A stretch of DNA of 64,000 nucleotides from an uncultured Oscillospiraceae bacterium (lineage in GTDB: Bacteria > Bacillota > Clostridia > Christensenellales > CAG-138), in contig CAZCAV010000004.1 of assembly GCA_964496795.1 (NCBI GenBank), forward strand, positions 4,660 through 68,659. The letters are read 5' to 3'. Shown here in pieces: positions 1 through 64,000 of this stretch (positions are counted from its first letter, which is position 1; every line of letters begins with the position of its first letter). The notes below the pieces were generated by a model. It was not told the DNA's origin, did not search any database, and saw nothing but the letters and a program-made list of their open reading frames with translations. Position numbers and translations under genes: made by a program.

Positions 1-1335
1 AAGGAGAACGTAGCTGCGGTCTGCTTCAGCTGCCATGTACCGGTCGTTTTGCCGGTAGACGAGAACGGCAACGTGCTGCATCGCGCTATGTTTTGGGCGG
101 ATAATCGCGGGAAAAAGCAATGTATCCAGCAAAACCGGGATTTTTGCGAATACCTGCGCGATAAGAATCCCATTGGAATCCGAACGTATCATTACATTAC
201 GAAAATGGCCTGGTTCCAGGAAAATTGCCCGGATCTGTACGAAAAAGCGGACTGCTTTCTGCAGTGCAACGGGTACATTAATTTCCGCTTGACGGGTAAG
301 TATTCCATCGATCAGTCGGTGGCGCCGAGTCTTCATTACTACAATATCCATACCTACTCTTGGGATAAGGATATCTGCAGGACGTTGGGCATGGATATAA
401 ACAAGCTGCCGCCGCTGTACGATTGCGATCAGGTCGTCGGCACCATCCTCCCCTCCGTTGCCAGCGAGGTGGGGCTGCTGCCCGACACGCTCGTGATCGC
501 GGGCGCGGCCGACAGCTCCTCCGCGCCGCTCGGCATCGGCTGTCTGGATGACGGAGACGTTTGTATCTCCACGGGAACCGCCTCAAGCATCGTAGCGGTT
601 ACAGACTGTACCAAACGTGCTTTTCAGACCGATCCCCGGCTGATCGCCCTTGGCCACACACTGCCGAAACGGCTGCTGAACATTGCCGTCGTCGGCAATA
701 CCGGCGGATCTCTCAAATGGATGCGCGACGTTCTCTGCAAGGAGGATCGCATCGTAGCGGACGGATTGAAAAGAGACGTGTTTGACCTGATGTGCGAGCA
801 GGCGGCCCTGTCTGCGCCTACGGCGGACGGCCTGTTATATTTTCCCTATACCATGGGCGAGCTCTGTCCTTTCTGGAATCCGGACGCACGCGGCGTGTTT
901 TTCGGGCTGTCCAATACCACGCATAAGCGCGATATGATCCGTTCGGTTATTGAAGGAACGTGCTATTGTCTGAGGCAAAACATCGATATCCTGCGCTCTG
1001 TATGCAGGATAGCTGACGGTCAGGAGATCATGATTACCGGCGGGCCCGCCACAAGCCCCTTTTGGATGCAGACGCTTGCCGATGTGACCAATCTGCCGAT
1101 CACCGTGCTTGAAAATTCGCTTGGCGCGCCATATGGCGACGTTATTCTGGCAGGCGTAGGCGCGGGCATTTACCCCGATCAGTCGTCCGTTGCCAGAGAG
1201 CATGTAAAGCGGCGCTGCACCTATCAGCCGAATACAGCCTCTAAGGCGCAGTATGACAAAGCGTTTGCCGTATACGACGATATGTCGCAGATCATACAGG
1301 AATACTTTGTGCGTCTTGCGGGTGTGCGCGTCTGA
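1..1335 (+). CDS. FGGY-family carbohydrate kinase, 5' end outside the window
   Basis: The frame is open from nt 1 (KENVAAVCFSCHVPVVLPVDENG...) into track ORF 49..1335. It carries C-terminal FGGY signatures ITGGPATSPFWMQTLADV and GAPYGDVILAGVGAG. Confidence 0.85.
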   Translation, partial: KENVAAVCFSCHVPVVLPVDENGNVLHRAMFWADNRGKKQCIQQNRDFCEYLRDKNPIGIRTYHYITKMAWFQENCPDLYEKADCFLQCNGYINFRLTGKYSIDQSVAPSLHYYNIHTYSWDKDICRTLGMDINKLPPLYDCDQVVGTILPSVASEVGLLPDTLVIAGAADSSSAPLGIGCLDDGDVCISTGTASSIVAVTDCTKRAFQTDPRLIALGHTLPKRLLNIAVVGNTGGSLKWMRDVLCKEDRIVADGLKRDVFDLMCEQAALSAPTADGLLYFPYTMGELCPFWNPDARGVFFGLSNTTHKRDMIRSVIEGTCYCLRQNIDILRSVCRIADGQEIMITGGPATSPFWMQTLADVTNLPITVLENSLGAPYGDVILAGVGAGIYPDQSSVAREHVKRRCTYQPNTASKAQYDKAFAVYDDMSQIIQEYFVRLAGVRV

Positions 1336-1398
1336 GTTTGGCCCGCACGGAGCCGGTCGCGCTATTCGAATGATATTGTATGAAAGGAAACAAACAGT

Positions 1399-2481
1399 AT
1401 GAACCGCATTCCTGAGAAAATGAAAGCATTGGTAGCCTATGCGCCGGGCGATTACCGGTTGGAGACCGTGGATACGCCGCGCGCGGCAGGCGACGATCTG
1501 ATCGTAAAGGTCGAGGGCTGTGGCGTTTGCGCCGGCGATGTGAAAGCCTTTCACGGAGCGCCGTCCTTCTGGGGCGGTGACGGCAATCCCCCGTATATCA
1601 AAGCGCCCATGATCCCCGGGCATGAATTCTGCGGCGTGGTCGTCGAGATCGGCCCGGAGCAGAAGGAGTTTCAGGTCGGCGACCGCGTAGTTTCCGAGCA
1701 GATCGTTCCTTGCGGCAAGTGCCGTTTCTGCAAATCGGGCCGCTACTGGATGTGCCAAAAGCATGATCTGTACGGATTCCAGAACAACGTCAACGGCGGC
1801 ATGGCCGAATATATGCGCTTCCCTCACGAGGGCCTTAAGTATAAGATCCCCAAGGAGATGCCGCTTGAGCAGGCGCTCTTGATCGAGCCGTTCAGCTGTT
1901 CCAAGCATTGCGTGGATCGCGCTCAGATAGGAAACGAGGATTTTGTAGTGCTCTCGGGCGCAGGCACACTGGGCCTGGGTATGGTGGGAGCCGTGCGCAA
2001 GCATAACCCCGCGACCTTTATCGTGCTGGATATGAATGAGACGCGGCTTGCCAAGGCGAAGGAATTCGGCGCGGACATCGTCATGAATCCCGCCAAGGAG
2101 GACGTTGTCAAACGCATTCAGGAGATGACGGACGGCTATGGCTGCGATATCTACATTGAGGCGACCGGTCATCCCTCGAGCGTGCGCCAAGGGCTTGAAA
2201 TGATCCGAAAAATGGGCCGTTTTGTGGAATTCTCCGTGTTCGGCGATCTCGTTACGGTGGACTGGTCGATCATCTCCGACCGCAAGGAGCTGGATCTGCT
2301 GGGCGCGCATCTGAGCCCATATTCCTATCCATCCGTCATCAAGTGGATCCAGGACGGCTCCCTGCCGACGGCGGGCGTGGTTTCGCATAAGTTCAGTCTG
2401 GACGACTGGAAAACTGCTTTTGAGTATGCGGCCACCGGCAAGGACAATGCACTCAAGGTCGCCATCATACCGGAGATGTGA
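1399..2481 (+). CDS. Zn-dependent medium-chain (MDR) polyol/alcohol dehydrogenase
   Basis: The 360-aa product has the catalytic-Zn motif GHEFCGVVVEIG, the structural-Zn Cys cluster CGKCRFCKSGRYWMC and the Rossmann motif VLSGAGTLGLG. Confidence 0.85.
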   Translation: MNRIPEKMKALVAYAPGDYRLETVDTPRAAGDDLIVKVEGCGVCAGDVKAFHGAPSFWGGDGNPPYIKAPMIPGHEFCGVVVEIGPEQKEFQVGDRVVSEQIVPCGKCRFCKSGRYWMCQKHDLYGFQNNVNGGMAEYMRFPHEGLKYKIPKEMPLEQALLIEPFSCSKHCVDRAQIGNEDFVVLSGAGTLGLGMVGAVRKHNPATFIVLDMNETRLAKAKEFGADIVMNPAKEDVVKRIQEMTDGYGCDIYIEATGHPSSVRQGLEMIRKMGRFVEFSVFGDLVTVDWSIISDRKELDLLGAHLSPYSYPSVIKWIQDGSLPTAGVVSHKFSLDDWKTAFEYAATGKDNALKVAIIPEM

Positions 2482-2496
2482 CAAGGGGCGACAGCT

Positions 2497-2976
2497 ATGA
2501 AATCTATTGCCATTGGCTGCGATGAAGCTGCCTGTGCATTTCGGGACGCGCTGAAGGCGCATCTTGTTGGGCAAGGCTATCAGGTCGAGGATTACGGCAC
2601 GTTTCATGACGAGCCGGTGCTGTATCCGGATATTGCGTTCCGTGTGGCAAGCGCGGTTGCGGAGGGTCAGCACGAGCGCGGAATATTGATTTGCGGCACC
2701 GGCATCGGCATGGCCATATGCGCCAACAAGGTCCCCGGTATACGGGCGGCCGTCTGTCACGACCCCTTCTCTGCCGAGCGTTCGCGCAAGAGCAATGATG
2801 CGCAGATCCTTTGCATGGGTGCGCGCGTCATTGCCCCCCAGCTTGGCTGTATGCTTTTGGACGTCTGGATGCAGAGCGAGTTTTCCGGCGGCGGTTCGGC
2901 GGCAAAGGTCGCACGTATTTCAGAATACGAACGCGCAAAGCAAATCTCAGAAAATACGGAGGCGATTTCGAAATGA
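2497..2976 (+). CDS. RpiB/LacA/LacB-family sugar-phosphate isomerase
   Basis: The 159-aa product has the family motif ILICGTGIGMAICANKVPGIRAA. It lies 15 nt after the dehydrogenase stop. Confidence 0.9.
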   Translation: MKSIAIGCDEAACAFRDALKAHLVGQGYQVEDYGTFHDEPVLYPDIAFRVASAVAEGQHERGILICGTGIGMAICANKVPGIRAAVCHDPFSAERSRKSNDAQILCMGARVIAPQLGCMLLDVWMQSEFSGGGSAAKVARISEYERAKQISENTEAISK

Positions 2977-3974
2977 AGAGAATCATCAATGTTCCCGACA
3001 TGGTCGTCGAAGATATGCTCAAGGGCTTTCTGAAAGCCAATAAGGAAATCGTCGCGGCGACGGACGATCCCCGTGTTGTGAAACGGCTGAATGCGCCGCA
3101 GAAGGGAAAGGTCGGCGTCGTTACGGGCGGCGGCTCCGGACACAAGCCTGCGTTCGTCGGCTATGTGGGCGACGGCATGTGCGACGCGGTCGCCGTGGGC
3201 GAGGTATTCTCTTCTCCCACGGTGAAGGCATTCTACGACGCTTTTCACGCTGCGGACGGCGGCGCGGGCGTCGCCTGCCTGTACGGCAACTATGCCGGAG
3301 ACAATATGAATGTCAAAATGGCCGTCGAACTGGCAGAGGACGACAATCTGACGGTCAAGACCGTCGTCGCCAACGACGACGCTGCGTCCGCTTCCAGGGA
3401 TGAACGCGGCAAACGCAGGGGCGTCGCCGGCGAGGTATTCATGTGGAAGATTGGCGGAGCTGCCGCAGATCTTGGCTATTCGCTTGACGGCGTGATCGCC
3501 GCCGCCCAGAAGGCCATCGACAACACACGCTCCATCGGCATCGGTCTTACCCCATGCACAATCCCGGCGGTAGGGCATCCAAACTTCGAGATACCCGAAG
3601 GAAAAATGGAACTCGGCATCGGTCATCACGGCGAGCCGGGTACCAATGTATGCGACATGACGTCGGCGGATGAAATGGCGGCCATGATGGTCGAGACCGT
3701 TATACCCGATCTCCCCTTTGAAAAGGACGACGAGGTCGCCGTCATCGTCTCTGGTCTGGGCGCAACACCGGTGATGGAGCTGTACATTCTGTACGACCGC
3801 ATCGAAGAGCTGCTCGGCGAGCGCGGGATCCGCGTATACCGTTCCTTTGTGGGCAACTACTTTACGTCGCTGGAGATGATGGGCGCGACCTTCACCGCTA
3901 TGAAGCTCGACGATGAACTGAAGCGGCTGCTCGATCACGGCTGCCATACGGTCGGTCTGACGGTTATTGAGTGA
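2973..3974 (+). CDS. dhaK: Dihydroxyacetone-kinase family, DhaK-type substrate-binding subunit
   Basis: The track ORF 2811..3974 is trimmed to ATG 2973, giving an ATGA overlap with the upstream stop. The product starts MKRIINVPDMVVEDMLKGF and has the VVTGGGSGHKPAF motif. Confidence 0.85.
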   Translation: MKRIINVPDMVVEDMLKGFLKANKEIVAATDDPRVVKRLNAPQKGKVGVVTGGGSGHKPAFVGYVGDGMCDAVAVGEVFSSPTVKAFYDAFHAADGGAGVACLYGNYAGDNMNVKMAVELAEDDNLTVKTVVANDDAASASRDERGKRRGVAGEVFMWKIGGAAADLGYSLDGVIAAAQKAIDNTRSIGIGLTPCTIPAVGHPNFEIPEGKMELGIGHHGEPGTNVCDMTSADEMAAMMVETVIPDLPFEKDDEVAVIVSGLGATPVMELYILYDRIEELLGERGIRVYRSFVGNYFTSLEMMGATFTAMKLDDELKRLLDHGCHTVGLTVIE

Positions 3975-3987
3975 AGGAGGGTACGGA

Positions 3988-4632
3988 ATGTCATATTTCT
4001 TGAATGCGGACGGCAAGCAGATCGTTGAACGGATCATTGCAAGTATCCAGGAGAATAAAGTATACTTAAGCGACATCGACGGCCTGATCGGCGACGGCGA
4101 TCACGGGATCAACATGAACAAGGGCTTCACGATGTGCGCCGCCGAGATCGAGGGAAAGGATATCAGCTTCAGCGAGGCGCTCAGCACGCTTGGGCGCGTG
4201 CTGATGATGGAGATCGGCGGCTCCATGGGACCGCTGTACGGCAGCTTCTTCCGGAAGATGGGCCGCCGCTGCAAGGATCAGGAGAAAATCGACGCCGCAC
4301 TGTTCGCCGACATGATGAACGACGCCGTGGACGGCGTCGCCGGTATCGGGCATGCAGGGCTGGGTGACAAAACCCTGATGGACGTCCTGATCCCCGCCAA
4401 CGATGCCTGTCGGGCCGCGGCGGCAAGCGGCGCGCCGTTTGACCGCATGCTTCTGGATATGAAGTCAGCCGCAGAAACCGGTTGGGCGTCCACAAAGGAT
4501 ATGGTCGCAAAGGTTGGACGCGCCAGCCGCCTCGGCGAACGGTCGCGCGGCACGCTGGATGCAGGCGCGACCAGCTGTAACCTGATTTTACAGGCCATGG
4601 CGGATGCTATCGTGCCCCTGCTCGCCGAATAA
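3988..4632 (+). CDS. dhaL: Dihydroxyacetone-kinase family, DhaL-type nucleotide-binding subunit
   Basis: ATG 3988 is preceded by AAGGAGG. The product has the LIGDGDHGINMNKGF motif. The track start 3967 is a TTG without an RBS. Confidence 0.85.
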   Translation: MSYFLNADGKQIVERIIASIQENKVYLSDIDGLIGDGDHGINMNKGFTMCAAEIEGKDISFSEALSTLGRVLMMEIGGSMGPLYGSFFRKMGRRCKDQEKIDAALFADMMNDAVDGVAGIGHAGLGDKTLMDVLIPANDACRAAAASGAPFDRMLLDMKSAAETGWASTKDMVAKVGRASRLGERSRGTLDAGATSCNLILQAMADAIVPLLAE

Positions 4633-4674
4633 CGCAGCAGAGCGGCGCCGGCATCAAGAAGAAATAAGGAGGCG

Positions 4675-5331
4675 ATGAGCAAATTGGATAAAATACAGGA
4701 AGTCAAAGCAGCCGTATGCGAAATCGGCAAGAAAATGTATCACAGCGGATTGGTCGCAGGCACATGGGGCAACATCAGCGCCCGCATCGACAGCGACTAT
4801 ATGGTCGTCACGCCCTCGGGAATGAATTATGACAGTCTGAATGCGAACGATATGGTAGTCGTGAACATGAACGATCTCACGCACGAAGGCGTGCGCAAGC
4901 CCTCGGTGGAGGTGCCTATGCACGCGACGCTTCTAAAGGCCTATCCGGCCCTGAACGCCGTGGTGCACACTCACTCCTCGTATGCGCTGACGCTGGCCAC
5001 AGCAGGCAGAAGCATACCGGCTATCTGCGACGATCAGGTGCAGATACTCGGCGGCGATATCCGCGTTGCCCCGCATACGCCGCCGGGCACGCAGGAGATG
5101 GCGGACGCCATATTGAAGGCCATCGACGGACGTATGGGCGCTCTGATCGGGCAGCACGGCGCCGTAACCATGGGCCGAACGCTCAATGAGGCCTTTGTCG
5201 CCGCTCAGGTGTTGGAAAAAACATCCATGGTGTATTTGGGGGCGGAAATGCTCGGCGGCGCCATGATACTGGAGCAAAGCAGCATATCGGGCGAGCGCGA
5301 CTTTTTCCTGCATAAGTACGGGCAGGGCTGA
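4675..5331 (+). CDS. Class II aldolase/adducin-fold protein (aldolase, epimerase or isomerase)
   Basis: The 218-aa product has the motifs GTWGNISARID and VVHTHSSYA (His metal ligands). Confidence 0.85.
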   Translation: MSKLDKIQEVKAAVCEIGKKMYHSGLVAGTWGNISARIDSDYMVVTPSGMNYDSLNANDMVVVNMNDLTHEGVRKPSVEVPMHATLLKAYPALNAVVHTHSSYALTLATAGRSIPAICDDQVQILGGDIRVAPHTPPGTQEMADAILKAIDGRMGALIGQHGAVTMGRTLNEAFVAAQVLEKTSMVYLGAEMLGGAMILEQSSISGERDFFLHKYGQG

Positions 5332-5453
5332 TCGGGCTGTCTGTTCTAAGCAGGATATTGTTATTCGATCACAGAATATATACAGTAAGCCAGTAAGCGC
5401 GCAGCGGCCTGAACGCCCTGCGCGCACGAACATAAGAGGTTATAATACAGGGC

Positions 5454-6263
5454 ATGACAAACTTTTTAGTGGATTATCATCTTCATTCCCAGTTTTCTCA
5501 CGACAGCACCAATGACGCGGGAACGGTTGCCAAGCGCGCTGTCGAGCTGGGAATTTCCGAGATCTGTTTTACAGACCATGTTGAATTTGACGAATGCTAC
5601 GACCCTGAGCATCTGATTCATATGCCGGAATACTGCCAGGCGGTGCGCAGCGTCGCAGATGAATTTCAGGGCCGGCTGACCGTGCGGCTCGGAGCGGAAA
5701 TAGGCCTGCATCTTCCGGCAACCTTCGAAAAATCCATGTCGCATATCCAAGGCTGCGGGATAGATTATATCATCGGCTCCATCCACTACACAGACTGCGG
5801 CTTTGCCTATATCCCCTCCTACTTTGAGGAGCCGAAGGAAATCGTCTACACCAGATATCTCGAGCAGGCCGTATCGCGCTGCTGCAGCGCGGACTCCTAC
5901 CATGTGCTGGGCCACTTCGACTATGTAACCAAAAATGCGCCTTATACGGAGCGCTCGCTGCATTACAGCCAGAACGCAGAGGCGTTCGACGCCATCCTCT
6001 CGCATCTGGTGAAGCATGGAATAGGCATCGAGTTGAATACCGCCGTGTACCGCACCAGGGAAGAAGCCATGTGGGGATTGGACGTCTATAAACGCTATGC
6101 GGAAATGGGGGGCCAATTCGCCACGGTCGGCTCAGACGCGCATCGCCTCGACCGCGTCGGATTCCGTATCGGCGACGCCATTGAATACCTGCGCGCCTCC
6201 GGTATCCCGTATCTGGCGACCTTCCGCGCAGGCACGCCGATTTTGCACCCGCTGGGCCGCTAG
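5454..6263 (+). CDS. PHP-domain phosphatase (HisJ/histidinol-phosphatase family)
   Basis: The N-terminus has the metal-binding motif VDYHLHSQFSHDS. The 269-aa size is typical of the family. Confidence 0.8.
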   Translation: MTNFLVDYHLHSQFSHDSTNDAGTVAKRAVELGISEICFTDHVEFDECYDPEHLIHMPEYCQAVRSVADEFQGRLTVRLGAEIGLHLPATFEKSMSHIQGCGIDYIIGSIHYTDCGFAYIPSYFEEPKEIVYTRYLEQAVSRCCSADSYHVLGHFDYVTKNAPYTERSLHYSQNAEAFDAILSHLVKHGIGIELNTAVYRTREEAMWGLDVYKRYAEMGGQFATVGSDAHRLDRVGFRIGDAIEYLRASGIPYLATFRAGTPILHPLGR

Positions 6264-6318
6264 ACACACAAGCGCCGCAAACGGCGCGTCAAAATAAATG
6301 AAATGGAGAAAACGGAGC

Positions 6319-7380
6319 ATGAAAACATTCTTTGACGAATATAAGGAGAGTCTGGAGGCCTATACGGAAATGTCGCGGGCCATCGGCGCCCGCAACGACT
6401 ATGTGCAGGGCGGCGGCGGCAACACCTCCGCCAAGCTCAACGCCCGCCTGATGGCGATCAAGGCCTCCGGCTACTGCCTCTCGGACATATCGCCCGACGC
6501 TGCATACGCGGTGCTGGATTACGCCGCGCTGCGGGCTTTCTACCGCGATAACACGCCGGACGGCTTTGAAAACGTGGAGGCGGCGGGAGCGGAAAGAACG
6601 AAGGCTGCCATTCAGTCCGTGGAGGGTATGCCGTCGCTTCGGCCATCGGTGGAGGCCGGCTTTCACGCCATTCTCGATCGCTTTGTCATTCACAGCCACA
6701 GCGTCTATGCTAATCTGTGCACCTGCTCCAGAGAGATGCAGCAGATCGCCGCGCAGGCGTTCTCGGACGCGGACTACGCCTACGGCACGGTGCCGTATAC
6801 CGATCCCGGCTCCAAGCTGGCGTTCATCATTCAGGGAGAGCTGGAGCGCGTTTTGAAGGCGGAGGGCAAGCGGCCAAGCGTCATACTCATGCAGAATCAC
6901 GGGATCATCGTGCATGGTGAAGACGCCGGTGAGTGCGTGCGTCTTCACGCGGATGCCAATAAGCGTCTGGCCGGCGTCTTTGGCCTGCGCGGCGACGATT
7001 TCCCGCAGCCGGCCGTCAGCGAGCAGGCGGACGGCGTTTTTGCCTCCGCCACGCCGTATTTGCAGGCGCATCTAAAGGGCGGCGCGTATCCGGATGAAGC
7101 GCTTATAAGCGCGCCGCTGTATCCGGATCAGCTGGTGTTTCTGGGTGATGCGCTGGGAAACACCGCCTGCATATGCCGCGGGAACGGTACCGTGCAATAC
7201 CGCATGAGCCGCAGTCACGCGCAGGTGATCGAGGAAACGCTGACGGCCATCGTGTTCATCACGGAGACCATCCGCCAAAACGGATATACGCTGTCGGTTC
7301 TTGGAGAGAACGAAAAATCGGTCATTGCCAACTGGGAGAGTGAAAAATACCGCAAGCAGCTCGCCAAGGATCGGGCATAG
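6319..7380 (+). CDS. Large class II aldolase-fold protein (rhamnulose-1-phosphate-aldolase N-domain-like)
   Basis: The product has the motifs VQGGGGNTSAKL and VIHSHSVYAN. I prefer start 6319 (GGAG 10 nt upstream); ATG 6298 is an alternative. Confidence 0.7.
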   Translation: MKTFFDEYKESLEAYTEMSRAIGARNDYVQGGGGNTSAKLNARLMAIKASGYCLSDISPDAAYAVLDYAALRAFYRDNTPDGFENVEAAGAERTKAAIQSVEGMPSLRPSVEAGFHAILDRFVIHSHSVYANLCTCSREMQQIAAQAFSDADYAYGTVPYTDPGSKLAFIIQGELERVLKAEGKRPSVILMQNHGIIVHGEDAGECVRLHADANKRLAGVFGLRGDDFPQPAVSEQADGVFASATPYLQAHLKGGAYPDEALISAPLYPDQLVFLGDALGNTACICRGNGTVQYRMSRSHAQVIEETLTAIVFITETIRQNGYTLSVLGENEKSVIANWESEKYRKQLAKDRA

Positions 7381-7409
7381 TCGCAAACGACCCTCCCGCA
7401 GCTGCTCCT

Positions 7410-7446
7410 CAGTCCGCCAAAAAGCTTTTTGACGGACTGATTTTTG
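7410..7446 (+). terminator. Rho-independent terminator between convergent operons
   Basis: The arms cagtccgccaaaaag and ctttttgacggactg form a hairpin with one mismatch. The hairpin is followed by a-ttttt-gcg-tttt. Confidence 0.7.
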
Positions 7447-7511
7447 CGTTTTGCTCCTGCTTGGATCTTTCTATGCCCCGGGCTTGGCTGCGGGGCCGGC
7501 CCCGGTCGGAC

Positions 7512-8597
7512 TCAGATATGGGAGACGACGATCGGGTTTTCCTTATCGTAGGGAAAGGGCACGCTTGCACCCGCTCTGGCGGAAGCAAAGCAGGCCTCCA
7601 GCACGGCCAGCACGCGGCGCACCTGCGGCGGCTGTACGATAAACGCGGCCCGTCCGTTGATAACGTCAATATAGTTCTTATAGAAGTCCGTCCAGTCCGT
7701 CTGCACCTGCGGCAGATCGGAGATCAGTATCTTCCCCGGCGGCACCCGCAAAAACGACCGCGTCGGGCCGGCAGGGTTCTCCTCGATGCGCGGAGGGAGC
7801 TTGGTAACGAGCTCGCTGGTGGTATATACGTTCCCTGTGCAGGCGAAATCCTCAATGATCGCCGTGCCTTTATCGCCGCAGATCAGCCAACGCGGCGCCG
7901 GCTTGAGCACAAAGGTCGACTGCGACAGACAGGCGGATTCCCCGTCCTCGAATTTCAGTATGATCCGGAAAAAATCCTCCACAAGCGGATTGTGTACGCT
8001 TTTGGCGTCCGTATAAACGGAATGCAGGGGCTTGGGGATCAGCGTCAGTATCTGATCGACCAGATGCACGCCCCAGTCATAGATCATGCCGCCGCCGAAC
8101 TGCGGGAACTGATGCCAGTTATGCACCTTCCCGTTGGGTGAATGCAGCGTGGATTCGATATTGAACACCGTGCCAAGCGTGCCCTCGTTATACAGGCGGC
8201 GCACGATGTTGAAGTCCCGATCCCAACGCCGGTTCTGATGCACCGTAAACAGCACGCCGCATTTTTGCGCCTCCGCGGTCATCTCGTCAAAATCCGTCAC
8301 GGTCAGCGCGGCCGGTTTCTCGCAGAGCACGTTCTTGCCCGCTCGCGCAGCCTTGATCGCATACTCTTTGTGCAGATGGTTCGGCACTGTCAGAAGCACC
8401 GTGTTGACCCTTGGATCGGCAAACAGCGCTTCCTCTGACGCGTATACGGGTATCTCTAGGCTGTCGTAATAGGCGTTCGGGTTCACATCGTAGGAGCCTA
8501 TGAGGTTCACGCCGCTGACCTTGACCGCATTATGCGCATGCCAGTAGCCCATGCCGCCAAAGCCAAGTATAGCGAGATTCATTTCCTGTTCTTTCAT
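7512..8597 (-). CDS. Gfo/Idh/MocA-family NAD(P)-dependent oxidoreductase
   Basis: The product has the Rossmann start LAILGFGGMGYWH and the VLCEKPAA motif. The RBS AAGGTGA lies 5 nt upstream. This is the last gene of the long minus-strand operon. Confidence 0.85.
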   Translation of the reverse strand: MKEQEMNLAILGFGGMGYWHAHNAVKVSGVNLIGSYDVNPNAYYDSLEIPVYASEEALFADPRVNTVLLTVPNHLHKEYAIKAARAGKNVLCEKPAALTVTDFDEMTAEAQKCGVLFTVHQNRRWDRDFNIVRRLYNEGTLGTVFNIESTLHSPNGKVHNWHQFPQFGGGMIYDWGVHLVDQILTLIPKPLHSVYTDAKSVHNPLVEDFFRIILKFEDGESACLSQSTFVLKPAPRWLICGDKGTAIIEDFACTGNVYTTSELVTKLPPRIEENPAGPTRSFLRVPPGKILISDLPQVQTDWTDFYKNYIDVINGRAAFIVQPPQVRRVLAVLEACFASARAGASVPFPYDKENPIVVSHI

Positions 8598-8608
8598 ATC
8601 TTCACCTT

Positions 8609-9550
8609 CTATTTTCGTAACGGTTTTCTGCGCGGATGCTGCGGATGCGCCGCATAATACGGCGTTGTCACGCCCACCTCGTCCTCGGGGATCAGGCGGC
8701 GGAACGTACCGTCCGCCTCCGCCCTGCTAAGCGTCCGGCTAAACAGGGGCATATCATGGGAAACGCCGACGGGCGCCGCTTCCTCATACGGAACAGCGGG
8801 ATGGATGGCGCCGCTCGGGCAGATCAGCTCGCAATAGGTGCAGCCATGGCGGTCGTCGCAGGCGTCGCCGCAGGAGCCAAAGCGTCCTGCGGCCAAATCT
8901 ATATACTGCATGGGACAATTGTCCATGCAGATACGGCATTTGGGATACCGGCATTTCGAGGCGTCCCGCAGCAGCCGTCCATGTACGTTATGAAATCCGC
9001 CAAGATGCTCTATGGCTGCATTGGCATGCAGCGGCTGCATGTGCGGCGCAGGCGCTTCGGGAAGGCTCCTGTCCGCGCCGCTTAAAAACCGGAGCGCCTT
9101 TTCGCCCACCGACCGTCCAAAATCCTGCGCCTCGGATATATCCGACGCGTCAGGATGGCCCGCCGTATAATACGGAAACGGAAAAATCTGAATACAGCAG
9201 TCTCCATACCAGCTTTTCCAGTCCAGCACGGAAAAACCTTTTTTCTGCAAGCGCGGAATGACAAGCGGAAAATACAGATCGGGCAGCGTTCCGTGCGTGC
9301 AGAACGAAAAGCAGGGCTTTCCCGCCTGCTCCGGCAGCGCTTCAATAAACAGCCGCACGTTCGGCGGCATTTCATACCAGACCGGCGAACCAATGCCGAT
9401 AAGATCCGCGCTCTCCAGCATCGCCGCCGTCGTATCGGAAAGAAAAGAGAGACGGACTTCCCATCCGGCGCTCTCGAGACCGCTAAAAACAGCGCGCGCA
9501 ATCGACTGCGTATTGCCGGTCTGCGAGTAATATACGATGCAGGCCTTCAT
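8609..9550 (-). CDS. Flavodoxin-like domain fused to a 2x[4Fe-4S] ferredoxin domain (EFR1-type)
   Basis: The product starts MKACIVYYSQTGNT. Its C-terminal part has the Cys clusters CRICMDNCP and CTYCELICP. Confidence 0.75.
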   Translation of the reverse strand: MKACIVYYSQTGNTQSIARAVFSGLESAGWEVRLSFLSDTTAAMLESADLIGIGSPVWYEMPPNVRLFIEALPEQAGKPCFSFCTHGTLPDLYFPLVIPRLQKKGFSVLDWKSWYGDCCIQIFPFPYYTAGHPDASDISEAQDFGRSVGEKALRFLSGADRSLPEAPAPHMQPLHANAAIEHLGGFHNVHGRLLRDASKCRYPKCRICMDNCPMQYIDLAAGRFGSCGDACDDRHGCTYCELICPSGAIHPAVPYEEAAPVGVSHDMPLFSRTLSRAEADGTFRRLIPEDEVGVTTPYYAAHPQHPRRKPLRK

Positions 9551-9553
9551 ATC

Positions 9554-10372
9554 CTATATTCTCCTGTTGTCATATATCAGGTTTGCGGGCTCGCCGTCGG
9601 CGCGCCGCGCGCTGCGTGCATCCGCCGCTCTGGCCAGCCGCATATCACGGCCGAACGCTTTGACGGGGATATCGTCCGTATCGCCCGCCGCCACCTCGTC
9701 GCAGAGGCGGATCATGGAGGGAAGCATGTCCGCAGAGCCCAGCGCGCAGCGGTGCGAAAGCAGCACCGCGTCATAGCGTCCGCGGGTCTCCAGTTCAAGC
9801 CGCGCCATCGCGCCCCTGTACGCGGAAACGGACAGGTCGAACAGCAGCGTATAGGGATTGCAGGCGTCTCCGGTCATCAGGAGCCTTTCCTCCGGAATCA
9901 GAAACGCCATGGAGCCCGGCGTATGCCCGGGCGCAGAAAAGGTCTCCACGCTGACGCCGCCCAGCGCAAAGCGCATGCCCGCCTCCAGCGACAGAAAACG
10001 CGCCGGATCGGGCGCGGGCAGCAGCACGGACGCGTCAAGGGGGACGCCCATCGTCCCGGCCATCCATTTCAGATAATCCGCACGCACGCTTGCCCTGCTC
10101 TGCTCGATGTACACTCCATGATCCAACGGGCTCATATAGACGGTGGAAAACGCCGACGCGCCCATGGCATGATCCACATGTCCGTGCGAGATCAGCACAC
10201 GAACCGGCAGGCCGGTCAAATGCGCCGTCCATTCCTTGAGCTCCGGATGGCCCACGCCCGTGTCTATCAGCACCGCCTGTCCCGTGCCGCAAATCAGATA
10301 TTGGATATCCCCTGACGCGGCATAGAGCGCCGTAACGTGCTTCGATATCGTTTCACTGCGGTAAAAGCCCAT
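9554..10372 (-). CDS. MBL-fold metallo-hydrolase
   Basis: The product has the LISHGHVDHAMG (HxHxDH) motif. I moved the start from TTG 10390 to ATG 10372, which has AGGGG 6 nt upstream. Confidence 0.8.
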   Translation of the reverse strand: MGFYRSETISKHVTALYAASGDIQYLICGTGQAVLIDTGVGHPELKEWTAHLTGLPVRVLISHGHVDHAMGASAFSTVYMSPLDHGVYIEQSRASVRADYLKWMAGTMGVPLDASVLLPAPDPARFLSLEAGMRFALGGVSVETFSAPGHTPGSMAFLIPEERLLMTGDACNPYTLLFDLSVSAYRGAMARLELETRGRYDAVLLSHRCALGSADMLPSMIRLCDEVAAGDTDDIPVKAFGRDMRLARAADARSARRADGEPANLIYDNRRI

Positions 10373-10380
10373 TCGCGCCC

Positions 10381-11328
10381 CTATTCCCAACGATACGGTT
10401 TCAGCTTTTCATTCAGATCGGGGATCTGGCCCGGGCCGACGGCGCGGGTCTTGATCTCCGTGGAGTGCTCGAGCTTTCCGGCATAGGTCAGGCGTGAACG
10501 CGCCTGCTCCTGTTCGGAAAAACTGATCTCCAGCCTTCCGTCCGCAGCTTCAAAAGCGCCGCGGATACCGCAGACGGGGCATTCCACGCTCAAACGGTCG
10601 TCCGAGACCGTCAGCATGTCGCAGTGGCAGACGGGGCATACCCCTTCGTGATCGCCGCGCCACATCTTGCGTCCTGCTTCGTCCTCGCACGCGAGCGCCT
10701 CGATCACATGCTGCGCCAGAGCCGTTGTGCGCGCCATGATGCGTTCGTTGCCTATGACATGATTAAAGGCCATGGCGCCGTGATATTCAAAGGTGTCCAC
10801 AACGTCCATGCCGGTAGACATCGACAGTGCATACATGGTCGGCAGCATGAACGCGAGCCAGTTCTTCGTCATTGCGCCCCCGACGGAAAAGAAAGCGGCG
10901 ACACGCGGCTTGAGCGAGCGCAGGTCGGGAAGCTGCTCCGGCGGCTTTCCGGCGGCAAGGCCCTCTTCAATAGCGGTCTTCCGAAAGCTGATATCATGCG
11001 ACGGCCCCATGCGATCGCAGATAGTCTTAAAGCGTCCGGTCGGCGTCATCTCATAGGTCGGGCAGCCGTATATCACAGCATCGGCCTCCAGAAACGCCTC
11101 GTCCAGAATGGGAAAATCGTCCTTATGCACGCACTCGCCGCGGCCTCTTCCGGTCATCATGCCCACCGTACAGGCAATGCAGCCCGTGCAGTTATGGATG
11201 TTCAGATCGTCCGCACGGATGAAGCGCACCTCATAACCCGCCTTTTCGCACTCCATCAGCGCATGCTTGACCATGACGTCGCAGTTCATCATTTTCCTGC
11301 CGAATGATATGCCTAAAACCTTTTTCAT
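10381..11328 (-). CDS. NADPH-dependent FMN reductase / iron-sulfur flavoprotein-like protein
   Basis: The track ORF 10381..11526 is trimmed to ATG 11328 (MKKVLGISFGRK), 7 nt after the upstream stop. The product has a compact Cys cluster, NCTGCIACT, and a second CPVCHC..CPVC pair. Confidence 0.7.
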   Translation of the reverse strand: MKKVLGISFGRKMMNCDVMVKHALMECEKAGYEVRFIRADDLNIHNCTGCIACTVGMMTGRGRGECVHKDDFPILDEAFLEADAVIYGCPTYEMTPTGRFKTICDRMGPSHDISFRKTAIEEGLAAGKPPEQLPDLRSLKPRVAAFFSVGGAMTKNWLAFMLPTMYALSMSTGMDVVDTFEYHGAMAFNHVIGNERIMARTTALAQHVIEALACEDEAGRKMWRGDHEGVCPVCHCDMLTVSDDRLSVECPVCGIRGAFEAADGRLEISFSEQEQARSRLTYAGKLEHSTEIKTRAVGPGQIPDLNEKLKPYRWE

Positions 11329-11335
11329 AAATCTC

Positions 11336-12322
11336 TCACTTTCCGCCGAAGTATCGCTCGCTGTACCGGCGGCACTCATCGCTGGCCCAGTCCCGCCTAC
11401 GCTGGAAATTTTCGTCCGTCGGATCGCCGATGATGATGGGAAACAGCATGAAATGACCGTCTCCTGCGTAATCGTCGATGCAGCGGCGCACCTCGCCGCG
11501 TACCTGCTCCTCCGTGGCGTTCTCAAAGCCCTGAGGCCCGTAGGAATCCCAGCCGCCGTGGATCAACAGCCGATCGCCGTATTCGCGCTCGATGCGCTTG
11601 AGATCGTTCATGCTTTGCGCCGTCTGCCAGATGGTCGCGCCCGTTTCCAGTATGTCGGGGATGATGCTCTCGCACTGGCCGCAGACATGATGCTCCACAA
11701 GCATACCATGGGAAGCCGCCGCCTGTCCAAGCTGCATCTCAAAGGGCTTTATCAGCTCACGGTAAAGCTGCGGTGAAAAGAACAAGCCCGTGGAGGAGCA
11801 GACGTCGTCGCCGTTGACATAGATATCCGGCTTATAGTATTGCGCCAGTTTTTCAATAGTTTTTATTTTGAAAGCAGTATGTGCTTCAAAAAAGTCGTAC
11901 ACCGCGTCGGTATCGGTCAGCATGGCCATGAGCGCCTCGCACACGCCCATAAGCGATTGCAGACGATTGAAATTGCCCTCCATGCCGAAGCAGCATACCA
12001 CCTTGTTTTCTCTGTCGATATTGGCCAGATCTTTCTTGGCATAGGCTTCCCAGTCGATGGACTCCAGATCGGGAAAGCTTATGATCTCGCGCCAGTCGTT
12101 GACGTCCGCAAGGATATGTTCATAGGGATCGGGGATGGCCTGATAGCCTGTATCCGGCGTAACGAGCCAGTTGACGCCGAACATGTCGCGGCCGCCCTTG
12201 CCCATCTCGCCTTGATTGTTCAGCGCGGAGGAACCCATCGGCGCATAGGCGTCGTAAAAGCATGGCGTCCAGGCAGGCGTCTCGTGCCGCAGCACGCGCA
12301 AAAAGTTTTCGCGCTCTGTCAT
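11336..12322 (-). CDS. Uroporphyrinogen-decarboxylase (URO-D) fold protein, MtaA/CmuA-like methyltransferase family
   Basis: The call rests on overall resemblance by eye, with no decisive motif. I moved the start to ATG 12322 (MTERENFLRVL), which has AAGGAG 4 nt upstream. Confidence 0.6.
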   Translation of the reverse strand: MTERENFLRVLRHETPAWTPCFYDAYAPMGSSALNNQGEMGKGGRDMFGVNWLVTPDTGYQAIPDPYEHILADVNDWREIISFPDLESIDWEAYAKKDLANIDRENKVVCCFGMEGNFNRLQSLMGVCEALMAMLTDTDAVYDFFEAHTAFKIKTIEKLAQYYKPDIYVNGDDVCSSTGLFFSPQLYRELIKPFEMQLGQAAASHGMLVEHHVCGQCESIIPDILETGATIWQTAQSMNDLKRIEREYGDRLLIHGGWDSYGPQGFENATEEQVRGEVRRCIDDYAGDGHFMLFPIIIGDPTDENFQRRRDWASDECRRYSERYFGGK

Positions 12323-12381
12323 GTTGCTCCTTTTATAAGGGCGCGCCATTACCCGGCGCGCCCTTTACGGTTCGCTTGTTC

Positions 12382-13476
12382 TTAGAAATCGTCGCGGCTG
12401 ACCGAGGTCACATGACCGGTCTCGAGGTACTCATCCACGGTATCCGCATCGACAAAGGTCGTGCCCGCCATCTGAACGTGACCGCTCTCCACGGTGCCGT
12501 CATAGATGCCGGTGACCATCTGCATCAGCTCGGTTGCTGTATCGTCCACGCTGCCGGTAAGCACCATGCCGCGCAGCGGCGAATTGCCGTCGACGGAGCT
12601 CTTGATGGTCTCCGCCATGGCGTTGTCGCCGTTGATGCAGAAGATGCCCAGGTTGCTGTAATCGGTGACAGGCGAGCTCAGAGAGGTAAAGAAGCTGTTG
12701 ATGCCGTTGCCGAGGCCGCTATGCGCGGACAGGAACACCTGAATCTCCGGGTTGGTCGTATAGAGATTCTCCATCTTGGCAAGGCCGGTCTCCTGGGTCT
12801 CGTCCTCGCAGGCTACCTCGATGACAAACTTGGCCTTCTGAGAAAACTGCTCGATTTTCAGCAGCTCGTCAGCCTGCACCACGCCGGTGTCGGCGGTACG
12901 GCAGGAGAACACCGCAACGAGAACGGAATGATCCTCAGCATCCGCAAAGGTCGCGTCGATCCACTTTGCCGCGAGCTTGGCGCAGCAATCGGCCAGATCC
13001 GCGTTGTCGGAGAGCATGACCACGTCAAATTTTTCCGTCTGCGCCACAAAGGCAACGACCTTGATGTCGGCTGCGATCGCCTGATCGATGACAGCGCCCA
13101 TGGCTTCCGGCGCGACCGCCCAGAGCACCAGCACGTCTACGCCCATGGCGATATAGTTTTCACAGGCTTCGATCTGCGCGGTCGGATCGAACTTGCCGTC
13201 CGCATAGCTGGCTTCCCAGCCCGCTTCGTTCATCTTGACAACATAGGCATCGGCGAGCTGCTGGAAAAAGTCGCCGCCAAGGCCAAAGGTCACAAAGCCG
13301 ACGACCGGCTTTGCGCCGTCTGCCGCTTCCTCCGGCGCAGCTTCCACAGTCCCCTCGACGATGGCTTCCGCGGCTTCCGTGACAGCAGGCGCTTCCTGGG
13401 CTGCGGGTGCGGCGCATCCGATCATCGCCATAGCGACAAGCGCAAGCGTCAGCAGAATAGATATGGTTCTTTTCAT
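12382..13476 (-). CDS. Sugar ABC transporter substrate-binding lipoprotein (ribose/monosaccharide type)
   Basis: The start is at ATG 13476, preceded by GGAGG. The product has the lipoprotein signal MKRTISILLTLALVAMAMIGC followed by an Ala/Glu/Pro linker. Confidence 0.75.
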   Translation of the reverse strand: MKRTISILLTLALVAMAMIGCAAPAAQEAPAVTEAAEAIVEGTVEAAPEEAADGAKPVVGFVTFGLGGDFFQQLADAYVVKMNEAGWEASYADGKFDPTAQIEACENYIAMGVDVLVLWAVAPEAMGAVIDQAIAADIKVVAFVAQTEKFDVVMLSDNADLADCCAKLAAKWIDATFADAEDHSVLVAVFSCRTADTGVVQADELLKIEQFSQKAKFVIEVACEDETQETGLAKMENLYTTNPEIQVFLSAHSGLGNGINSFFTSLSSPVTDYSNLGIFCINGDNAMAETIKSSVDGNSPLRGMVLTGSVDDTATELMQMVTGIYDGTVESGHVQMAGTTFVDADTVDEYLETGHVTSVSRDDF

Positions 13477-13528
13477 GTTTGGTTTCCTCCTTTTTATTAT
13501 GTCATGCGGGATGATACCCGCTGGCATG

Positions 13529-14494
13529 TCACATGGATTTTGCGTTGCGGTTGCTAAGGTAGAGCGACACGAGCATGATCACGCCCTTGGCGATATACTG
13601 TGGATAGGCGCCAAGGTTGATGAGCTGCATACCGTTGCTGAGTACCCCGAGCACGAACACGGCAACGATCGCCTTCCAAAGGGTGCCTTCGCCGCCCTTG
13701 AGCGCAACGCCCGAAAGCACACAGGCAATGATGCCGGTAAACTCGATGCCCGTACCCGTGCCGGAATCGGCCGAGCCTGCGCGCGATGAGATCAATACCG
13801 CCGAGATGCCGACCAGTACGCCCGCCAGCGTAAAGGCCAGCACCTTGATGCGCGCTACATTGAGACCGGCCAGCCGCGCCGCTTCCGGGTTGTCGCCCGC
13901 GGCAAAGGCGCGTCTTCCGATAAATGTCTTGCCCATGACAACCCCAACGATCAATACGATAACGAGCATGATGACCACATTGAGCGGCAGCCAGCCAAAC
14001 AGGCGGCCCTGCCCGATATACATATAAGCCTTTGGCAGATTGTGAAAGGTCTTGGAGCCGCTGATCAAATAGGAAATGCCCTGAAAGATCGCCATGGTCG
14101 CCAGAGTCACGATCATGGGCTGACTCTTGAGCTTGATGGCCATCACGCCGTTGAAGGTGCCAAGCAGGCTGCACAGCATTATACCGAGAATGACCGCGAG
14201 CCACGCGGGCAGTATCCCTTCGCTGACGGTCTTGGCGATCAGCACCGCAGCCACCGACATCTGATAGCCGATCGACAGGTCGCAGCCGCCGCTGATCATG
14301 ATGATAAACACCGCCGAGGTACATACGGCCACATGCACGTTCTGCACCAAAATATTCGTGAGATTGACCTTGGTCAAAAACTTGTCCGACAGACAACTGA
14401 ATACGATCAGCAGCAGCAGCAGCAATATCGGCATGGACATATCCGCCAGCACCTGCCCGAAGGTCTTTTTTTGCTTTATCGTGATGCTTTCCAT
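13529..14494 (-). CDS. Sugar ABC transporter permease (RbsC-like)
   Basis: The product is multi-pass and hydrophobic. The start is ATG 14494 (MESITIKQ), preceded by GAGGGGG. Confidence 0.85.
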   Translation of the reverse strand: MESITIKQKKTFGQVLADMSMPILLLLLLIVFSCLSDKFLTKVNLTNILVQNVHVAVCTSAVFIIMISGGCDLSIGYQMSVAAVLIAKTVSEGILPAWLAVILGIMLCSLLGTFNGVMAIKLKSQPMIVTLATMAIFQGISYLISGSKTFHNLPKAYMYIGQGRLFGWLPLNVVIMLVIVLIVGVVMGKTFIGRRAFAAGDNPEAARLAGLNVARIKVLAFTLAGVLVGISAVLISSRAGSADSGTGTGIEFTGIIACVLSGVALKGGEGTLWKAIVAVFVLGVLSNGMQLINLGAYPQYIAKGVIMLVSLYLSNRNAKSM

Positions 14495-14505
14495 TTCGTT
14501 CCCCC

Positions 14506-15981
14506 TCATATTCCCGATGCAAGGGACAGTATTCGTTCCTGCTCAAATTCATCCTGCTGCAAGACGCCGGCCTGCCGACCCTCGTGCAGCACAACGATGC
14601 GCTCCGACATGCCAAGCAGCTCCTCCATATCCGACGAGACCATCAGTATGGATTTGCCCTGCTCCGTCAGTTCGATCATGAGCTGGTATATCTCCTGCCG
14701 CGCGCCCACGTCGATGCCGCGCGTCGGCTCGTCGAATATCAGGATGTCCGGCTCGATTGCCAGCACCTTCGCTACGACCACCTTCTGCTGATTGCCGCCT
14801 GAAAGGTACATTGCCTGCTGCCTGAGCGACGGCGTTTTGATGCGGAGCCTCTCACGGTATTCCTCCGCCTGCGCCATCTCGCGTTTGCGATCAATGATGA
14901 GTCCCTTGCTGAGCTTATAGATGTTGGATATCGTAATGTTCCAGTAGACCGGCTTTTCGATGAAGCAGCCTTGAAACTTCCGGTCCTCGGGGATCAGCCC
15001 GATGCCGGCCGCAAGCCCGTCGCTGGGATTTCTGGCATGCAGCGGCTTCCCGTGAAGAAGAATCTCGCCCGCGCTTCGCTTCGCCGCGCCAAACAGGAGG
15101 TGCATCAGCTCCGTGCGGCCTGCGCCCACGAGGCCCGCAAAGCCCAGTATCTCTCCTTTATGCAGTGTAAAGCTGATATCGCTGAGTCCGTTGCCGCAAA
15201 GCCCGCGCGCTTCCAGAACCGCCTCTTGGGAGGCGGCCGGCTTTTGAGGATAATTGGAGGAAAGCTCGCGGCCGACCATCAGCCGCACCATCTCCCCCTT
15301 GTCCAGCTCGTGGATAGGTCTTGTCGTCACAAATCTGCCGTCGCGCAGCACCGTCACGCGGTCGCATATCTCAAACAGCTCTTCAAGCCGGTGCGAAATA
15401 TAGATGATCGTAACGCCGCGCGCCTTGAGCTCGCGTATGATGCGGAACAGATTCTGCTGCTCCTCCACCGTGATGGCGGCGGTGGGCTCGTCCATAATGA
15501 CGATCTTTGCGTCCTTGACTATCGCCTTGGCCATCTCCACGATCTGCCGGTTCGCTACGGACAGCTCGCGCACAAGCGCCGCAGGCGATACCTGACAATG
15601 GAACTGATCCAGCAGCTCCCGCGTCCGTCTGGCCATCGCACGGTCGTCCGTGAACACGCCGCGTTTCTGCTTCATGCCCATGAATATATTGTCCGCCACA
15701 GTCATGGCGTCGAACTGGATCAGCTCCTGATATACCACCGCGATGCCCAGACCGATCGTGATCGCGGGCTCCAGACAGGCGTAGTCCCGCCCGCCGATCG
15801 TGATCGTACCGGAATCCGGCCGGATCGCGCCGGAGATCGTTTTGATAAAGGTAGATTTTCCTGCGCCGTTTTCGCCGATGATCGCATGCACCTCGCCCCT
15901 GTCAAACGAGATGGATACATCATCCAGCGCCTTTACGCCCGGATAGGTTTTCGTAATGTGTTTCAGCGACAGTACTTCCAT
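14506..15981 (-). CDS. Sugar ABC transporter ATP-binding protein with two ABC domains
   Basis: The product has Walker A GENGAGKST, a second P-loop GLVGAGRTEL, and the signature LSGGNQQK. Confidence 0.9.
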   Translation of the reverse strand: MEVLSLKHITKTYPGVKALDDVSISFDRGEVHAIIGENGAGKSTFIKTISGAIRPDSGTITIGGRDYACLEPAITIGLGIAVVYQELIQFDAMTVADNIFMGMKQKRGVFTDDRAMARRTRELLDQFHCQVSPAALVRELSVANRQIVEMAKAIVKDAKIVIMDEPTAAITVEEQQNLFRIIRELKARGVTIIYISHRLEELFEICDRVTVLRDGRFVTTRPIHELDKGEMVRLMVGRELSSNYPQKPAASQEAVLEARGLCGNGLSDISFTLHKGEILGFAGLVGAGRTELMHLLFGAAKRSAGEILLHGKPLHARNPSDGLAAGIGLIPEDRKFQGCFIEKPVYWNITISNIYKLSKGLIIDRKREMAQAEEYRERLRIKTPSLRQQAMYLSGGNQQKVVVAKVLAIEPDILIFDEPTRGIDVGARQEIYQLMIELTEQGKSILMVSSDMEELLGMSERIVVLHEGRQAGVLQQDEFEQERILSLASGI

Positions 15982-16002
15982 GCGGCTTCCTCTCCGGGGA
16001 GC

Positions 16003-16962
16003 TTACGCCCACCACATCTCGCCGGCGCGTTCGCGGATGATCACTCGTCTAAGAAGCGCGGCGGCTTTTTCAAGCCCTTCGTTAATGGACATCATGCCAT
16101 CCTCATGCTCAATGCTGATAGCGCCGTCATAGCCGACGGTCTGTAAAGCGGTCATCATCTCGCGCCACATCCGCTCGTCCATGCCGTAGCCCACCGTACG
16201 GAAGGACCATGCACGGGCTGCAAAATTCCCGTAATGCTTCGTATCCAGCACGCCGATCTTTGCCGTGTTTTCCGCATCGATGCGCGTGTCCTTGGCATGG
16301 AAATGATAGATGCTGCCGCCAAGATAGCGGATCGCCGCCACGGGGTCCATGCCCTGCCAGATCAGGTGCGACGGGTCGAAGTTCGCGCCGATGGTATCAC
16401 CCACCGCTGCACGCAGCTTCAGGCAGGTCTCCGTATTGTACACGCAGAAGCCCGGGTGCATCTCCAGCGCGATCTTTTTTACGCCATGATCGTTTGCAAA
16501 GGCGACGGCCTTTTCCCAGTACGGGATGAGTACCTCGTTCCATTGGTAATCCAGCACATGCAGGAAATCCTCCGGCCACGGGCATACGACCCAGTTGGGC
16601 GTCGCATCCGCGGGGCTTCCGCCCGGGCAGCCCGAAAACGTCACCAGCGTGTCCACGCCAAGCTTCTCGGCAAACAGCACGGCTGCTTCATAGTCCCGCT
16701 GGAATCTGTCCGCCTCGCTTTTATCGGGATGGACGCAGTTGCCGTGCACGGAGATGGCGGAGATGCTCATGCCGTACTTGTTCAGCAGCTCCAGCAGCTC
16801 CTCGGGTTTTTTCTCTCCGTCCATATACGCCCTTGTGTGCGTGTTTCCCGGGAACCCGCCCGCGCCGAGCTCCACCTGCTCGACGCCAAGACCATGCAGA
16901 TACTTGAGCGTATCCTCAAGGGGCATGCCGTAAAACGGAACCGTCAGTACGCTTAACTTCAT
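16003..16962 (-). CDS. Xylose-isomerase-like TIM-barrel protein (sugar phosphate isomerase/epimerase family)
   Basis: The track ORF 16003..17277 is trimmed to ATG 16962 (MKLSVLTVPFYG), preceded by GGAGGG. The discarded N-terminal extension is Arg/Gly-rich junk. Confidence 0.8.
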   Translation of the reverse strand: MKLSVLTVPFYGMPLEDTLKYLHGLGVEQVELGAGGFPGNTHTRAYMDGEKKPEELLELLNKYGMSISAISVHGNCVHPDKSEADRFQRDYEAAVLFAEKLGVDTLVTFSGCPGGSPADATPNWVVCPWPEDFLHVLDYQWNEVLIPYWEKAVAFANDHGVKKIALEMHPGFCVYNTETCLKLRAAVGDTIGANFDPSHLIWQGMDPVAAIRYLGGSIYHFHAKDTRIDAENTAKIGVLDTKHYGNFAARAWSFRTVGYGMDERMWREMMTALQTVGYDGAISIEHEDGMMSINEGLEKAAALLRRVIIRERAGEMWWA

Positions 16963-16973
16963 ATTTCCCTCCG

Positions 16974-18086
16974 TCACTGATTCAGCAGCACTTCGTGTCC
17001 GGTGCGCGCGGATTCGTATATGGCCTCCAGTATCTGCGTGACCACGAACGCCTGCTCCGGCTTGACCAGCGGCTCGGTATCGTTCCGTATCGCCTCCAGC
17101 CATTGTCTGGCTTCCACAAGACCCGGCTCCGCGCCCGCGCCTTCGAAGTAAGCGACGTTGCCGGCGCCGGTCAGGCGCTCCTCGGTCAGCATGCCGTTGT
17201 GGCCGCGGTTGATAATGAGCTCGTCTACGGGGTAGCTCATGCCGGAGCGTATCTCCGCGCCCGCCTTTGTGCCGCAAAGCGTGGTGGACGCCTCCCTGGA
17301 ATCGAGCACGTTCAGCGCCCAGGACGCCTCCAGATTGATGCAGGAACCGTCCTTCATTTTGATCATACCGAAAGCGGAGTCCTCCACCTCATAGGTCTCG
17401 GGATCCCACGGCCCGAACATATTGCCCTCGGTTGCCTGAGGCAGATGCCCCAGCTTATAGAACACGCTGCCAGAAACCGACGCCGGCTCATAATTGTTCA
17501 TCATCCACAGCGTGATGTCCAGCGCATGCGTGCCGATATCGATAAGCGGCCCGCCGCCCTGCAGGGCCTTGTTTGGAAACACGCCCCATGTGGGCACGGC
17601 ACGCCGCCGCAGCGCGTAGGCCTTGGCATAATATATCTCGCCCAGCTCGCCTGCCAGGCAGTTCCTGTGCAGCATCTGTACCTCGGGGCGAAACCGGTTT
17701 TGATAAGCGACGGTGAACTTCATGCCGCTTTTTCTCCATGCGTCCAGCATCTTTTGCGCGTCTGCGGTCGAATGCGCCATAGGCTTTTCGCACATGACAT
17801 GCTTCCCCGCTTCGAGCGCCGCGACAGTGGCTTCACAGTGCGCAACATTCGGCGTGAGCACATGCACTACGTCAATATCAGCCTCCCGATACATTTTCCG
17901 GTAATCCGTATATACCCTTGCGCCGTCCGCGCCGTGCTCCCTGGCCGCCGTTTCGGCGCGCTCGGGAATGATGTCGCAAAAGGCGGTCATCTCGCACAGC
18001 TCCGGAAGCTTTGACAGCGCCGCTATGTGCTTGTTATTGGCAATGCCGCCGCAGCCGACAAGGCCGATCCTCAGTTTCTTAGCCAT
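16974..18086 (-). CDS. Gfo/Idh/MocA-family oxidoreductase
   Basis: The product has the motifs RIGLVGCGGIANNKH and VMCEKPMA. Confidence 0.85.
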   Translation of the reverse strand: MAKKLRIGLVGCGGIANNKHIAALSKLPELCEMTAFCDIIPERAETAAREHGADGARVYTDYRKMYREADIDVVHVLTPNVAHCEATVAALEAGKHVMCEKPMAHSTADAQKMLDAWRKSGMKFTVAYQNRFRPEVQMLHRNCLAGELGEIYYAKAYALRRRAVPTWGVFPNKALQGGGPLIDIGTHALDITLWMMNNYEPASVSGSVFYKLGHLPQATEGNMFGPWDPETYEVEDSAFGMIKMKDGSCINLEASWALNVLDSREASTTLCGTKAGAEIRSGMSYPVDELIINRGHNGMLTEERLTGAGNVAYFEGAGAEPGLVEARQWLEAIRNDTEPLVKPEQAFVVTQILEAIYESARTGHEVLLNQ

Positions 18087-18103
18087 ATACCCCTCCGTCC
18101 TTT

Positions 18104-19858
18104 CTAGCGCAGTATGTAATCGAAGCTCTGATAGCGCGGCGGGATCACCGGAAGCTGCAGGCAGGAAGCATACTGTCCTCCCGTATGAACAACCGGCCGT
18201 CCCTGATTATCCGTCACCCATTTCAGACGCTCGAACCAACCCGCATCGCGCAGATACCTGCCCGCTATTTGCAGCCGTATGGTCTCTCCCTTGTGCCAGA
18301 TACGGCAATAGGGCACAAAGCAGACGTCGATAGGCACGATCTGGCCCGCCGAAAGCTTCTGCTCCTCGTCAAAGGACTGTACGGGCTTCTCGGGCCTGCT
18401 GTTTTTCGCCAGCTTGCGCATTGAGACGCGCAGCTTGCTCCATGCGCCCGGATGCGGCTCGTTCAGTACGGAGACGGGGATCTCCCGCCCGCCTTCGCCA
18501 AGCTTCTTGACCGTAAAGAACAGATCGGCGTCGTCGTATCCCTCGACGGACACAAACGCGTGCAGGCTCATGTAGCCCGTGATCTCCGTTTCCTCGGGCA
18601 CGGCATAGTCAAAATTGAGCGTGCCGTTTTCGGGATCGAAGGACGCGCTTGCCTCCTGTGCGGGCGCCTCGGGCGTCATAGCGCCGGAGGCGGCGTTCAG
18701 GTACAGCTTGCGGTACCGTGTGCGCGCCGGCGGAAATTCCTTTTCGGGGCGCGCGGCCTGATAATCGTAATCAAACGCGTCCATGACCTGCAAGCGAACG
18801 CGCGGCACAAACTCAAAGCCGTTATTGATATCCTTCAGGAACCGGTCGAAAAACCCTGTCAGCTCCTGAATATTGTAATAATCATAGGTGTCCGGCCACT
18901 CAAATTCGCGGTGCGTACGCATCCACTTGTTCCGCGATTTGATGCCGCGAAAGCCTTCAAACGAGCCAATGATATGAAAGTGATTCCAGCACGCGGTGTA
19001 ATAGGTCGGAATGCGAATGTTGGCGTATTGCGGGATCTTGTCCTGCCAATATGCGTTGCACAGCGGATACGCCTGCGCCATAGCCAGCGGATCCTCTATA
19101 TAGCCGTTGCCGGCGACCATGCCGATCACGCTCTCCGAATACAGGCCGAATATGCCGCCCTCGCGCAGGGATTCGCGGTACAGATCGCCTGTCGCCTCCC
19201 ATGGCGCAATGCAGACAAGATGCGGCGGGATCTCCGCCGCGATGCGAAGCTGCGCCATGCCGACGCCGGAATTGCCGAACATGCCAACGCGGCCGTCGCA
19301 CCACGGCTGCGCGGCGCACCACTCGATAAAGTCATACCCGTCGCGGCCCTCCTGCACGCCCATGAATACCGCATCGCCCTCGCTGTGGCCGATGCCGCGC
19401 GGATCGATGTTCGCAACGCCGTAGCCATGACGGCACCAGTAAGCGGGATCGGCGGATTCAAATTTAGCCATTTTTGACACCGTATGCGGGGGAACGCCCA
19501 TCAGCCGCCATTCGTCAAAGCCCTCGCCCGGACGCTTGCCAAACGGGCTCCACGAGCAGATGACCGGCACGGGGCCGCTCCCCGCGGGCAGGAAGACGTC
19601 CGCATAAATGATCGTTCCGTCACGCAGCGGCACCGCCATGTCCTGATGGCAGCAGACGTCCTTTGCCGCCATATAGCTGCGCTGGTTGAAATCCGCCACG
19701 AATGAGAACATGTCCCTCTTTTCCGGCGGCAGAGCGTCCTGCTCCGCACGCGAAAGCGGTTTGCGAAGCTTACGGTATATTACATCGACCGTTTCGTCGC
19801 CAAAGCGGGTCGGCACGATCTTGTATCGGGGGTCGTTTCTGAAATCGTTCAACGTCAT
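18104..19858 (-). CDS. CocE/NonD-family alpha/beta hydrolase (S15 X-Pro dipeptidyl-peptidase-like esterase)
   Basis: The 584-aa product has the nucleophile-elbow-like motif MFGNSGVGM and a long C-terminal extension typical of this family. Confidence 0.7.
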   Translation of the reverse strand: MTLNDFRNDPRYKIVPTRFGDETVDVIYRKLRKPLSRAEQDALPPEKRDMFSFVADFNQRSYMAAKDVCCHQDMAVPLRDGTIIYADVFLPAGSGPVPVICSWSPFGKRPGEGFDEWRLMGVPPHTVSKMAKFESADPAYWCRHGYGVANIDPRGIGHSEGDAVFMGVQEGRDGYDFIEWCAAQPWCDGRVGMFGNSGVGMAQLRIAAEIPPHLVCIAPWEATGDLYRESLREGGIFGLYSESVIGMVAGNGYIEDPLAMAQAYPLCNAYWQDKIPQYANIRIPTYYTACWNHFHIIGSFEGFRGIKSRNKWMRTHREFEWPDTYDYYNIQELTGFFDRFLKDINNGFEFVPRVRLQVMDAFDYDYQAARPEKEFPPARTRYRKLYLNAASGAMTPEAPAQEASASFDPENGTLNFDYAVPEETEITGYMSLHAFVSVEGYDDADLFFTVKKLGEGGREIPVSVLNEPHPGAWSKLRVSMRKLAKNSRPEKPVQSFDEEQKLSAGQIVPIDVCFVPYCRIWHKGETIRLQIAGRYLRDAGWFERLKWVTDNQGRPVVHTGGQYASCLQLPVIPPRYQSFDYILR

Positions 19859-19868
19859 ATTTCTTTCC

Positions 19869-20837
19869 TCAGCTCTCCAGAATTCCGGTGCACAGGGTCA
19901 CAAAGCGCGTCAGCTGCTCCTCGGAATCCACAGCGCTTGAAAAATGATGCCCTTCATATTCGCTCGCGATGTAGCCGCGATAGCCCAGGCCGCGTACGGT
20001 CCGGAGTATTTCCTCAAAGGGAATACAGGGATCGTGCCTGTCGTTTTCCAGATAATAGAACTTGCCGTGCATATAGAACGCACAGTCTATGATATCCTTC
20101 CACTGCTCCATACGCGCAGGCGCGGAAAACTTATGGAACATTTCCTCTGCGGTGCGCATTTCTATCTCGTTGAATCCCCGGCCCTCCAGCTCAGCCGCCG
20201 CCGCGCCGCGCGCGTGCATGGCGACGATCTCGTCGAGCTTGTCCCTGCGGCAGCCAAACTCTATCGCCTGATCCAGATACAGCTTGTGCGGCATGCGCTG
20301 GAAAATGGAAAAGTCGGGCACAAAGCCTAAAACGCCCTTTCCCTCGTGCTTCATAATGTCAAAGTATTCCTTCCAGACGGGCACCTCGGGATGATGGGGA
20401 TGGTGCATCTCGATGGTCAGCTTCATCCCAAGCTCCCTGCAGAAGGGAATCATCTTGCGAAAAATTGCCGGCGAGATCGCATGCTGCGTACGCACCATGG
20501 GAAATCCCGCGCGCTTGGCATACAATAGATCGTTGACTGTAAACTGTATGATCTCCTGCTCGGTCAGATCGCGGTCGGAGCGAATGCCCATATCGATGTA
20601 TGCGCTCCAGCAGACGGGCTCCAGCCCGTATTCCTCAAGCTTGCCGCGGAACCAGTCCAACCATGCGTCGGAGGGATACGGATATTCCGGAACCATCTGC
20701 GCCGCGACGATCTCTACGCCCTTATAGCCCATGCGGTGCGCCTTATCCAGCAGCTGCTCAAGATCCAGCCTTTCATGTATGTATTCTGTGGAAAAGCTGT
20801 ATAGCGACACGCCGAGCCTGATCTCTGTGTTTTCCAT
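19869..20837 (-). CDS. Xylose-isomerase-like TIM-barrel protein, candidate C-glycoside deglycosidase alpha subunit
   Basis: The 322-aa product starts MENTEIRLGVSLYSFSTEY. It lies 15 nt downstream of the 137-aa partner gene. The fold family is confident; the specific role is inferred from gene context. Confidence 0.7.
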   Translation of the reverse strand: MENTEIRLGVSLYSFSTEYIHERLDLEQLLDKAHRMGYKGVEIVAAQMVPEYPYPSDAWLDWFRGKLEEYGLEPVCWSAYIDMGIRSDRDLTEQEIIQFTVNDLLYAKRAGFPMVRTQHAISPAIFRKMIPFCRELGMKLTIEMHHPHHPEVPVWKEYFDIMKHEGKGVLGFVPDFSIFQRMPHKLYLDQAIEFGCRRDKLDEIVAMHARGAAAAELEGRGFNEIEMRTAEEMFHKFSAPARMEQWKDIIDCAFYMHGKFYYLENDRHDPCIPFEEILRTVRGLGYRGYIASEYEGHHFSSAVDSEEQLTRFVTLCTGILES

Positions 20838-20852
20838 GTTCCTTCCCTCCCC

Positions 20853-21266
20853 TTACGCGCGCAGCCTTTCGCTGCGATCGCTCTCCAGCACCAGGTATTC
20901 CCCGAAATAGCCGGTGTACGGTACGCGGTGACGCATCCTCACGCGCACCGTATGCTCTCCCGCGCTTAATGCGCCGCTGCTGCTCACGCGGATAACGGCG
21001 GGTGTGCGCACAAACCAGTATTCCTTAAAGCATTCCGGCAGCTCCGAGAGCAAAAACTGCTTCCCGTTCAGCACAAACGTCACGTCGCCGGCGTCTATGC
21101 CGTTTCCGTCCACCCAGATATCCAACGCTTCGATGCAGCTTAAAAAGGCGCCGCGATAGGACGGGTACTTGATCTGAAATTCATAGCCGACGCAGACGGA
21201 GCCCGCATAGACGTTTTGAATGTCCGTCGGACAGATCAATATCTCATTATAGGCTTGAAAATCCAT
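20853..21266 (-). CDS. 137-aa soluble protein, candidate C-glycoside deglycosidase beta subunit (DUF6379-like)
   Basis: The start is ATG 21266, preceded by GAGGGAGG at 6 nt. The product has no signal peptide or TM segment. Its size and its position directly upstream of a TIM-barrel gene match DgpB/CarC-type subunits; this is from recollection and is not aligned. Confidence 0.55.
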   Translation of the reverse strand: MDFQAYNEILICPTDIQNVYAGSVCVGYEFQIKYPSYRGAFLSCIEALDIWVDGNGIDAGDVTFVLNGKQFLLSELPECFKEYWFVRTPAVIRVSSSGALSAGEHTVRVRMRHRVPYTGYFGEYLVLESDRSERLRA

Positions 21267-21292
21267 AATCAGCCTCCCTCTCTTGTGACACA

Positions 21293-21444
21293 AGTATACT
21301 TCCTGCCGGCCAATATCACAGCTTGGTTTTTATCCATAATGAGCGTTAAATTCTATCCGCGTTTGGACAATTTGATTTTTTTGCTTCAAAAACTAAAATT
21401 CGGATAAAATTTATAGTGATATTTTTATCCTTCTATGATATACT
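21293..21444. promoter_or_regulatory. Divergent control region with three TTTTATCC boxes and two TATACT -10 elements
   Basis: The boxes are at 21327-21335 (+), 21402-21409 (reverse) and 21422-21430 (+). The palindromic AGTATACT at 21293-21300 could serve the minus operon. The extended -10 TGATATACT at 21436-21444 could serve the araC-type gene. Confidence 0.45.
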
Positions 21445-21467
21445 GCCGGCATGCGGGGAGGTGCGCC

Positions 21468-23903
21468 GTGGCGTCGCGTATTGAGGATTCGCCCATTGCA
21501 GAGATTCATATCGCATCCATTCAGGGCGCGCTTTCGCGCCGTACGCAGGACGTGTACTTTTTCCTTATCCTAAGCGGCGAGGCGGAGTTTCATTGCGGTG
21601 AGAGTATTTCGCACGCAACGCTGCACGACGTGCTGATGTTCCCCGCGGGCGAGCCGTTCAGCGCGCATGCGGCGGGCAGCAATCTGGCGCTGATCGTGGC
21701 TATGCGGGGCGATTTTTTTGCGCAGGGGCAGTCTGCGTTCCTTGGAACGTATATCTGTAATTCCGCGACCGACACGGAGCGCGATTACGCTATGCTGCGC
21801 AAGCTGCTTTCCCAGCTCGCGCTGACGCGCATCGAGCATGCCGACATTCACGGGATTCACGAGCGCGAGCTTGCTTACGCGCTGGTCTACTATATCAACC
21901 GCTATCACTATGTGCCGCATCCCTTTGCGTCAGAAGGAAGAGCCAGACAGAAATATGCCGCTCGCTATGCGGAGATCCGGTCCTATCTTGAACAAAACTA
22001 CCGGCAAACGGTCTCCCTGTCCGATCTGGCGGGACGCATGTATCTTTCGCCCGCATACCTGTCGCGTTTTATCAAGCAGTCGCTTGGCGCAAGCTTTATG
22101 GAAACGCTCAATCAGGTTCGGCTCCGGCATGCGGCGGAGGATCTGCTGCGCACGGCGCAGCCGTTGACCACCGTTGCCTACAATAACGGCTTTTCCAGCC
22201 TGAGCAGCTTTCACCGTCTTTTTACCGCGTTTTATTCGCTCACGCCGGCAGAATACCGCCGGCAGAACGAGCCGGCCGGCAGCCCCTCCGACGGTGCGGT
22301 CGTCGAGCAGCACGACTACGCGCTGGTCGAACGCACGTTATCCGAATTCGCCTCGCGCGGCGAGGGCGCGGCGACCGCCATTCGCTTCCCCGGGCAGGAG
22401 CTTTGCCGTGCGGAGGACGTTGGCGTCAGCGCGCCCGTTCTGCCGCTCTGGAATACGCTCATCAATATCGGTTACTCCGCATACCTGAACAATTCCAATC
22501 TGCAATCGCAGCTTGCCATGGCGCAGAGGGAAATCGGCTTTCGCTACGGGCGCATCCAGAGCGTGCTCAACGACGAGCTGCTCCCGCCGCTGTCCGGCGG
22601 AGGCTACAATTATTCGGATTTCGACCGTTTCATCGAATGGATGCTCTCCATCAATCTCACGCCCTTTCTGGATCTGACCTACAAGCCGAACTATTTGCTT
22701 CTGGACAGTCAAAGCGTGGTATATCCGTCCGCAGAACGCGACGCGGAGGGCTTCAATCGCTCGCAGCGCCGCTTTCTGGACAAGGTCTCCGCGCTGGTTC
22801 GCCACTGCATCAATACATTCGGAGCCTCCGAGGTCGAGCGCTGGGGCTTTGAGATCGGCTACATGCACGACGAGTACCTGTCGTTAACGGAAACGCCCGA
22901 CGCCTTTGTACAGCGGCTCTCCATCGCCTGCGCCTCCATCAAAAAGCTGCTGCCCGGCGCGATGGTGGGCGGCGTAAGCCATAACGTCGCCGTGTCTTCC
23001 AGCGTATTTGAACGCATCGTGAGCCGCATGGAGCACATGGGTTTCTCGCCCGACTTCATCTCCTTATGCTGCTTTCCCTATGAGCGCGCGTCGGGAAACG
23101 CGCAGCTGCCGCTCTATGTCTATTCCTCGGACCCCGATTACGCGCTGCACAAGGTGACCACCGTTAAGGATCTGCTTGCAGGTCATCCCTCCGTCACGCA
23201 GCGGCTGTACCTGACCGTGCTCGGCACGGACGTCAAGACCCGCAATCCGCTCAGCGACAGCTGCTTCCAGTCCGCGTTCATCGTCAAGAACACGATCGAT
23301 CTGTTGGGCATGGTGGAATTGATCGGGTACTGGCAGCTTTCGGATATCGGGACGGAATATGTGGACGCTGCGCGGCTGCTGTTCGGCGGCACGGGCATAC
23401 TCTCCAAGCACGGTCTGAAAAAACCCGGCTTTACGGCGCTCAAGCGTATGAATTATCTGCCCGCGCAGCTCATCAAAAAGGGCGACGGGTATTTGATCGC
23501 AACCAACACGCGCAATACCTACCATGCCGTTGTGTACAATTATGCGCATTGCTCGGACGTATTTTGCGTCGGCGACGCCTCCACGCTCCCTATCGAGGAG
23601 GTCTACTCCGTTTTCAACAACCCCTCCACCAAGGATGTGACCATCGAGCTTTGCCGCATGCCGGCGGGCCGCTACAAGGTCATCACCACCTCTCTCAACC
23701 GCGAAAACGGAAGCCTGCTGGACGAATGGCTGCGCTACGGCATACTGGACGATCTGCAGCCCCGCGACATCCACTATTTTCGCGACATCGTACATCCGCA
23801 GCGGCTGGCGCGCTATGTGGACTGCGCCGACGGCGTCTTGGCGCTGCACGCGCAGCTCCTGCCGCATGAGGTCAAGTTCTATGAGATTATCCGCGAGTTA
23901 TAG
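21468..23903 (+). CDS. AraC-family transcriptional regulator fused to a GH39-like TIM-barrel domain
   Basis: I prefer GTG 21468 as the start, with GGGGAGG 6 nt upstream. The product has an N-terminal cupin-like part and an AraC HTH (LSPAYLSRFIKQSLG ... YNNGFSSLSSFHRLF). The C-terminal ~500 aa include EVERWGFEIGYMHDEY, which resembles the GH39 strand-4 region. Confidence 0.75.
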   Translation: MASRIEDSPIAEIHIASIQGALSRRTQDVYFFLILSGEAEFHCGESISHATLHDVLMFPAGEPFSAHAAGSNLALIVAMRGDFFAQGQSAFLGTYICNSATDTERDYAMLRKLLSQLALTRIEHADIHGIHERELAYALVYYINRYHYVPHPFASEGRARQKYAARYAEIRSYLEQNYRQTVSLSDLAGRMYLSPAYLSRFIKQSLGASFMETLNQVRLRHAAEDLLRTAQPLTTVAYNNGFSSLSSFHRLFTAFYSLTPAEYRRQNEPAGSPSDGAVVEQHDYALVERTLSEFASRGEGAATAIRFPGQELCRAEDVGVSAPVLPLWNTLINIGYSAYLNNSNLQSQLAMAQREIGFRYGRIQSVLNDELLPPLSGGGYNYSDFDRFIEWMLSINLTPFLDLTYKPNYLLLDSQSVVYPSAERDAEGFNRSQRRFLDKVSALVRHCINTFGASEVERWGFEIGYMHDEYLSLTETPDAFVQRLSIACASIKKLLPGAMVGGVSHNVAVSSSVFERIVSRMEHMGFSPDFISLCCFPYERASGNAQLPLYVYSSDPDYALHKVTTVKDLLAGHPSVTQRLYLTVLGTDVKTRNPLSDSCFQSAFIVKNTIDLLGMVELIGYWQLSDIGTEYVDAARLLFGGTGILSKHGLKKPGFTALKRMNYLPAQLIKKGDGYLIATNTRNTYHAVVYNYAHCSDVFCVGDASTLPIEEVYSVFNNPSTKDVTIELCRMPAGRYKVITTSLNRENGSLLDEWLRYGILDDLQPRDIHYFRDIVHPQRLARYVDCADGVLALHAQLLPHEVKFYEIIREL

Positions 23904-23947
23904 CCCTCGGAAAGGTCGACGTATGGCTGTCAAAAAGCGTTTTTCGC

Positions 23948-24502
23948 ATGCGTAGAATTCAGACGCGAAGCATGATCCTTTGCGCATTGTTTGCCGCGCT
24001 GATCGCCGTGGGAGCGTTTATCCGCATCCCGCTCTCCGTTGTACCCTTTACCCTGCAAAGTCTATTTGTCCTGTTGGCCGGACTGCTGCTTGGAGGCAAT
24101 CTCGGCGCCGTTTCAGTCTGTTTGTATATTGCTATGGGTCTGCTGGGGCTGCCGGTGTTTGCCGAAGGCGGCGGCGTCGCCTATATCCTCAAGCCCAGCT
24201 TCGGTTATCTGATAGGCTTTGTCGCCGGCGCGTATACAGCGGGGCGCATCGCGCGCGCGGCCGTAAGCCCCGGATACGGACGGCTGCTGGCCGCAAGCTT
24301 CTCCGGTCTTGCCGTTATCTATCTGGTGGGCGTGACGTATTATTATCTTTTCAGCGCGCTGTATCTTCAAAACGCCGCCGGTCTGTGGCCGCTGCTGCTG
24401 TACAGCTCCGCGCTCACGATCCCGGGAGACGCCGTGCTGTGCATAGTCGCCGCGCTTCTCGGAAAACGGCTGAGCCCGATCCTAAGGAGGGGAGCCGTCT
24501 GA
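23948..24502 (+). CDS. bioY: Biotin transporter BioY (ECF S-component)
   Basis: The 184-aa polytopic product has the typical run FIRIPLSVVPFTLQSLFVLLAGLLLG ... PSFGYLIGF. Confidence 0.85.
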   Translation: MRRIQTRSMILCALFAALIAVGAFIRIPLSVVPFTLQSLFVLLAGLLLGGNLGAVSVCLYIAMGLLGLPVFAEGGGVAYILKPSFGYLIGFVAGAYTAGRIARAAVSPGYGRLLAASFSGLAVIYLVGVTYYYLFSALYLQNAAGLWPLLLYSSALTIPGDAVLCIVAALLGKRLSPILRRGAV

Positions 24503-24519
24503 ATCCTCCTGCGGCGCCC

Positions 24520-24858
24520 CTATTCCCTGATCCGCTGAAGCAGCTTGACCGCTTCGTCCGTTTTCAGAACCTTTCCGTATGAAACGACCCGACCGTCCAC
24601 AACGAGCGCGGGCGTCGTCATGACGCCATAGGCGGCGATCTGCGAAAAATCCGTAACATGGTCGATAGCCGTATCCATGCCAAGCTCCTGAAGCGCCTCG
24701 CGCACAGCCGTCTCCAGCGCGGCGCATTTGGCACAGCCGCCGCCAAGCACCTTGACGTGCGCGCCTCCGGCCTCGGCGGTTTCAGCGCTTTCCGCCTTCT
24801 CCGCCCCGCAGCGGCAGGCCGCGTCCCGTGTCTTGTTTCTCCCGAATAACGCCATCAT
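24520..24858 (-). CDS. Thioredoxin-fold small redox protein (redox-active disulfide protein 2 type) with N-terminal extension
   Basis: The product has the KVLGGGCAKC CxxC motif and TTPALVVDG. AGGAGG lies 5 nt upstream of ATG 24858. Confidence 0.8.
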   Translation of the reverse strand: MMALFGRNKTRDAACRCGAEKAESAETAEAGGAHVKVLGGGCAKCAALETAVREALQELGMDTAIDHVTDFSQIAAYGVMTTPALVVDGRVVSYGKVLKTDEAVKLLQRIRE

Positions 24859-24867
24859 CCGTTCCTC

Positions 24868-25866
24868 CTACAAAATCCATTTTTGAATCGCGCAAAAGAA
24901 GTATCCAACGCCGATAATGCCGCCCGCACAGATCCCGATGAACAGCGCCAGCAGCCTCGGCTTGACGGCCTTTCGGAGCATGATCAGGGAGGGCAGCGAA
25001 AGCGTTGTCACCGCCATCATGAAGGACAAAACGACGCCAAGCAGCGCCCCCTTGTCAAGCAGCGCCTCCGCGATAGGAACCGTACCGAAGATGTCCGCAT
25101 ACATGGGTATGCCGATGAGCGTCGCCAGTACTACGCCGAAGGGGTTGTTTCTGCCAAGCGCCCTCTCCACCCAGGACTCCGGAATCCAGTTGTGAATGGC
25201 CGCGCCGACGCCCACGCCGATTAGGATATATGGAAATACCTTTTTCCATGTGTCCAGCGCCCGTTCGCCGGCATATGCCAGCCGATCCCTCTGCGTCAGC
25301 ACGGGCGATTCGATATCCACGCAGCCGGCCGTCATAATAAAGCTCTCCACATATTTTTCCATGTGCAGGTTCTCGATCAGGGTCCCGCCGGCGATCGCGA
25401 TCAGCAAGCCCACGATCACATAAAGCGCCGCGACCTTCGCGCCAAAGACGCTCATAAGCAGCAGCAGCGAGCCGAGATCGACCATGGGCGAGGAAATCAG
25501 GAAGGAAAACGTAACGCCGACGGGCAGGCCTGCGCCGGTGAAGCCGATAAACAGCGGAATGGAGGAGCAGGAGCAGAACGGCGTTACCGTTCCAAGCAGG
25601 GCGGCGACACAGTTTGCGCCAAGGCCGTGAAAGCGTCCCAGTATCCTTTTGCTTCGCTCCGGCGGAAAATAACTCTGAATATAGCTGATAAGGAAAATCA
25701 ATATGCAGAGCAGTACCGATATCTTGACGCAGTCGTAAAGAAAAAAACGCAGGCTGCCAATCCACCGATCCGTCACGTCAAGCCCGAGCGACGACAGGCA
25801 TCGGCCGATCAGCGCGTTCAGCCATTCCATACCGAGAATTTCATTCTGAATAAAGCGCCAGATCAT
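24868..25866 (-). CDS. Permease of the COG0701/ArsP-like family
   Basis: The 332-aa polytopic product has the VTPFCSCSSIPLF motif. Its start overlaps the ArsR stop by 4 nt. Confidence 0.8.
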   Translation of the reverse strand: MIWRFIQNEILGMEWLNALIGRCLSSLGLDVTDRWIGSLRFFLYDCVKISVLLCILIFLISYIQSYFPPERSKRILGRFHGLGANCVAALLGTVTPFCSCSSIPLFIGFTGAGLPVGVTFSFLISSPMVDLGSLLLLMSVFGAKVAALYVIVGLLIAIAGGTLIENLHMEKYVESFIMTAGCVDIESPVLTQRDRLAYAGERALDTWKKVFPYILIGVGVGAAIHNWIPESWVERALGRNNPFGVVLATLIGIPMYADIFGTVPIAEALLDKGALLGVVLSFMMAVTTLSLPSLIMLRKAVKPRLLALFIGICAGGIIGVGYFFCAIQKWIL

Positions 25867-26159
25867 TCGCAGCCTCCGCTCCCCTGGTCGCAGCAGTTCA
25901 AATCCCCCATGAACTTCCGAAATGCGGCGAGCGTTTCACAGCGTATCGAATAATGACGCCATTTTCCCTCCCTGCGGGATGCAACCAGTCCGCATGCGCA
26001 AAGAATCCCCATGTGGTGGGACAGCGTAGGCTGCGTAATGGCAAACGCCTCCAGCAGCTTGCAGGCGCACAGCTCGCCTCCGGAAAGCATCCGCACGATT
26101 CTGAGACGGTTGGGGTCGCCTAAAGCCCTGCATATGCAGGCAACATGCGTCGGATCCAT
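25863..26159 (-). CDS. ArsR/SmtB-family metalloregulator
   Basis: The product has GDPNRLRIVRML, ELCACKL and the HTH ITQPTLSHHMGIL. I prefer ATG 26159 (GAGG upstream) over the track GTG 26171. Confidence 0.85.
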   Translation of the reverse strand: MDPTHVACICRALGDPNRLRIVRMLSGGELCACKLLEAFAITQPTLSHHMGILCACGLVASRREGKWRHYSIRCETLAAFRKFMGDLNCCDQGSGGCE

Positions 26160-26167
26160 AATGTACC

Positions 26168-26191
26168 TCACATTGATGAATGTCTATGTGA
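26168..26191. promoter_or_regulatory. Candidate ArsR operator (inverted repeat TCACAT-N12-ATGTGA)
   Basis: A perfect 6-bp inverted repeat lies immediately upstream of, and overlapping, the arsR-type 5' end. Confidence 0.4.
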
Positions 26192-26350
26192 TAGTGTAGA
26201 CCGGAGGCGTACGGATGTCAATATGAAATTGGAATGATTTGCGGGCTGCGCGGCAGGGCTTTTCGTCCGTCCTTCAGGCAGAGCCATATATCGTTGAAAG
26301 CATGATTTCCCCTCCCCGCACAGACCCGTACGGCGATCAAGAAAGCCGTT

Positions 26351-26882
26351 TTACCGTGATAGATATATCCAGTATCGTCGCAGTATGTGATCCCCCTCGC
26401 AGCCGTCGTTTACGCGTATCCGGTCCATCAGCCGGCCGCCGAGCTTTTCGCAGATATGAGCCGAAACCGTATTGGCGTCATGGATATTCAGCAGGACGCG
26501 ATCCATGCCGTGCTTTTTTTGCCGTCTCCAGTCCCTGTCTCAGTATCTCCGTGCCATAGCCCATTCCCTGCAGCGAAACGCGCACCGCATAGCCAACGCT
26601 CCCGATGCCCGTCACAATCTCTTCCGTGAGCGCTGTTCGCAGCTGGAATTCCTCGATAAACTGCGGCCCGTCCACCGCCCAATAGTGGAAGCCGGTCGGC
26701 TGCCCGGGCGTCAGGCCGCTTTCCTTGCCGTCGTACCAGGCCTTGGTCCTATAAAACCAGTCCCGATCTATTCCGGCCGGATCGCTTGGAACGAAGTAAA
26801 GCGCATGATGGTCGTATGCTTCCTGGCAATACGTCCTGTATCCGTCAACATATTCCGGACTTCTTTTCACAAGCTCAAGCAC
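26351..26882 (-). pseudogene. GNAT-family N-acetyltransferase interrupted by a +1 frameshift in an A7 run
   Basis: The N-terminal frame (GTG 26882 ... ETAKKARHGSRPAEYP*) stops at 26478. The next frame continues as KHGMDRVLLNIHDANTVSAHICEKLGGRLMDRIRVNDGCEGDHILRRYWIYLSR*, a normal GNAT C-terminus. The switch sits at the T7 run 26514-26520 (A7 on the coding strand). Confidence 0.75.
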
Positions 26883-27042
26883 AGACCGTCACCTCGCCCG
26901 TTTTCTTTTTATCCTGCGCAAATTCAAGCGTTCCGTCTCGATCAGTATTCTTTTCCCGATCAAGTATCATCGAAGCAGTTTTTATTTTACCACACTTGCC
27001 AGAAACGAGGAATAGGCGCCCGCATGACACAGCCGGCGTACA

Positions 27043-28449
27043 TCAGCCAAATTGTGCGTAGAGCTTTTCAAACAGATCGTCGCCAAAGCCGTCAAGTCCC
27101 GCATATACGGCGTTCAGGCGGCGATAGACGGCTGCGTTTGCGGGGTCAGGCAAAAAGGACGTCCCCGGGCGCGCCATGTTTTTGACAGCCGCGTCGAAAT
27201 CGGGCCACAGTCCAAGGCCGACCGCCGCGCAAACGGCGGCGCCAAGGCCGGCGCTCGCGTTTTCACCCGGCCGCGTCACGGGCCTGTTCAATACGTCGGC
27301 AAATATCTGCATAAACACGTCGCTTTTGGAACCGCCGCCGGAAATGCAGAAGCTTTCCACGCCCGCGTCGGCCGCGTCGATATGGTTTTTCATCGTCAGC
27401 GCGATGCCCTCCAGAATGGCGCGGTAAATGTGCGCGCGCCCGTGACGGCCGTCAAAGCCAAGCATCATGCCCTTTCGGCAGGGCTTATCCACCCCCGCCA
27501 GCCAGTGTGGAATGACGATCAGGCCGTCGCTGCCCGCAGGGACTCCCTCCGCCTCACGGTTGAGGTATTCCTCCGGACTGAGTCCCGAAGCGGCCGCGTT
27601 TTGGCGGAAGCCCGTCCCCAGTACGTCCGTCCACCACGAGAGCATCCACATGCCGCGCCGGATACCGTTCGTTTCATATAGATAGCGGCCGGGCACACAG
27701 GCCAGATTTGTCCAAAATGTATCGCAGTCGCCCGCGTTCATATCCGCGCAGGTCATCGCCGCGATATAGGTACCCAGCGAGATCAGCGCCATGCCGCTTT
27801 GAATGCAGCCTACGCCCAGCGCCTCGACGGCCTTGTCGTTGGCGGTGGCAAATACGGGAAGTCCCTCCGGCAGGCCGGTCGCTTTCGCCGCCTCCGCCGT
27901 CACCGCGCCCAGCTTATCGCCGGGCATGACCAGTTCAAACAGCATGGAGCGATCCGTACCGAAATCACGTATACCCTCCCCGTTCCAGCTCCATGTATCC
28001 CGATCGAGCGGCCAGGCGCCCAGATAGTTCGCCGCCGTATCGCGGTTTTCTCCCGTAAGGCGTTTGGTGATATAGCCGGAAGACGTCGTCACATACGCCG
28101 TGGAGGGATTGTCGTGCACATAGGGTCTTGACACGCGCGCATCCATCCAGCTCATAGCCGGCTGCGAAAGCGTCCCGTCCTTTTTTAGCAGGCAGCGGCA
28201 GAAGCGGATCGTACACAGTCCAAGACCCGCAATATCCGCGGGATCTCCGCTGAAATCGCGCATCAGGGCCTTGAGACCCGCGCACAGCGAATCCCAGAGG
28301 TCATCGTCCGGATGCTCCGCTGTACCGTCCGGCCCCAGGAGCATGGGTCTCAAGCGCACGCTGCTTGAGCACAGGATACTCCCCCGCTCGTCATATACGG
28401 CCGTCTTAACGCTCTGCGTTCCTTCGTCTACTCCGATAATCAGGCTCAC
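27043..28449 (-). CDS. FGGY-family carbohydrate kinase
   Basis: I moved the start to GTG 28449 (GTGA overlap with the SDR stop), which gives VSLIIGVDEGTQSVK. The C-terminal part has ISGGGSKSDVFMQIFADV. Confidence 0.85.
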   Translation of the reverse strand: MSLIIGVDEGTQSVKTAVYDERGSILCSSSVRLRPMLLGPDGTAEHPDDDLWDSLCAGLKALMRDFSGDPADIAGLGLCTIRFCRCLLKKDGTLSQPAMSWMDARVSRPYVHDNPSTAYVTTSSGYITKRLTGENRDTAANYLGAWPLDRDTWSWNGEGIRDFGTDRSMLFELVMPGDKLGAVTAEAAKATGLPEGLPVFATANDKAVEALGVGCIQSGMALISLGTYIAAMTCADMNAGDCDTFWTNLACVPGRYLYETNGIRRGMWMLSWWTDVLGTGFRQNAAASGLSPEEYLNREAEGVPAGSDGLIVIPHWLAGVDKPCRKGMMLGFDGRHGRAHIYRAILEGIALTMKNHIDAADAGVESFCISGGGSKSDVFMQIFADVLNRPVTRPGENASAGLGAAVCAAVGLGLWPDFDAAVKNMARPGTSFLPDPANAAVYRRLNAVYAGLDGFGDDLFEKLYAQFG

Positions 28450-29225
28450 CGCACCAAATACCCTCCATCCACCACCAGCAGCGTACCGTTGATATAATCG
28501 GAAGCGTGGGAAGCCAGGAACACCATCGCTCCCATAAGATCCAGGCGTTCGCCCCACCGGTCGGCCGGGATGTGCTCGCGAATGCGGCGGTCCTTGTCGG
28601 TGTCGCTGCTCGTCTGCTTTGTCAGCGCCGTCTTGAAATAGCCCGGCGCAAGCCCGTTGACCTGAATATTGTAGGCGCCAAGCTCGTCGGCATAGGCTTT
28701 TGTCAGGCCCATGAGTCCGGCCTTCATCGCCGCATAGGCCGGCGAGCCAAGACCGCCAAGAAACGAAAACAGCGAGCAGATATTGATGATCTTGCCGCTG
28801 CGCCGCGGCATCATATGCAGCGCGGCCTCATGCGAAAGCTCAAAGGCGCAATTCAGGTTGAGGTCGATCATGGGGTCCCACTCCCTGCGGGTAAAGCTTT
28901 CGACGTCCTTAATGATGCAGATGCCGGCGCAATTGACCAGTATATCCAGACTGCCGCAGTCGCCCGCGCAGCGATCCACGATCTGCCGGCATACGCCCTC
29001 TTTGGTGATGTCCGCCTGCATAAACGTATAGCGCACGCCCTCCGCCTCGACGAGCCGCCGCGTCGTACCGTCGTCGTCAACGATGCTTGGGCAGAAAATA
29101 TTGGCGCCCCCCTTGGCCAGCGCAAGCGCAAACGCCTGCCCCAGGCCAGAATTTCCGCCGGTAACGACCGCGTTTTTACCCTTTAGGGAAAAGAAGTCCA
29201 TATTGAAATCGGTAATGTTCGTCAT
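28446..29225 (-). CDS. Short-chain dehydrogenase/reductase (KduD / gluconate-5-dehydrogenase-like)
   Basis: The product has the cofactor motif VVTGGNSGLGQA and the catalytic YAAMK. Confidence 0.9.
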   Translation of the reverse strand: MTNITDFNMDFFSLKGKNAVVTGGNSGLGQAFALALAKGGANIFCPSIVDDDGTTRRLVEAEGVRYTFMQADITKEGVCRQIVDRCAGDCGSLDILVNCAGICIIKDVESFTRREWDPMIDLNLNCAFELSHEAALHMMPRRSGKIINICSLFSFLGGLGSPAYAAMKAGLMGLTKAYADELGAYNIQVNGLAPGYFKTALTKQTSSDTDKDRRIREHIPADRWGERLDLMGAMVFLASHASDYINGTLLVVDGGYLVR

Positions 29226-29240
29226 GATGCACGCCTCGCT

Positions 29241-30506
29241 TTATATGATTTTTTCCAATTCCTTCAGTATTTTTTCACAGTCGGATACGATCCCGTAATC
29301 TGCGCTGGCGAATATGGGAGCGTTTCGATCCGTATTCACAGCGATGACACGCGTGCAGCCGCCAAGCGCCGCCGCAAAGGCCGGAGCGCCGGACGCGCCG
29401 AATACGACGGCGGCGGCAGCCTCGGGCATAACGCCCGACACGCCCACCTGCGAGCTGACGCGGTACCATCCCTGCATCACGGCGGCGCGCGTAGCGCCAA
29501 GACCCGCGTCGAGCCGCGCGGCGATATTCGCGAGACTGGCGCGCGCGGCCGCGCCGCTCACGCCACGGCCGGCAATCAACAGTCTTTTTGCGCGGGCGAG
29601 CGTATGCGCCTGTATATCCGGCTTGGCATAATGCCCTGAGAGCCAGTCGCCCCGCTCAGAAAACGGTGCCAGCGAGGCGATCGGCTCGCGAAACACGGCT
29701 TTCATCGCGCCGCCATAGCATGGCCGTACGCAGGCGTTTTCAGCGGTCGCTCCCGTCTCGCCGCCGGCTTCATAAACAAGGCGCAAAAGCGTTTTTGCCT
29801 GCTGGCAGGCGTCGCCCTCCACCCATCGGCAGGGATCGCGCGGCGGCGGGGAGAGCAGCTTTTCCGGCTTGACGTCCTCCGCCCCGGGCAGGTCGCAGTC
29901 TATGACCGCGGCTTTTTTTCCGGCGGCGGCAAGCCTTGCGCGCAATGTCGGGATGCGCAGCCATCCGCCGTCTCCAACAAGCAGCACCGCTCTGCCGGAT
30001 ATAACGCCGCCAAGGATCGCGCCGTCTCCCGCCGCCTCAAAGCGTATACCCTCGGGCGCCGGCTCCAATCGATATGTCTTGTCCACATAGGGCGCGCCGA
30101 GCAAGTCGGCCAGATATCTTCCCGTCAACCGGCTGCCCGACAGTCCGCTTTGACATCCGATCAGCACCAGATCGGCGTCCTTCACGGCGGCGGAGAGAAG
30201 CTGAGCCTTTGCGCGGGGTGAAAATGGCGGCACGGCGCAGCTTAGCCGCGTTACCGTATCAAAGCCCAACGCAAACAGGCCGTCGTATATCCTGCCGTCG
30301 TCCACGCCCGAAACGGTGACCCCGTGCAGCCGCACCGAGCCCGCAGCGTCCTTTAACCGCAGCGCCAGCTCCAGAGCGCTTTCATCATAGGCGTCTATTA
30401 TACGGGAAAACAGGCCGGCCGGCTCCTCCTCTGGCTTTTGCGGCCAGCGAACCGTCCATGCGCCGGAAAGATCGGGCACGATTTGAAAGCAAACGTATAC
30501 ATCCAT
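29241..30506 (-). CDS. Single-chain ETF-like flavoprotein (ETF-beta-like N-half fused to the ETF-alpha FAD-binding C-domain)
   Basis: The N-half has ETF-beta-like motifs (VCFQIVPDL, DAYDESALELALRLKD, ADLVLIGCQS, LRIPTLRARLAAAGKK). The C-terminus has the ETF-alpha FAD domain (LGATRAAVMQGW ... VIAVNTDRNAPIFASADYGIV). Confidence 0.7.
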   Translation of the reverse strand: MDVYVCFQIVPDLSGAWTVRWPQKPEEEPAGLFSRIIDAYDESALELALRLKDAAGSVRLHGVTVSGVDDGRIYDGLFALGFDTVTRLSCAVPPFSPRAKAQLLSAAVKDADLVLIGCQSGLSGSRLTGRYLADLLGAPYVDKTYRLEPAPEGIRFEAAGDGAILGGVISGRAVLLVGDGGWLRIPTLRARLAAAGKKAAVIDCDLPGAEDVKPEKLLSPPPRDPCRWVEGDACQQAKTLLRLVYEAGGETGATAENACVRPCYGGAMKAVFREPIASLAPFSERGDWLSGHYAKPDIQAHTLARAKRLLIAGRGVSGAAARASLANIAARLDAGLGATRAAVMQGWYRVSSQVGVSGVMPEAAAAVVFGASGAPAFAAALGGCTRVIAVNTDRNAPIFASADYGIVSDCEKILKELEKII

Positions 30507-30515
30507 GACCGTATA

Positions 30516-31949
30516 TTACAGCAGCTTCTTCAGCTCCGCAATCTTTGCCTCTTCCTCTTCGCCGACTGTCTCGCCCGCACGCTTTTTGTCAAGATACGTC
30601 ATCAGTACCTCGTGACGCGCCCTGGTCAGCTGAAAGCGGCGCGCGACGACGATCGTCGGCACAAGCAGCACCAGCGCCGACAGGGCAATGATGCAGCGTA
30701 TGCCCATCAGCGCCGAAGCGGGCTGCGATACCCCCTCGGCGATCTGCTCGATATAGCCCGCCCAGCCCAATATCCAGCCGATCAGGAGACTGGCAAGCGC
30801 CGAGCAGAGCTTATACAAAAGCTGATTCACGCCGGAGAGCGTGCCCTCGGCGCGTTCTCCCGTAAACAGCTCGTTCGCATCCGTGGCTTCTCCGAACACG
30901 GATATACTCCCGATCAGCGCGAAGCTGATCGAAAAGCCCATGCAGGCGCCCAGGGCATACAGCAGCCAGGTCGGCGAGGCGGGCTGAATAACAAAGGTCA
31001 GCAGGCAGAATACGATCCACAGCACGCTGCCAAGCGCCACGCTGTCCGTCTTGCCCCGTCGGTTGCACACGCGCGTGGCCAGCGGTATGCCGGCGATCTC
31101 CGCAAGCAGCAGTACCCCCAGCACGATCGTCCCGTCCGCACGGCCCAGATAATCCTGCGTAAAATAGATAAACACCGTGGATACCACCGCCATTGTGATA
31201 TACACGCCAAGGTACATCCAGTTATACTGGCGAAAAGTCTTGACCCGCAGCGTAGCCCACATTTTCTTAAGAAGATCCCGGCCGTGCGCGTCGTAGGTGG
31301 AAACAAAATTTTCTGTTTCGCGCACATTGCGAAACGTTATGATATACGGCAGCGCAAAGAGCAGGCTGAACAAAACGCCCATGACAAAGTAGCCCATCCG
31401 GATATCCTTGAAGGCGGAATAAATGTAGTATGGCACCACTGCGCAGATCATTGAGGAAAACAGGCTGACAACCATTTCTACCGCAGTCAGTGAGTTGCGC
31501 TCGTTATAATCTGTCGTCAGCTCCGCGCGCATGGCCATAAACGGCACCTGCACCATCGTGGTCACCGTGTAGCAGAACATAAACGCCAGCGTGAAGTAGA
31601 CCGTTTTCCAGAGCTCGCTGTCTGCCTTCAGCGGAAACCATATCGCTGAAAATGAAAGTATGATCAGCGGAATGCCCAGCAAAAAGTACGGCCGCCGCCG
31701 GCCCCAGCGGCTGCGCGTTCTATCCGAGAGCATGCCCATCAGTGGGTCGGATACGGCGTCCCATACCTTCCCGATCGCCATGATGAGTCCCGCCTTAAAG
31801 GGGTTTATTCCCACGACAGAGGTCAAAAAATACAGATAAAAGAAAGCGATAACATTGTAGCAGCCGCCCGCATAGAAATCGCCCATCGCAAAGGACAGCT
31901 TAGTAGAAAGCTTTAACCCGGGAGAAGCTGTTTCCGTGTTTTTTTCCAT
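30516..31949 (-). CDS. Glycoside-pentoside-hexuronide (GPH) family cation symporter
   Basis: The 477-aa, ~12-TM product has the motif DAVSDPLMGMLSDRTRSRWGRRRPY. Confidence 0.85.
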   Translation of the reverse strand: MEKNTETASPGLKLSTKLSFAMGDFYAGGCYNVIAFFYLYFLTSVVGINPFKAGLIMAIGKVWDAVSDPLMGMLSDRTRSRWGRRRPYFLLGIPLIILSFSAIWFPLKADSELWKTVYFTLAFMFCYTVTTMVQVPFMAMRAELTTDYNERNSLTAVEMVVSLFSSMICAVVPYYIYSAFKDIRMGYFVMGVLFSLLFALPYIITFRNVRETENFVSTYDAHGRDLLKKMWATLRVKTFRQYNWMYLGVYITMAVVSTVFIYFTQDYLGRADGTIVLGVLLLAEIAGIPLATRVCNRRGKTDSVALGSVLWIVFCLLTFVIQPASPTWLLYALGACMGFSISFALIGSISVFGEATDANELFTGERAEGTLSGVNQLLYKLCSALASLLIGWILGWAGYIEQIAEGVSQPASALMGIRCIIALSALVLLVPTIVVARRFQLTRARHEVLMTYLDKKRAGETVGEEEEAKIAELKKLL

Positions 31950-31964
31950 GCTGTTCCCTCCCTT

Positions 31965-32010
31965 AATAAATGGAAAGCGCGGGAATCGGCCAAGGCCGAT
32001 TCCCGTGCGC
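31965..32010 (-). terminator. Strong hairpin plus T-rich tract after the opu-type operon
   Basis: On the minus strand, gcgcacgggaatcggcc-tt-ggccgattcccgcgc forms a stem of about 15 bp with one G-U pair. It is followed by tttccatttatt. Confidence 0.7.
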
Positions 32011-32030
32011 AGCAGTACAGCGTCATGTCA

Positions 32031-33023
32031 TCAGGGAACGAGGCCGACCTCCTTGAGCCAGGCGGCAGCCACATCCTCGGGCTCCTCTTCCTCAACGTCC
32101 ACCTTGTAGTTGAGCGCCATCATGACCTCGTCGTTAATCAGCGGTGCAATGTCGTTCATCAGCTTCACGACCTCGGGATACTGTGCGGCAAAGTCCGCGC
32201 GGAAGCAGGAAACGGCATTATATGCAGGGAAATAGCTGAGGTCGTCCACCAGCAGCACCAGATCGAAGGCTTTGATGCGGGAGTCGGTGGCGAACACCAT
32301 GCCGACGTCGCCCTGCCCGTCCTTCAGCGCCTGGAACACAAGTCCCATATCCATCACGTTCAGATCCTCGCCAAAATCAATGCCATAGGCGTCGGAAAGG
32401 CCAAGCAGACCGTCCTCGCGGATCGTGAACTCATGGTCGCCGCAGAATATCAGCTCGCCCGGATGCTCGGTCATATAGGCGCCCAGCTCCGAATAGCTGG
32501 TAATGCCCAGCGTGGCAACCTCCTGCGTGACGACGAGGCCATAGGTATCGTTCATGGTCATCATGTCGCCCACGGTATACTTGCCCTCGGCCGCAAGCGC
32601 CTCCGCAACGGAGGTATAGAGCGCATCCTTGCCTCCCTCCGGGAACGCCGAATTGCCTAAAAAGGAGCCCCAGATGGTGCCGGTGTAATCCCAGTACACG
32701 TCAAAATCGCCCGAACCAAGCGCGTTCCAGCAAACGTCAGAGCCGGATACGTTGGTTTTATCCTCGCAGACATAGCCCTTGGATTCAAGATACTGGATCG
32801 TGATCTGTCCAAGAAGCAGCTGTTCCGTGAAGTCCTTGGAGCCGACCTTGATGACGTCCGGCTTGGCGACCTCTTCCTCGGCGGCGGGTTCTTCCGTAGC
32901 AGGCTCGGTCGCGGGCGCTTCCGCAGCAGGCTCGGCGGCGGGCGCTTCGACAGTCTTGGCGCATCCTGCGATGCAGGCCATGAGCAGCAGTACGCTCAGC
33001 AGAATAGTGAAAGTCTTTTTCAT
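32031..33023 (-). CDS. Quaternary-amine (glycine betaine/choline/carnitine type) ABC transporter substrate-binding lipoprotein
   Basis: The product has the lipoprotein signal LLLMACIAGC. It has OpuBC/OpuCC-like sequence KVGSKDFTEQLLLGQITIQYLESKGY. Confidence 0.8.
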   Translation of the reverse strand: MKKTFTILLSVLLLMACIAGCAKTVEAPAAEPAAEAPATEPATEEPAAEEEVAKPDVIKVGSKDFTEQLLLGQITIQYLESKGYVCEDKTNVSGSDVCWNALGSGDFDVYWDYTGTIWGSFLGNSAFPEGGKDALYTSVAEALAAEGKYTVGDMMTMNDTYGLVVTQEVATLGITSYSELGAYMTEHPGELIFCGDHEFTIREDGLLGLSDAYGIDFGEDLNVMDMGLVFQALKDGQGDVGMVFATDSRIKAFDLVLLVDDLSYFPAYNAVSCFRADFAAQYPEVVKLMNDIAPLINDEVMMALNYKVDVEEEEPEDVAAAWLKEVGLVP

Positions 33024-33086
33024 GGGTTCCCTCCTAATTTTAATTTGGCTGTATATTATGGGCGACGACGCCCATGGGCCACAGAT

Positions 33087-33815
33087 TCATTGGATGAGCT
33101 TTTTTTCCGCCATGCCCAGCAGGCTGTCAAGCACGAGGGCTAAAATCGTAGCGTATCCCGCGCCGAGCAGCATGATCTGATAGCGCATATAGTTCTTGCC
33201 CGCGATAATAAAATCGCCAAGTCCGCCCGCGCCGACAAAAGCCGCGATGATGGCGGTAGCCACATTGATGACGACCGCTGTGCGTATGCCGGCAAAAATG
33301 ACCGGCATGGCCAACGGGACCTCCACCCGAAACAGCAGCTGCAGCTTCGTCATGCCCATGCCGCGGCCGGCGTCGATGATGAAGGGGTCTACGCCGCGTA
33401 TGCCCGCGATCGTGTTGTTCAAGATCGGCAGCAGCGAATAGATCCACAGTGCAAATATCGCGGTTTTTGCGCCGATACCAAGCACCGAGAACATGATGGC
33501 TACGACCGCGAAGCTCGGAATGGTCTGTAATATGCTCACAAGCCCCACGACAGGCCCGCAAAGCGGTTTGAACAGCGGGCGCGTGAGCAGCAGTCCAAGC
33601 GGCACCGCCGTCACCACGGCCAGCGACGCGGAGATCACGATGATGTAGATGTGCTGCCACAGAGCATGCAGGAGCTTCTTCGTGCTGATGTATCTTGCGA
33701 CCGTTTGATCCATCGGATGGTTGATGACCCACCAGCCCCAGATAATGGCGATCACAACGAGCACAATCGGCAGACACCATTCATACCATGCGATTTTCTT
33801 GTTATTCTGCAACAT
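33087..33815 (-). CDS. Quaternary-amine ABC transporter permease
   Basis: The start is ATG 33815 (MLQNNKKIAWYEW), which overlaps the ATPase 3' end by 14 nt. The product is polytopic. Confidence 0.8.
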   Translation of the reverse strand: MLQNNKKIAWYEWCLPIVLVVIAIIWGWWVINHPMDQTVARYISTKKLLHALWQHIYIIVISASLAVVTAVPLGLLLTRPLFKPLCGPVVGLVSILQTIPSFAVVAIMFSVLGIGAKTAIFALWIYSLLPILNNTIAGIRGVDPFIIDAGRGMGMTKLQLLFRVEVPLAMPVIFAGIRTAVVINVATAIIAAFVGAGGLGDFIIAGKNYMRYQIMLLGAGYATILALVLDSLLGMAEKKLIQ

Positions 33816-34908
33816 GGCTGGCCCCCGTATCAAACAGCTCTGCCATGCCGATGAGCCGTTTCGCCTTCTTCTCCGCATCCACGATGAACACGACCTTTTC
33901 GTTGCGGGCGAACATCAGGCTCATGGCGTCGTACAGCGTCTGGTCCTCCTGTATCATGGCGTCCGTGTGCGTCAGGGCGGCGTCCACGTCCGCAGCGCTG
34001 CCAGGATGCGTACAGCCGGTCTCAATATAGCCAAGGGGATGGCCGTCGGCGTCCGTCACGCCGACAAAGGTATTCGTTTCGGCGGCCTTGAGTATCCGCT
34101 CCGTTTCCGCAATGCAAAAGAAGGGTTCGGAGCCGTTAGCCTCCGCGCAGGACATCAGAGAAAAGCGCTTGATGATGCGGTTCTGGCCGACAAGGCTTTC
34201 CACAAATTCGTTGGCTGGGTGCGTCAGTATCTCGTGCGGCGATCCGACCTGCGCAAGCCGTCCATACTGCATCACGGCGATCTTGTCGCCCATCTTGACC
34301 GCCTCGTCCATGTCGTGCGTGACAAAGACGATGGTCTTGTGCAGCTTTGCCTGGATATTGTTCAGAAACTCGCTCTGGAGGCGGCTTCTTGTGATCGGGT
34401 CCAGCGCGCCGAAGGGCTCGTCCATCAGCATGATCGGCGGATCGCCCGCCAGCGCGCGCGCAACGCCTACGCGCTGCTTCTGACCGCCGGAAAGCGACGA
34501 CGGCTTCTTTTTTGCATAGGCAGGGTCCAGATCCACCAGCCGCATCATCTCCGCGACCCGCGCGGCAATGCGCGCCTTGTCCCATTTCTTTTCGATCGGA
34601 ACCGTCGCGATGTTCTTCTCGATCGTATAATGGGGGAACAGGCCCGTCTCCTGGATCACATAACCGATATTGCGCCGAAGCTCAATGGGATCAAGAGCCA
34701 TGATATCCTGCCGGTTGACAAAAATCTTTCCGTCCGTAATGGGCACCAGCCGGTTGATCATGCGCATCGTGGTCGTCTTGCCGCAGCCAGACGCGCCGAT
34801 CAGCACGCATATCTCGCCTTCGTTGATGGTCAGATTCAAGTCGTTCACGACAGGCTTGTCGCTGCCCGGATAGGTTTTGACCAGATGCTCCATGCGAATC
34901 ATTTCCAT
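33802..34908 (-). CDS. Quaternary-amine ABC transporter ATP-binding protein with C-terminal CBS pair
   Basis: The product has Walker A GASGCGKTT, the signature LSGGQKQR, and a C-terminal ~120 aa CBS-like region, as in OpuA/OpuC ATPases. Confidence 0.9.
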   Translation of the reverse strand: MEMIRMEHLVKTYPGSDKPVVNDLNLTINEGEICVLIGASGCGKTTTMRMINRLVPITDGKIFVNRQDIMALDPIELRRNIGYVIQETGLFPHYTIEKNIATVPIEKKWDKARIAARVAEMMRLVDLDPAYAKKKPSSLSGGQKQRVGVARALAGDPPIMLMDEPFGALDPITRSRLQSEFLNNIQAKLHKTIVFVTHDMDEAVKMGDKIAVMQYGRLAQVGSPHEILTHPANEFVESLVGQNRIIKRFSLMSCAEANGSEPFFCIAETERILKAAETNTFVGVTDADGHPLGYIETGCTHPGSAADVDAALTHTDAMIQEDQTLYDAMSLMFARNEKVVFIVDAEKKAKRLIGMAELFDTGASHVAE

Positions 34909-34923
34909 AGCTATTTCGCCTCC

Positions 34924-35565
34924 TCAGGATATCCGTTTTTCAGATGCGCGCTGCACGATCTGCAGCAGCTTATCCACAATGATGGTCAGCAGCGCGATGA
35001 GTATGCCGGCCACCGCTACCATTTTCATATTGCCGCGGTTGATGCCCTGAAAGATGTACACGCCGAGCCCGCCCGCGCCGACGTACGCCGCGATGGCGCC
35101 TATGCCTATGCACAGCACGACGGCCGAGCGAATGCCCGCAAAAACGACCGGCAGCGCCAGCGGAAAGCGAACCCGCAGATTGATCTCCATTTCCGTCAGG
35201 CCCATCCCGCGCGCCGAATCGATCACTGCCGGATCGATGTTCGTCAGGCCCACATAGGTATTGCGTATGATCGGCAGCAATGAATAGATGACAAGGCCGA
35301 ATATAACGGGAGATTTATTCAGTCCCATGATCGGAACCAGGAACGAGAACAGCGCCAGGCTCGGCACCGTCATAAATATACTGGCAATGTACAGCACGAT
35401 GGTCGCGACCGCCTTATTGTAGGTGATCAGAAATCCGACGATCAGTCCGATCGCAATGGATATGGCCAGCGCGATGAGCACCAGCTCGCAATGCTCCCTG
35501 AGCATCATGAGTATCTTGTCGGATTTCTTCACAACAAAAGCGAAAAACTCCTGTATCTTTTCCAA
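34924..35565 (-). CDS. Quaternary-amine ABC transporter permease
   Basis: The product is 213 aa, polytopic, and paralogous to 33087..33815. Confidence 0.85.
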   Translation of the reverse strand: MEKIQEFFAFVVKKSDKILMMLREHCELVLIALAISIAIGLIVGFLITYNKAVATIVLYIASIFMTVPSLALFSFLVPIMGLNKSPVIFGLVIYSLLPIIRNTYVGLTNIDPAVIDSARGMGLTEMEINLRVRFPLALPVVFAGIRSAVVLCIGIGAIAAYVGAGGLGVYIFQGINRGNMKMVAVAGILIALLTIIVDKLLQIVQRASEKRIS

Positions 35566-35598
35566 CAGCTCACCCCCTGCCTGTGTTCAGGCGTCGCT

Positions 35599-37038
35599 TC
35601 AATACCGCTTGCTTGGGAATATGACGCCTTCGTTCATGATCCCGTTCGGATCGAATTGCCGTTTGAGCCCCTCAAGCAGCATATAGGCGCTGCCATGCTC
35701 CTGCGCCGTCCATTCCGCCCGCGCCTTGCCGATGCCGTGATGGTGCACCATGGAGCCGCCGCGCTTGAGCGTTTCCTCCACAATGATGCGGTTGATTGGC
35801 TCATGATACTTATGGATCTCCTCGGTAACGGACGCGTTGACATTGTAATAGTAGACGAAATACATGTTCGTGCCGTTGATATAGCTATGTGAGGAATGGC
35901 CCCCGCAGAGCGTGATATCCGGCACCTCCTCCGGTATGCGCTTCACGCAGGCCCTGTATATATTGGCGATTTCCGACCATCCGGCCGATATCTCCGTTGT
36001 AAAGCCCATGTTGTTCGTTTCCTTGATCTCTTCGATCTCCTCGGCGATCTTGGCGGGGTCCCAGTTGAGATTGTTGAACCAATGCTCGATATATTCCGCC
36101 TCCACCGGCCGCCCGCCGCCGGAAAGGACAATATCGTCTATGGCGCGTATGGTGGCCTCGGAGATCGGCATGGGGCCCTCGGTCACGAATATCAGCACGC
36201 AGTTTCCCGTTTCAAAATTCGAGAAATGATAATCGCCGTCCTGCACGTCGTAAAGTCTGGCCACGGAGGGGCGATACCCGTTTACCATGACCTCCCTGAG
36301 CATACGAAAGCCCGTTTCCATATCGTCTATCAGATACCCGCGCGTACGGTAGCTCTCCGGAAAGAAGCGATGGATCTTGAGCGTGACCTCGGTGATAAAG
36401 CACAGCGCGCCCTCGCTGCCGATGATGATATGCCGGATATCCGGCCCCGCCGCCCGGCGCGGCACGCTCTTGATGCGCGCGACCTCCCCGTTTGGGAACA
36501 CTGCCTCAAGGCCGGCGACCATGTCCTCTATGCCCCCGTACAGCGTGGAAAACTGTCCAATGCTGCGTGTGGCCACAAGTCCGCCAAGCTGCGCAAGCGG
36601 CTTGGACTGCGGCGAATGGCCCGTGGTATAGCCATGCTCCCGCAAAAAATCCTCCAGCGTTTCAAGCGGGCAGCCGCACTGCGCCGTCACCTGCATATTC
36701 TCCGGATCAAACAGGAGTATGCGGTTCATATCGGAGCCGTCCAGCACCACGCTGTCGGGCGCAAGCGTTTCCAGCCCGCCCTCGGTGGCGGACGCGCCCG
36801 TGCGCGGCACGCAATTGATCCCGTTTTTGTTCAGGTACCGCAGGATCGCGGACACCTGTTCCACAGAATCCGGACGCACCAGACAGGCGGGAACGGGGCG
36901 CGTGTATACGCCGTGTATCCACTGATACTTTCTGAAGCGATCCACGCTCGCCTGCCTGAGCACCTCTTCATCCGTTACGACCCGATCCTCCCCCACGAGG
37001 GCGACAAGGTCGACGACAATCTGTTCATGCTTTGTCAT
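35599..37038 (-). CDS. FAD-binding (PCMH-type) oxidoreductase, GlcD / alkyl-DHAP-synthase-like
   Basis: The track ORF is trimmed to ATG 37038 (MTKHEQIVVDLVALVG), preceded by AGGAG. The FAD-binding N-domain has PRTGASATEGG. Confidence 0.8.
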   Translation of the reverse strand: MTKHEQIVVDLVALVGEDRVVTDEEVLRQASVDRFRKYQWIHGVYTRPVPACLVRPDSVEQVSAILRYLNKNGINCVPRTGASATEGGLETLAPDSVVLDGSDMNRILLFDPENMQVTAQCGCPLETLEDFLREHGYTTGHSPQSKPLAQLGGLVATRSIGQFSTLYGGIEDMVAGLEAVFPNGEVARIKSVPRRAAGPDIRHIIIGSEGALCFITEVTLKIHRFFPESYRTRGYLIDDMETGFRMLREVMVNGYRPSVARLYDVQDGDYHFSNFETGNCVLIFVTEGPMPISEATIRAIDDIVLSGGGRPVEAEYIEHWFNNLNWDPAKIAEEIEEIKETNNMGFTTEISAGWSEIANIYRACVKRIPEEVPDITLCGGHSSHSYINGTNMYFVYYYNVNASVTEEIHKYHEPINRIIVEETLKRGGSMVHHHGIGKARAEWTAQEHGSAYMLLEGLKRQFDPNGIMNEGVIFPSKRY

Positions 37039-37073
37039 ACTGCATCTCCTGAATTTCATGATGGCGCCGGAGT

Positions 37074-37862
37074 TTATACATGGCCGTAATAATCCCTGTG
37101 ATTGACTGCAGAATACGCGTAATCCAGCAGCGTCCCCCAGCTGAATACGGGAAGCTCCACCGCGCGCTGCACCGCGCGCGCAAAGGGCTGCATGCCGGTA
37201 CATTCGAGCATGATGGCGCCGATATCCCGCTCTTTTTCCACAAAGCGGCGCGCACAGCTTACCATCTGCTCCTCCGCCCTGTCGTAATAGGCCTCCGGAC
37301 ACGCCGGACGTTTCTCCGGATTCCACAGGTTGTCAAATTCCGTTACGCCGTATTCGTCCTGCGCGCCGGCGATCACATACCGGCTCTTAGGATCGATCCC
37401 GACGTTTATCAGGTGCTGCGCGCTTAAAAACTGCTTCTGCGCGCAGATGATGCCCACGCGTTTTTCGGGGCCGATGACCTGCTGGATAAACGGCACCTGC
37501 AAAAGACTGGACATGAAAACCGGAACGTTCACCGCCGCCGCCACGTCCTTCTGAAAAAAGGCGAAATACCCGCATTCGGCGGCGACGGCACGGCAGCCCA
37601 GCCGTTCAAGCTTTCTGGCCGCGCGGACGACGGCCTCGCGGCACTGCGCGGGGTTCTTATCATACACAAGCGTCTGGTTCGTTACGCCCTCGGCAATTTC
37701 ATATTGTATCGGATAGGGAAAGGCGCTTGGGTTCCGTACATCGCCCGGAAAGCCCGGGTAGGCGTCGTTGAGTAAAATAATGCCCAGGCCCATGCCATAA
37801 CAAACATGATCCCCTCTGGTTCTGATATAGTTGATGCTGCGATCCCTGTCCTGCCAGTACAT
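37074..37862 (-). CDS. Asp/Glu/hydantoin-racemase superfamily protein
   Basis: The start is ATG 37862, preceded by GGAGG. The product has GIILLNDAYPGFPGDVRNPSAFPYPIQY and AIMLECTGM, recognised from memory of this family and not aligned. Confidence 0.6.
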   Translation of the reverse strand: MYWQDRDRSINYIRTRGDHVCYGMGLGIILLNDAYPGFPGDVRNPSAFPYPIQYEIAEGVTNQTLVYDKNPAQCREAVVRAARKLERLGCRAVAAECGYFAFFQKDVAAAVNVPVFMSSLLQVPFIQQVIGPEKRVGIICAQKQFLSAQHLINVGIDPKSRYVIAGAQDEYGVTEFDNLWNPEKRPACPEAYYDRAEEQMVSCARRFVEKERDIGAIMLECTGMQPFARAVQRAVELPVFSWGTLLDYAYSAVNHRDYYGHV

Positions 37863-37863
37863 G

Positions 37864-37913
37864 ATTGCCGACCTCCATATTATATTGCCGACCCGATGTC
37901 TTGATTGCCGAAC
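37864..37913. repeat. Three direct repeats ATTGCCGA(C/A)C phased exactly 20 bp apart in the divergent promoter region
   Basis: The copies are at 37864-37873 and 37884-37893 (both attgccgacc) and at 37904-37913 (attgccgaac). Confidence 0.9.
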
Positions 37914-37972
37914 ATTGTTGTGGTATACTGTCATCAAGCTTATAAATATTAATAGGAAACGGATGCGATACA

Positions 37973-38761
37973 ATGGATACTAAGGATACCGTCGTCACCG
38001 GCAGGAGCGCCGGCACTGAGCCTTCCGTGCAGTCCATCGAGCGGGCGGTCGCCATACTGCGCTGCTTCGAAAAGGGTTCCAAGCTTACGCTGACCGAGAT
38101 CTGCGCTGCGGTGGGTCTGCACAAATCCACCACCTACGGGATCGTTACGACGCTGAAAAACAGCGGTCTGCTGGATAAAAACGAGGAAACCGGCAAATAT
38201 CAGCTTGGAGTCGGCCTGTACAGGCTGGTAGCCAACGTGGAGCTGGATCTGCGCGACGTCTGCGTCCCGCATATTCGCAGTCTCTGTGAAACCACCGGCG
38301 AAACCGTGAATATGGTCGTTCCGGACGGAACGCATGTGATCTATATCGAAAAGCGCGAAAGCGCGCATTCGGTACGCATCAGTACCAGCATCGGAAAAAG
38401 ACTGCCCATGTACTGCACGGCGGTCGGCAAAGCCATACTTTCGTGCATGTCGCCCGAGGAGGCGTCCCTGCTGCTGGATCGAACCAGCCTTGTCCCCCAG
38501 ACGCGGTTTACGCTGACCGGAAAAGACGATATTCTGCGTCAGCTTGTCGAAGTACGGGAACGTGGCTATGCTTTGGATAGTGAAGAATTGGAATATGGCC
38601 TGGTATGCGTAGCCGTTCCCATTGTCAATGCGCACGGCGTTCCGATCGCCGCCTTGAGCTGCTCCGGCCCCATACAGCGGATGAGCGAGGAAAGGATCAA
38701 CGTCATTTCGCAGGAGCTGCTTGCGCACGCGCATGCCGTTTCCGCAGTGTTGCTGCATTGA
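37973..38761 (+). CDS. IclR-family transcriptional regulator
   Basis: The product has the HTH region LTLTEICAAVGLHKSTTYGIVTTL and a C-terminal effector domain. Confidence 0.85.
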   Translation: MDTKDTVVTGRSAGTEPSVQSIERAVAILRCFEKGSKLTLTEICAAVGLHKSTTYGIVTTLKNSGLLDKNEETGKYQLGVGLYRLVANVELDLRDVCVPHIRSLCETTGETVNMVVPDGTHVIYIEKRESAHSVRISTSIGKRLPMYCTAVGKAILSCMSPEEASLLLDRTSLVPQTRFTLTGKDDILRQLVEVRERGYALDSEELEYGLVCVAVPIVNAHGVPIAALSCSGPIQRMSEERINVISQELLAHAHAVSAVLLH

Positions 38762-38773
38762 CCGGCCCGCGCT

Positions 38774-38790
38774 GTTCTGCATTATAGAAC
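38774..38790. promoter_or_regulatory. 17-bp palindrome GTTCTGCATTATAGAAC (operator candidate, copy 1)
   Basis: The sequence is read directly. It lies 13 nt after the iclR stop. Confidence 0.5.
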
Positions 38791-38925
38791 AATGTGCTGT
38801 TATATTTGAACAAATATTGCCGTCGCGCGGGGGCGCTGTTTCTTAAGTCGTTTTTATTATAAAGCGTCAAAGCGCGTTTGTAAAGCAAAACAAAAGTATT
38901 TTATTGGATTTTTTTCATTTTCCTC

Positions 38926-38954
38926 TTGAACTGGCCGTCGGCACGCGCTATAAT
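38926..38954 (+). promoter_or_regulatory. Sigma-A-type promoter for the panB-mttB arm
   Basis: The elements are TTGAAC, a 17-nt spacer and TATAAT. Confidence 0.55.
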
Positions 38955-38977
38955 TGCCTTGTCAATTATCGTACATC

Positions 38978-38994
38978 GTTCTGCATTACAGAAC
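38978..38994. promoter_or_regulatory. 17-bp palindrome GTTCTGCATTACAGAAC (operator candidate, copy 2)
   Basis: This copy matches copy 1 at 16 of 17 positions. It lies 24 nt downstream of the predicted -10. Confidence 0.5.
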
Positions 38995-39053
38995 TTCCAG
39001 CCGTGTCACAAGTATCCTCGCGCCCCATGCAAATCTATCAGGAGGATGAACCC

Positions 39054-39899
39054 ATGAAAAAATCAATTCTCGACTTCAATAAGATGAAGACCGCCGGAGA
39101 AAAGCTTACATGGATTACCGCCTATGACGCGCCCTTTGCTTCCTTCGCGGAGCAGGCCGGCATGGACATGATTCTTGTGGGCGATTCGCTCGGCATGGTG
39201 GTGCTTGGTTACGAAAGCACCATTCCCGTGACCATGGACGACTGCATCGCTCACTGCAAGGCGGTGCGCAGGGGCGCGCCCGGCACCTTTGTCGTAGGCG
39301 ATATGCCCTTTGGCTCCTATCAGGAATCCAGGGAGAGCGCGGTGCACAACGCCGTACGGTTTTTAAAGGAGGGCGGCTCGGACGCCGTCAAGCTTGAGGG
39401 AGGTGTGCGCGTGGCCGAGCAGATCCGCGCCATACGCGACGCCGGCGTGCTCGTCTGCGGGCACATCGGCTTAACGCCGCAAAGTTCGGGCGTGCTCGGC
39501 GGTCATAAAGCGCAGGGCCGCACCCTAGAAAGCGCGCGTGCCGTGATCGAGGACGCTCTGGCCGTAGAGAACGCCGGCGCCAATTTCCTGCTTGTGGAGG
39601 CTGTGCCGCCGGAGGTCGCCGGATTCATAACCAGAAAGCTGAAAATCCCCGTGTATTCCATCGGCGCCGGTGCGGAATGCGACGGCCAGCTGACCATTTT
39701 CGCGGACACGATCGGTCTGTTCCAGGCGTTTACCCCCAAATTCGTCAAAAAGTACTGCGAGATCGCGCCCATCGTGATCGACGCTTACAAGCAATACATT
39801 CGCGATATCCGCGAAGGAAGCTTTCCCGGCGAAGACAACGTCTATCATATCATAGGCGAGCGCGCCCCCTTTGAAGAGCTGTTTCGCGAGTACGAATAA
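39054..39899 (+). CDS. panB: 3-methyl-2-oxobutanoate hydroxymethyltransferase (PanB) homologue
   Basis: The start is ATG 39054, after CAGGAGG. The product has LTWITAYDAPFASFAEQAGMDMILVGDSLGMVVLGY and VVGDMPFGSYQ, typical of PanB. Confidence 0.8.
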   Translation: MKKSILDFNKMKTAGEKLTWITAYDAPFASFAEQAGMDMILVGDSLGMVVLGYESTIPVTMDDCIAHCKAVRRGAPGTFVVGDMPFGSYQESRESAVHNAVRFLKEGGSDAVKLEGGVRVAEQIRAIRDAGVLVCGHIGLTPQSSGVLGGHKAQGRTLESARAVIEDALAVENAGANFLLVEAVPPEVAGFITRKLKIPVYSIGAGAECDGQLTIFADTIGLFQAFTPKFVKKYCEIAPIVIDAYKQYIRDIREGSFPGEDNVYHIIGERAPFEELFREYE

Positions 39900-39931
39900 T
39901 TTTCAATAATATATTCAGGAGGAAAGCAATC

Positions 39932-41143
39932 ATGACCAACATGGAATATCTCAAGGATAAGCCCATCGCCGTGCTTGGCGGAGGCAACGTGGCCAAGGCG
40001 ATCGCCGGCGACTGCGCGCTCGGCGGCGCGCGGGTCCGTATCTGCGACCTCATGCCCTTTGCAGCGAACTCGCTGCGTAACCTTGACAAGGCGGGCATTC
40101 GCTTCTACGGGGAGCAGATGAACCTCTACGGCTTCCAGCGCGAGGGCGTCGCTATGATGGACAAGGTGACCACGGAGGTTTCCGAAGCCGTCAAGGGCGC
40201 GGGCATCATCATCATTGGCACGCCCGTGTTCGGGCACCGTCCGTTCTTTGAAAGGCTTATTCCGCTGCTCGAGGACGGGCAGGTCGTTATGATATTCCCC
40301 GATAATTTTGGATCGCTGCTGCTGCATAAAATGATGCGCGAGGCGGGCTGCACCAAAAAAGTCATTATCGGCGGATGGTCCAGCTCCACCTACGGCAGCC
40401 GCATCGACATGGCCGGAAAGCTGCCCACCAACCGCGTCAAGGTCTATTACCGCGCCATCACGCTGCGCGGCGCGGCCATGCCCGCCTCCGATACGCCCGC
40501 TTTCATCGAAGCGTCCAGATATCTGCCCTCCTTCGACGCGGTCACCTTCGGCAACGGCCCCGTTGCGGCGGATACGGCGCTGGATACCGCGCTTTCCAAC
40601 GTCAATCCCGTGCTGCATTGCCCCGGCACCATACTCGGCATCTCCACGATGCAAAACTATGGCCGGATATTCGGCGACGACAAGAAAAAATTCTCCATCT
40701 ATTCCCACGCCTACTGCGAGGGGATTTCACAGGTGCAGTTCAGTTTCTATCAGGAGGAATGCGCGCTGGCCAAGGCTATGGGCGTCGGCATTCAGCCCTA
40801 TGAAAAGGAGCATTTCTTCTCTCGCGAAAACGTTCTTGGGCAGGAGTATATGGGTCTGGATTACGTCATTCCGTTCGACGAGCAGGATCCCATTCAGTAC
40901 GGTACGGGCCCGTTCACCATGGAAAACCGCTACATCACCGAGGATATCCCCACGGGCTGCAATCTGTACAGTCAGCTCGGCCGTCAATACGGCGTGAGGA
41001 CGCCCGTCATCGACTGCATGATCACGCTCGCGGAAGCGATACTGGATCGCGATCTGGTCAGCACGGGCTATACGCTCAAGGATCTCGGCATCGACAATAT
41101 GAGCAAGGACCGTTTGAACGAATATCTGCGCACGGGCAAATAA
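39932..41143 (+). CDS. NAD(P)-dependent opine (octopine/nopaline) dehydrogenase-family protein
   Basis: The 403-aa product has the Rossmann start KPIAVLGGGNVAKAIAGDCALGG. Its overall layout resembles the opine-DH family by eye. Confidence 0.6.
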   Translation: MTNMEYLKDKPIAVLGGGNVAKAIAGDCALGGARVRICDLMPFAANSLRNLDKAGIRFYGEQMNLYGFQREGVAMMDKVTTEVSEAVKGAGIIIIGTPVFGHRPFFERLIPLLEDGQVVMIFPDNFGSLLLHKMMREAGCTKKVIIGGWSSSTYGSRIDMAGKLPTNRVKVYYRAITLRGAAMPASDTPAFIEASRYLPSFDAVTFGNGPVAADTALDTALSNVNPVLHCPGTILGISTMQNYGRIFGDDKKKFSIYSHAYCEGISQVQFSFYQEECALAKAMGVGIQPYEKEHFFSRENVLGQEYMGLDYVIPFDEQDPIQYGTGPFTMENRYITEDIPTGCNLYSQLGRQYGVRTPVIDCMITLAEAILDRDLVSTGYTLKDLGIDNMSKDRLNEYLRTGK

Positions 41144-41153
41144 GGAGGCCGCT

Positions 41154-42587
41154 ATGAAGGATCGCAAGGAATATGACGTCGAACGCAATATCGAATTCAA
41201 TATCCTCACGCCGGACATGAAGGAAAAGATCCATCAGGGCGCGCTGCAGATACTGGAAGAGATCGGCATGAAGATCTCCGGCGACAGAACGCTCCAAAAG
41301 CTAAGAGAGCGGGGCGTAACGCCCGACGCCGACGGACTCGTGCACATTCCCCGTTCCCTGTTCTTCTGGGCGCTTGAAAAGGCGCCCAAGGAGCTGACCC
41401 TGTATGACATGGACGGCAAGCCGCGTATGCAGATCGACAGCCGAAACCGGGTATATTTCGGCACCCATAACGATATGGCCGAGATCCTCGACTATAAAAC
41501 CAATACGGCCAGGCCGATGCTGCTGTCCGATATCCAGACCATGTGCAAGGTGGCCAGCAACTGCGAGAATATCGATTTTGTTCTCTCCGTCGGACTGGTC
41601 CAGGACGTGGACCCGAAGATCCAATCCCAGATGTGCTTTATCGAGTCCTGCAAATATATGGAGAAGGTCATCAACTTCTCCACCAACGACGTGGACGCTC
41701 TGCAGGAGATCATCGACATCGCGGCCGTGCTCGCAGGCGGGCATGACAAGCTGGCTCAAAAACCGTTCATCTTCAACTATTGCGAGCCGATCCCGCCGCT
41801 CACGCATCCCTTTGAGAGCACGGAAAAGCTGTTCGTCGCGTCCTCGAACGGAATCCCCTCCGTCTACATGCCCTACTGCATGATGGGCGGCACTTCGCCG
41901 CTCGACCGGCCTACGACGCTGGCGCAGTGCTTTGCGGAGATCCTCTGCGGCGTGGTCATCTCCCAGCTTGCCCGCGAGGGCGCGCCCTTCATCGCCGGCT
42001 CCATGCCGTCGGTCATCGACATGAAAACCACTGTGGCCAGCTATGCCGCTCCGGAATTCCATCTCATGGTCGCCGCCTCCTCGGAGATGGCGGATTTCTA
42101 CGGCCTGCCGTTTTACGGAACCTGCGGCTGCAGCGACGTGCGCACCTTCGATCAGCAATCCGCCGGAGAGATATCCTATCAGATCCTGTCCACGCTTCTG
42201 AGCAAGGCCAACATCATTCACGATATGGGCCTGCACGATCATTGTATCAACGTCAGCCCCGCGGCGGTCGTCTGGGCCAACGATCTGATCAACGGCTATA
42301 AAAGCTATGTACGCGGCGTGCAGGGCGAGGTGGACATATCTCTGATCAAGGACGTAGGGCCTGCGGGAAACTATCTGTCGGAGGATAACACGCTGGAACG
42401 GTTCCGCGAGGTATGGTATCCCGAGCTGGAAACGCGCCGCCGGCAAAACCTCAACTTCTCCGACCTGTGCGATCGGATCGGCGCGCGCATCGACCGGATG
42501 CTGGAGGAGAATCCCGGTTCCGGCCTCAGCGCAGATCAGCTCGCCTTCCTGGATCAAAAAGCGAAAGAATTCTTATCGCGCGTATAG
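41154..42587 (+). CDS. MttB-superfamily (trimethylamine-methyltransferase-like) protein, non-pyrrolysine
   Basis: The 477-aa frame is uninterrupted. The N-terminus (ILTPDMKEKIHQGALQILEEIGMKI) is typical of the family. The RBS is AAGGAGG. Confidence 0.8.
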   Translation: MKDRKEYDVERNIEFNILTPDMKEKIHQGALQILEEIGMKISGDRTLQKLRERGVTPDADGLVHIPRSLFFWALEKAPKELTLYDMDGKPRMQIDSRNRVYFGTHNDMAEILDYKTNTARPMLLSDIQTMCKVASNCENIDFVLSVGLVQDVDPKIQSQMCFIESCKYMEKVINFSTNDVDALQEIIDIAAVLAGGHDKLAQKPFIFNYCEPIPPLTHPFESTEKLFVASSNGIPSVYMPYCMMGGTSPLDRPTTLAQCFAEILCGVVISQLAREGAPFIAGSMPSVIDMKTTVASYAAPEFHLMVAASSEMADFYGLPFYGTCGCSDVRTFDQQSAGEISYQILSTLLSKANIIHDMGLHDHCINVSPAAVVWANDLINGYKSYVRGVQGEVDISLIKDVGPAGNYLSEDNTLERFREVWYPELETRRRQNLNFSDLCDRIGARIDRMLEENPGSGLSADQLAFLDQKAKEFLSRV

Positions 42588-42597
42588 GGAGCAGCTC

Positions 42598-44025
42598 ATG
42601 GTATGCGATGAAAAAGCCATAGACCTCATACACGAAAACAGCCTTCGCCTGCTCAGCGGGATCGGGATGGCCTTTCAGGCGGAATCCGCGCTGGATACCC
42701 TGCGTGCAGGCGGCGTGGAGGTGCGTGGAAACCGTGCATTCTTTACGGAAAAACAGGTCATGGACGCCGTGAACGCCGCAAAAAAGGCGTTCACGGTGTA
42801 CGCGCGCAACCCCGCATATAACGTGCGCGTCAATACGGAGGAGCTTTACGTTATGCCCGGTTACGGCAGTCCAAGCATCTGCGAACCGGACGGGACGCTC
42901 CGTCCGTCCGGCTTTGACGATTTTCTGAAGCTGGCCACCATCGTGCAGCAGAGCGACGTCTTTTCCATCAACGGCGGCATTCTGGCGCAGCCCAACGATA
43001 TCGAAGCGACCATAGCGGCCGAAGCGATGGTGTACGCCACGCTGAAGATGTCCGACAAGGCGCTGTTCTCCGTTTGCGGAGGCAGGCTGCAGGCAGAGCG
43101 CATTATGGAGCTGATGAAGATCGTTTTCGGCGGCTCCATTCAGGAGCTGCCATGCTCGTTCAATCTGATTTCCACGCTCAGCCCCATGGCACTGGCAAGA
43201 AACGCGATCGAGACCATGGAGGTGTGCGCCCGAAACGGCCAGCCTCTGGTGCTTGCGCCCGGGCCCATGGCCGGCGGCACGGGCCCCGTTTCTCTTGCCG
43301 GCAACGTATCGCTCTGCAACGCGGAGATACTGGGCGCCAACGTATACGCGCAGCTGATCCGGCCGGAAACGCCCATAATATACGGATTTGCAGCGACAGT
43401 GAGCAATATGCGGGATATGAGCTGCTCCAACGCCTGTCCCGGCTTTGTCAAGGAATCGCGCTTCGGCGCGCTGCTGGCCAAAAAATACGGCTTTGCGTGC
43501 CGTAGCGGCGGCGGCATGTCCGACGCCGGCGGCCTTACGGCGCAGGCCGGCGTAGAATCCGCGATGAGTCTGTTTGAGTCGTTCAGCATGAAAGCCAACT
43601 TTATCATGCACGCGGCCGGTTCCATGAGCTCCTTCAACAGCGTCAGCTTTGAAAAGCTCATTCTGGATATCGAGACCATCGGGCGCATGCGCTACTATTT
43701 CAGCGAGCTGCCTGTGGACGAGGAAGCGCTGGGCTTCGACGCCATCCGCGAGGCCGTTGAGGGCGACGGCACCTTCATGCTGCTTGAGCATACGCTCGAT
43801 CGCTGCCGCAAGGATCCCTGGCAGGCCGAGGTATCGCAGCACGGCCGCTGCAAGGGCGATCCGAATCAGGAGCTGTACGGCTCCATCCGCAGGAAGCTGG
43901 ACGAATTGCTGGGGAGCTATCGCCGCCCGCCCATGGACGCGGCGGTCGAAGGCGCGCTCGACGCATATATGCTCTCGATCGGCATGAAGCAGACCGATAT
44001 GGCAAAATGTGATATACTGATGTAA
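42598..44025 (+). CDS. Second MttB-superfamily protein, non-pyrrolysine paralogue
   Basis: The 475-aa frame is uninterrupted. The product starts KAIDLIHENSLRLLSGIGMAF. Confidence 0.8.
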   Translation: MVCDEKAIDLIHENSLRLLSGIGMAFQAESALDTLRAGGVEVRGNRAFFTEKQVMDAVNAAKKAFTVYARNPAYNVRVNTEELYVMPGYGSPSICEPDGTLRPSGFDDFLKLATIVQQSDVFSINGGILAQPNDIEATIAAEAMVYATLKMSDKALFSVCGGRLQAERIMELMKIVFGGSIQELPCSFNLISTLSPMALARNAIETMEVCARNGQPLVLAPGPMAGGTGPVSLAGNVSLCNAEILGANVYAQLIRPETPIIYGFAATVSNMRDMSCSNACPGFVKESRFGALLAKKYGFACRSGGGMSDAGGLTAQAGVESAMSLFESFSMKANFIMHAAGSMSSFNSVSFEKLILDIETIGRMRYYFSELPVDEEALGFDAIREAVEGDGTFMLLEHTLDRCRKDPWQAEVSQHGRCKGDPNQELYGSIRRKLDELLGSYRRPPMDAAVEGALDAYMLSIGMKQTDMAKCDILM

Positions 44026-44049
44026 AGTATGCGATAAAGAGGGCTCTGC

Positions 44050-45450
44050 ATGGAACCGCTTCGCCCCATACCCGCGCCCGTTCTTACCCTGCTTGACGCC
44101 GCCGTTTCGGGAAAGCTGCTGTGCGGCGAAAGCATTCAGGACGATTATTCTCACGACGAAATGCCGCTGTACGGCTCGTACCGGCCCGACGCGCTTGTGT
44201 TTCCGCAAAGCACCGCCGAGGTCGCCGCCGTTATGCGCGTCTGCTCTGAGGCAAACATTCCGGTTACGCCGCGCGGCGCGGGCACCGGCCTTGCCGGCGG
44301 CGCCGCGCCCGTCCGCGGGGGCGTCGTGCTTTCCCTTGAGCGCATGAACGCCGCGCCCGTGCTGGATGAAGCCAAGCTCTCCGTTCGTGTGCAGGCCGGC
44401 GTGCTTTTGAAGGACATCCAAAGCGTCTGCGCGCAGAAGGGCCTGTTCTATCCTCCCGATCCCGGCGAAAAAAACGCCACGATCGGCGGCAATGCGGCCA
44501 CAAACGCCGGCGGCATGCGCGCTCTGACATACGGGAGCACCCGCAGCTATATTCGGGCGATGACCGTTGTGCTACCGGACGGTCGGATATTGCAGCTTGG
44601 CGCCGACACTAAGAAAAACAGCACCGGCTATAATCTGCTGCAGCTCATCGTCGGCTCCGAGGGCACGCTGGGAATCATCACTGAGCTTACGCTTGCGCTC
44701 CTTCCGCAGCCCGGGAACGCAGTATGGCTCATAGCGCCCTTCGCCACCGACGCGGACTGCTTCGCAGCAGCCCTCAAGCTGCTTCACACAGCGCCCCAGC
44801 CGGAAACGCTCGAATACGCGGAAGCCGGCATCCTGCGTTCCGCCGAAAAACGGTTGGGACAAAGCATAGTGGATTCAAGCGCCGCCGCCTGCCTCATGGT
44901 CGGATACAGGGAATGCGGCTGCGTTCTATCCCCTTTTTTAGCTAAGACCGGGGAAACGCTCCTGTCCATGGGCGCCACAGATGTTCTATTGGCGGACGCC
45001 CCGCAGAGCGCGGCCCGTTTGCAAACCTTGCGGGACGGCTTTTTGGACGCTCTTCGAGCGGAAGCCGTCTGGATCGATGAAGCAGACGTCGCCATGCCGC
45101 TCGACAAGACCGGAGAGCTTCTTTCTCTGGCGCGCCGGCTTGGACGGGATCGTGCGCTGAGCGTTCGCGCATTCGGCCATATCGGCGACGGCAATCTGCA
45201 TATCTATCTGTGCGGAGACGGCGAGCGCGCTGATTTTCTTGCGCGCACGCAAAGCGTGATGCAGGCGCTTTATGCCGAGGCTGCAAAGCGCGGCGGGCTC
45301 GTTTCCGGCGAACACGGCGTCGGCTTTATCAAGCGGCCTTCTTTCCTCGCGCATACCGATCCCACCGCCCTGGAATTCATGCGCGCCGTCAAAGCCGTCT
45401 TTGACCCCGGCGGTATACTCAACCCCGGAAAAATCATCAGCAAAGAATAG
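44050..45450 (+). CDS. FAD-linked oxidase (GlcD / D-lactate-dehydrogenase-like)
   Basis: The product has VTPRGAGTGLAGGA and [24 protein letters not shown], plus the C-terminal SGEHGVG. Confidence 0.85.
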   Translation: MEPLRPIPAPVLTLLDAAVSGKLLCGESIQDDYSHDEMPLYGSYRPDALVFPQSTAEVAAVMRVCSEANIPVTPRGAGTGLAGGAAPVRGGVVLSLERMNAAPVLDEAKLSVRVQAGVLLKDIQSVCAQKGLFYPPDPGEKNATIGGNAATNAGGMRALTYGSTRSYIRAMTVVLPDGRILQLGADTKKNSTGYNLLQLIVGSEGTLGIITELTLALLPQPGNAVWLIAPFATDADCFAAALKLLHTAPQPETLEYAEAGILRSAEKRLGQSIVDSSAAACLMVGYRECGCVLSPFLAKTGETLLSMGATDVLLADAPQSAARLQTLRDGFLDALRAEAVWIDEADVAMPLDKTGELLSLARRLGRDRALSVRAFGHIGDGNLHIYLCGDGERADFLARTQSVMQALYAEAAKRGGLVSGEHGVGFIKRPSFLAHTDPTALEFMRAVKAVFDPGGILNPGKIISKE

Positions 45451-45537
45451 CCCCCCGCAGCGCACGCCGGAAGCGCAGCCGGCTGCGTCTGTTCTTTCCC
45501 TTCGCCGCCGTACACGGGCAGTTGCCAAGCGTGTTGG

Positions 45538-46559
45538 TTATCTCTGAACCCTTCCGCTGGCATTGCCGTTCACCAACGCCATGACCTCGTCCACGCTGAC
45601 CATATTAAAGTCGTGCTCAATGGAATGCTTCAGGCAGCTGGCTGCAACAGCGTAGTGGATCGCTTTCATGTCCTCCATTTCCATAAGCTGGGAATAGATC
45701 AGCCCTCCGCCAAAGGAATCTCCGCCGCCAACACGATCTACGATATGGACCCTGTATGTCGGTGAAAACAGAGCCTCTCCGTTCGTATACAGCATCGCCG
45801 CCCAGTCATTATCATTGGCGCTGATACTGCCGCGAAGCGTGATCGCTACCTTGCGAAATCCAAACCTGTCTACCAGTTTTTTCGCAACCGAGATATATCC
45901 TTTTTGATCCAGCCGTCCAACGCAGATATCGCTGTTATCTGCTTCGATGCCAAATACGTCTTTTGCATCCTCTTCATTTCCGATACAAATATCCACATAA
46001 GGCATAAGCTTCGTAAGAACTTCGTTTGCCTTGCTTTTTGGCCACAACTTATTGCGATAATTCAGGTCGCATGACACTGTTGCATGGTGCTTCCTGGCCG
46101 CTTTGCAAGCTTCCAGTAATATATCCGGCAGATGCCCGCCCAATGCAGGCGTAATACCCGTCCAGTGAAACCAATCTGCGCCTTCGAAAATCGCGTCCCA
46201 GTCAAAATCGTCCGGTTCGGCTTGTGCAATTGCCGAATCTGCCCGATCATAAATCACTTTGGAAGCGCGCTGGGACGCGCCTTTTTCTACAAAAATACAC
46301 CCAGTCGTTTGCCTCCGCGCACCATGTAATTCGTATCAACGCCGTTCTTGCGCATTTCGTTTACTGCGCACTGCCCTATTTCAGTTGCAGGCACCTTTGT
46401 GACAAACGCGGCATTGATGCCGAAGTTTGCAAGGGAAACAGCGACATTTGCTTCGCCGCCTGCATATGAAACCTCAAATCTGTCGGCCTGTACAAATCTT
46501 TGATAACCCTCCGGATTCAGCCGCATCATGATCTCGCCAAATGTTACAACCTTTTTCAT
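45538..46559 (-). pseudogene. kdgK: PfkB-family 2-dehydro-3-deoxygluconokinase (KdgK-like) with a -1 frameshift
   Basis: The N-terminal part (ATG 46559, MKKVVTFGEIMMRLNP ... GKRLGVFL*) stops at 46287. The adjacent frame reads ..FVEKGASQRASKVIYDRADS.. and runs to 45538. The junction is at the A5 run 46291-46295 (T5 on the coding strand). Confidence 0.75.
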
Positions 46560-46592
46560 TAGAACCTCCATTGCCAGTTTGATATTCTCTTG

Positions 46593-47852
46593 TTATGAAA
46601 GCAGGTATTGCTCAGCGAAGGCCTTCAACGCTTTCTCAAAGCACAGGTTGGGAACTCTGGACATGCCTGCGCCGATCAGACCGCCCTGCCAGTTGAACAT
46701 TCCCCCGTGAATGGCCGGACATATCCCTGTTTTAAGCACTCTGCGTATATCGATCCCCACAGGTAAAAAGTCGAAATCCAGATTGGGAATCGGAAAATTA
46801 TAGTTTTTCTCTATGCTGATATCATGCATCTCTTTCGTCTGTCGAATGCTTTCCAAAAGTGTCATACCCCTTAAGCTGCATACGATCGGGCTCGCCGCCG
46901 CGGCAAATCCGCCCATACCATAGCATTCTACAACGCAGGAGTCGCCCATCCATGGCAGTTGGTCCTTCTCCGTGAATTCCGATGAAGTGTATCGTCCCTG
47001 CATCATGGGCGCGGGCGCAGTAAACCATTGTCCTGGCAGACCGGCAATTTTTATGCCGAACTCTTTCCCGTTTCCGCACAGCGCCGTAACCATCGTCGAA
47101 TATGGCGTGCCATCCGCCGCAACAAGCGCCGCTCTTGCCGCTGCCTGGCCATAGCAATGGAAAAAGCGAGGCGTATCGACAATATATCTGACCGCCTTCA
47201 TGATCCTGCTCTTGGAGCAATTCAGTTCAAACAACGTCGGAAGCATTATCTTGTCATATATATAATCGCATGCCGTCTGGCGCGTATGGTTTTCATCGCC
47301 CATCTGCATGCTTTCCGCAAGGATCGGCTTGATCGGCAGCCCTCCGATAGTATGCAGCGCTTCCACCATGAGCGGGAACAGCTCTTCACGCATGTACCGC
47401 AAATTATCCGCAATGCCTTTGGAATACAGCCCCCAGCCGCAGAAGCCGCCCTGAAACGGCCCCTCAGCCGGAAATGTGGCGGCGGTTGTTTGATTGAACC
47501 TGTCCTGCACGACGTTCATTACGACAGATTTTGTAATGATGCCCGTACCCGCGCCTACCGTATTGTGGTCGAGTGCGCTCGAAATCTTGATCTCTCCCGC
47601 CGCGATGCGTTCGACAGCTTCCTTTTCATCCTGAGCCCATCCCTCAAACAGCATCGCGCTGACCATGCCGCGCTTATGCAGCATGACCATATCTTTGTAG
47701 TCGATGGGCGGGCCCGAATGAATAATCATGTGATCCTCAAGGCCATCCACGCACTCGATCGCCGGCTTCATATCTGTCCAGACGGGATCGCTGTCCAGCA
47801 GCATGTGAACCGTTTTGTTGTTGGCTTCAGCTATTTTTTCTTTAATATCCAT
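46593..47852 (-). CDS. DUF1116 (YlbE-like) protein
   Basis: The 419-aa product resembles E. coli YlbE-type proteins by eye and is adjacent to fdrA. Confidence 0.7.
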   Translation of the reverse strand: MDIKEKIAEANNKTVHMLLDSDPVWTDMKPAIECVDGLEDHMIIHSGPPIDYKDMVMLHKRGMVSAMLFEGWAQDEKEAVERIAAGEIKISSALDHNTVGAGTGIITKSVVMNVVQDRFNQTTAATFPAEGPFQGGFCGWGLYSKGIADNLRYMREELFPLMVEALHTIGGLPIKPILAESMQMGDENHTRQTACDYIYDKIMLPTLFELNCSKSRIMKAVRYIVDTPRFFHCYGQAAARAALVAADGTPYSTMVTALCGNGKEFGIKIAGLPGQWFTAPAPMMQGRYTSSEFTEKDQLPWMGDSCVVECYGMGGFAAAASPIVCSLRGMTLLESIRQTKEMHDISIEKNYNFPIPNLDFDFLPVGIDIRRVLKTGICPAIHGGMFNWQGGLIGAGMSRVPNLCFEKALKAFAEQYLLS

Positions 47853-47872
47853 AATATGCGTCCCCGCCGCCT

Positions 47873-48034
47873 TTACAACAGTTTATCCAGCAAAGCTTGT
47901 ATCTCAGGATTGATCTCTACAGGCGGCATCCATGCAAGCTGGACGACTTTGCATGATTGCGACTCGATCGCATCAAAAAAACTTTGCAATCCAATGTTTA
48001 TTACCCTTAGCTTTGTATTGTCGCATTCCTTCAT
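47873..48034 (-). other. 53-codon ORF equivalent to the detached C-terminal tail of FdrA
   Basis: The ORF is below the track cutoff. It reads MKECDNTKLRVINIGLQSFFDAIESQSCKVVQLAWMPPVEINPEIQALLDKLL*. It starts 4 nt after the fdrA stop in another frame, and the frame stays open back to ATG 48052. Confidence 0.45.
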
Positions 48035-48038
48035 GTGC

Positions 48039-49574
48039 TCATCTCCCTTCATTCAGCGCCGTCATCAGCGCCGCGGCCAAGCGAGTGCTCTGATAATTAC
48101 TGTCGGTTACTATTACGCCTGCATCCTTCAGCTTTTCTGCCTGCAGGTATATACCCTGCGGATCTTCTGCCGAGCCGCAAATACTGGATATAACGGTTAT
48201 ATGCCTCTCGCGGATCGCAGCCTTGGCTTCTTTGGCAAATTCACCGGCAGGGTCCTTGGCAACGCCGGGACCCGTTATAAAATCCAGCAGGATAACAGCA
48301 ACGCTTTCATCCTGAATCTCTTCCCTGAATCTTTTCAATCTGATCTCCGGATCAAATACCGGATGAGGGGAGCTTTTGGTGAATTCCTCACTGCCAAGAT
48401 CCAAAACTGAGTGCCCTTCCGATTTCAGAGACGATAACAGCTTATCTGCATACGCCGTATTCAGGTTGCTGTGCAATTTTACGTTCGCAACATTGCGGCT
48501 GAAGAAAATGAGGCCTTCCTCTGCAAACGTGCCACCGCAATACAGCCCCCGGAAATATTTTTGTTTTTTGCTGTATCCTGACATTTGCTTATGTACTATG
48601 GAAGCGATTTCCTCTTCCGAAAAGCCTAAGCCGTCTGTATTTCCGCCCAATAACTGCACCGCAGTTTTTGCGGCTTCTTCAAGGCTGAACGCACTGTATA
48701 CCGTGTGGCCAGCAAACATATCCTCTTCTGCGCCCAAAAATACCGCAACCACAGGCTTGCATGCGTGATCTGCAAAACAAAGCACATCGTTCATAACGTT
48801 TTGGTCGGCCAGCTTGGAAACCAGAACTATAACTTCTGTCTCCCGATCTTTTTCCAGTCTCCTGATTCCTTCACGCATCATCATGCCCCGAACGTCTCGA
48901 TAAAGATCGCGCCCCCCCGTGCCAATCAGCGATGAAAGGCCATAGCCCAGTCTTTCGAGAATACAGCCGACTTCCTGTGCGCCGCTGCCTGACGCTCCGA
49001 CAATGCCTACCGGCCCCTTTTTATAAGTGCTGCCAACCGCCAAAGCCACGCCTTTGATAAAGGCTACTCCGCAATCCGGGCCCATCATAAGACGTCCTTT
49101 GGAGAGCGCCAACTCTTTAAGGCGTATTTCATCCTCAATCGATACATTATCGCTGAACATAAAAACATCCAGATTTTTGTTCAGCGCTTTTTCCGCCTCT
49201 GCCGCGGCATACTCGCCCGGCAAAGAAATCTGAACCAAATCGAAGGCATCCGCTTCCATATCTATATCGTCAAGGCTATGATACTCCTTCTCTGCTCCCG
49301 TCTTTTTTCCATGATTGAGCATCTCCTGTATTTGGTGAATTGCTTGTTCCACCAGCGAAGCTTCCTCTCCGGCAATCGCTATGATCAGGTCGTTAGCGCT
49401 TGTATCCTCGGGAACAGTAAATCCCAGCTTGGCGGCAATTTCTCTGTTGGCCGCCGTACCCATACTGACGTTACTGCTTTCTACCCCCAGCATGGCTTTG
49501 GCTGTGTCGGTAGCAGACATAAGAGAAACGGAATCAATATACCGATTTTTAATGATAACAACTTCCTGAATCAA
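48039..49574 (-). CDS. fdrA: FdrA-family protein (succinyl-CoA-synthetase-alpha-like), probably C-terminally truncated
   Basis: The product has IIKNRYIDSVSLMS, MFSDNVSIEDEIRLKELA, MGPDCG and GIVGASGSGAQE, closely paralleling E. coli FdrA. It is 511 aa versus about 555 aa for FdrA. Confidence 0.8.
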   Translation of the reverse strand: MIQEVVIIKNRYIDSVSLMSATDTAKAMLGVESSNVSMGTAANREIAAKLGFTVPEDTSANDLIIAIAGEEASLVEQAIHQIQEMLNHGKKTGAEKEYHSLDDIDMEADAFDLVQISLPGEYAAAEAEKALNKNLDVFMFSDNVSIEDEIRLKELALSKGRLMMGPDCGVAFIKGVALAVGSTYKKGPVGIVGASGSGAQEVGCILERLGYGLSSLIGTGGRDLYRDVRGMMMREGIRRLEKDRETEVIVLVSKLADQNVMNDVLCFADHACKPVVAVFLGAEEDMFAGHTVYSAFSLEEAAKTAVQLLGGNTDGLGFSEEEIASIVHKQMSGYSKKQKYFRGLYCGGTFAEEGLIFFSRNVANVKLHSNLNTAYADKLLSSLKSEGHSVLDLGSEEFTKSSPHPVFDPEIRLKRFREEIQDESVAVILLDFITGPGVAKDPAGEFAKEAKAAIRERHITVISSICGSAEDPQGIYLQAEKLKDAGVIVTDSNYQSTRLAAALMTALNEGR

Positions 49575-49597
49575 GGAATTCCCCTCCTTCTGCGCAT

Positions 49598-51178
49598 CTA
49601 CAGTTTCTCACGCCGGATTTCCGGCGTCTGTCGGTTTCCTTTCGTAATAACAATGCGATATTTGCCCTCTTCTTCTGCGGAATCCGATCGATAATGGCAT
49701 CCTATGCTCTCCTTTCTTTCATAGGCAGACAGAACTACCAAATATGCTGTTAAGACGTCGTTGCGTAATCGTCTGGCTTGGTATGAATACGTTACACCGT
49801 CCAATTCATCGTAAATCGCCTGCAGATTGTGCAGGCCGGCTGCCATTGCCGTGCCGCAGCGTATCGCACCGGCGGCTTTTTCCGTTTCGTAAGCCATTTG
49901 TTCCCGCATTTTCCGTATGTTTCGTGTAGGTGGATTGTCCTGATCCTTTTTTTCATAAACCTGCGGCATGTTTCTGGCATGACGATGCTCTGTCGCATAT
50001 GCTGCGGCACTATTTCCGGCAATAGCGCCAAAAACCATCGTTTCCAAGCCGGCATTTCCGCCAATACGATTGGCGCCGTGAAGGCCGCCAAGTGCCTCGC
50101 CGCAGACAAACAAGCCGTCCAAATTGGTACGGCAATCTGGGTCGCAGAACACGCCGCCCAACGAGGTATGCGGCGCAGGCGCGATTTCCATCGGAGAAAC
50201 GCTTATATCAACGTTGATATTTAGATAGCGCTGATAGTAATCATGATATACTTCCTTAAGCTTTTTGGCGCCGACTCCGGTGGCGTCCAAATAAACGCCT
50301 CCATGTTCTGTTCCGTTTCCGTCATGCAGCTCCTTGGCAATGTATCGCGCCATGATATCTTTTCCAACCCGTTCAGCCCGGTCGTCATACCGCAGCATGA
50401 ATCGCTCGCCGCGATTATTTCTGAGAACTGCGCCATCATAGAACATGGTTGTAATAACACTTTTCCCTGCCAGTTTTTTGGGCCATACCGCCACGCTGGG
50501 TTCGAATTGCACAAATTCCATGTCCGTGAGTTCAGCACCCGCGTCATACGCCATAGCAACCGCATCCCCCGCTGTATCCCGTGCATTGGTTGTAAACGGA
50601 TAAATGTTGGAATAGCCGCCGGCAGCCACAATCACCGCCTTTGCCAAAATCGGCAGCCAAACGTTGTCCCGCCTGCTATAACACAACGCTCCGCACACGC
50701 CGTCCTCATCGTTTTTGATCAATTCCATGGCCCGCAGATCGAGCCAGGAAATATTCCCGCGCGCTGTAAGCTTTGCTCTTAGTTTTGAAAGTATTGCTCC
50801 GCCTGCATCGTTTCCCACGCTGACGACGCGGGGAAAGGTAGCGCCGAGAGGGCGAAGCAGCTGATAGGAACCGTCGGGATTCGTGTTGAAGCGAATCCCG
50901 AGCCGCTCCAGTGCCGGCATAAGAGTCAAGCTGTTTTGGCATAGCGTTCTGACCAGCGCCACATCTCCCTGTCCGCATCCGGATTCCAGGGTATCCTTTT
51001 CAAAGCATTCTACGCTATCGTCAGGATGCAAGGGCATGTTGAACCCATGGACAAAGGGGCTGTTGCCTCCGCCAGCCGACAATACCGTGATTCTTAGCGT
51101 CGGATTCTGTGTCGAACAGGCGTCGGCAGCCGTGAGTCCCGCAAGACCGCCGCCAATGATCAAAACGTCGCTTTCCAA
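49598..51178 (-). CDS. FAD-dependent flavoprotein of the L-aspartate-oxidase / fumarate-reductase family
   Basis: The product has the dinucleotide fold DVLIIGGGLAGL, the motif DMEFVQFEP, and GGLHGANRIGGN. Confidence 0.75.
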   Translation of the reverse strand: MESDVLIIGGGLAGLTAADACSTQNPTLRITVLSAGGGNSPFVHGFNMPLHPDDSVECFEKDTLESGCGQGDVALVRTLCQNSLTLMPALERLGIRFNTNPDGSYQLLRPLGATFPRVVSVGNDAGGAILSKLRAKLTARGNISWLDLRAMELIKNDEDGVCGALCYSRRDNVWLPILAKAVIVAAGGYSNIYPFTTNARDTAGDAVAMAYDAGAELTDMEFVQFEPSVAVWPKKLAGKSVITTMFYDGAVLRNNRGERFMLRYDDRAERVGKDIMARYIAKELHDGNGTEHGGVYLDATGVGAKKLKEVYHDYYQRYLNINVDISVSPMEIAPAPHTSLGGVFCDPDCRTNLDGLFVCGEALGGLHGANRIGGNAGLETMVFGAIAGNSAAAYATEHRHARNMPQVYEKKDQDNPPTRNIRKMREQMAYETEKAAGAIRCGTAMAAGLHNLQAIYDELDGVTYSYQARRLRNDVLTAYLVVLSAYERKESIGCHYRSDSAEEEGKYRIVITKGNRQTPEIRREKL

Positions 51179-51179
51179 A

Positions 51180-52859
51180 TCACTTTACCCAAATTCCGCC
51201 CTTAGCCATGGAACCCACGTTCCTTACAAACAGATTCAGATACGCAGGATATTGATCGCTTGGAAACTCCCAGTGGAATTCCGCCATCCTTTTCTCCATT
51301 TCTTCGTCGCTGATGCACAGCGTCAACCTTCTGCCCGGGATATCGATATCTACTTCATCCCCCTCTGCTATCACGCCCAGCGGACTGCCAAGCGCCGCTT
51401 CGGGAGAAACATATCCTATGGACAGTCCGGATGTACCGCCGGAAAAGCGTCCGTCCGTGATAATCGCGCAGGAATTATACAGTTCGGGTTCTCCCTTGAG
51501 CTCTTCCTGGAAAGTAAAAGCCGTTGTACCAAATCGCCCGCGAAGGCCCATAAACCGCAGCACGCAGCAGTCACCCGGATGGATTCGACCGGCGCGCAAG
51601 GCTTGGATACCCTCTTCCAGAGAATCGAACACGCGCGCACGTCCCTTGTATTTCATAAGATGCGGCTGAACGCCTGCAATTTTGATTATCGCTCCTTCCG
51701 GGGCCAAATTCCCATACAATACGCCAATGCCGGGCTCTGACATAACGGGCTTATCCAGCGTATGAATAACGTCCCTGTCGTAAACAACGGCATCTTCCAC
51801 GTTTTCTTCTATGGTATGTCCTGTAACAGTCAGGCAGTCTTTGTTCAGTTTCGGCATAAGCTCCTTGAGCATCGCGCGCATACCGCCTGCCAAGTCGAAG
51901 TCTTTAACGCTATAAGGTCCGCTGGGTGCAAGATGCGAGAGCAGCGGGATATCGTTCGATGCTTCGTCAAAGCACTTCCACCAAGGCAGGTCATAGCCAG
52001 CCTCGTTTGCGATCGCGGGAATATGCAGTATCAAGTTCGACGACGCAGCAACAGCCATGTCCAGCATAATTGCGTTCTTGATAGACTTCTCCGTAATGAT
52101 GCGCCGCGCAGTGATCCCTTCATAAACCAGATTCATAATCTGCTTTCCTGCCAGATAAGCCACTTTATAGATGGCAGAACTGGTCGCGCACATTGTGGAG
52201 TTTCCCGGAAGCGTCATGCCAAGGGCTTCAGCGATCATGCACATGGAATTTGCGGTTGTCATGGATGTACAGGCGCCGCAGATTCCCCATGAGTTTTCGA
52301 TCAACCCATTATATACATCCATATCCATTTTCCCGGCCTTGGCTGTCCCGACCTTATCCTGCGCATGAATATGCAGGACCTCCTGTCCCCGGAACGTGCC
52401 CAAAGGCATGTATCCGCCGGTTACAAGCACCGTAGGAATATCCAATCTCGCCGCGCCCATTAAATGACCCGGAACAATAGAATCACAGGCGGAAAGCATG
52501 ACCATGCCGTCAAAGAAATTGCCATCCACCGTTAATTCCACCTGATCGGCTATGGAATTGCGGCTTGGCACCTCAATATACTTTGGATCTTTGAGAACCA
52601 TACCGTCACATATGCCGGTAGTCATTACCTCCAGGGGAAGTCCGCCGGCCTCGCGCACGCCCTGCTTGACGCGGGCCGCCAATTTATCCAGATGAACATG
52701 CCCGGGATTGTATTCATTCCAGCTGTTGACAATGGCGATAAGAGGGCGTTTTTGCTCTTCTTCCGTATATCCCATGCCACACATCAATCCGCGTCTGCAT
52801 TCGGACGCCTCGCCGAATTCCCAGCAGCTGCGCATCTCTTCATACTTAACTTTTGTCAT
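51180..52859 (-). CDS. IlvD/Edd-family dehydratase (dihydroxy-acid or sugar-acid dehydratase)
   Basis: I prefer ATG 52859 (MTKVKYEEM) as the start, with a GAGG-type RBS. The product has PLIAIVNSWNE, TTGICDGM and SACDSIVPG. Confidence 0.85.
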   Translation of the reverse strand: MTKVKYEEMRSCWEFGEASECRRGLMCGMGYTEEEQKRPLIAIVNSWNEYNPGHVHLDKLAARVKQGVREAGGLPLEVMTTGICDGMVLKDPKYIEVPSRNSIADQVELTVDGNFFDGMVMLSACDSIVPGHLMGAARLDIPTVLVTGGYMPLGTFRGQEVLHIHAQDKVGTAKAGKMDMDVYNGLIENSWGICGACTSMTTANSMCMIAEALGMTLPGNSTMCATSSAIYKVAYLAGKQIMNLVYEGITARRIITEKSIKNAIMLDMAVAASSNLILHIPAIANEAGYDLPWWKCFDEASNDIPLLSHLAPSGPYSVKDFDLAGGMRAMLKELMPKLNKDCLTVTGHTIEENVEDAVVYDRDVIHTLDKPVMSEPGIGVLYGNLAPEGAIIKIAGVQPHLMKYKGRARVFDSLEEGIQALRAGRIHPGDCCVLRFMGLRGRFGTTAFTFQEELKGEPELYNSCAIITDGRFSGGTSGLSIGYVSPEAALGSPLGVIAEGDEVDIDIPGRRLTLCISDEEMEKRMAEFHWEFPSDQYPAYLNLFVRNVGSMAKGGIWVK

Positions 52860-52948
52860 ACCTACTTGCCTCATTTCTTTTTTTGTTTTTATATCATGAT
52901 CTGTATCGGATCAAAACGCATCATCTACCATGCAATCAATTGCGCCGT

Positions 52949-53848
52949 CTATGCTTTGGCCGCCGTCAATTGTAATGGTTTGCCCGACAATATATGTTCA
53001 TCCGCCGAGTACATCGCCAGAAACAAAGCCGCAGGTGTTCCACAGCCTTTTTCGTTTACCAGCGAGGTGGCAATGGTTGCTGTATCGGTAATTCCTTGCT
53101 CGATCATTTTGTCCACAAGGCTTTGATACCCCATGGTTATCTCCATACAGGCATCCAACGCGCCTGCCGCTTTGTCCGCGCCTTGTACCAGATACCCCAG
53201 CACGTCGTAGTCGTGACCCATCAAAAGGTCCTGCGGCTTCAGAGCACGAATTTTTGCAAGCGAGGCCTGATAGTCCCTAAGGTATTGATAAAAGGCTATT
53301 CCCTGCGTGACCGTTCCGTTGCCCTGCAAGGAATCTCCACAAATCACCGCATGTGTTTTATCGTCGACCCAAGCGACGCAGTCGCTGTCATGACCCGGCG
53401 TGTAAATAACGGACAGCCGATCCGTCAGCCGTTCTCCGTCTTTCAAAATGCGATCCGCCTCTACTCCTCTTAAATATAGCTGTGGTTTTGGACTGTTCTT
53501 GGGATATTGAGAGCGAATCCTTTTTGCGACGGCCGCAGGCTTATTCAGTGCTTCCTGCCCCTGTTCGATCGTCGCGATCCGTATCTGAGGCTGCAATTCT
53601 TTGATTTTTGCGTGTCCTCCAATGTGGTCTCCATGGCTGTGGGTATGGAGCAGCCATGAGATATCGCTCAACGCAAGTCCTTCTGTCCGCAATGCAGGCA
53701 GAATGACGTTCACAACTATGTCGTCATTTGCGCCGCTGTCAATCAGGCAGGGTTCCTCCCCTTTTACCAGCACGCAGCCGCTCCAAATTGACGAAAACGG
53801 CGTTTTTAACAGGTAAATACCGTCAACAACTTCCGTAAAATGTTCCAT
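52949..53848 (-). CDS. MBL-fold metallo-hydrolase
   Basis: The product has the LLHTHSHGDHIGG motif. Confidence 0.8.
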   Translation of the reverse strand: MEHFTEVVDGIYLLKTPFSSIWSGCVLVKGEEPCLIDSGANDDIVVNVILPALRTEGLALSDISWLLHTHSHGDHIGGHAKIKELQPQIRIATIEQGQEALNKPAAVAKRIRSQYPKNSPKPQLYLRGVEADRILKDGERLTDRLSVIYTPGHDSDCVAWVDDKTHAVICGDSLQGNGTVTQGIAFYQYLRDYQASLAKIRALKPQDLLMGHDYDVLGYLVQGADKAAGALDACMEITMGYQSLVDKMIEQGITDTATIATSLVNEKGCGTPAALFLAMYSADEHILSGKPLQLTAAKA

Positions 53849-53852
53849 GCGC

Positions 53853-55043
53853 TCACACTGCCCCTCTGATTCTCAATATCTCCCGATAGGCCTGTCGGGC
53901 TACGCCTAATTCTTCATTGGCCGCAACGATTGATACAACAACTTTGGAAGTATCCGTCGAAATAACGCCCTCTCTCAGAGAACAGTTTTTGTCCTGGCTG
54001 ATAGCGACGTCGAGAAAGCTGAGCCTGCTGCATACCATTTCTCTGATTTCTGCGGAATTTTCGCCAATTCCTCCTGTGAACACCAATTGATCTAATCCTC
54101 CAAGCTCCACATAAAAGGCGCCGATATATCGCAGAACATCTGTTACAAAAACATCTACCGCCAGCTTGGCAAGATCGTTGCCCGACTGCGCCTCCCGCAT
54201 GACTTCCCGCAGATCGTTGGATACCTGTGACAAGCCCTTCAGACCTCCGTTTTGAGAGAGGCCATCCGTAATTTCATTCAGGGGCATGCCTTCGTTCAGC
54301 AGGAACGGGACGATATACGGATCCACCGTCCCGCAACGATTTGCGTGCATAACACCGGTCTGCAGGGAAAAGCCAAAGCTGCTGTCTGTGCTTTTTCCAT
54401 CTCTGATAGCGCAAACGGAGCAGCTTCCCCCAAGATGGCAGGAGATAATGCGATCGGATTTCCCGTATTCCCGGGCCTTCGATGCAACATAACTGTGTGA
54501 AGCGCCATGATACCCCATCTTTTCTATCCCATATTTCTTATACCATGTATACGGGATGGAGTACATCCGCCGTTCCTGGGGAATGGTCTTGTGAAAGGCG
54601 GTTTCAAACACGCCCACCATAGGCACGCTCCGGATAATTTCCTGGAACTGGGAAATGGCTTCGATATATGCCGCATTGTGAACCGGCGCAATGAACAAAT
54701 ACTCCCGCATGCCATTTATTACTTCATCCGTTAGTAAATGAACGCCAGTATATCCTTTCGAAAGAACTGACTTAAAGCCAATGGCTTCGATTGCCTGAAC
54801 GGATATTTTTGCGGATTCAGCCAATTCGTTCAAAAACAGTCTGATGCCGCTGGAATAATCTGGTATGCACAAGCCATCCCGATACACATGGTTGCCAAAG
54901 ACGGTATCATGATAATTCAAAATGGCCGAATCCGTGCTGCCAACCCGTTCGATTTTCACATCGCTAAGCACCGTTTCTGACGGCATGCTGTAAAGCTTAA
55001 ACTTCAGCGAAGTACTGCCAACGTTACAAATCAGCAAGTTCAT
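53853..55043 (-). CDS. Acetate/propionate/butyrate-kinase-family protein (divergent paralogue)
   Basis: The start is ATG 55043 ([15 protein letters not shown]), preceded by GAGGGAG. The product has HLGGSCSV and GGIGENS. The usual HRVVHGG region is divergent (FKSVLSKG). Confidence 0.75.
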
Positions 55044-55097
55044 ATTCGACGTCTCCCTCTCCAGTTCGTTATCTGTCATCGTGTTATCCGGACCTGC

Positions 55098-55307
55098 TCA
55101 CCGCTCTCGGGTGATGCCAAGTCCATCCATGGACGTCAGAATGTTCTGGATATGGAGCTTGGTCTGCAGCTGCCGCACATTGATTTTCTCGATATCAGTC
55201 GACAGGGAAAAGGCTGTGCCCGCAGCTTCTCCGCTTACTGCGCAGACAGGAATCGCCCGCGTGACATTCCACATATCATCCGATGCGCTGATACATCGTC
55301 CTGCTAT
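55098..55307 (-). pseudogene. C-terminal remnant (~70 aa) of an FAD-dependent oxidoreductase (FAD_oxidored family)
   Basis: The remnant reads ..[45 protein letters not shown].., the typical C-terminus of roughly 430-460-aa enzymes. There is no upstream coding continuation. Confidence 0.6.
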
Positions 55308-56204
55308 GTGCGGGCGTTGACCGTTGTGCTTCCGTCTGGTGAAATCGTTCATTTGGGCGGAAAGGTTGTGAAAAACAGCACAGGCTATTCTCTTAAGGAT
55401 TTAATCATTGGTTCTGAAGGAACGCTGGGTATCATTACGGAAGCTGTATTAAAGCTGATCCCGCTTCCCCGGATCGCGATATCATTGCTGATTCCTTTTG
55501 CAACCATTTCTCAAGCAATAGAATGCGTGCCCAAATTGATTAAGAGCCATGTTGCCTTGACCGCTGTCGAATTCATGGAGCGCTCAACGATTCTGTTCAG
55601 CGAAGAATACCTTGGCAAGCGATTCCCGGGCACCAAAGACCCCGCTTACCTTTTGCTGACTGTTGACGGTGACAGCTTGCAGATGGTGAATGAAGGTCTG
55701 GATCATCTGGCGGACATCTGCCTGACATGCGGCGCAACAGACGTTCTCATTGTCGACACCGTTGAAAGAAAAGAATCCGTCTGGTCAGCACGCGGCGCTT
55801 TTCTGGAGGCCATCAAGGCCTCCACCACCGAAATCGACGAGTGTGATGTAGTCGTCCCTCGAAACAAAATAGCCGATTTCGTCAATTACACTCAAGCAGT
55901 TGCCGGTCAGTTCAAGGTGCGAATTCATACTTTTGGGCATGCAGGGGACGGAAATCTTCACATATACATATGCCGTGATCATTTATCCAAGAAGGAATGG
56001 ACAGCCATACGAGATGGCGTGTTCAAGCTGCTGTATGCCGAAACATGCCGGATTAAGGGGCTCGTATCCGGTGAACATGGAATTGGATATGCCAAAAAAG
56101 AGTATTTACTGGATTGCTGCGGGGCCGTACAGGTACAGCTCATGAGAGGGATCAAGGCTGCTTTTGATCCAAATTGTATCCTTAATCCGGAAAAAATAAT
56201 GTAA
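55305..56204 (+). pseudogene. C-terminal two-thirds of a GlcD-like FAD-linked oxidase; the FAD-binding N-domain is missing
   Basis: From [46 protein letters not shown] onward it is colinear with residues ~170-466 of the 44050..45450 product. Upstream of ~55305 the frame is merely antisense to the other remnant. Confidence 0.7.
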
Positions 56205-56262
56205 TATGCGGCTGACGCCAGCACGTTACATGTGCAATTTGTATATCATATAAAATTTTTTA

Positions 56263-56291
56263 TTGACAAGCGGATGCGTGCGCGCTATAAT
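56263..56291 (+). promoter_or_regulatory. Perfect consensus sigma-A promoter
   Basis: The elements are TTGACA (56263-56268), a 17-nt spacer and TATAAT (56286-56291). An A/T-rich tract, atataaaattttttat, lies immediately upstream. Confidence 0.75.
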
Positions 56292-56329
56292 GCCACACAT
56301 GCAACAGATAAGGAAAGGAGATAGCAGCC

Positions 56330-56488
56330 ATGATACGCAGTCATTGTAAAGCCCTTCGCGCCGTGGCGGCTGTTTCCGCTTTCGCCTTTACCGGTCTGGC
56401 TCGATTTTTTGCGGGCCTGTTTTGCTATTACCGCTATTATTGCGGCATATGTGCATCCGACCGGTTAGGCTGTCCGTTTATGGCATAG
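56330..56488 (+). CDS. 52-codon leader/small ORF rich in Cys and Tyr
   Basis: AAGGAAAGGAG lies 9 nt upstream of ATG 56330. The product is MIRSHCKALRAVAAVSAFAFTGLARFFAGLFCYYRYYCGICASDRLGCPFMA*. The ORF is below the track length cutoff. Confidence 0.45.
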   Translation: MIRSHCKALRAVAAVSAFAFTGLARFFAGLFCYYRYYCGICASDRLGCPFMA

Positions 56489-56515
56489 CGCGCGGCGCTG
56501 TTTCTTCGTGATTAC

Positions 56516-56551
56516 GGCAGTTCCGATTGGTCGGAACTGCCTTTTATTTTT
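56516..56551 (+). terminator. Intrinsic terminator/attenuator upstream of the ABC operon
   Basis: The perfect 11-bp stem ggcagttccga/tcggaactgcc has a ttgg loop and is followed by ttttattttt. It ends 35 nt before the SBP start. Confidence 0.8.
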
Positions 56552-56586
56552 CCGGAAAGACAATAACAATGCTAAGGAGAAAAACA

Positions 56587-57627
56587 ATGAAAAGACTCGT
56601 ATGTATGATTCTGGCGCTCGTCATGATGGGCGCGCTCCTCGGCTGCGCAGGCGCCTCCGCGCCCGCCGAAGCCACCGCTGCTTCCACGCCCGCCGAAGCA
56701 GCGGAGCCCGCTGAAACAGCCGCGGCCGAAGAGTCCGCCGCAGAAACCAAGGTATATGTCGTCGGCATTTTGCAGCAGCTTGAGCATCAGGCGCTGGACG
56801 CCGCCACGGAGGGCTTCAAGGCCGCGCTGATCGACCTGCTGGGCGAGGACGGCGTAGAATTCGATTATCAAAACGCACAGAACGATCCCACCAACTGCGC
56901 CACGATCGCCACCAAGTTCGTCAATGAGGGCGTCGATCTCATCATGGCGAACGCCACCACCGCCCTGCAGGCCGCGGCGGCCGCAACGGGCGATATCCCG
57001 ATCGTCGGCACCTCCATTACGGACTATGTTTCCGCGGGCGTTATCGATTCCAACGACGCGCCCGGCCGCAACGTGACAGGCGCTTCGGACCTTGCGCCCA
57101 TCGGTGAGCAGGTCGATCTGCTGGCGGCTCTCTGCCCCGGCGCCAAGACCGTGGGCATCGTCTACTGCTCGGCGGAGGCCAACTCCGTATTTCAGGCCGA
57201 GGCTGCTCAGACCGCGCTGGAAGCCCTGGGCATGAGCGTAAACATCTATACCGTATCCGATTCCAACGACATTCAGGCGGTCGTTACCAAGGCCGTGTCC
57301 GAGGTGGACGCCATCTATATCCCCACCGACAACACCATGGCGGACAACATGGAGATCGTCAAGAACCTGACCGTTCCCGCCAAGCTTCCCGTGATCGCGG
57401 GCGAGGAGAACATGTGCGCGGCAGGCGGACTGGCGACGCTGTCCATCAGCTACTACTCCATGGGCTACTCCGCAGGCCAAATGGCCTATGAAATACTCGT
57501 AAACGGCGCGGATCCCGCGACAATGCCCATCCGCTATGCCGAGGAGGTCACGCTGAAGTACAACAGCGAGATCGCCGCGCTCATCGGCTGGACGATTCCA
57601 GAGGACATGGTCGCCATAGGCGAATAA
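56587..57627 (+). CDS. ABC transporter substrate-binding lipoprotein (ABC_sub_bind / TrpX-like family)
   Basis: The start is ATG 56587, after AAGGAGA. The product has the signal MKRLVCMILALVMMGALLGC and an Ala/Glu-rich linker. Confidence 0.75.
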   Translation: MKRLVCMILALVMMGALLGCAGASAPAEATAASTPAEAAEPAETAAAEESAAETKVYVVGILQQLEHQALDAATEGFKAALIDLLGEDGVEFDYQNAQNDPTNCATIATKFVNEGVDLIMANATTALQAAAAATGDIPIVGTSITDYVSAGVIDSNDAPGRNVTGASDLAPIGEQVDLLAALCPGAKTVGIVYCSAEANSVFQAEAAQTALEALGMSVNIYTVSDSNDIQAVVTKAVSEVDAIYIPTDNTMADNMEIVKNLTVPAKLPVIAGEENMCAAGGLATLSISYYSMGYSAGQMAYEILVNGADPATMPIRYAEEVTLKYNSEIAALIGWTIPEDMVAIGE

Positions 57628-57649
57628 CACAAACGGGAGAAACGCAACG

Positions 57650-58555
57650 ATGAATCTTACCGCGCTTATCGCCGCCCTGCCGGGTTCGGTCGCTCAGGGT
57701 CTGATCTGGGGCGTCATGGCCATCGGCGTATACATCACCTACAAGGTGCTGGACTACGCCGACCTGACGGTGGACGGCAGCCTTGCCACCGGCGGCGCCG
57801 TCGCCGTGATGCTGATGCTTGGCGGCATGCCGCCGTATGCGGCGCTGCTGGCAGCCATGCTTGCGGGCATGGCGGCCGGACTGGCGACAGGGCTGCTGCA
57901 CACCGCGCTCGGCATCCCCTCCATACTCTCGGGCATACTGACGCAGCTTGCGCTCTACTCGATCAATATGCGCATCATGGGCAAGTCGAATCAGGCCGTG
58001 AGCGTGGATAAGCTCAAGCTGATCGTGAGCATGCGCTATGTCCCAAGAACGATACTGGTGACCGCCATATTCATCGTTGCGTTGATTGCTCTGCTGTACT
58101 GGTTTTTCGGAACCGAACGAGGCTGCTCCATCCGCGCTACCGGCTGCAATCCGGGCATGGCGCGCGCGCAGGGCATAAACACCTCCTTGAACAAGGTGAT
58201 CGCGTTGGTGATCTCAAACGGACTCGTCGCGCTTTCGGGCGCGCTGTACGCCCAATATCAGGGCAGCGCGGACGTGAAAATGGGTCAGGGCGCGATCGTC
58301 ATCGGCCTTGCGGCGGTCATCATCGGAGAGGTGCTCTTTGGCAGGCGGGCAAAGAATTTTGCGCTCAAGCTGTTAAGCGCGGTAGCGGGCGCGATCGTGT
58401 ATTTCATCGTGATCGCCCTGGTCCTGCAGCTCGGTCTGAGCACGACCGACCTGAAGCTGTTCTCCGCCTGCACCGTCGCCGTGTTCCTCGCGATCCCCTA
58501 TCTTGGCCGCACATATGGCCATAAGACGCAGAAAGGACGTAACGCGCATGCTTAA
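57650..58555 (+). CDS. ABC transporter permease
   Basis: The 301-aa product is polytopic. Confidence 0.85.
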   Translation: MNLTALIAALPGSVAQGLIWGVMAIGVYITYKVLDYADLTVDGSLATGGAVAVMLMLGGMPPYAALLAAMLAGMAAGLATGLLHTALGIPSILSGILTQLALYSINMRIMGKSNQAVSVDKLKLIVSMRYVPRTILVTAIFIVALIALLYWFFGTERGCSIRATGCNPGMARAQGINTSLNKVIALVISNGLVALSGALYAQYQGSADVKMGQGAIVIGLAAVIIGEVLFGRRAKNFALKLLSAVAGAIVYFIVIALVLQLGLSTTDLKLFSACTVAVFLAIPYLGRTYGHKTQKGRNAHA

Positions 58556-59342
58556 GCTCGATCATATCTGTAAGACCTTCAACGCCGGAACCGTGAACGA
58601 GAAGGTCGCTCTGAACGATTTCTCGCTCACGCTCAGGGAGGGCGAGTTTGTCACCGTGATAGGCGGCAACGGCGCCGGAAAGTCCACCATGCTCAACGCG
58701 GTGGCCGGCGTCTGGCCGCTGGATTCCGGCAGCGTCGTGATCGACGGAGCGGACGTTACCCGCCTTTCGGAATACCGGCGGGCCGCATACCTTGGCCGCG
58801 TCTTTCAGGATCCCATGACCGGCACGGCCGCCTCCATGGGCATCGACGAAAACCTTGCGCTCGCCTACCGGCGGGGACGAAACCGCGGCCTTCGCTGGGG
58901 CATCTCCGGCAGGGAGCGCGCGATGTATCGCGATCTCCTTGCATCTCTGGAGCTCGGCCTCGAGGATCGGCTTTCCACCAAGGTCGGGCTGCTCTCCGGC
59001 GGCCAGAGGCAGGCGCTGACGCTGCTGATGGCGACGCTGCAAAAGCCCAAGCTCCTGCTGCTCGACGAGCATACCGCAGCGCTCGATCCGAAAACGGCGG
59101 GCAAGGTGCTGACGCTCTCGGATCAGATCATCGCCAGAAATAAGCTCACGGCCATGATGGTGACCCATAATATGCGCGACGCCATCGCCTACGGCAGCCG
59201 GCTCATCATGATGTACGAGGGCGGAATAGCGCTGGACATTTCGGGCGAGGCCAAAAAGCGCCTGACGGTGGAGGGCCTGCTCTGGCAGTTTGAAAAGGCG
59301 AGCGGCACGCAGTTTGCCAACGACCGCGCCCTGCTTGCCTGA
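58548..59342 (+). CDS. ABC transporter ATP-binding protein
   Basis: The start is ATG 58548 (MLKLDHICKTF), which overlaps the permease stop by 8 nt. The product has Walker A GGNGAGKST and the signature LSGGQRQA. Confidence 0.9.
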   Translation: MLKLDHICKTFNAGTVNEKVALNDFSLTLREGEFVTVIGGNGAGKSTMLNAVAGVWPLDSGSVVIDGADVTRLSEYRRAAYLGRVFQDPMTGTAASMGIDENLALAYRRGRNRGLRWGISGRERAMYRDLLASLELGLEDRLSTKVGLLSGGQRQALTLLMATLQKPKLLLLDEHTAALDPKTAGKVLTLSDQIIARNKLTAMMVTHNMRDAIAYGSRLIMMYEGGIALDISGEAKKRLTVEGLLWQFEKASGTQFANDRALLA

Positions 59343-59379
59343 GCGCGCGGAACCGTCAAAAGCTGGTTTTAGTGAATAA

Positions 59380-59419
59380 GGGCGCAAGCAGGACGTGATC
59401 GTCCCGTTTGCGCCCCTTT
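59380..59419 (+). terminator. Possible terminator after the ABC operon
   Basis: The long hairpin is gggcgcaa..ggacg-tgat-cgtcc..ttgcgccc. The trailing U-tract is weak (cttt). Confidence 0.4.
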
Positions 59420-59479
59420 CGCGCTTATGATATACTGACTACTGCATATCCGGACATATTTTTGGGGAGGTATCGTTAT

Positions 59480-60115
59480 ATGCTGTTTGGAGACCCGTCG
59501 GGCGCGTCCCAGGCGGACGCCGCCATTGCCGCCGTTCGAGATCCCAGCCGTTTCAACTGGACCACCATTTTCTTTCTGGCCGTCGTCGTCATACTGTATA
59601 TCGACGAGTATAAAAAAGGAAACTATAAGGCCATCGCGGCCGCGCTCGCGCTGTACAGCGTGCACTGGCTGTATGAGATCGCAAACGCTGTGATCTGCCA
59701 TTTTACAGGCTACGCGCTCTGGACCGTTTCGCCGGAAAGCACATCGTTCATACTGCTCATCGGCGTCAGCGTGGAGCTTTCGTTCATGTTCTCGATCGCC
59801 GGCTTTACCAGTAAGCTACTGCCCAAGGACAAGGACATGAAGATCCTCGGCGTCAACAATCGCATCGTATTTGCCATTGGCTCCGCGCTGCTGTTCTCTC
59901 TGATCGAGATCTTCCTCGCCTGGACGCCCGCGTTCATATGGGTCTATAAGTGGTGGGGCGCGATCCCCGTATTCATCACGACCTATATCCCCTTCTTCCT
60001 GGCCAGCTACCTGATCTATGACAAGCCGCCCAAAACGCAGAAACGGTTTATCATTACGCTGTGCGCCGTCAATATCGTGCTGCTTGCCGTTCTCATTCCC
60101 CTCGGGATCATCTAG
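59480..60115 (+). CDS. Hypothetical polytopic membrane protein
   Basis: The start is ATG 59480, after GGGGAGG. The extended -10 TGATATACT is at 59428-59436. The product has about 6 hydrophobic segments. I do not recognise a family. Confidence 0.6.
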   Translation: MLFGDPSGASQADAAIAAVRDPSRFNWTTIFFLAVVVILYIDEYKKGNYKAIAAALALYSVHWLYEIANAVICHFTGYALWTVSPESTSFILLIGVSVELSFMFSIAGFTSKLLPKDKDMKILGVNNRIVFAIGSALLFSLIEIFLAWTPAFIWVYKWWGAIPVFITTYIPFFLASYLIYDKPPKTQKRFIITLCAVNIVLLAVLIPLGII

Positions 60116-60127
60116 GCGGCGACCGGC

Positions 60128-60808
60128 TTATTCCGTTCGTTTTTCCGGATCCGCGATCCTGTCCGCATACTGCGGATAGTCCTTGATAAACCGCCGTATG
60201 ACCCCATGCTTCTTCCAGTAGTGCATCGGGTAGACGCGCTTTGCGCGGGCAGCGGCAAGGAAATACGCCAGCCCGTCCGCATAATGCGCCTCCAGGCGCG
60301 GGTCCAGCGGCACGAAAGCGATATCGATCTCCCGCCCCCTGAGCTTATCGATCTCATGGCGGTAGTTGCCGCGCATCTGGCGGTTTTCTTCGTCGCTTTC
60401 GCCCTCCCAGCACCAGTCGTTGAGGTCGCCCGCGTGATAGATCACGCCCTCGCTGCATGTAAGCAGAAAGGCTACGCCGCTGTCGGTGGACCGGAGCGTT
60501 TCGAGCGTTTCGCCGCCGCTGAGCGTGTAGCTTTTTCCTGCGCGCACGGGCAGGACCTCAACGTTCTTCGGGTATTTCTTTTCAGGGATATCGCAGGCGA
60601 GCACGGCGGATATGCCGCGCATGCCCATCGTCTCAAGCAGTCCGAACTGAGCGGGATTGTAGTGATCCGCATGCGCATGGCTGCTAAACACGACGATGGG
60701 CTTGTTGGCGTCAAGCGGCGGGATATCTCCCTTGTAATAATCGAACAGATAGTAGCTCTGCTCCGTTTCGAGCAGGAATCCGCTATGCTGGATATAGCGT
60801 ACACGCAT
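60128..60808 (-). CDS. MBL-fold metallo-hydrolase
   Basis: The start is ATG 60808 (MRVRYIQHSGFLLE). The product has the SSHAHADH motif. Confidence 0.75.
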   Translation of the reverse strand: MRVRYIQHSGFLLETEQSYYLFDYYKGDIPPLDANKPIVVFSSHAHADHYNPAQFGLLETMGMRGISAVLACDIPEKKYPKNVEVLPVRAGKSYTLSGGETLETLRSTDSGVAFLLTCSEGVIYHAGDLNDWCWEGESDEENRQMRGNYRHEIDKLRGREIDIAFVPLDPRLEAHYADGLAYFLAAARAKRVYPMHYWKKHGVIRRFIKDYPQYADRIADPEKRTE

Positions 60809-60922
60809 AGTATCTCTCTCCCTTCCCATAGGGTGCGCCTATGGATATATACAGTGTAGCAGCCATTCGGGCAAATATCCAGCACGTGCGATCCGCTTTC
60901 CGTTCGGGCGCGCAAGGCAGGC

Positions 60923-63376
60923 TCAGATGAACAGATTGACGTTGGATTCCTCGGCGTCGCCAAGATAAGCGCCCACGCCGCCAAGCTCCACGCCGTCGAT
61001 CAGCTCCTCCGGCTTTATGCCCATAACGTCCATGCTCATGGTGCAGGCGACGATCCTTACGCCCTGCTTCAGCGCCTTTTGAATCAGCGTTTCCAGCGAA
61101 TCCACGTTCTTGTCGTTCATGATCTTTTTCATCATTGCGGTTCCCATGCCGCCCATATTCATTTTGGAAAGCCCCAGCTTGCGGCTTCCGCGCGGCAGCA
61201 TGGCGCCGAACATGGCTTCCATGAAGGTCTTTTGAACGGGCTGCTTTTCAGCCTTTCGAAGTGCGCTCAGGCCCCAGAAGGTGAAAAACATCGTTACCGG
61301 CCGGCCCATAGCGGCAGCGCCGTTGGCGATGATGAAGCCGGCCAGCACCTTGTCGAGGTCGCCGGAAAACACGATGATCGTCTTGCCCTCGGCGACAGCG
61401 CCGGAACCCGCTGCGACGGTCTGTCCGCCCTTTTGCACGACGGCCACATAGTCGTTTCCGCGCTTTTCATTGGCCACGAGCGTATTGCCGGTGCGGCGGC
61501 ACCATGCGCCGATATCCTTGGCAAAGCCGGGATCGGAGGCCGACACTTCCATACAGGCGCCGTCCTGCATACCCTGCATGGTCTCAAACACCTTCATGAT
61601 CGGGCCGGGACACTGCATGCCGCTGCAATCAAGGCGCATGGACGCCGTGGGAATCACGCCGCCCTCCACATGCCCGCTGTCCGCGACAGGCAGGCTGACC
61701 GTGTTTTCCATAGCCGTCTCCTTATAATGTGTAGATTGATAGAAGCGGACGCCGGCCGGATAGATCCGCACATCCGAAAAGCCGTTTTGCATCAGTATAC
61801 GCGCGGCGTTGTAGGCGCGCACGCCGATGGGGCAGAATACGATGATCCGCGCACCCCTGTCAAGCTCGTCAAGCCTTTCGCGAAGCTGGCCGAGCGGAAT
61901 ATGCCTGGCGTTTGGCAGAGAAAAGGCCATGAGCTCCGCGTCTTCGCGCACATCGAGCAGCACAGCGTCGGGCTCCTTTTCTGCGGCGTCCCATGCGGCA
62001 AAGCGAACCATGCCGCTGAGGACGTTTTCCGCCACAAAGCCCGCCATGTTCACGGGGTCCTTGGCCGAGGAGAACGGCGGCGCGTAGGCCAGCTCCAGTG
62101 ACTTGAGCTCCTCGACGCCCCCGCCAAGCCGGAGCACGGCGGAGATAACGTCGATGCGCTTATCCACGCCATCCCTTCCCACGATCTGCGCGCCGAACAG
62201 CTTCTTTCCGTCCATCGAAAAGAGCAGCTTGAGCGTCATCGGCGCCGCGCCGGGATAGTAGCCCGCATGAGAATTCTGTGCGATAACAGCGCTTTGATAG
62301 TCTCTGCCCTTTTGCAGTCCGCGCTTCATAAGCGTTTTTTCGCTTGCGCCGGTCGCGGCGGCGCACAGATCGAACACCTTGGCTATGGACGTTCCCTGCG
62401 TTCCGCGGTAGCTCTCACGGCCGCCGGCGATATTGTCCGCGGCAATACGCCCCTGCTTGTTGGCGGGCCCGGCCAGCGGGATCATCGTGCGATCCTTCCA
62501 TATAAAATCCTCCACCTCCGTCACGTCGCCGACGGCATAGATGCTCGGATCGGAGCTAAGCATGTGCTCGTCGACGACAACGCCGCCCCGTGCGTTGACC
62601 TCGAGCCCGCAGGCCCTGGCCAGTTCGCCGTTTGGACGCACGCCGATGGAGAGCAGCACAAGCTCCGCGCTGATAGTCTTACCGCTTTTGAGAGTGATCG
62701 CTACGCCGTCGCCCGTATCGGCAAACGAGGTGACGCCGTCGCCCAGATACAGTTTCACGCCGTTTTGTTCGATGTTTTCATGCAGAAGCTGCGCCATTTC
62801 ATAATCCAGCGGCGCCATGACCTGATCGAGCATCTCAACGATGGAGACCGCGATCCCCCCGCGGCGCAGGTTCTCGGCCATCTCCAGTCCGATAAAGCCG
62901 CCGCCGACGACCGCCGCGGTCTTTACGCCGCCGGCGCGTATCAGTGAGCGGATATCGTCCGTATCCGGCACGGTCCACAGCGTCCGGATGCGCGGCGAGT
63001 CCATGCCCGGAATCGGCGGCTTCATGGGCGATGAGCCGGAGGCGAGCACAAGCGTATCGTAGTCCTCCCCGTACGTTTCGCCCGTGACGCGGTTTTTCAC
63101 CGTCACGGTCTTTCGGGCGCGGTCAATGGACGCCACCTCGCTCTGAACGCGCACGTCCACGCGGAAGTTCTGCCGCATGGCCTCAGGCGTTTGCAGCAAA
63201 AGGGCGCTGCGCGACTTGATAACGTCGCCCACATGATAGGGCAGGCCGCAGTTGGCGTAGGAAATGTATTCCCCGCGTTCCAAAAGCACGATCTCGGCGG
63301 CTTCGTCAAGCCTTCTGAGGCGGGCGGCGCAGCTTGCTCCGCCTGCAACGCCGCCGATAATGACTGTTTTACTCAT
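60923..63376 (-). CDS. CoA-disulfide-reductase-type pyridine-nucleotide-disulfide oxidoreductase fused to rhodanese, TusA/SirA-like and DsrE/DrsE-like domains
   Basis: The start is ATG 63376 (MSKTVIIGGVAGGASCAARL). The redox Cys is in YANCGLPY. The rhodanese part has VLLDVRE..IIVFCPIGVRA, the TusA-like part has GMQCPGP, and the DsrE-like C-terminus has IIVFSGDLDKVLAGFIIANGAAAMG. Confidence 0.85.
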   Translation of the reverse strand: MSKTVIIGGVAGGASCAARLRRLDEAAEIVLLERGEYISYANCGLPYHVGDVIKSRSALLLQTPEAMRQNFRVDVRVQSEVASIDRARKTVTVKNRVTGETYGEDYDTLVLASGSSPMKPPIPGMDSPRIRTLWTVPDTDDIRSLIRAGGVKTAAVVGGGFIGLEMAENLRRGGIAVSIVEMLDQVMAPLDYEMAQLLHENIEQNGVKLYLGDGVTSFADTGDGVAITLKSGKTISAELVLLSIGVRPNGELARACGLEVNARGGVVVDEHMLSSDPSIYAVGDVTEVEDFIWKDRTMIPLAGPANKQGRIAADNIAGGRESYRGTQGTSIAKVFDLCAAATGASEKTLMKRGLQKGRDYQSAVIAQNSHAGYYPGAAPMTLKLLFSMDGKKLFGAQIVGRDGVDKRIDVISAVLRLGGGVEELKSLELAYAPPFSSAKDPVNMAGFVAENVLSGMVRFAAWDAAEKEPDAVLLDVREDAELMAFSLPNARHIPLGQLRERLDELDRGARIIVFCPIGVRAYNAARILMQNGFSDVRIYPAGVRFYQSTHYKETAMENTVSLPVADSGHVEGGVIPTASMRLDCSGMQCPGPIMKVFETMQGMQDGACMEVSASDPGFAKDIGAWCRRTGNTLVANEKRGNDYVAVVQKGGQTVAAGSGAVAEGKTIIVFSGDLDKVLAGFIIANGAAAMGRPVTMFFTFWGLSALRKAEKQPVQKTFMEAMFGAMLPRGSRKLGLSKMNMGGMGTAMMKKIMNDKNVDSLETLIQKALKQGVRIVACTMSMDVMGIKPEELIDGVELGGVGAYLGDAEESNVNLFI

Positions 63377-63620
63377 GATGCTCCTCCTCCTGCCGGACGG
63401 CCGCGCACGCGCAGCCGCTGTCGGGCGCAAGCACAAAGCCCAGCAATGCGCCTATCGTTCCCCCATAGATGGCGGAAATATACGGATCAGAGGCGATCAT
63501 GCAGCTTCCGCCCGCGCAGCCGGCCGATCGATAGTACAGATATCCGCCAAGGGCTCCGGCGATTGTTCCTATTATAATGGGAAGATACCTCCGTAAAGCC
63601 GTCCTTCTATCCTGTTTCAC
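63369..63620 (-). CDS. Small membrane protein with a GCxGGxC motif (DUF6132-like)
   Basis: The 83-aa product has IIGTIAGALGGYLYYRSAGCAGGSCMIASDPYISAIYGG. Its stop overlaps the CoADR start by 8 nt. Confidence 0.6.
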   Translation of the reverse strand: MKQDRRTALRRYLPIIIGTIAGALGGYLYYRSAGCAGGSCMIASDPYISAIYGGTIGALLGFVLAPDSGCACAAVRQEEEHHE

Positions 63621-63622
63621 AG

Positions 63623-63665
63623 AAAAAAGCGCCCCCTTTCATTTGCTTCATTATAGCGGGGGCGC
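63623..63665 (-). terminator. Possible terminator of the upstream glnN-like gene
   Basis: On the minus strand, gcgccccc, a 21-nt loop and gggggcgc are followed by tttttt. The large loop lowers confidence. Confidence 0.4.
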
Positions 63666-63731
63666 GGGCATTTGACTGTGAGTTTGTCACGATGGCTCTG
63701 CGGCCGGTCTTAGGGCAGATTCAAGCGGTCT

Positions 63732-64000
63732 TTATCGGACGCCGAACAGGAGCTCGCCGTAGGTCGGGAATGGCCAGCAGCTTTCCGCAGTGAGCGTCTC
63801 CAGCTCGTCCGCGCAGAGCCTCAGCTCGTTCATGGCCGGCAGCACATGATCGCGAAACAGGCAGGCCTGCGCGCCAAAGTCCGTCTCGCCGCCGGAGACG
63901 ATCAGCACGGACTCCAGCGCGCCCGCCTTATCGAGCAGCGTGTCCGTGAGCTTGGATAGGCGCTCGACCAGCGCAGCCTCCGCGCCGCATGCCAGCTCCG
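63732..64000 (-). CDS. 3' end of a larger gene, resembling the type III glutamine synthetase C-terminus
   Basis: My own translation of the minus strand gives ..FRDHVLPAMNELRLCADELETLTAESCWPFPTYGELLFGVR*. The WPFPTYxxLLF ending is remembered from GSIII proteins. The frame is open to the window edge. Confidence 0.5.
   Translation of the reverse strand, partial: ELACGAEAALVERLSKLTDTLLDKAGALESVLIVSGGETDFGAQACLFRDHVLPAMNELRLCADELETLTAESCWPFPTYGELLFGVR

Follow-up and report, generated by a model that had tools for sequence, protein, structure and literature searches.

Results

The window, i.e. the whole 64-kb stretch of DNA that was analysed, contains an operon in which five genes follow each other on the forward strand in the order PanB, opine-dehydrogenase-like gene (ODH), MttB-A, MttB-B and GlcD-like gene, tightly packed with intergenic gaps of 10–32 nt. 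Two of these encode MttB-superfamily methyltransferases, the Arg-less MttB-A (41154..42587, 477 aa) and MttB-B (42598..44025, 475 aa), a predicted MtgB-like quaternary-amine (betaine):corrinoid methyltransferase; they are separated by 10 nt, each is preceded by a Shine-Dalgarno site, and both belong to PF06253 (E 2.7e-60 and 2.5e-97, respectively), far above its 25-bit cutoff. The first gene of the operon (39054..39899, with an alternative start at 39027) encodes a predicted 3-methyl-2-oxobutanoate hydroxymethyltransferase, i.e. a PanB-type 2-oxoacid:5,10-methylene-THF hydroxymethyltransferase (PF02548, E 3e-105; TIGR00222, 317 bits vs a cutoff of 207.55; PDB 3EZ4, E 1e-67), with the motifs GDSLG, GDMPF, KLEGG and GHIGLTPQ as well as the catalytic Glu motif conserved. 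The second (39932..41143) encodes a putative NAD(P) oxidoreductase of the opine (octopine/nopaline) dehydrogenase family, assigned by its Octopine_DH domain (PF02317, E 7e-29), catalytic His, Arg/Asp motif and Rossmann GxGxxG, and matching PDB 1BG6 (CENDH, E 2e-24). The final gene (44050..45450; PF01565, PF02913) encodes a GlcD-like FAD-linked oxidoreductase of the D-2-hydroxyacid type, which scores 308 bits with the glcD model, below the cutoff of 568, and is conserved only within the window's own clade, e.g. in comparison loci L086 and L090. A sigma-70-like promoter match, of consensus quality only (38926..38954, +; TTGAAC-17-TATAAT, 10/12 positions), lies 5' of panB, and a terminator-like hairpin, a weak pattern match (45473..45488, +), lies 3' of the GlcD-like gene.

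An IclR-family regulator (37973..38761, +; PF09339, PF01614), kept in the close clade (L004–L012 and L086), separates this operon from a divergent one on the reverse strand. The latter includes a predicted member of the Asp/Glu/hydantoin racemase superfamily (Race, 37074..37793; PF01177, E 4e-8, 33.7 bits vs a cutoff of 31) with two invariant Cys, which falls into NCBIfam PRK07475 (NF005679, 268 bits vs a cutoff of 231), a family labelled 'hypothetical protein', and for which no relative of solved structure was detectable by sequence. Next to it are a second GlcD-like FAD-linked oxidoreductase (35599..37038; PF01565, PF02913) and an OpuA-type betaine ABC transporter (32031..35565; PF00528, PF00005, PF04069), comprising a permease (34924-35565), an ATPase (33802-34908), a second permease (33087-33815) and an OpuAC binding protein (32031-33023). 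The transporter has a weak OsmF match, and its counterparts also adjoin the operon in L086, L090 and L006. Further along the same strand (27043..31949) come accessory genes found repeatedly next to the operon within the window's clade, i.e. MFS_2 (30516-31949), a fused ETF beta-alpha (29241-30506), an SDR (28446-29225) and an FGGY kinase (27043-28449); an ETF/FAD-oxidase/SDR/FGGY set likewise adjoins the operon in L091 and L086.

The two MttB frames had been described in a first-pass annotation as uninterrupted, paralogous but not recently duplicated, and free of pyrrolysine (Pyl), all of which agrees with our analysis. Coordinates and N-termini were exact, and neither frame contains an in-frame stop; the Pyl position is occupied by Cys326 (codon TGC) in MttB-A and by Met in MttB-B, and both proteins (249 and 174 bits, respectively) score far below the cutoff of 525 of TIGR02369, the equivalog model of the Pyl-type trimethylamine methyltransferase. 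At an identity of only 24% (BLASTP) or 21% (MAFFT alignment), they are ancient paralogues.

The pairwise alignment and the active-site comparison with MtgB of Desulfitobacterium hafniense (2QNE, 9YCE) that had been proposed were carried out, and set the two proteins clearly apart. MttB-B, whose top PDB match is MtgB (9YCE/2QNE, E 4e-81, 34% identity), keeps all four substrate-binding residues, Y97/R312/H348/F356 (YRHF), a tetrad that is the minimum requirement for glycine betaine use but no proof of specificity (PMC13080624). MttB-A shares the MtgB fold (TM 0.87) and, of the tetrad, only H348: the positions read N/H-Y-H-C, with Arg312 replaced by Tyr and Phe356 by Cys, so that the MtgB-type tetrad is confined to MttB-B. 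This pattern, x-[Y/F]-H-C, is found in 83/83 members of the MttB-A family (family A).

MttB-A resembles instead the pyrrolysine enzyme of Methanosarcina barkeri (Pyl-MttB; 7XCL, 7XCN), with which it has in common the F-G-T motif (F109-G110-T111), Tyr329, an S/T-D after the Pyl position (D336) and an acid at E370. The AF2 model of MttB-A (pLDDT 88.8) has a TM of 0.87–0.90 to 2QNE and 7XCL, of which 0.89–0.90 refers to Pyl-MttB at 25% identity, and a TM of 0.89 to corrinoid-bound MttB from the MttB–MttC complex. There are also differences from Pyl-MttB: MttB-A has Cys at 334 in place of UAG-encoded pyrrolysine, and Tyr364, Met249 and Gly372 have become His, Tyr and Cys. Signature residues of MttB-A are G103-T104-H105, C210, H218, Y241, Y321, H356-D357 and D362-H363-C364; across family A, H105, C210, H218, H363, C364, D357 and D362 are invariant, H303 (96%) and C326 (83%) near-invariant, and these family-specific Cys/His/Asp residues, absent from other MttBs, lie in the AF2 model at the barrel strand ends on the catalytic face. 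The Pyl334 position is Cys in 69/83 members, and the closest relatives of MttB-A carry Ala or Thr there, with a Cys two residues earlier. The corrin-contact motif is Gly in 83/83 and Thr in 77/83 members, including the window's MttB-A, where MttB-B has the MtgB-type M-P-G; within the complex of MttB with MttC, the Gly110-Thr111 cis-peptide touches the corrin ring (PMC9842639). By these residues, MttB-A is a member of a coherent, uncharacterised Arg312-less subfamily, with a Pyl-MttB scaffold and Cys at the pyrrolysine position.

MttB-A, an Arg-bearing MttB, ODH, Race and PanB together make up a widely conserved module, as yet uncharacterised, of which the window's pair is part. Nothing in the locus is more informative than the partners PanB, ODH and Race, which the first-pass annotation overlooked. 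Among 82 MttB-carrying loci, i.e. the MttB-A-anchored loci and the window, ODH was present in 68, Race in 66, PanB in 55, a corrinoid protein in 43 and a BCCT transporter in 38, and the module was found in Lachnospiraceae, Acetobacterium, Eubacterium, Sporomusa, Desulfobacterales, Ca. Formimonas and Thermacetogenium. ODH is the most conserved partner of MttB-A, and the reciprocal scan anchored on ODH (64 loci) placed an Arg-less MttB directly 3' of it in 28–30 loci and an Arg-bearing one never. Catalytic motifs are intact in all three partners, with the Race motifs AAECGYF and MLECTGM invariant in 67 copies, the ODH motifs NVNPVLHCPG and RYITEDIPTG invariant and GGGNVAKA conserved, and the canonical PanB motifs intact in 56 module copies. 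Race and Pro_racemase-family genes beside ODH are complementary (74, 11, 3 and 9 loci; Fisher p 4.5e-7), and L092 and L094 carry an 87%-identical ODH followed directly by a Pro_racemase gene. AcnX, the cis-3-hydroxy-L-proline dehydratase family (PMC5144071), recurs near the module in four lineages. Transporters differ among loci (OpuA, BCCT, LIV-type ABC, BrnQ, TRAP), and some of them hint at branched-chain amino acids. E. limosum has a reduced module, Race-MttB-MttB-A (ADO38648 to ADO38650), without ODH or PanB; its MttB-A orthologue, which adjoins a 482-aa MttB, is by accession neither MtyB nor MthB. We found no account of the MttB-A/ODH/Race/PanB module in the literature.

Discussion

The best explanation for MttB-A and MttB-B is that they are two anciently diverged substrate:corrinoid methyltransferases (MT1 components), as predicted from their sequences. 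The first-pass annotation had argued for two substrates or two successive demethylation steps, which fits the pairing of an Arg-less MttB-A-type protein with an Arg312-bearing MttB in about 80 genomes and many metagenome loci. On balance, we favor the successive version, in which the module is an anaerobic route, conserved and uncharacterised, that acts on an N-methylated amino or imino acid (betaine); MttB-B would demethylate it first and MttB-A second. The foremost candidate for the substrate is proline betaine, with its two N-methyl groups, or a compound closely similar to it. The betaine would be imported by the OpuA-type transporter, after which MttB-B, with its full cation-pi pair and Arg/His carboxylate site, would strip a methyl group from the quaternary amine. 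MttB-A, whose pocket is without the carboxylate-binding Arg and one cation-pi residue and is Pyl-MttB-like with Cys replacing pyrrolysine, would take a further methyl off the tertiary amine so formed; its substrate would then, as for Pyl-MttB, be a non-quaternary amine. Once demethylated, the amino or imino acid would be inverted at its alpha-carbon by the racemase-like protein, the C-N bond oxidised with NAD(P)+ by the opine-dehydrogenase-like enzyme to a 2-imino/2-oxo acid, and a C1 unit exchanged between the oxo acid and tetrahydrofolate by PanB. The family assignments, the active-site residues, the layout of the operon and the conservation and make-up of the module are observed, whereas the order of steps and the substrate are inferred.

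The proposed sequence shares its logic with aerobic proline betaine/hydroxyproline catabolism, which demethylates, inverts C2 and oxidises or reduces the C=N of pyrroline-2-carboxylate by way of the HpbD racemase, demethylases, D-imino-acid dehydrogenases, Pyr2C reductases and AcnX/LhpI, and the AcnX and Pro_racemase-family genes neighboring MttB-A modules add to this likeness. An imino-acid skeleton is also favored by the complementarity of Race and Pro_racemase-family genes beside ODH, by the Pro_racemase gene directly after ODH in L092 and L094, and by the intact catalytic motifs of Race, ODH and PanB. The components differ, however: in the aerobic route, demethylation falls to Rieske and flavin enzymes, racemisation to members of the enolase superfamily and ketimine reduction to OCD or MLD2-family reductases (PMC4113996, PMC3950512), whereas the module has predicted MttBs of the corrinoid type, a putative racemase of PRK07475 and a putative enzyme of the opine-DH family. 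Some observations count against this reading. PanB has no explained role for a proline skeleton, and MttB-B has the exact tetrad of MtgB, which barely uses proline betaine (PMC13080624). The transporters vary among loci, Cys at the Pyl position of MttB-A is not invariant, and E. limosum, whose reduced module has neither ODH nor PanB, reportedly halts at N-methylproline.

A possible, though rather unlikely, alternative is that the two enzymes work in parallel on two separate imported compounds, methylamines or betaines; MttB-B might, for example, demethylate glycine betaine, and MttB-A an amine unrelated to it, non-acidic or tertiary. They would then be co-located only because of shared regulation and a distal corrinoid/MT2 system. 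The partner MttBs always retain Arg312, but they fall into at least four clades at <40% identity while MttB-A is constant, a pattern equally compatible with several input substrates, with mere co-location and with a single pathway. Methylotrophic genomes are rich in MttB paralogues (42 in E. limosum), the relatives of MttB-B at 60–70% identity occur in Blautia, Lactonifactor and other Lachnospiraceae, standing as lone genes in the first two, and ODH/Race/PanB units exist without any MttB (L160, L162–L170). Parallel action accounts less readily for the recurrence of the Arg-less and Arg-bearing pairing in most modules across very different taxa, often with gaps of tens of nt, and for the arrangement in the window, where a gap of 10 nt separates the two genes within one operon and a single betaine-type transporter lies close by.

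Built like a pyrrolysine enzyme but with Cys, MttB-A may reveal how a non-quaternary amine can be demethylated without pyrrolysine. We consider it unlikely, but worth stating, that the subfamily demethylates a tertiary amine in a retained Pyl-MttB pocket scaffold, with pyrrolysine replaced by the Cys/His/Asp set, possibly through metal or acid catalysis, and that MttB-A may couple functionally with the ODH encoded immediately 5' of it. In the boldest version, ODH would oxidise an N-methyl imino acid such as N-methyl-D-proline, so that an N-methyl iminium ion forms whose permanent charge would make it a quaternary-like donor of methyl to Co(I), and would re-reduce the freed imine after methyl transfer; if true, this would be a small-molecule counterpart of the role of the pyrrolysine imine toward trimethylamine.

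The same invariant residues on the catalytic face could mean that MttB-A is no donor-side MT1 at all, but binds a metal (e.g. Zn) and acts as an acceptor-side methyl-corrinoid:thiol (or other nucleophile) enzyme, or carries out some reaction other than methyl transfer on what ODH produces. MtaB, MT2, MetE and BHMT-type enzymes typically have Zn-Cys/His sites, and the betaine-binding Arg and Phe are lost in MttB-A. We regard this as highly improbable, given that the module conserves no gene linked to an acceptor, that the pocket scaffold resembles donor-side Pyl-MttB, that modules with a Pterin_bind MT2 already possess an acceptor-side enzyme, and that the metal binding is purely inferred.

The methyl groups would pass from methyl-corrinoid to methyl-THF via a corrinoid protein, a pterin-binding MT2 and an activase, which are assumed to be encoded outside the window. 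The absence of a B12-binding gene, claimed in the first-pass annotation, was borne out by three methods across the 64 kb: a Pfam search of all called genes turned up neither a corrinoid protein nor a pterin-binding MT2, scanning all six frames for the signature DxHxxG...SxL...GG gave no B12-binding gene, and HMMs derived from ORFs at related loci (68 for corrinoid proteins, 19 for pterin MT2s), with which the positive control recovered 73, had best window matches of only E = 2.8 and 0.89. The URO-D-like gene suggested as the only methyltransferase-fold candidate does lie in a separate cluster, among unrelated flavodoxin, FMN-reductase and sugar-ABC genes, but is slightly longer (11336-12349, −) than the 11336..12322 given for it. 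Within the window's clade, no corrinoid protein, MT2 or activase was seen within ≤10 kb (L004–L012, L086, L090, L091), even in L091, where the operon adjoins MTHFR, FTHFS, FchA, FolD and a formate transporter. The MtgB gene adjoins that of its corrinoid protein (DSY3155), whereas the window has none nearby. A parallel is provided by E. limosum, like the window from the anaerobic Firmicutes, where the non-Pyl MT1 genes mtpB, mtcB and mtyB are encoded away from the shared mtqC, mtqA and ramQ (PMC8604678, main text and Fig. S2 legend). In Blautia and Lactonifactor, too, the genes related to MttB-B stand by themselves. The absence of a neighboring corrinoid gene is thus a documented arrangement and unremarkable. 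MtpB, MtcB and MtyB differ from MttB-A in keeping Arg312 and acting on acidic quaternary amines, and no opine-DH, racemase-like or PanB partner is described for any of them.

Direct, corrinoid-independent transfer of the methyl group to tetrahydrofolate had also been raised; some other acceptor would be conceivable as well, and PanB, which binds THF, might take part. Direct onium-to-nucleophile methyl transfer is known in other folds (DmdA, BHMT), and both the missing genes and folate binding by PanB would suit it. We consider it very unlikely, since a corrinoid protein (PF02310/PF02607) lies inside the module in 35/54 full-length orthologous loci, acetogens and sulfate reducers included, often with an MT2 (PF00809, 14 of the 54), since PanB and MT2 coexist in 11 of these loci, so that PanB is no MT2 substitute, and is also found with ODH, Race and AcnX in the absence of MttB, and since MttB-A keeps the Gly-Thr motif and the fold of corrinoid-bound MttB, distal partners are documented, and all characterised MttB-superfamily enzymes are corrinoid-dependent (PMC13080624, PMC8604678, PMC12155760). 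The folate C1 genes that adjoin the operon in L091 likewise speak for corrinoid dependence.

The characterised non-pyrrolysine MttBs take one methyl group off an acidic quaternary amine, and Arg312 is kept in every such enzyme (PMC13080624). How the next methyl is removed from tertiary amines (dimethylglycine, N-methylproline) without pyrrolysine is a question that has been posed for Ca. Formimonas and Sporomusa (PMC9768040). The MttB-A subfamily is large, coherent and phylogenetically broad, spanning gut Lachnospiraceae, acetogens, sulfate reducers and digester organisms, and its active-site pattern and fixed partners make this question directly testable. Moreover, the module predicts new activities for an opine-DH-family enzyme, the 'hypothetical' PRK07475 racemase-like family and a PanB paralogue. 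If true, tertiary-amine demethylation by MttB-A would represent a new, widespread anaerobic route by which dietary and osmolyte betaines are demethylated completely. The module is also relevant to the fate of betaines in gut and sediment microbes, where these compounds are otherwise a source of trimethylamine.

Results

The two MttB-type methyltransferase genes described in the first-pass annotation were recovered as adjacent plus-strand open reading frames of 477 and 475 aa with the N-termini it had quoted, namely MttB-A (41154-42587, (+); Pfam PF06253, E 2.7e-60) and MttB-B (42598-44025, (+); PF06253, E 2.5e-97). Each is preceded by a Shine-Dalgarno site, 10 nt separate the genes, and the proteins share 24% identity by BLASTP (21% in the family alignment). 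Against the model of pyrrolysine-type trimethylamine methyltransferases they scored 249 and 174 bits, respectively, relative to a curated cutoff of 525. The stop codon of MttB-A (42585-42587) is TAG, which we regard as an ordinary stop, because read-through would extend the protein by just seven residues up to a TGA and the window is free of pyl genes. Genes in the window were called with a codon-usage model together with public gene calls, since longest-ORF calling, at the GC content of this DNA, picks shadow ORFs on the antisense strand.

MttB-A and MttB-B occupy positions three and four in an operon of five genes spaced 10–32 nt apart, which opens with a PanB-type hydroxymethyltransferase (39054-39899; TIGR00222 above cutoff) and an opine-dehydrogenase-family protein (39932-41143), and closes with a GlcD-like FAD oxidoreductase (44050-45450). 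An IclR regulator (37973-38761) lies between this operon and a divergent one. The latter encodes a protein of the Asp/Glu-racemase superfamily (37074-37793; NCBIfam PRK07475, named 'hypothetical protein'), another GlcD-like oxidoreductase and a betaine ABC transporter of the OpuA type (32031-35565), as well as an MFS transporter, a fused ETF, an SDR and an FGGY kinase. The fused ETF is a single 421-aa protein joining ETF beta-like and ETF alpha domains (29241-30506, (-)); its neighbors are the GlcD-like oxidoreductases, SDR and FGGY kinase, and L086 and L091 have the same accessory set beside their MttB operons (L-numbers denote related loci from other genomes or metagenomes, with at most 10 kb of flank). 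Farther along the window, a PfkB-family (KdgK-like) sugar kinase gene (45538-46571, (-)) is split by a frameshift into two ORFs, one N-terminal (46287-46571) and one C-terminal (45538-46257), and the identical split in an independent Logan contig indicates either a pseudogene or an assembly error common to both. The region of ~46000-56000 has a GC content of 0.49–0.53, as compared with about 0.58 elsewhere in the window, and encodes AllG-/AllF-like oxamate carbamoyltransferase subunits, an FAD_binding_2 flavoprotein, an IlvD/Edd-type dehydratase, a metallo-beta-lactamase-fold protein and acetate kinase. This region might be an island for purine/allantoin-type fermentation that arrived by horizontal transfer. 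An 817-aa fusion of CoA-disulfide-reductase-like Pyr_redox_2, rhodanese, TusA and DsrE domains (60923-63376, (-)) looks like a sulfur-trafficking enzyme. DNA of the window was met in bioreactor, wastewater and digester metagenomes.

The active sites of the two proteins were compared with those of characterized enzymes. In the glycine betaine enzyme MtgB, Y97 and F356 form cation-pi contacts and R312 and H348 bind the carboxylate, and every characterized member, each acting on an acidic quaternary amine, keeps R312 (PMC13080624). MttB-B has Y-R-H-F at these four positions, and all 83 MttB-A-type sequences (family A) have x-[Y/F]-H-C. In every module the second MttB retains the Arg, and these partners represent at least four clades. 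Profile and MAFFT alignments of family A with the solved pyrrolysine trimethylamine enzyme (Pyl-MttB) agreed with each other, and showed that family A shares with it the F-G-T motif, Tyr329 (at the position of MtgB Arg312), D336 and, at E370, an acidic residue. Within this F-G-T motif of Pyl-MttB, a cis-peptide between Gly110 and Thr111 is hydrogen-bonded to the corrin ring (PMC9842639). Family A differs from Pyl-MttB in having His for Tyr364, Tyr for Met249 and Cys for Gly372, and the Pyl334 position is Cys in 69 of the 83 sequences (codon TGC in the window). The closest relatives of MttB-A have Ala or Thr at this position and a Cys two residues before it; the window protein has both Cys. H105, C210, H218, D357, D362, H363 and C364 are 100% conserved in family A and H303 is 96% conserved, with none of this family-specific set occurring in other MttBs. 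In an AlphaFold model of MttB-A (pLDDT 88.8) these residues lie at the C-terminal ends of the barrel strands, and superposition of the model gives TM scores of 0.87 for MtgB and 0.89–0.90 for Pyl-MttB, the complex with MttC included.

Relatives of MttB-A at 73–81% identity were found in Lachnospiraceae and Oscillospiraceae MAGs, and at about 50–56% in Acetobacterium, Eubacterium, Sporomusa, Geosporobacter, Desulfobacterales, Ca. Formimonas warabiya, Desulfosporosinus, Thermacetogenium, Synergistales and Calditrichales. Clustering all ORFs of 82 MttB-carrying loci (the MttB-A-anchored loci plus the window) without bias brought out a conserved module, with the opine-dehydrogenase-like gene in 68, the racemase-like gene in 66, PanB in 55, a protein of ~490 aa (where annotated, a sigma-54 activator) in 49, a corrinoid protein in 43 and a BCCT transporter in 38. 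A reciprocal scan anchored on the opine-dehydrogenase-like gene returned >523 metagenomic relatives; directly 3' of that gene an Arg-less MttB stood in 28–30 of 64 informative loci, and an Arg-bearing MttB in none of the 64. In other lineages this slot is filled by a sister clade of Arg-less homologues, A' (L074-L078, L128-L130, L146-L152 and L159), with P-[W/F]-[C/A]-H-G at five key positions and about 30% identity to MttB-A, and these loci usually carry a Pro_racemase-family gene instead of the PRK07475 protein. Identification of the E. limosum module proteins as MtyB or MthB was ruled out by accession; MtpB has the accession WP_038353400.1 (54 kDa), and the E. limosum module holds a 482-aa protein.

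The claim that 64 kb of DNA lack a corrinoid-protein gene was borne out by every search applied. Pfam found no corrinoid protein in public or our own gene calls across the whole 64 kb, a six-frame scan of the window found no B12-binding signature, and HMMs built from related loci gave best window matches of E = 2.8 for corrinoid proteins (68 ORFs) and E = 0.89 for the pterin-binding, acceptor-side methyltransferase MT2 (19 ORFs), with a positive control recovering 73. No Rfam family, including the cobalamin riboswitch, was found in the window. The URO-D-like gene indeed sits in a separate operon, as first annotated, although its coordinates are 11336-12349 (-), slightly longer than first given; it belongs to an unrelated cluster of flavodoxin, FMN-reductase and sugar-ABC genes. 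This cluster (8609-12349, (-)) comprises URO-D-like, FMN reductase-like, metallo-beta-lactamase-fold and flavodoxin-plus-4Fe-4S genes downstream of a sugar-type ABC transporter, and likewise contains no corrinoid protein. Neither a corrinoid protein nor MT2 lies within 10 kb in the window's clade (L004-L012, L086, L090 and L091), and relatives of MttB-B in Blautia and Lactonifactor are solitary genes too. Elsewhere, gene calls and Pfam placed PF02607/PF02310 corrinoid proteins within the module of a Eubacteriaceae MAG and of Geosporobacter, the latter also with a Pterin_bind MT2. Among 54 full-length loci, 35 carried a corrinoid protein, 14 an MT2, and 11 both PanB and MT2. The idea that PanB stands in for MT2, raised by a comparison of L084 and L085, was rejected because the two coexist in those 11 loci and because PanB occurs with the opine-dehydrogenase-like, racemase-like and AcnX genes where there is no MttB.

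Catalytic motifs are intact in all three partners across the module: two Cys are invariant in the racemase-like protein (for which a sequence search of the PDB gave no match), NVNPVLHCPG and RYITEDIPTG are kept in the opine-dehydrogenase-like protein, and all canonical motifs are kept in PanB. In L092 and L094, an opine-dehydrogenase-like gene 86–87% identical to that of the window has a Pro_racemase-family gene immediately after it and then a TRAP transporter, with a TetR gene in the cluster and no MttB; in L092 (2050-9192) an Fe-S serine-dehydratase-like gene continues the cluster, which looks like an uncharacterized imino-acid pathway of its own. Across 97 opine-dehydrogenase-like loci, 74 had PRK07475 only, 11 Pro_racemase only, three both and nine neither (Fisher p 4.5e-7 for complementarity, the lineages not being independent). 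AcnX and its swivel subunit adjoin the module in four lineages; the AcnX family includes cis-3-hydroxy-L-proline dehydratase, which forms pyrroline-2-carboxylate (PMC5144071), and the known reductases of this compound belong to superfamilies other than opine dehydrogenase (PMC4113996). The Pro_racemase swap, the complementarity and the AcnX neighbors together point to a proline-type imino acid. L160, which has no MttB, combines AcnX, swivel, racemase-like and opine-dehydrogenase-like genes with a LIV-type ABC transporter and a serine-dehydratase-like gene, and carries PanB and FTHFS on the opposite strand, a gene set that places PanB with the carbon-skeleton enzymes. Opine-dehydrogenase relatives at 53–56% identity accompany the racemase-like gene only, once beside a BrnQ transporter. 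In L091, a 61%-identical relative, an operon of PanB, opine dehydrogenase, MttB-A and MttB (3060-7309) stands back-to-back with MTHFR, FTHFS, FchA, FolD and a formate transporter (7861-12923), the methyl-THF oxidation branch, and this arrangement links the operon to methyl-THF oxidation.

Discussion

Non-pyrrolysine MttB homologues, and genes for the donor-side, substrate:corrinoid methyltransferase (MT1) without an adjoining corrinoid gene, are already well known, and this makes the original observation an ordinary one. In the literature searched, opine dehydrogenase, MttB and PanB were nowhere mentioned together, and nothing bearing on the module turned up for methyltransferases of dimethylglycine, the catabolism of homoserine betaine, dehydrogenases of N-methyl amino acids or an opine-dehydrogenase-type pyrroline-2-carboxylate reductase. 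Three features appear not to have been described before: family A itself, which lacks the Arg and has Cys at the pyrrolysine position; the fixed association of this family with PanB, an opine-dehydrogenase-family enzyme and a racemase-like family annotated as 'hypothetical'; and the breadth of the module's distribution.

On balance, we lean toward MttB-A and MttB-B being donor-side methyltransferases of one corrinoid-dependent pathway, in which MttB-B would take a methyl off a carboxylate-bearing quaternary amine and MttB-A the following one; MttB-A has a pocket like that of the tertiary-amine enzyme MttB and no carboxylate-clamping Arg. That the two enzymes act in parallel on unrelated substrates seems rather doubtful. 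A role of MttB-A other than MT1 is quite improbable, and a corrinoid-independent system about equally so, with corrinoid proteins inside related modules. Corrinoid protein, MT2 and activase are presumably encoded elsewhere in the genome, and their location away from MT1 genes is a documented arrangement in E. limosum (PMC8604678).

Downstream of demethylation, the racemase-like and then the opine-dehydrogenase-like protein would invert and oxidize an amino or imino acid, and PanB would shuttle a C1 unit between an oxo acid and THF. The route from glycine betaine through dimethylglycine to sarcosine is weaker as the specific pathway, because the racemase would have no stereocentre to act on and because organisms halting at dimethylglycine carry MttB-A too. 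Homoserine betaine (for which PanB would cleave 4-hydroxy-2-oxobutanoate in a retro-aldol reaction) and valine betaine (with BrnQ and LIV transporters and alpha-ketoisovalerate) are possible substrates, each with less support than a proline-type skeleton. Although the part played by PanB, the range of transporters and the presence of MtgB's exact tetrad in MttB-B sit awkwardly with it, proline betaine, with exactly two N-methyl groups, suits most of the context in which these paired methyltransferases occur.

Follow-up and report, generated by a model that had tools for sequence, protein, structure and literature searches.

What do relatives of the E. coli proteins AllF (FdrA) and AllG (DUF1116) do among sugar-acid genes, next to a kinase of the acetate-kinase family, and is the copy found in the window (the whole stretch of 64,000 nucleotides analysed here) still at work? 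In E. coli, AllFGH is an oxamate carbamoyltransferase that works with the carbamate kinase AllK; oxalurate and phosphate are converted to oxamate and carbamoyl phosphate, from which the carbamate kinase then makes ATP (PMC11326118, PMC9843812). In the published assay its substrates were carbamoyl phosphate and oxamate (PMC11326118). A preliminary description of the window locus had placed its genes between 46593 and 55043. Pfam and NCBIfam searches bear out their positions and identities, with KdgK lying outside that interval, at 45538-46571. The features are given below; the 53-codon ORF, the 27-codon SDR remnant and the two truncated genes at 55098-56204 are absent from the preliminary description.

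45538-46571, minus strand: kdgK, PfkB family, frameshifted (two ORFs, both PF00294).
46593-47852, minus strand: G', DUF1116/AllG-like subunit (PF06545, 227.8 bits, cut-off 27).
47874-48034, minus strand: s, a 53-codon ORF, free-standing form of the F/G connecting segment.
48039-49574, minus strand: F', FdrA/AllF-like subunit, SucD-like (PF00549 and PF02629).
49598-51178, minus strand: Flv, soluble flavoprotein resembling NadB/FrdA, active site altered (PF00890, FAD_binding_2, and PF02910, Succ_DH_flav_C).
51180-52874, minus strand: IlvD/Edd-family dehydratase, candidate aldonate dehydratase (PF00920 and PF24877).
52914-52994, minus strand: SDR remnant, the last 27 codons of a glucose-1-dehydrogenase-like gene (85% identity to the L106 SDR, residues 237-263 of 263).
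52949-53848, minus strand: MBL-fold hydrolase, candidate lactonase (PF00753).
53853-55079, minus strand: Ack', acetate/propionate-kinase-family paralogue (PF00871, 322.7 bits; TIGR00016, 318.2 bits); its start is probably at 55043 rather than 55079.
55098-55352, minus strand: 3' remnant, about 60 codons, of a FAD_oxidored gene (PF12831; 70% identity to the L101 protein).
55305-56204, plus strand: 3' two-thirds of a GlcD-like FAD oxidase gene, without FAD_binding_4.

The gaps between the genes of the cluster measure 1-74 bp, so that the arrangement is operon-like.

Positions 45538-56204 contain one copy of a catabolic operon that is conserved in anaerobes; this copy was acquired by horizontal transfer and has partly decayed. 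This island of 10.7 kb has a GC content of 0.504, against 0.579 for the genome, and no orthologue of it was found in 30 relatives. Its closest relative (L101/L106/L107, GC 0.48-0.49) is 93% identical to the window in IlvD (L106), 89% in G, 77% in PfkB, 76% in Ack', for which the L101 kinase is the closest match, and 75% in F. There the array reads regulator, Gfo, ABC transporter, epimerase, FADox, Ack', MBL, SDR, IlvD, Flv, F, s, G, PfkB, EtfB, EtfA, GlcD, and is flanked by ParB/ParA genes and recombinase/primase genes.

Against this array the damage to the window copy can be read gene by gene. The SDR gene is deleted down to 27 codons, and the adjoining deletion has changed the C-terminus of the MBL protein: residues 2-286 match the L106 MBL at 67% identity, and beyond them the ORF continues into the SDR remnant in another frame. 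One base is missing from kdgK, at a T5 run near 46291-46295, and the frameshift splits the gene into ORFs 46287-46571 (94 aa) and 45538-46257 (239 aa); two overlapping tblastn pieces match one 340-aa L106 PfkB at 77%. This frameshift could be an error of the MAG assembly. The FAD oxidoreductase and GlcD-like genes are both 5'-truncated at one junction. For the former, which lies directly upstream of Ack' in the closest relative, window positions 55125-55304 match the L101 protein (402 aa) over residues 339-398 (70%; 47% to L058). The GlcD-like gene lacks about 165 N-terminal residues and aligns from residue 165-167 of its orthologues at 64% identity; its type is the one linked to the cluster and associated with Etf, and it shares only 38% identity with the GlcD-like gene that the host itself has at 44050-45450. 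No transporter, regulator, Etf or Eda genes are left in the island, and a search of the assembly (MAG completeness 74%) found no Eda, SDR orthologue or AllH'. Because the SDR, transporter, regulator, Etf and Eda are lost, kdgK is frameshifted and the island has no AllH', the complete pathway probably does not function here.

Intact versions were looked for in other genomes, as the preliminary description had proposed, and the same operon type was found at 80 species-level loci (Clostridia, Erysipelotrichales, Verrucomicrobiota, Lentisphaerota and Planctomycetota), with synteny conserved in five phyla. The commonest order is MBL-SDR-IlvD-Flv-F-s-G-Ack'-AllH(-Eda-KdgK). Among the 53 loci of at least 15 kb, F, s and G are present in all, Flv in 49, IlvD in 48, Ack' in 47, AllH and MBL in 44 each, SDR in 43, Eda in 34 and Kdk in 32. 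As a reverse check, F-s-G was found in 3/3 examined contexts of Ack' homologues. Carbamate kinase occurs at none of the 81 places searched (the 80 loci and the window); together with the presence of Ack' in 47/53, this makes the replacement of carbamate kinase by Ack' a real, conserved novelty.

In its intact form the operon consists of an oxidative sugar front end and a core module. The front end, as predicted from sequence, comprises aldose 1-epimerase, a glucose-1-dehydrogenase-like SDR and/or a Gfo/Idh/MocA dehydrogenase, an MBL-fold lactonase and an IlvD/Edd aldonate dehydratase, frequently with KdgK and Eda alongside. The core comprises Flv, AllF', s, AllG' and Ack', in most cases with AllH' as well; it is related to, but diverged from, AllFGH, the oxamate carbamoyltransferase of E. 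coli. Accessory genes of the sugar type (aldose 1-epimerase, GH43, DUF5696, sugar ABC or TRAP transporters, LacI/AraC regulators) point to sugars. EtfAB and GlcD-like genes adjoin the operon at L011, L027, L046, L075, L076, L081 and L101, in three of these together with LarA, and a few loci (L042, L044, L051, L067) have F-s-G-Ack'-H without Flv. The setting outside allantoin metabolism was correctly recognised, the neighbours being sugar-acid genes, and the co-linearity with a sugar-acid dehydratase route extends to dozens of genomes. The authors of the preliminary description knew of no pathway of this composition; a literature search found no description of the operon or of its pathway.

The kinase aligns over its full length with acetate/propionate kinases (PDB 7FJ7, 1G99, 2IIR; E ~1e-78 to 1e-73), is 34-36% identical to the housekeeping AckA of the genome and retains the acetate/propionate kinase motifs (N-terminal NxGSxSxK, HN, HGxSH, R-x-G-D and NEE). 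It passes the subfamily model TIGR00016 (318.2 bits, cut-off 293.4) and misses every equivalog model of NCBIfam. The altered HRVVHGG region remarked on earlier is real: the GHRVxHGG region reads GFKSVLSKG in the window, a variant common to 13 cluster-linked sequences, with HGG changed to SKG in this subtype. The housekeeping AckA (contig C5) retains HR, as GHRVLHGG. The canonical His-Arg is Tyr/Phe-Lys in all cluster-linked Ack', and since the Arg position is Lys in 64/64 of these kinases, the change is not due to decay. It might, however, impair ordinary acyl-kinase chemistry instead of retuning it.

Flv, whose best solved match is L-aspartate oxidase, belongs to the same two-domain fold family as NadB and FrdA/TfrA and is soluble and single-subunit like NadB; it misses all NCBIfam equivalog cut-offs by about 2-fold. 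The NadB/Frd dicarboxylate site consists of two His and two Arg, the catalytic Arg included. One His/Arg carboxylate-binding pair (His351, Arg386) is retained in Flv, whereas in 62/62 cluster-linked sequences Glu replaces the second His (NadB His244) and Lys the catalytic Arg (Arg290), so that these changes too are family-wide and not a sign of decay. The position of NadB Glu121 is Pro in 52/62, the window copy among them, and there is no covalent-FAD His. The window dehydratase contains the IlvD/Edd superfamily domains of Pfam, falls below the DHAD equivalog cut-offs (TIGR00110, 523.6 against 618.15; PRK00911, 524.1 against 644) and, among solved structures, fits DHAD and L-arabinonate dehydratase to a similar degree. 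For the SDR family, the best solved match is glucose 1-dehydrogenase.

F' scores 402.2 bits against NCBIfam NF004760 (cut-off 433), carries the Pfam domains HMA_AllF_N, CoA_binding and Ligase_CoA, and is 32% identical to E. coli AllF. Twelve charged/His residues, including the PHP-motif His, are the E. coli AllF residue in at least 97% of 73 F' clade members, and the FdrA encoded on contig C13 of this genome has the same twelve. G' shares 34% identity with E. coli AllG and 60-89% with its orthologues in the 80 loci and L106; its AF2 model (pLDDT 88.7) has a sole structural match, the DUF1116 structure 3CLQ (Z 50.1, rmsd 2.4 Å over 411 aligned residues). The C13 pair is closer to the E. coli proteins (AllG 44%, FdrA 40%). 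The small protein s resembles residues 513-554 of E. coli AllF, its C-terminal tail, at 43% identity, and the first 55 aa of the long AllG from C13 at 35%. Across the 80 loci and the window it is a separate ORF in 56/81, fused to AllG in 23/81 and to FdrA in 1/81, and in L005, L006, L008, L101 and L104 it is annotated as a gene of its own, 50-56 aa long. A model of the complex of s with AllG' scored 0.78 (best control 0.00), a mark reached by 58/80 solved complexes and 2/110 mismatched pairs, with contact agreement between runs of at least 94% and partner pLDDT of at least 68. The predicted docking may owe its pass to likeness to 3CLQ, in which the segment is fused.

A six-frame search of the window for AllH (DUF2877, PF11392; E<=10, filters off) was empty and no carbamate-kinase match was found, in agreement with the preliminary description. 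A lack of DUF2877 does not characterise the system, for AllH is present in 44/53 well-covered orthologous loci. The sole AllH of the genome lies on contig C13, beside the second FdrA/AllG pair, in a triad that adjoins xanthine-dehydrogenase genes; the sole carbamate kinase is on contig C20. Among loci without AllH, 8/10 checked have it elsewhere in the genome or (three cases) apparently just past the fetched stretch, and two MAGs have no AllH at all. AllH is also absent from ~40 kb around the closest intact relative, and its absence in the window may therefore predate the decay. It had been considered earlier that this copy might be just a remnant of operons that always include DUF2877 and carbamate kinase. 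The copy is a remnant, and most intact operons do have DUF2877, but none has carbamate kinase and the closest intact relative likewise lacks AllH.

That relative and the two MAGs suggest that AllH may not be obligatory and that the window copy may be less dead than it looks. It could be a working AllH-less variant in which F'-s-G' suffices or borrows the C13 AllH, the lost genes being dispensable or lying in the unassembled 25% of a MAG that is only 74% complete. In E. coli, loss of allH leaves ~7% of oxamate formation and allFG alone restores ~7% of activity, and the seven reading frames of the island that are still open retain their family-specific motifs. Such a variant is nevertheless unlikely given four independent lesions, the loss of the operon's own upstream region and transporter, and the failure to find Eda, an SDR orthologue or AllH' in the assembly. 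We regard the window copy as a decaying cargo island, which metabolic reconstructions should not list among working pathways.

The explanation that we favour overall, with confidence slightly better than even, combines a decayed copy with phosphorolytic acyl transfer by the core and ATP formation via Ack'. The F'-s-G'(-H') complex would split an activated acyl compound, other than oxalurate, with phosphate, and Ack' would phosphorylate ADP from the acyl phosphate so formed. An acyl-phosphate/ATP branch had been thought conceivable from the outset and is the most economical reading; which way the reaction runs, that its product is an acyl phosphate and that its substrate is an acylpyruvate are inferences.

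A more specific version is offered tentatively, as a possibility that we ourselves find rather doubtful. The dehydratase would produce a 2-keto-3-deoxy-aldonate, which Flv would oxidise at C4 to a 2,4-diketo-3-deoxy acid, that is, an acylpyruvate, the carbon isostere of oxalurate. The complex would cleave the acylpyruvate to pyruvate and a hydroxyacyl phosphate (glycolyl, lactyl or glyceroyl), from which Ack' would form ATP and the free acid, the latter being oxidised by the linked GlcD-like/EtfAB dehydrogenase. By this analogy F'-s-G'(-H') would be a C-C phosphorylase acting on acylpyruvates from IlvD' and Flv, Ack' a hydroxyacyl-phosphate kinase, and the reaction sequence a new substrate-level phosphorylation. 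We know of no FrdA/NadB-type flavoprotein that oxidises a C4 carbinol, and the Flv step is weakened by the loci that lack Flv. Moreover, KdgK and Eda form a complete conventional KDG route, so that the core module would be redundant for hexonates. If the version is true, anaerobes would gain ATP from an otherwise ATP-neutral non-phosphorylative sugar oxidation, by a carbon analogue of oxalurate phosphorolysis.

The core might also run in the direction of activation: Ack' would phosphorylate a sugar-derived acid to an acyl phosphate at the expense of ATP, F'-G' would pass the acyl group to CoA or another acceptor in the manner of Pta, and Flv would then act on the activated acid. Acetate kinases are reversible, FdrA has CoA_binding and CoA-ligase domains, and for the E. 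coli enzyme it was synthesis, from carbamoyl phosphate and oxamate, that was measured (PMC11326118). We think this improbable, because the operon is catabolic (transporters, glycosidases, KdgK, Eda), no enzyme using CoA esters recurs in the loci, the physiological pairing in E. coli runs toward ATP (PMC9843812) and substrate-level phosphorylation benefits fermenting anaerobes.

It is very improbable that the module is still a carbamoyltransferase for oxamate or another ureide, with Ack' just standing in for carbamate kinase, even though most orthologous loci have all three AllFGH families and carbamoyl phosphate is isosteric with acetyl phosphate. Sugar genes recur in the 80 loci and allantoin or ureide genes do not, carbamate kinase accompanies none of them, and AllG' (34%) and F' (32%) are further from E. 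coli than the C13 pair (44% and 40%). The genome, moreover, has that separate AllH-FdrA-AllG triad by xanthine-dehydrogenase genes and a true carbamate kinase. Finally, gene order is variable and minimal F-s-G-Ack'-H loci exist (L051, L067), but the notion that F'-s-G'-Ack' and the sugar-acid genes are unrelated pathways travelling together is scarcely tenable when IlvD and Flv are linked to F-s-G in 48-49/53 loci, in five phyla and several rearranged architectures, with gaps between genes of 1-74 bp.

AllFGH has been known as an enzyme since 2024 only, and for one reaction. At least 80 species of anaerobes from gut and sediment carry its three-protein scaffold with sugar-acid genes and a retuned acetate-kinase relative in place of carbamate kinase. 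If the proposed chemistry is true, it would be a new way of forming ATP by substrate-level phosphorylation and would give functions to DUF1116, DUF2877 and FdrA paralogues now labelled 'acyl-CoA synthetase' or 'hypothetical'.

Compared with E. coli allFGHK (Kim & Kim 2024, PMC11326118; PMC9843812), the F and G families are shared, as is H in most orthologous loci, and F lies next to G in the order seen in the window. Charged residues and a His of AllF are conserved in F'. The connecting segment of ~45 residues, which in E. coli forms the C-terminal tail of AllF, is a separate small gene in the window. Both systems encode a phosphoryl-transfer kinase alongside, but that of E. coli is of the carbamate-kinase family and that of the window of the acetate-kinase (ASKHA) family. 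The E. coli system has AllH and serves allantoin degradation, whereas the window copy is without AllH, is 32-34% identical in F and G and sits in sugar/aldonate catabolism with a flavoprotein.

The non-phosphorylative L-fucose/L-rhamnose route employs an aldose 1-dehydrogenase, a lactonase, an IlvD/Edd or enolase-type dehydratase, a 2-keto-3-deoxy-acid 4-dehydrogenase and a FAH-type 2,4-diketo-acid hydrolase (e.g. PMC11199699). Such routes share their front end with the operon: the glucose 1-dehydrogenase-like SDR, the lactonase candidate and the IlvD/Edd dehydratase. Pentose 'route III' is a non-phosphorylative aldose pathway of like composition. The operon also has aldose epimerase and glycosidases nearby, and its GlcD-like dehydrogenase could take a glycolate or lactate product. 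Neither the FAH-type hydrolase nor the dedicated 4-dehydrogenase is recognisable in the operon, and their place is occupied by Flv, F'-s-G'(-H') and Ack'. By analogy, phosphorolysis would here take the place of hydrolysis and would yield ATP.

The segment in question holds eight tightly packed genes and, next to them, the remains of others:

44050-45450, host GlcD-like FAD oxidase, full-length, GC about 0.6
45538-55079, minus strand, eight genes with intergenic gaps of 1-74 bp, in the order acetate-kinase-family paralogue (Ack'), MBL-fold hydrolase, IlvD/Edd dehydratase, NadB/FrdA-type flavoprotein (Flv), FdrA/AllF' (F'), 53-codon ORF (s), DUF1116/AllG' (G'), KdgK-type PfkB kinase
52914-52994, last 27 codons of a deleted SDR gene, 85% identical to the closest relative
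55125-55304, minus strand, about 60 terminal codons, all that is left of a FAD_oxidored gene
55098-56204, this FAD_oxidored remnant and a plus-strand GlcD-like gene without its first ~165 codons, both 5'-truncated and head to head at about 55305

The gene content given in the preliminary description was correct: the named genes are present, and both DUF2877 (AllH; unfiltered six-frame profile search) and carbamate kinase are missing from the window. Scanned for promoters and terminators, 45000-56600 yielded numbers at the shuffle level (14 versus 12.6 and 16 versus 11.7, respectively), with no clear internal terminator; these scans speak neither for nor against co-transcription. The source genome, a MAG of 2.15 Mb that is 74% complete, has its sole carbamate kinase on another contig (C20), while a third contig, C13, carries a second AllH-FdrA-AllG triad (L004:4437-15213) whose AllG is of the long form (474 aa). 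This triad, flanked by thiolase-like and DUF35 genes on one side and by a cyclase and xanthine-dehydrogenase-family FAD and Mo subunits on the other, differs in arrangement from the E. coli allantoin layout, and no carbamate kinase adjoins it.

Over 120 clusters in the database match AllG' at 70-86% identity. Scanning one genome per species yielded 80 orthologous loci, whose genes were placed with tblastn, a profile for AllH and clustering of ORFs. The carriers belong to Clostridia (Christensenellales/Limiplasma, Oscillospiraceae, Lachnospiraceae), Erysipelotrichales, Verrucomicrobiota, Lentisphaerota (the cultured Oligosphaera ethanolica among them) and Planctomycetota. The commonest order is MBL-SDR-IlvD-Flv-F-s-G-Ack'-AllH, frequently with Eda and KdgK, and several rearranged variants occur.

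Components of the operon in the 53 loci that span 15 kb or more.
F, s, G: 53/53 each
Flv: 49/53
IlvD: 48/53
Ack': 47/53
AllH: 44/53
MBL: 44/53
SDR: 43/53
Eda: 34/53
KdgK: 32/53

Ten genomes whose locus had no AllH were searched further, and eight of them have AllH elsewhere in the genome; in three of these eight its coordinates apparently lie just past the end of the fetched stretch. In the reverse direction, F-s-G was present around all three homologues of the window kinase whose contexts were inspected. The gene combination is a conserved operon and not a local oddity. The preliminary description had allowed that intact operons might always include DUF2877 and carbamate kinase; the first is indeed mostly there (44/53), but the second occurs in none of the 80 loci, as in the window. 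Literature searches brought up no publication on such an operon.

Recurring accessory enzymes are aldose 1-epimerase, Gfo/Idh/MocA and FAD_oxidored oxidoreductases, and GH43 and DUF5696 proteins, accompanied by sugar ABC or TRAP transporters and by LacI/PucR or AraC-type regulators. EtfB-EtfA-GlcD-like genes adjoin the operon at seven sites with independent architectures (L011, L027, L046, L075, L076, L081 and L106), joined in L011, L027 and L076 by the lactate racemase LarA. The EtfB-EtfA-GlcD-like set resembles an electron-bifurcating lactate/glycolate dehydrogenase, which hints at a 2-hydroxy acid as a pathway product.

The closest relative of the window copy is a 58-kb metagenome contig (L101/L106/L107; GC 0.48-0.49), with identities of 93% for IlvD, 89% for G, 77% for PfkB, 76% for Ack', 75% for F, 67% for MBL and 64% for Flv. 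Its genes run Eda, regulator, Gfo/Idh, SBP, two permeases, epimerase, FAD_oxidored, Ack', MBL, SDR, IlvD, Flv, F, s, G, PfkB, EtfB, EtfA and GlcD-like. A CI-repressor-like gene and ParB/ParA genes flank the array on one side, and a block of AAA_25, serine recombinase, DNA methylase and D5-type primase genes on the other, so that the array as a whole resembles the cargo of an integrative mobile element. No AllH was found over about 40 kb of this relative; its lack may therefore predate the decay of the window copy and be ancestral to this island type. In E. coli without allH, about 7% of oxamate formation remains.

Compared with this relative, the window copy is damaged in four ways: loss of most of the SDR gene, a frameshift in kdgK, truncation of the FAD_oxidored and GlcD-like genes, and absence of further genes. 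At its 3' end the MBL ORF overlaps the SDR remnant, with about 11 terminal residues lost and an out-of-frame tail gained; the SDR deletion junction falls at about 52991-52994. In kdgK one base is missing in a T5 run. The absent genes are those for the transporter, epimerase, Gfo/Idh, regulator, Eda, EtfB and EtfA, none of which turned up in the rest of the assembly. The FAD_oxidored and GlcD-like genes are co-directional and 13 genes apart in the relative, and a head-to-head junction is what is expected from an inversion with breakpoints inside two such genes. For the junction at about 55305 we infer an inversion and then a deletion as the most economical history; since the reciprocal junction is missing from the window, more DNA must have been deleted after the inversion. 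The host GlcD-like oxidase, which ends 87 bp from the island kdgK, is only 38% identical to the island gene, making the two unrelated paralogues and not products of duplication. What is more, GC over 45538-56204 is 0.504 versus 0.579 for the genome, and 30 relatives all lack an orthologue, carrying only the C13-type paralogue. On this sequence evidence the window copy is best described as a decayed, horizontally transferred island, a remnant.

F' and G' share 32% and 34% identity with E. coli AllF and AllG, respectively; their C13 paralogues, at 40% and 44%, are closer, which places the window pair in a separate clade. Of the charged residues and His of F', twelve match E. coli AllF in 97% or more of 73 clade members, and also in the C13 FdrA. 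Over 42 residues the s product is 43% identical to the tail at the C terminus of E. coli AllF, and it also matches the extra N-terminal stretch of the long AllG forms. That s is a frameshifted FdrA tail was rejected, since 56 of 81 places (the window and the 80 loci) have it as an ORF of its own and intact relatives have it as a called gene; it is fused to AllG in 23 places and to FdrA in one. Judged by this distribution, s is a natural small subunit and not a frameshift. Complex modeling placed the C-terminal helix of s on AllG' with a score of 0.78 (best control, 0.00), a mark that 58 of 80 solved complexes attained, against 2 of 110 mismatched pairs; contact agreement between runs was at least 94% and partner pLDDT at least 68. 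This pass may stem from resemblance to 3CLQ, itself a long AllG. The AllG' model (pLDDT 88.7) matched only this uncharacterised DUF1116 structure in a fold search. All that a wider search added was similarity, at a Z of about 5, between a C-terminal piece and capping domains of the enolase superfamily, which we judged uninformative.

In all 64 cluster-linked kinases the His-Arg of GHRVxHGG is replaced by Tyr/Phe-Lys; the housekeeping AckA on contig C5 has the canonical motif. Decay was rejected as the source of the window variant, GFKSVLSKG, which is common to 13 orthologues. Two Ack' subtypes, GYKAVHGG and GFKTV[LI]SKG, with ~36-40% mutual identity, occur over L009-L088, and the same F-s-G clade partners both. 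In 62 of 62 cases Flv carries Glu where NadB has His244 and Lys where NadB has Arg290, but His351 and Arg386 are kept. These components appear retuned, not broken. The SDR of intact operons is closest to glucose 1-dehydrogenase, and DHAD and L-arabinonate dehydratase structures match the dehydratase about equally.

In E. coli, AllFGH converts oxalurate and phosphate to oxamate and carbamoyl phosphate, from which the carbamate kinase AllK forms ATP (PMC11326118, PMC9843812). The consistent swap to an ASKHA kinase, the lack of ureide genes and the conserved aldose-to-aldonate-to-2-keto-3-deoxy-acid link argue for the same phosphorolysis logic with another acyl group, and we somewhat favor, by analogy, a phosphorolytic step that yields an acyl phosphate, from which ATP is then formed. 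The last step of the known non-phosphorylative routes for fucose, rhamnose and pentoses is hydrolysis of 2,4-diketo-3-deoxy acids to pyruvate and lactate or glycolate, with no ATP gain. Such an acylpyruvate is a carbon isostere of oxalurate, and pyruvate of oxamate. Phosphorolysis of an acylpyruvate by an AllFGH-like complex, suggested by this isosterism, would be a specific but rather doubtful version. Flv, which adjoins F in nearly all loci, would be a candidate for C3-C4 dehydrogenation, the linked GlcD-like/EtfAB proteins could oxidise the released lactate or glycolate, and no FAH-type hydrolase recurs in the loci. However, Flv is missing from some loci, and KdgK with Eda already makes a complete hexonate route. 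Sulfoquinovose (sulfo-ED), ascorbate and asparagine-derived substrates, considered from chemistry alone, were rejected because no supporting genes recur in the loci, sulfoquinovosidase, sulfite-handling and Ula genes included.

The operon departs from the oxamate carbamoyltransferase system in three features: AllH in this copy; the kinase partner, consistently of the ASKHA family in this clade instead of the E. coli carbamate kinase; and the genomic context, ureide genes being absent from the clade's loci, unlike the E. coli AllFGH setting. In its working logic, as far as the genes indicate, it would nevertheless resemble AllFGH plus AllK.

Follow-up and report, generated by a model that had tools for sequence, protein, structure and literature searches.

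The question raised by this locus is why a short ORF, enclosed between a consensus promoter and an intrinsic terminator, stands directly before the genes of an ABC importer. The window, by which we mean the entire 64,000-nucleotide stretch of DNA that was analyzed, comes from an uncultured Oscillospiraceae bacterium, and all of the features described below lie on its forward (+) strand. The answer that we favor, with a probability of roughly 80%, is that the ORF is the leader of a ribosome-mediated transcription attenuator that would read charged tRNA-Tyr and tRNA-Phe and thereby gate a tyrosine-type ABC importer. Amino acid-sensing leader peptides are textbook regulators in the Proteobacteria and are thought to be rare in the Firmicutes, where T-boxes do that job.

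The anatomy of the leader region is compact. The sigma-70 promoter, TTGACA-17-TATAAT (56263-56291), matches the consensus at 12 of 12 positions, a match that is unique within 55000-60500. Its -35 hexamer occupies 56263-56268 and its -10 hexamer 56286-56291, separated by a 17-nt spacer; an A/T-rich tract lies directly upstream, and transcription probably starts near 56298. Both hexamers are unchanged at three related loci (L004, L005 and L002), and TTGACA-17-TATAAT is found at three others too (L072, L068 and L171). The Shine-Dalgarno site AAAGGAG (56314-56320) is 9 nt from the ATG at 56330, which opens a 52-codon ORF (56330-56488) with the translation MIRSHCKALRAVAAVSAFAFTGLARFFAGLFCYYRYYCGICASDRLGCPFMA and then the stop codon. 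The intrinsic terminator (56516-56551) has an 11-bp stem with arms at 56516-56526 and 56531-56541, 7 of the 11 bp being G-C, a UUGG loop and then TTTTATTTTT, with the U-tract at 56542-56551; its folding energy is -19 kcal/mol. From the T-run to the ATG of the binding-protein gene at 56587 there are 35 nt, and a sequence scan found no promoter-like site between 56292 and 56586. The promoter, Shine-Dalgarno site, 52-codon ORF with its YYRYY run, 11-bp terminator and 35-nt gap are thus each where the original prediction had placed them. Relatives of the leader retain its promoter, ORF and terminator, and the antiterminator described below is better than in 200 of 200 dinucleotide shuffles, so chance does not account for this arrangement.

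The leader resembles no RNA family in Rfam: none of the models, among them the T-box (RF00230), the Phe, Trp, His, Leu and Thr leaders and all riboswitches, matched 54000-58000 at E≤1, in agreement with an earlier reading of the sequence that had seen no T-box or riboswitch signature. A CRISPR-DR match from the same scan lay outside the leader region and was rejected as chance. At least eight T-box matches, three of them over the Rfam cut-off, occur in this genome; the organism therefore has T-boxes, but none at the transporter locus. In place of leaders, T-boxes are found at four orthologous transporter loci, two with the Tyr specifier UAC (L047 and L074) and two with UUC (L040 and L046), the UUC call being ambiguous in that the codon lacks a following purine. 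The two kinds of element were not found together: the T-box loci of orthologous transporters have no leader, and no T-box precedes the transporter gene in the leader-bearing loci of the genome collection that were scanned with Rfam.

What the leader RNA would do depends, in folding calculations, on where the ribosome stands. The probability of the terminator is 0.96 when the leader is untranslated, 0.00 when the ribosomal A-site is at codons 17-38 and 0.98 when it is at the stop codon, a result that is stable across footprint offsets of 10-18 nt. In the minimum free energy (MFE) fold of the untranslated leader, segment 1 (ACCGGUC, 56390-56396) pairs with 56459-56465 and acts as a putative anti-antiterminator. 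In the stalled-ribosome MFE fold, the antiterminator 5' strand (segment 2, 56453-56491), which covers the final 12 codons of the ORF plus its stop codon, pairs with a 3' strand (56495-56540) that includes the entire terminator sequence, and the apical hairpin of this structure, 56485-56501, spans the stop codon. That fold has an energy of -40.0 kcal/mol versus -35.6 kcal/mol for the best fold containing the terminator. Terminator probability fell below 0.1 in none of 200 dinucleotide shuffles of the window leader (p = 0.005), and the pairing gain of the antiterminator is -23.7 versus -8.6±3.4 for the shuffles. The pairing-gain metric allows the whole terminator sequence to pair upstream; it took the place of a metric based on the 5' arm, since for most leaders the terminator 5' arm alone, prior to synthesis of the 3' arm, was sequestered no better than in shuffles. 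Folding thus yields the alternative structure that attenuation had been predicted to involve, an antiterminator that excludes the terminator and is governed as expected by ribosome position.

The aromatic codons are placed where this switch would be sensitive. Nine of the ten Phe and Tyr codons of the leader fall within codons 17-38, the interval in which a stalled ribosome removes the terminator (hypergeometric p = 0.001), and they form the candidate sensing cluster F18, F20, F26, F27, F31, Y33, Y34, Y36 and Y37 (56381-56440). The YYRYY run is encoded by TAT TAC CGC TAT TAT (56426-56440), with TGC codons on either side. The original prediction of a Tyr sensor is supported with one refinement: Phe codons belong to the sensing cluster as well and are dominant in some relatives. 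The model also returns antitermination for any slowing of the ribosome at codons 17-38, and the conserved hairpin described below is U-rich in its loop and flanks, as might be expected if the leader reported general translation capacity or coupling, or worked with Rho or a protein factor, with the aromatic codons a by-product of U-rich RNA. We consider this quite unlikely. Phe and Tyr codons are approximately threefold more common in frame than out of frame (122 over 15 leaders versus 35 and 44 in the other two frames), with per-leader shuffle p values for the in-frame excess of 0-0.02, and U-richness does not account for the Tyr codons (UAY). The regulated protein, moreover, has tyrosine-binding determinants, and Tyr T-boxes, which read the same signal, occur at its orthologs.

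Relatives of the leader were found through the loci of the binding protein and by HMM search; a word-indexed protein search with the leader peptide returned the window's own protein as its sole match. Eighteen distinct leaders share one build: a Shine-Dalgarno site, 28-56 codons rich in Phe and Tyr, a terminator and a PF04392 binding-protein gene. Three of them, identified purely from the similarity of their peptides, each precede a PF04392-PF02653-ABC ATPase operon. An equivalent (A)AGGAG is present 7-10 nt upstream of the leader ATG in all relatives, indels across the relatives preserve the reading frame of the ORF, and the terminator lies 9-37 nt past the leader stop codon, with energies of -14.6 to -32.6 kcal/mol in 18 of 18 leaders. 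Orthologous transporters are thus preceded by a conserved ORF with a conserved aromatic run, as would be anticipated of a leader. Among 240 genomes from the family to which the window belongs, the leader was found in only 3. A gene for DAHP synthase adjoins the orthologous transporters in several loci, and "YYY" frames at three of the loci (L060, L067 and L078) were rejected as leaders because they lie inside the terminator region of the upstream DAHP synthase gene and have no Shine-Dalgarno site.

The strength of the antiterminator varies within this family. The pairing-gain test gave p≤0.05 for 7 of the 18 leaders, with a Fisher combined value of 6e-7 over sequences that are not independent. 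In 11 of 18 relatives, the equilibrium model keeps the terminator despite a stalled ribosome, and an antiterminator would be only kinetic or weak. For the two nearest genome relatives, folding favors the terminator over the antiterminator by 1.5-2.4 kcal/mol (shuffle p 0.10-0.13), so that a kinetic, cotranscriptional argument is needed there.

Covariation was followed in four close sequences. Compensatory double changes, counted in these four sequences only, occur at five pairs of the anti-antiterminator and terminator helices, a number reached in none of 500 shuffles: three are among the seven pairs of the anti-antiterminator helix (56390-96:56459-65) and two are in the terminator helix. The outer helix of the antiterminator (56461-68:56527-34) is paired in 32 of 32 cells across the same sequences, and the register kept in all four differs from the minimum-energy register of the window's antiterminator. 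Within the ORF, a conserved hairpin, GGCUCG-AUUUUUUG-CGGGCC (56398-56417), whose loop contains Phe codons, is 100% paired in the four close sequences. At 28 loci the motif YYCG-N3-11-CGGGY precedes the binding-protein gene, and conservation of the GGYYCG-(Phe/Tyr codons)-CGGGYC hairpin extends from the window's lineage to Oscillibacter.

These patterns of conservation bear on two explanations in which the peptide, rather than its translation, is what matters. The original prediction had offered as an alternative a peptide that functions in its own right, having a single hydrophobic segment and four Cys near its C terminus. In that case the ORF might, for example, encode a membrane-associated accessory subunit or a Cys-rich peptide, and the terminator would only set a fixed ratio between a highly expressed small gene and the transporter. 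The window peptide does have a hydrophobic stretch and five Cys, gene callers annotate the ORF as a protein, and some leader peptides, such as peTrpL (PMC7298713), are known to have an additional function in trans. However, neither the Cys positions nor the hydrophobic segment is kept, and relatives such as MQKKKNNLNSSAVFSYYRQARFAGQAYFAYYYAETFSHNLTRHGNCKE are without a membrane-like stretch; conservation is limited to the aromatic residues and the RNA hairpin. RNA pairing is restored at the cost of amino acid replacements (T to I, D to G), and the Ala codon of the hairpin is always GCG, which suggests selection at the RNA level. The pN/pS ratio of the ORF, 0.46-0.59, is below 1 as expected for a protein, but compared with 0.14-0.24 for the binding protein it indicates relaxed constraint on the peptide. 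The peptide matches no Pfam or NCBIfam family, and a search of 1.84 billion representative proteins gave nine matches. The proposal of a functional peptide is thus not supported, and we regard it as very unlikely.

In the second of these explanations the nascent peptide would be the sensor. Its most conserved stretch over distant leaders, (A/V)R(F/Y)(F)AG, might be an arrest motif that, like TnaC with tryptophan, senses free tyrosine inside the exit tunnel. The motif nevertheless coincides exactly with the RNA hairpin GGYYCG...CGGGYC, exchanges between A and V within it preserve G-C or G-U pairing, and one leader (L140) keeps the stem while the aromatic codon of the loop is replaced. The logic would also be backward, with free tyrosine inducing a tyrosine importer, and this explanation seems to us extremely improbable.

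The gene immediately downstream of the leader (56587-57627) encodes a substrate-binding lipoprotein of PF04392 (Pfam E = 7.6e-70) with the lipobox LLGC, as read from its translation. It is followed by an ABC permease (PF02653, 57650-58555) and an ABC ATPase (PF00005, 58548-59342), both assigned by Pfam, the start of the ATPase gene overlapping the stop of the permease gene. The ORF at 59408-60115 was rejected as a member of the transporter unit; its homolog at one of the related loci (L004) is on the opposite strand. The best PDB match of the binding protein is CD0873 of Clostridioides difficile (6HNI, E = 1.2e-55), a protein shown to bind tyrosine, and only tyrosine in vitro, in which Glu263 hydrogen-bonds the tyrosine hydroxyl and Tyr279 excludes tryptophan (PMC6816091). 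The 6HNI alignment gives E273 and Y289 as the equivalents of these residues in the window's protein, and the same pair is present in 147 of 162 homologs. The residue that admits tryptophan in SP1069, a Gln, is Tyr in the window's protein, as it is in Tyr and Phe binders (PMC6816091). Against the NCBIfam TrpX equivalog model NF041285, the window's protein scores 271 bits, below the 390-bit cut-off, and it is therefore not a TrpX equivalog. CD0873 and the window's protein are lipoproteins with the same Tyr-selecting Glu and Tyr residues, the ligand here being predicted.

The link between this transporter family and aromatic amino acid transport in the original prediction is accordingly borne out and can be sharpened to tyrosine, given that the nearest structure is that of Tyr-binding CD0873 and that orthologs have Tyr T-boxes. 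The Glu/Tyr pair is present at four of four T-box loci, including the two with UUC, and at 15 of 15 leader-bearing loci checked, and the Tyr-specifying Glu did not covary with T-box specifier or leader codon content. Phe-versus-Tyr specificity is consequently not readable from that residue. The substrate is likely to be tyrosine, and perhaps also phenylalanine, as judged from these sequence comparisons. The leader cluster mixes Phe and Tyr codons, whereas CD0873 bound only tyrosine in vitro (PMC6816091).

This analysis established by computation which sequence elements are present and that they are conserved, as well as the codon bias, alternative folds and covariation; from these results we infer ribosome stalling, polymerase pausing and a response of the leader to tyrosine, which would operate as follows. 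The consensus promoter would start transcription near 56298. Transcription and translation would remain coupled through the conserved hairpin at 56398-56417, which probably makes the polymerase pause or delays the ribosome. When tyrosine or phenylalanine is scarce, the ribosome would stall in the aromatic cluster with its front edge at most at about 56455, the long antiterminator hairpin would form, the terminator could not fold, and RNA polymerase would enter the binding-protein, permease and ATPase genes. When both amino acids are plentiful, the ribosome would reach the stop codon and strip away the antiterminator 5' strand; the freed 3' strand would refold as the 11-bp terminator, and transcription would stop at 56542-56551. 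If the leader is untranslated, 56390-96 would pair with 56459-65 and termination would ensue by default. Control of the terminator by ribosomes stalled at Tyr codons ahead of the importer, which the original prediction had put forward, is supported by the mutually exclusive folds, the conservation of the ORF and the nature of the cargo. Beyond this attenuation model, a more speculative idea, which we think unlikely, is that the hairpin is dedicated to displaying the regulatory codons within a helix that the ribosome must unwind, or that it binds a factor, or that the peptide has a second role in trans. The leaders would then form a distinct lineage-specific class of tyrosine sensor, one whose origin was separate from that of the leaders in Proteobacteria and Actinobacteria and which exchanged places with Tyr T-boxes repeatedly.

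The mechanism of attenuation is itself classical, and what is notable here is the sensing of tyrosine, the control of an importer and the clostridial host. The locus offers a clean, testable example of a probable attenuator upstream of an importer in gut Clostridia, and it assigns a likely substrate, tyrosine and perhaps phenylalanine, to an uncharacterized transporter of uncultured gut bacteria. It also indicates that regulatory leaders are to be found among the short ORFs annotated as "hypothetical small proteins".

The closest parallels in design are the E. coli leaders trpL and pheL (pheA), which like the window leader have a short ORF led by a Shine-Dalgarno site and containing clustered cognate codons. 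They share with it the four-segment logic of anti-antiterminator, antiterminator and intrinsic terminator, in which termination is the default when the amino acid is plentiful or the leader is untranslated. There is, however, no similarity in sequence or to Rfam models. The window ORF has 52 codons versus 14-15 in trpL and pheL, longer than the best-known leader peptides, its cluster is a mixture of Tyr and Phe codons, and its antiterminator is a single long hairpin with its apex over the stop codon. The E. coli leaders control biosynthetic operons, whereas this one would control an importer in Clostridia.

We found no leader peptide that senses tyrosine described in the literature that was searched, and one aromatic case, the aroR-aroF leader of Corynebacterium glutamicum. 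As reported by Neshat et al. 2014, in the account given in PMC11802643, the aroR peptide contains Phe-Tyr-Phe, acts by ribosome stalling and responds to phenylalanine and not to tyrosine. It resembles the window leader in being an aromatic-codon leader peptide that regulates an aromatic amino acid gene. It is actinobacterial and precedes a DAHP synthase gene, whereas the window leader precedes a Tyr-type binding protein, and it has three aromatic codons versus the nine of the window cluster, which include four Tyr in five positions. Among the Firmicutes, His leaders (PMC2965389, PMC9413887) and the Leu-rich ilv-leu peptide of Staphylococcus aureus (PMC5794164) have been reported, indicating that classical attenuation occurs there and that it can stand in for a T-box at a given gene. 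These leaders differ from that of the window in amino acid, in lineage and, mostly, in preceding biosynthetic genes, and their sequences are unrelated to it.

The nearest functional counterparts are T-boxes. The Tyr T-boxes at two of the orthologous loci (L047 and L074) and the Trp T-box upstream of Streptococcus suis trpX (PMC9382623) are placed, like the leader, between a promoter and a PF04392 gene. T-boxes and the window leader would share the same signal, tRNA charging, and the same output, a choice between terminator and antiterminator. Unlike the leader, a T-box binds uncharged tRNA directly and does not require translation, and the Tyr T-boxes at the orthologous loci of sister lineages provide a natural experiment, in which one regulator of the same signal stands in for another.

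The candidate attenuator lies between a promoter and the gene for a PF04392 binding protein, and the original prediction described this region accurately throughout, from the promoter, Shine-Dalgarno site, ORF and tyrosine run to the terminator and the spacing. On the forward strand, the promoter (TTGACA at 56263-56268, a 17-nt spacer, TATAAT at 56286-56291) is the only 12/12 match within 55000-60500. The Shine-Dalgarno site AAAGGAG (56314-56320) stands 9 nt ahead of the ATG at 56330, which opens an ORF of 52 codons that ends in TAG at 56486-56488 and contains the tyrosine run TAT TAC CGC TAT TAT (56426-56440). The terminator hairpin (56516-56526 with 56531-56541) has 11 bp, including seven G-C pairs, and is followed by TTTTATTTTT; the binding-protein ATG at 56587 is 35 nt past this tract. 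Rfam families gave no match in 54000-58000 at E<=1, in keeping with the earlier remark that no T-box or riboswitch signature was visible. The gene 5' of the promoter (55152-56204) encodes no more of an FAD-linked oxidase (PF02913) than its C-terminal domain, and the first ~50 residues of the ORF are unlike an oxidase, which fits a truncation.

Folding of the RNA downstream of a ribosome set at each codon in turn gave a predicted terminator probability of 0.96 for the untranslated leader, 0.00 with the A-site at codons 17-38, and at least 0.9 from about codon 40 onward and at the stop codon (0.98 at stop), which bears out the expectation of an antiterminator exclusive of the terminator. The outcome was unchanged over footprint offsets of 10-18 nt. 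The terminator-off interval holds nine of the 10 aromatic codons (F18, F20, F26, F27, F31, Y33, Y34, Y36 and Y37; hypergeometric p = 0.001). The stalled-state fold is one long interrupted hairpin (56453-56491 with 56495-56540, -40.0 kcal/mol, versus -35.6 kcal/mol for the best fold that retains the terminator); the apex of this antiterminator is a small G-C hairpin across the stop codon, and the whole terminator is inside its 3' strand. When the leader is untranslated, 56390-56396 is predicted to pair with 56459-56465, an anti-antiterminator that sequesters the antiterminator strand. A ribosome at the stop codon would strip the antiterminator of its 5' strand, and the 3' strand would refold as the terminator. 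With the spacer dinucleotide-shuffled, the terminator probability did not drop below 0.1 in any of 200 trials, and the gain from upstream pairing of the terminator sequence was -23.7 kcal/mol, compared with -8.6 ± 3.4 in shuffles. We infer ribosome stalling, pausing at a conserved hairpin (56398-56417) and a response to tyrosine.

Homologous loci were fetched with the binding protein as query, 80 each from species genomes and from metagenomes. At the DNA level the leader can be recognized in three of the genome loci (L004, and L005 = L002), where the promoter hexamers, Shine-Dalgarno site, ORF and terminator are all kept and the reading frame survives indels. Scanning the upstream regions of all fetched loci revealed more distant leaders of the same build: a Shine-Dalgarno site, 28-56 codons rich in Phe/Tyr, and a strong terminator that starts 14-37 nt past the stop codon and ends 14-103 nt short of the binding-protein gene. 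A peptide profile from 11 leaders, searched against 1.84 billion representative proteins, matched only nine, all of them Phe/Tyr-rich; three were new, each directly 5' of a PF04392-PF02653-ABC ATPase operon, with differing upstream neighbors and with the Shine-Dalgarno site, hairpin and terminator in every case. The conservation of ORF and aromatic run ahead of orthologous transporters, proposed as a check, is seen in 18 distinct leaders in total, and the leader is present in only 3 of 240 genomes of the window's own family.

The reading frames of 15 leaders contain 122 Phe/Tyr codons (UUY, UAY) versus 35 and 44 in the other two frames, and the in-frame count is above the leader's own shuffles in every one (p 0-0.02), an excess that supports translation of the ORF. 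The original prediction allowed the alternative that the peptide is a functional Cys-rich small protein. Its Cys residues and hydrophobic stretch are missing in relatives, however, the peptide beyond its conserved parts is poorly conserved, and pN/pS is 0.46-0.59 for the three closest leaders versus 0.14-0.24 for the adjacent binding protein. The only motif that the peptides share, (A/V)R(F/Y)(F)AG, coincides with the conserved RNA hairpin GGYYCG-loop-CGGGYC, and 28 loci have this hairpin 5' of the binding-protein gene. The Ala codon in this hairpin is GCG without exception, changes between A and V preserve pairing, and one member without the loop aromatic codon keeps the stem. Together, the poor conservation, the pN/pS values and the coincidence of motif and hairpin argue that selection targets RNA structure plus aromatic codons, not a folded protein.

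Evidence for the predicted switch among relatives is supportive, not uniform. The pairing-gain test applied to the window gave p<=0.05 in 7 of the 18 leaders (Fisher combined 6e-7, for sequences that are not independent). An equilibrium switch is absent in 11 leaders, all with very strong terminators, and a stricter metric using the terminator 5' arm alone was not significant. The antiterminators of L004 and L005 fall short of the terminator fold by just 1.5-2.4 kcal/mol (p 0.10-0.13, alone not significant), a deficit that would be acceptable if the structure forms first during transcription. The covariation alignment comprised the four closest sequences only (the window, L004, L005 and L171). 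Among these, the anti-antiterminator, conserved hairpin and terminator contain five pairs with compensatory double changes, a count reached by 0 of 500 shuffles, with 0-1 in slid controls; three fall in the 7-bp anti-antiterminator, two of which bring amino acid changes (T to I, D to G). The antiterminator outer helix (56461-56468 with 56527-56534) is paired in 32 of 32 cells with four one-sided changes, compared with 6-53% paired in slid controls. The window's minimum-energy fold is 4-5 nt out of register with this helix, a shift allowed by a CCGACCGG repeat.

The downstream operon encodes the PF04392 binding protein, a PF02653 permease and an ABC ATPase. Among solved structures, C. difficile CD0873 (6HNI, E=1.2e-55) is the best relative of the binding protein; it has tyrosine bound in the structure and was stabilized in thermal-shift assays by tyrosine alone among 20 amino acids; its Glu263 bonds the Tyr hydroxyl and Tyr279 excludes Trp (PMC6816091). 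The corresponding residues of the window protein are E273 and Y289, and the same two amino acids occur at 147 of 162 homologous loci; the window protein scores 271 bits against the TrpX equivalog model, under the 390-bit cut-off. The kinship with CD0873, the retention of both residues and Tyr (UAC) T-boxes at orthologous loci uphold the proposed link to aromatic uptake. DAHP synthase is the first enzyme of aromatic amino acid synthesis, and its gene lies immediately 5' of the transporter, ~100-450 nt ahead of the binding-protein gene, in loci L043, L060, L067, L073, L076, L078 and L079, an independent hint that aromatic amino acids may be substrates of the transporter family. The leader may sense, and the importer may carry, Phe, Tyr or both. 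After the ATPase gene, a terminator-like hairpin (59375-59420, GGGCGCAAGCAGGACGTGATCGTCCCGTTTGCGCCC, then TTTC) probably marks the operon end. The ORF at 59408-60115 encodes a 235-aa multi-pass membrane protein that matched no family in Pfam or NCBIfam; its homologue in L004, 93% identical, is encoded in the reverse orientation to the transporter, which places this ORF outside the regulated operon.

In place of the leader, four orthologous loci carry a T-box just 5' of the binding-protein gene. The specifier is UAC (Tyr) in L047:1192-1421 and L074:2570-2798, and by model alignment UUC (Phe) in L040:2676-2919 and L046:2676-2918, a less secure assignment because the codon has no purine after it. 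Elsewhere, the genome of the window yields eight or more T-box matches (for example C18:34759-34978), three above the Rfam cut-off. The leader is therefore a local substitute for a T-box and not the sign of an organism without T-boxes; the two modes of regulation coexist in this organism. Other RNA elements occur nearby in related loci: in Oscillibacter-type loci, more T-boxes 3' of the transporter operon and ahead of other genes (L059:4647-4894, L063:6269-6517); in the locus of the closest relative, a malK-I RNA (RF03069, 135 bits; L004:839-1022) ~2 kb 5' of the leader; and in one orthologous locus, a ZMP/ZTP riboswitch that faces away from the transporter (L036:2549-2630, minus strand).

The literature searched yielded no account of a Tyr-rich leader, of any leader ahead of this transporter family or of the conserved hairpin. 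Leader-peptide attenuation by His codons has been predicted in several Firmicutes (PMC2965389, PMC9413887), and by Leu codons has been shown in S. aureus (PMC5794164). The C. glutamicum aromatic leader aroR (Phe-Tyr-Phe) controls aroF and is described as responsive to Phe, not Tyr (PMC11802643). The logic proposed for the window leader is that of the E. coli trp and pheA attenuators.
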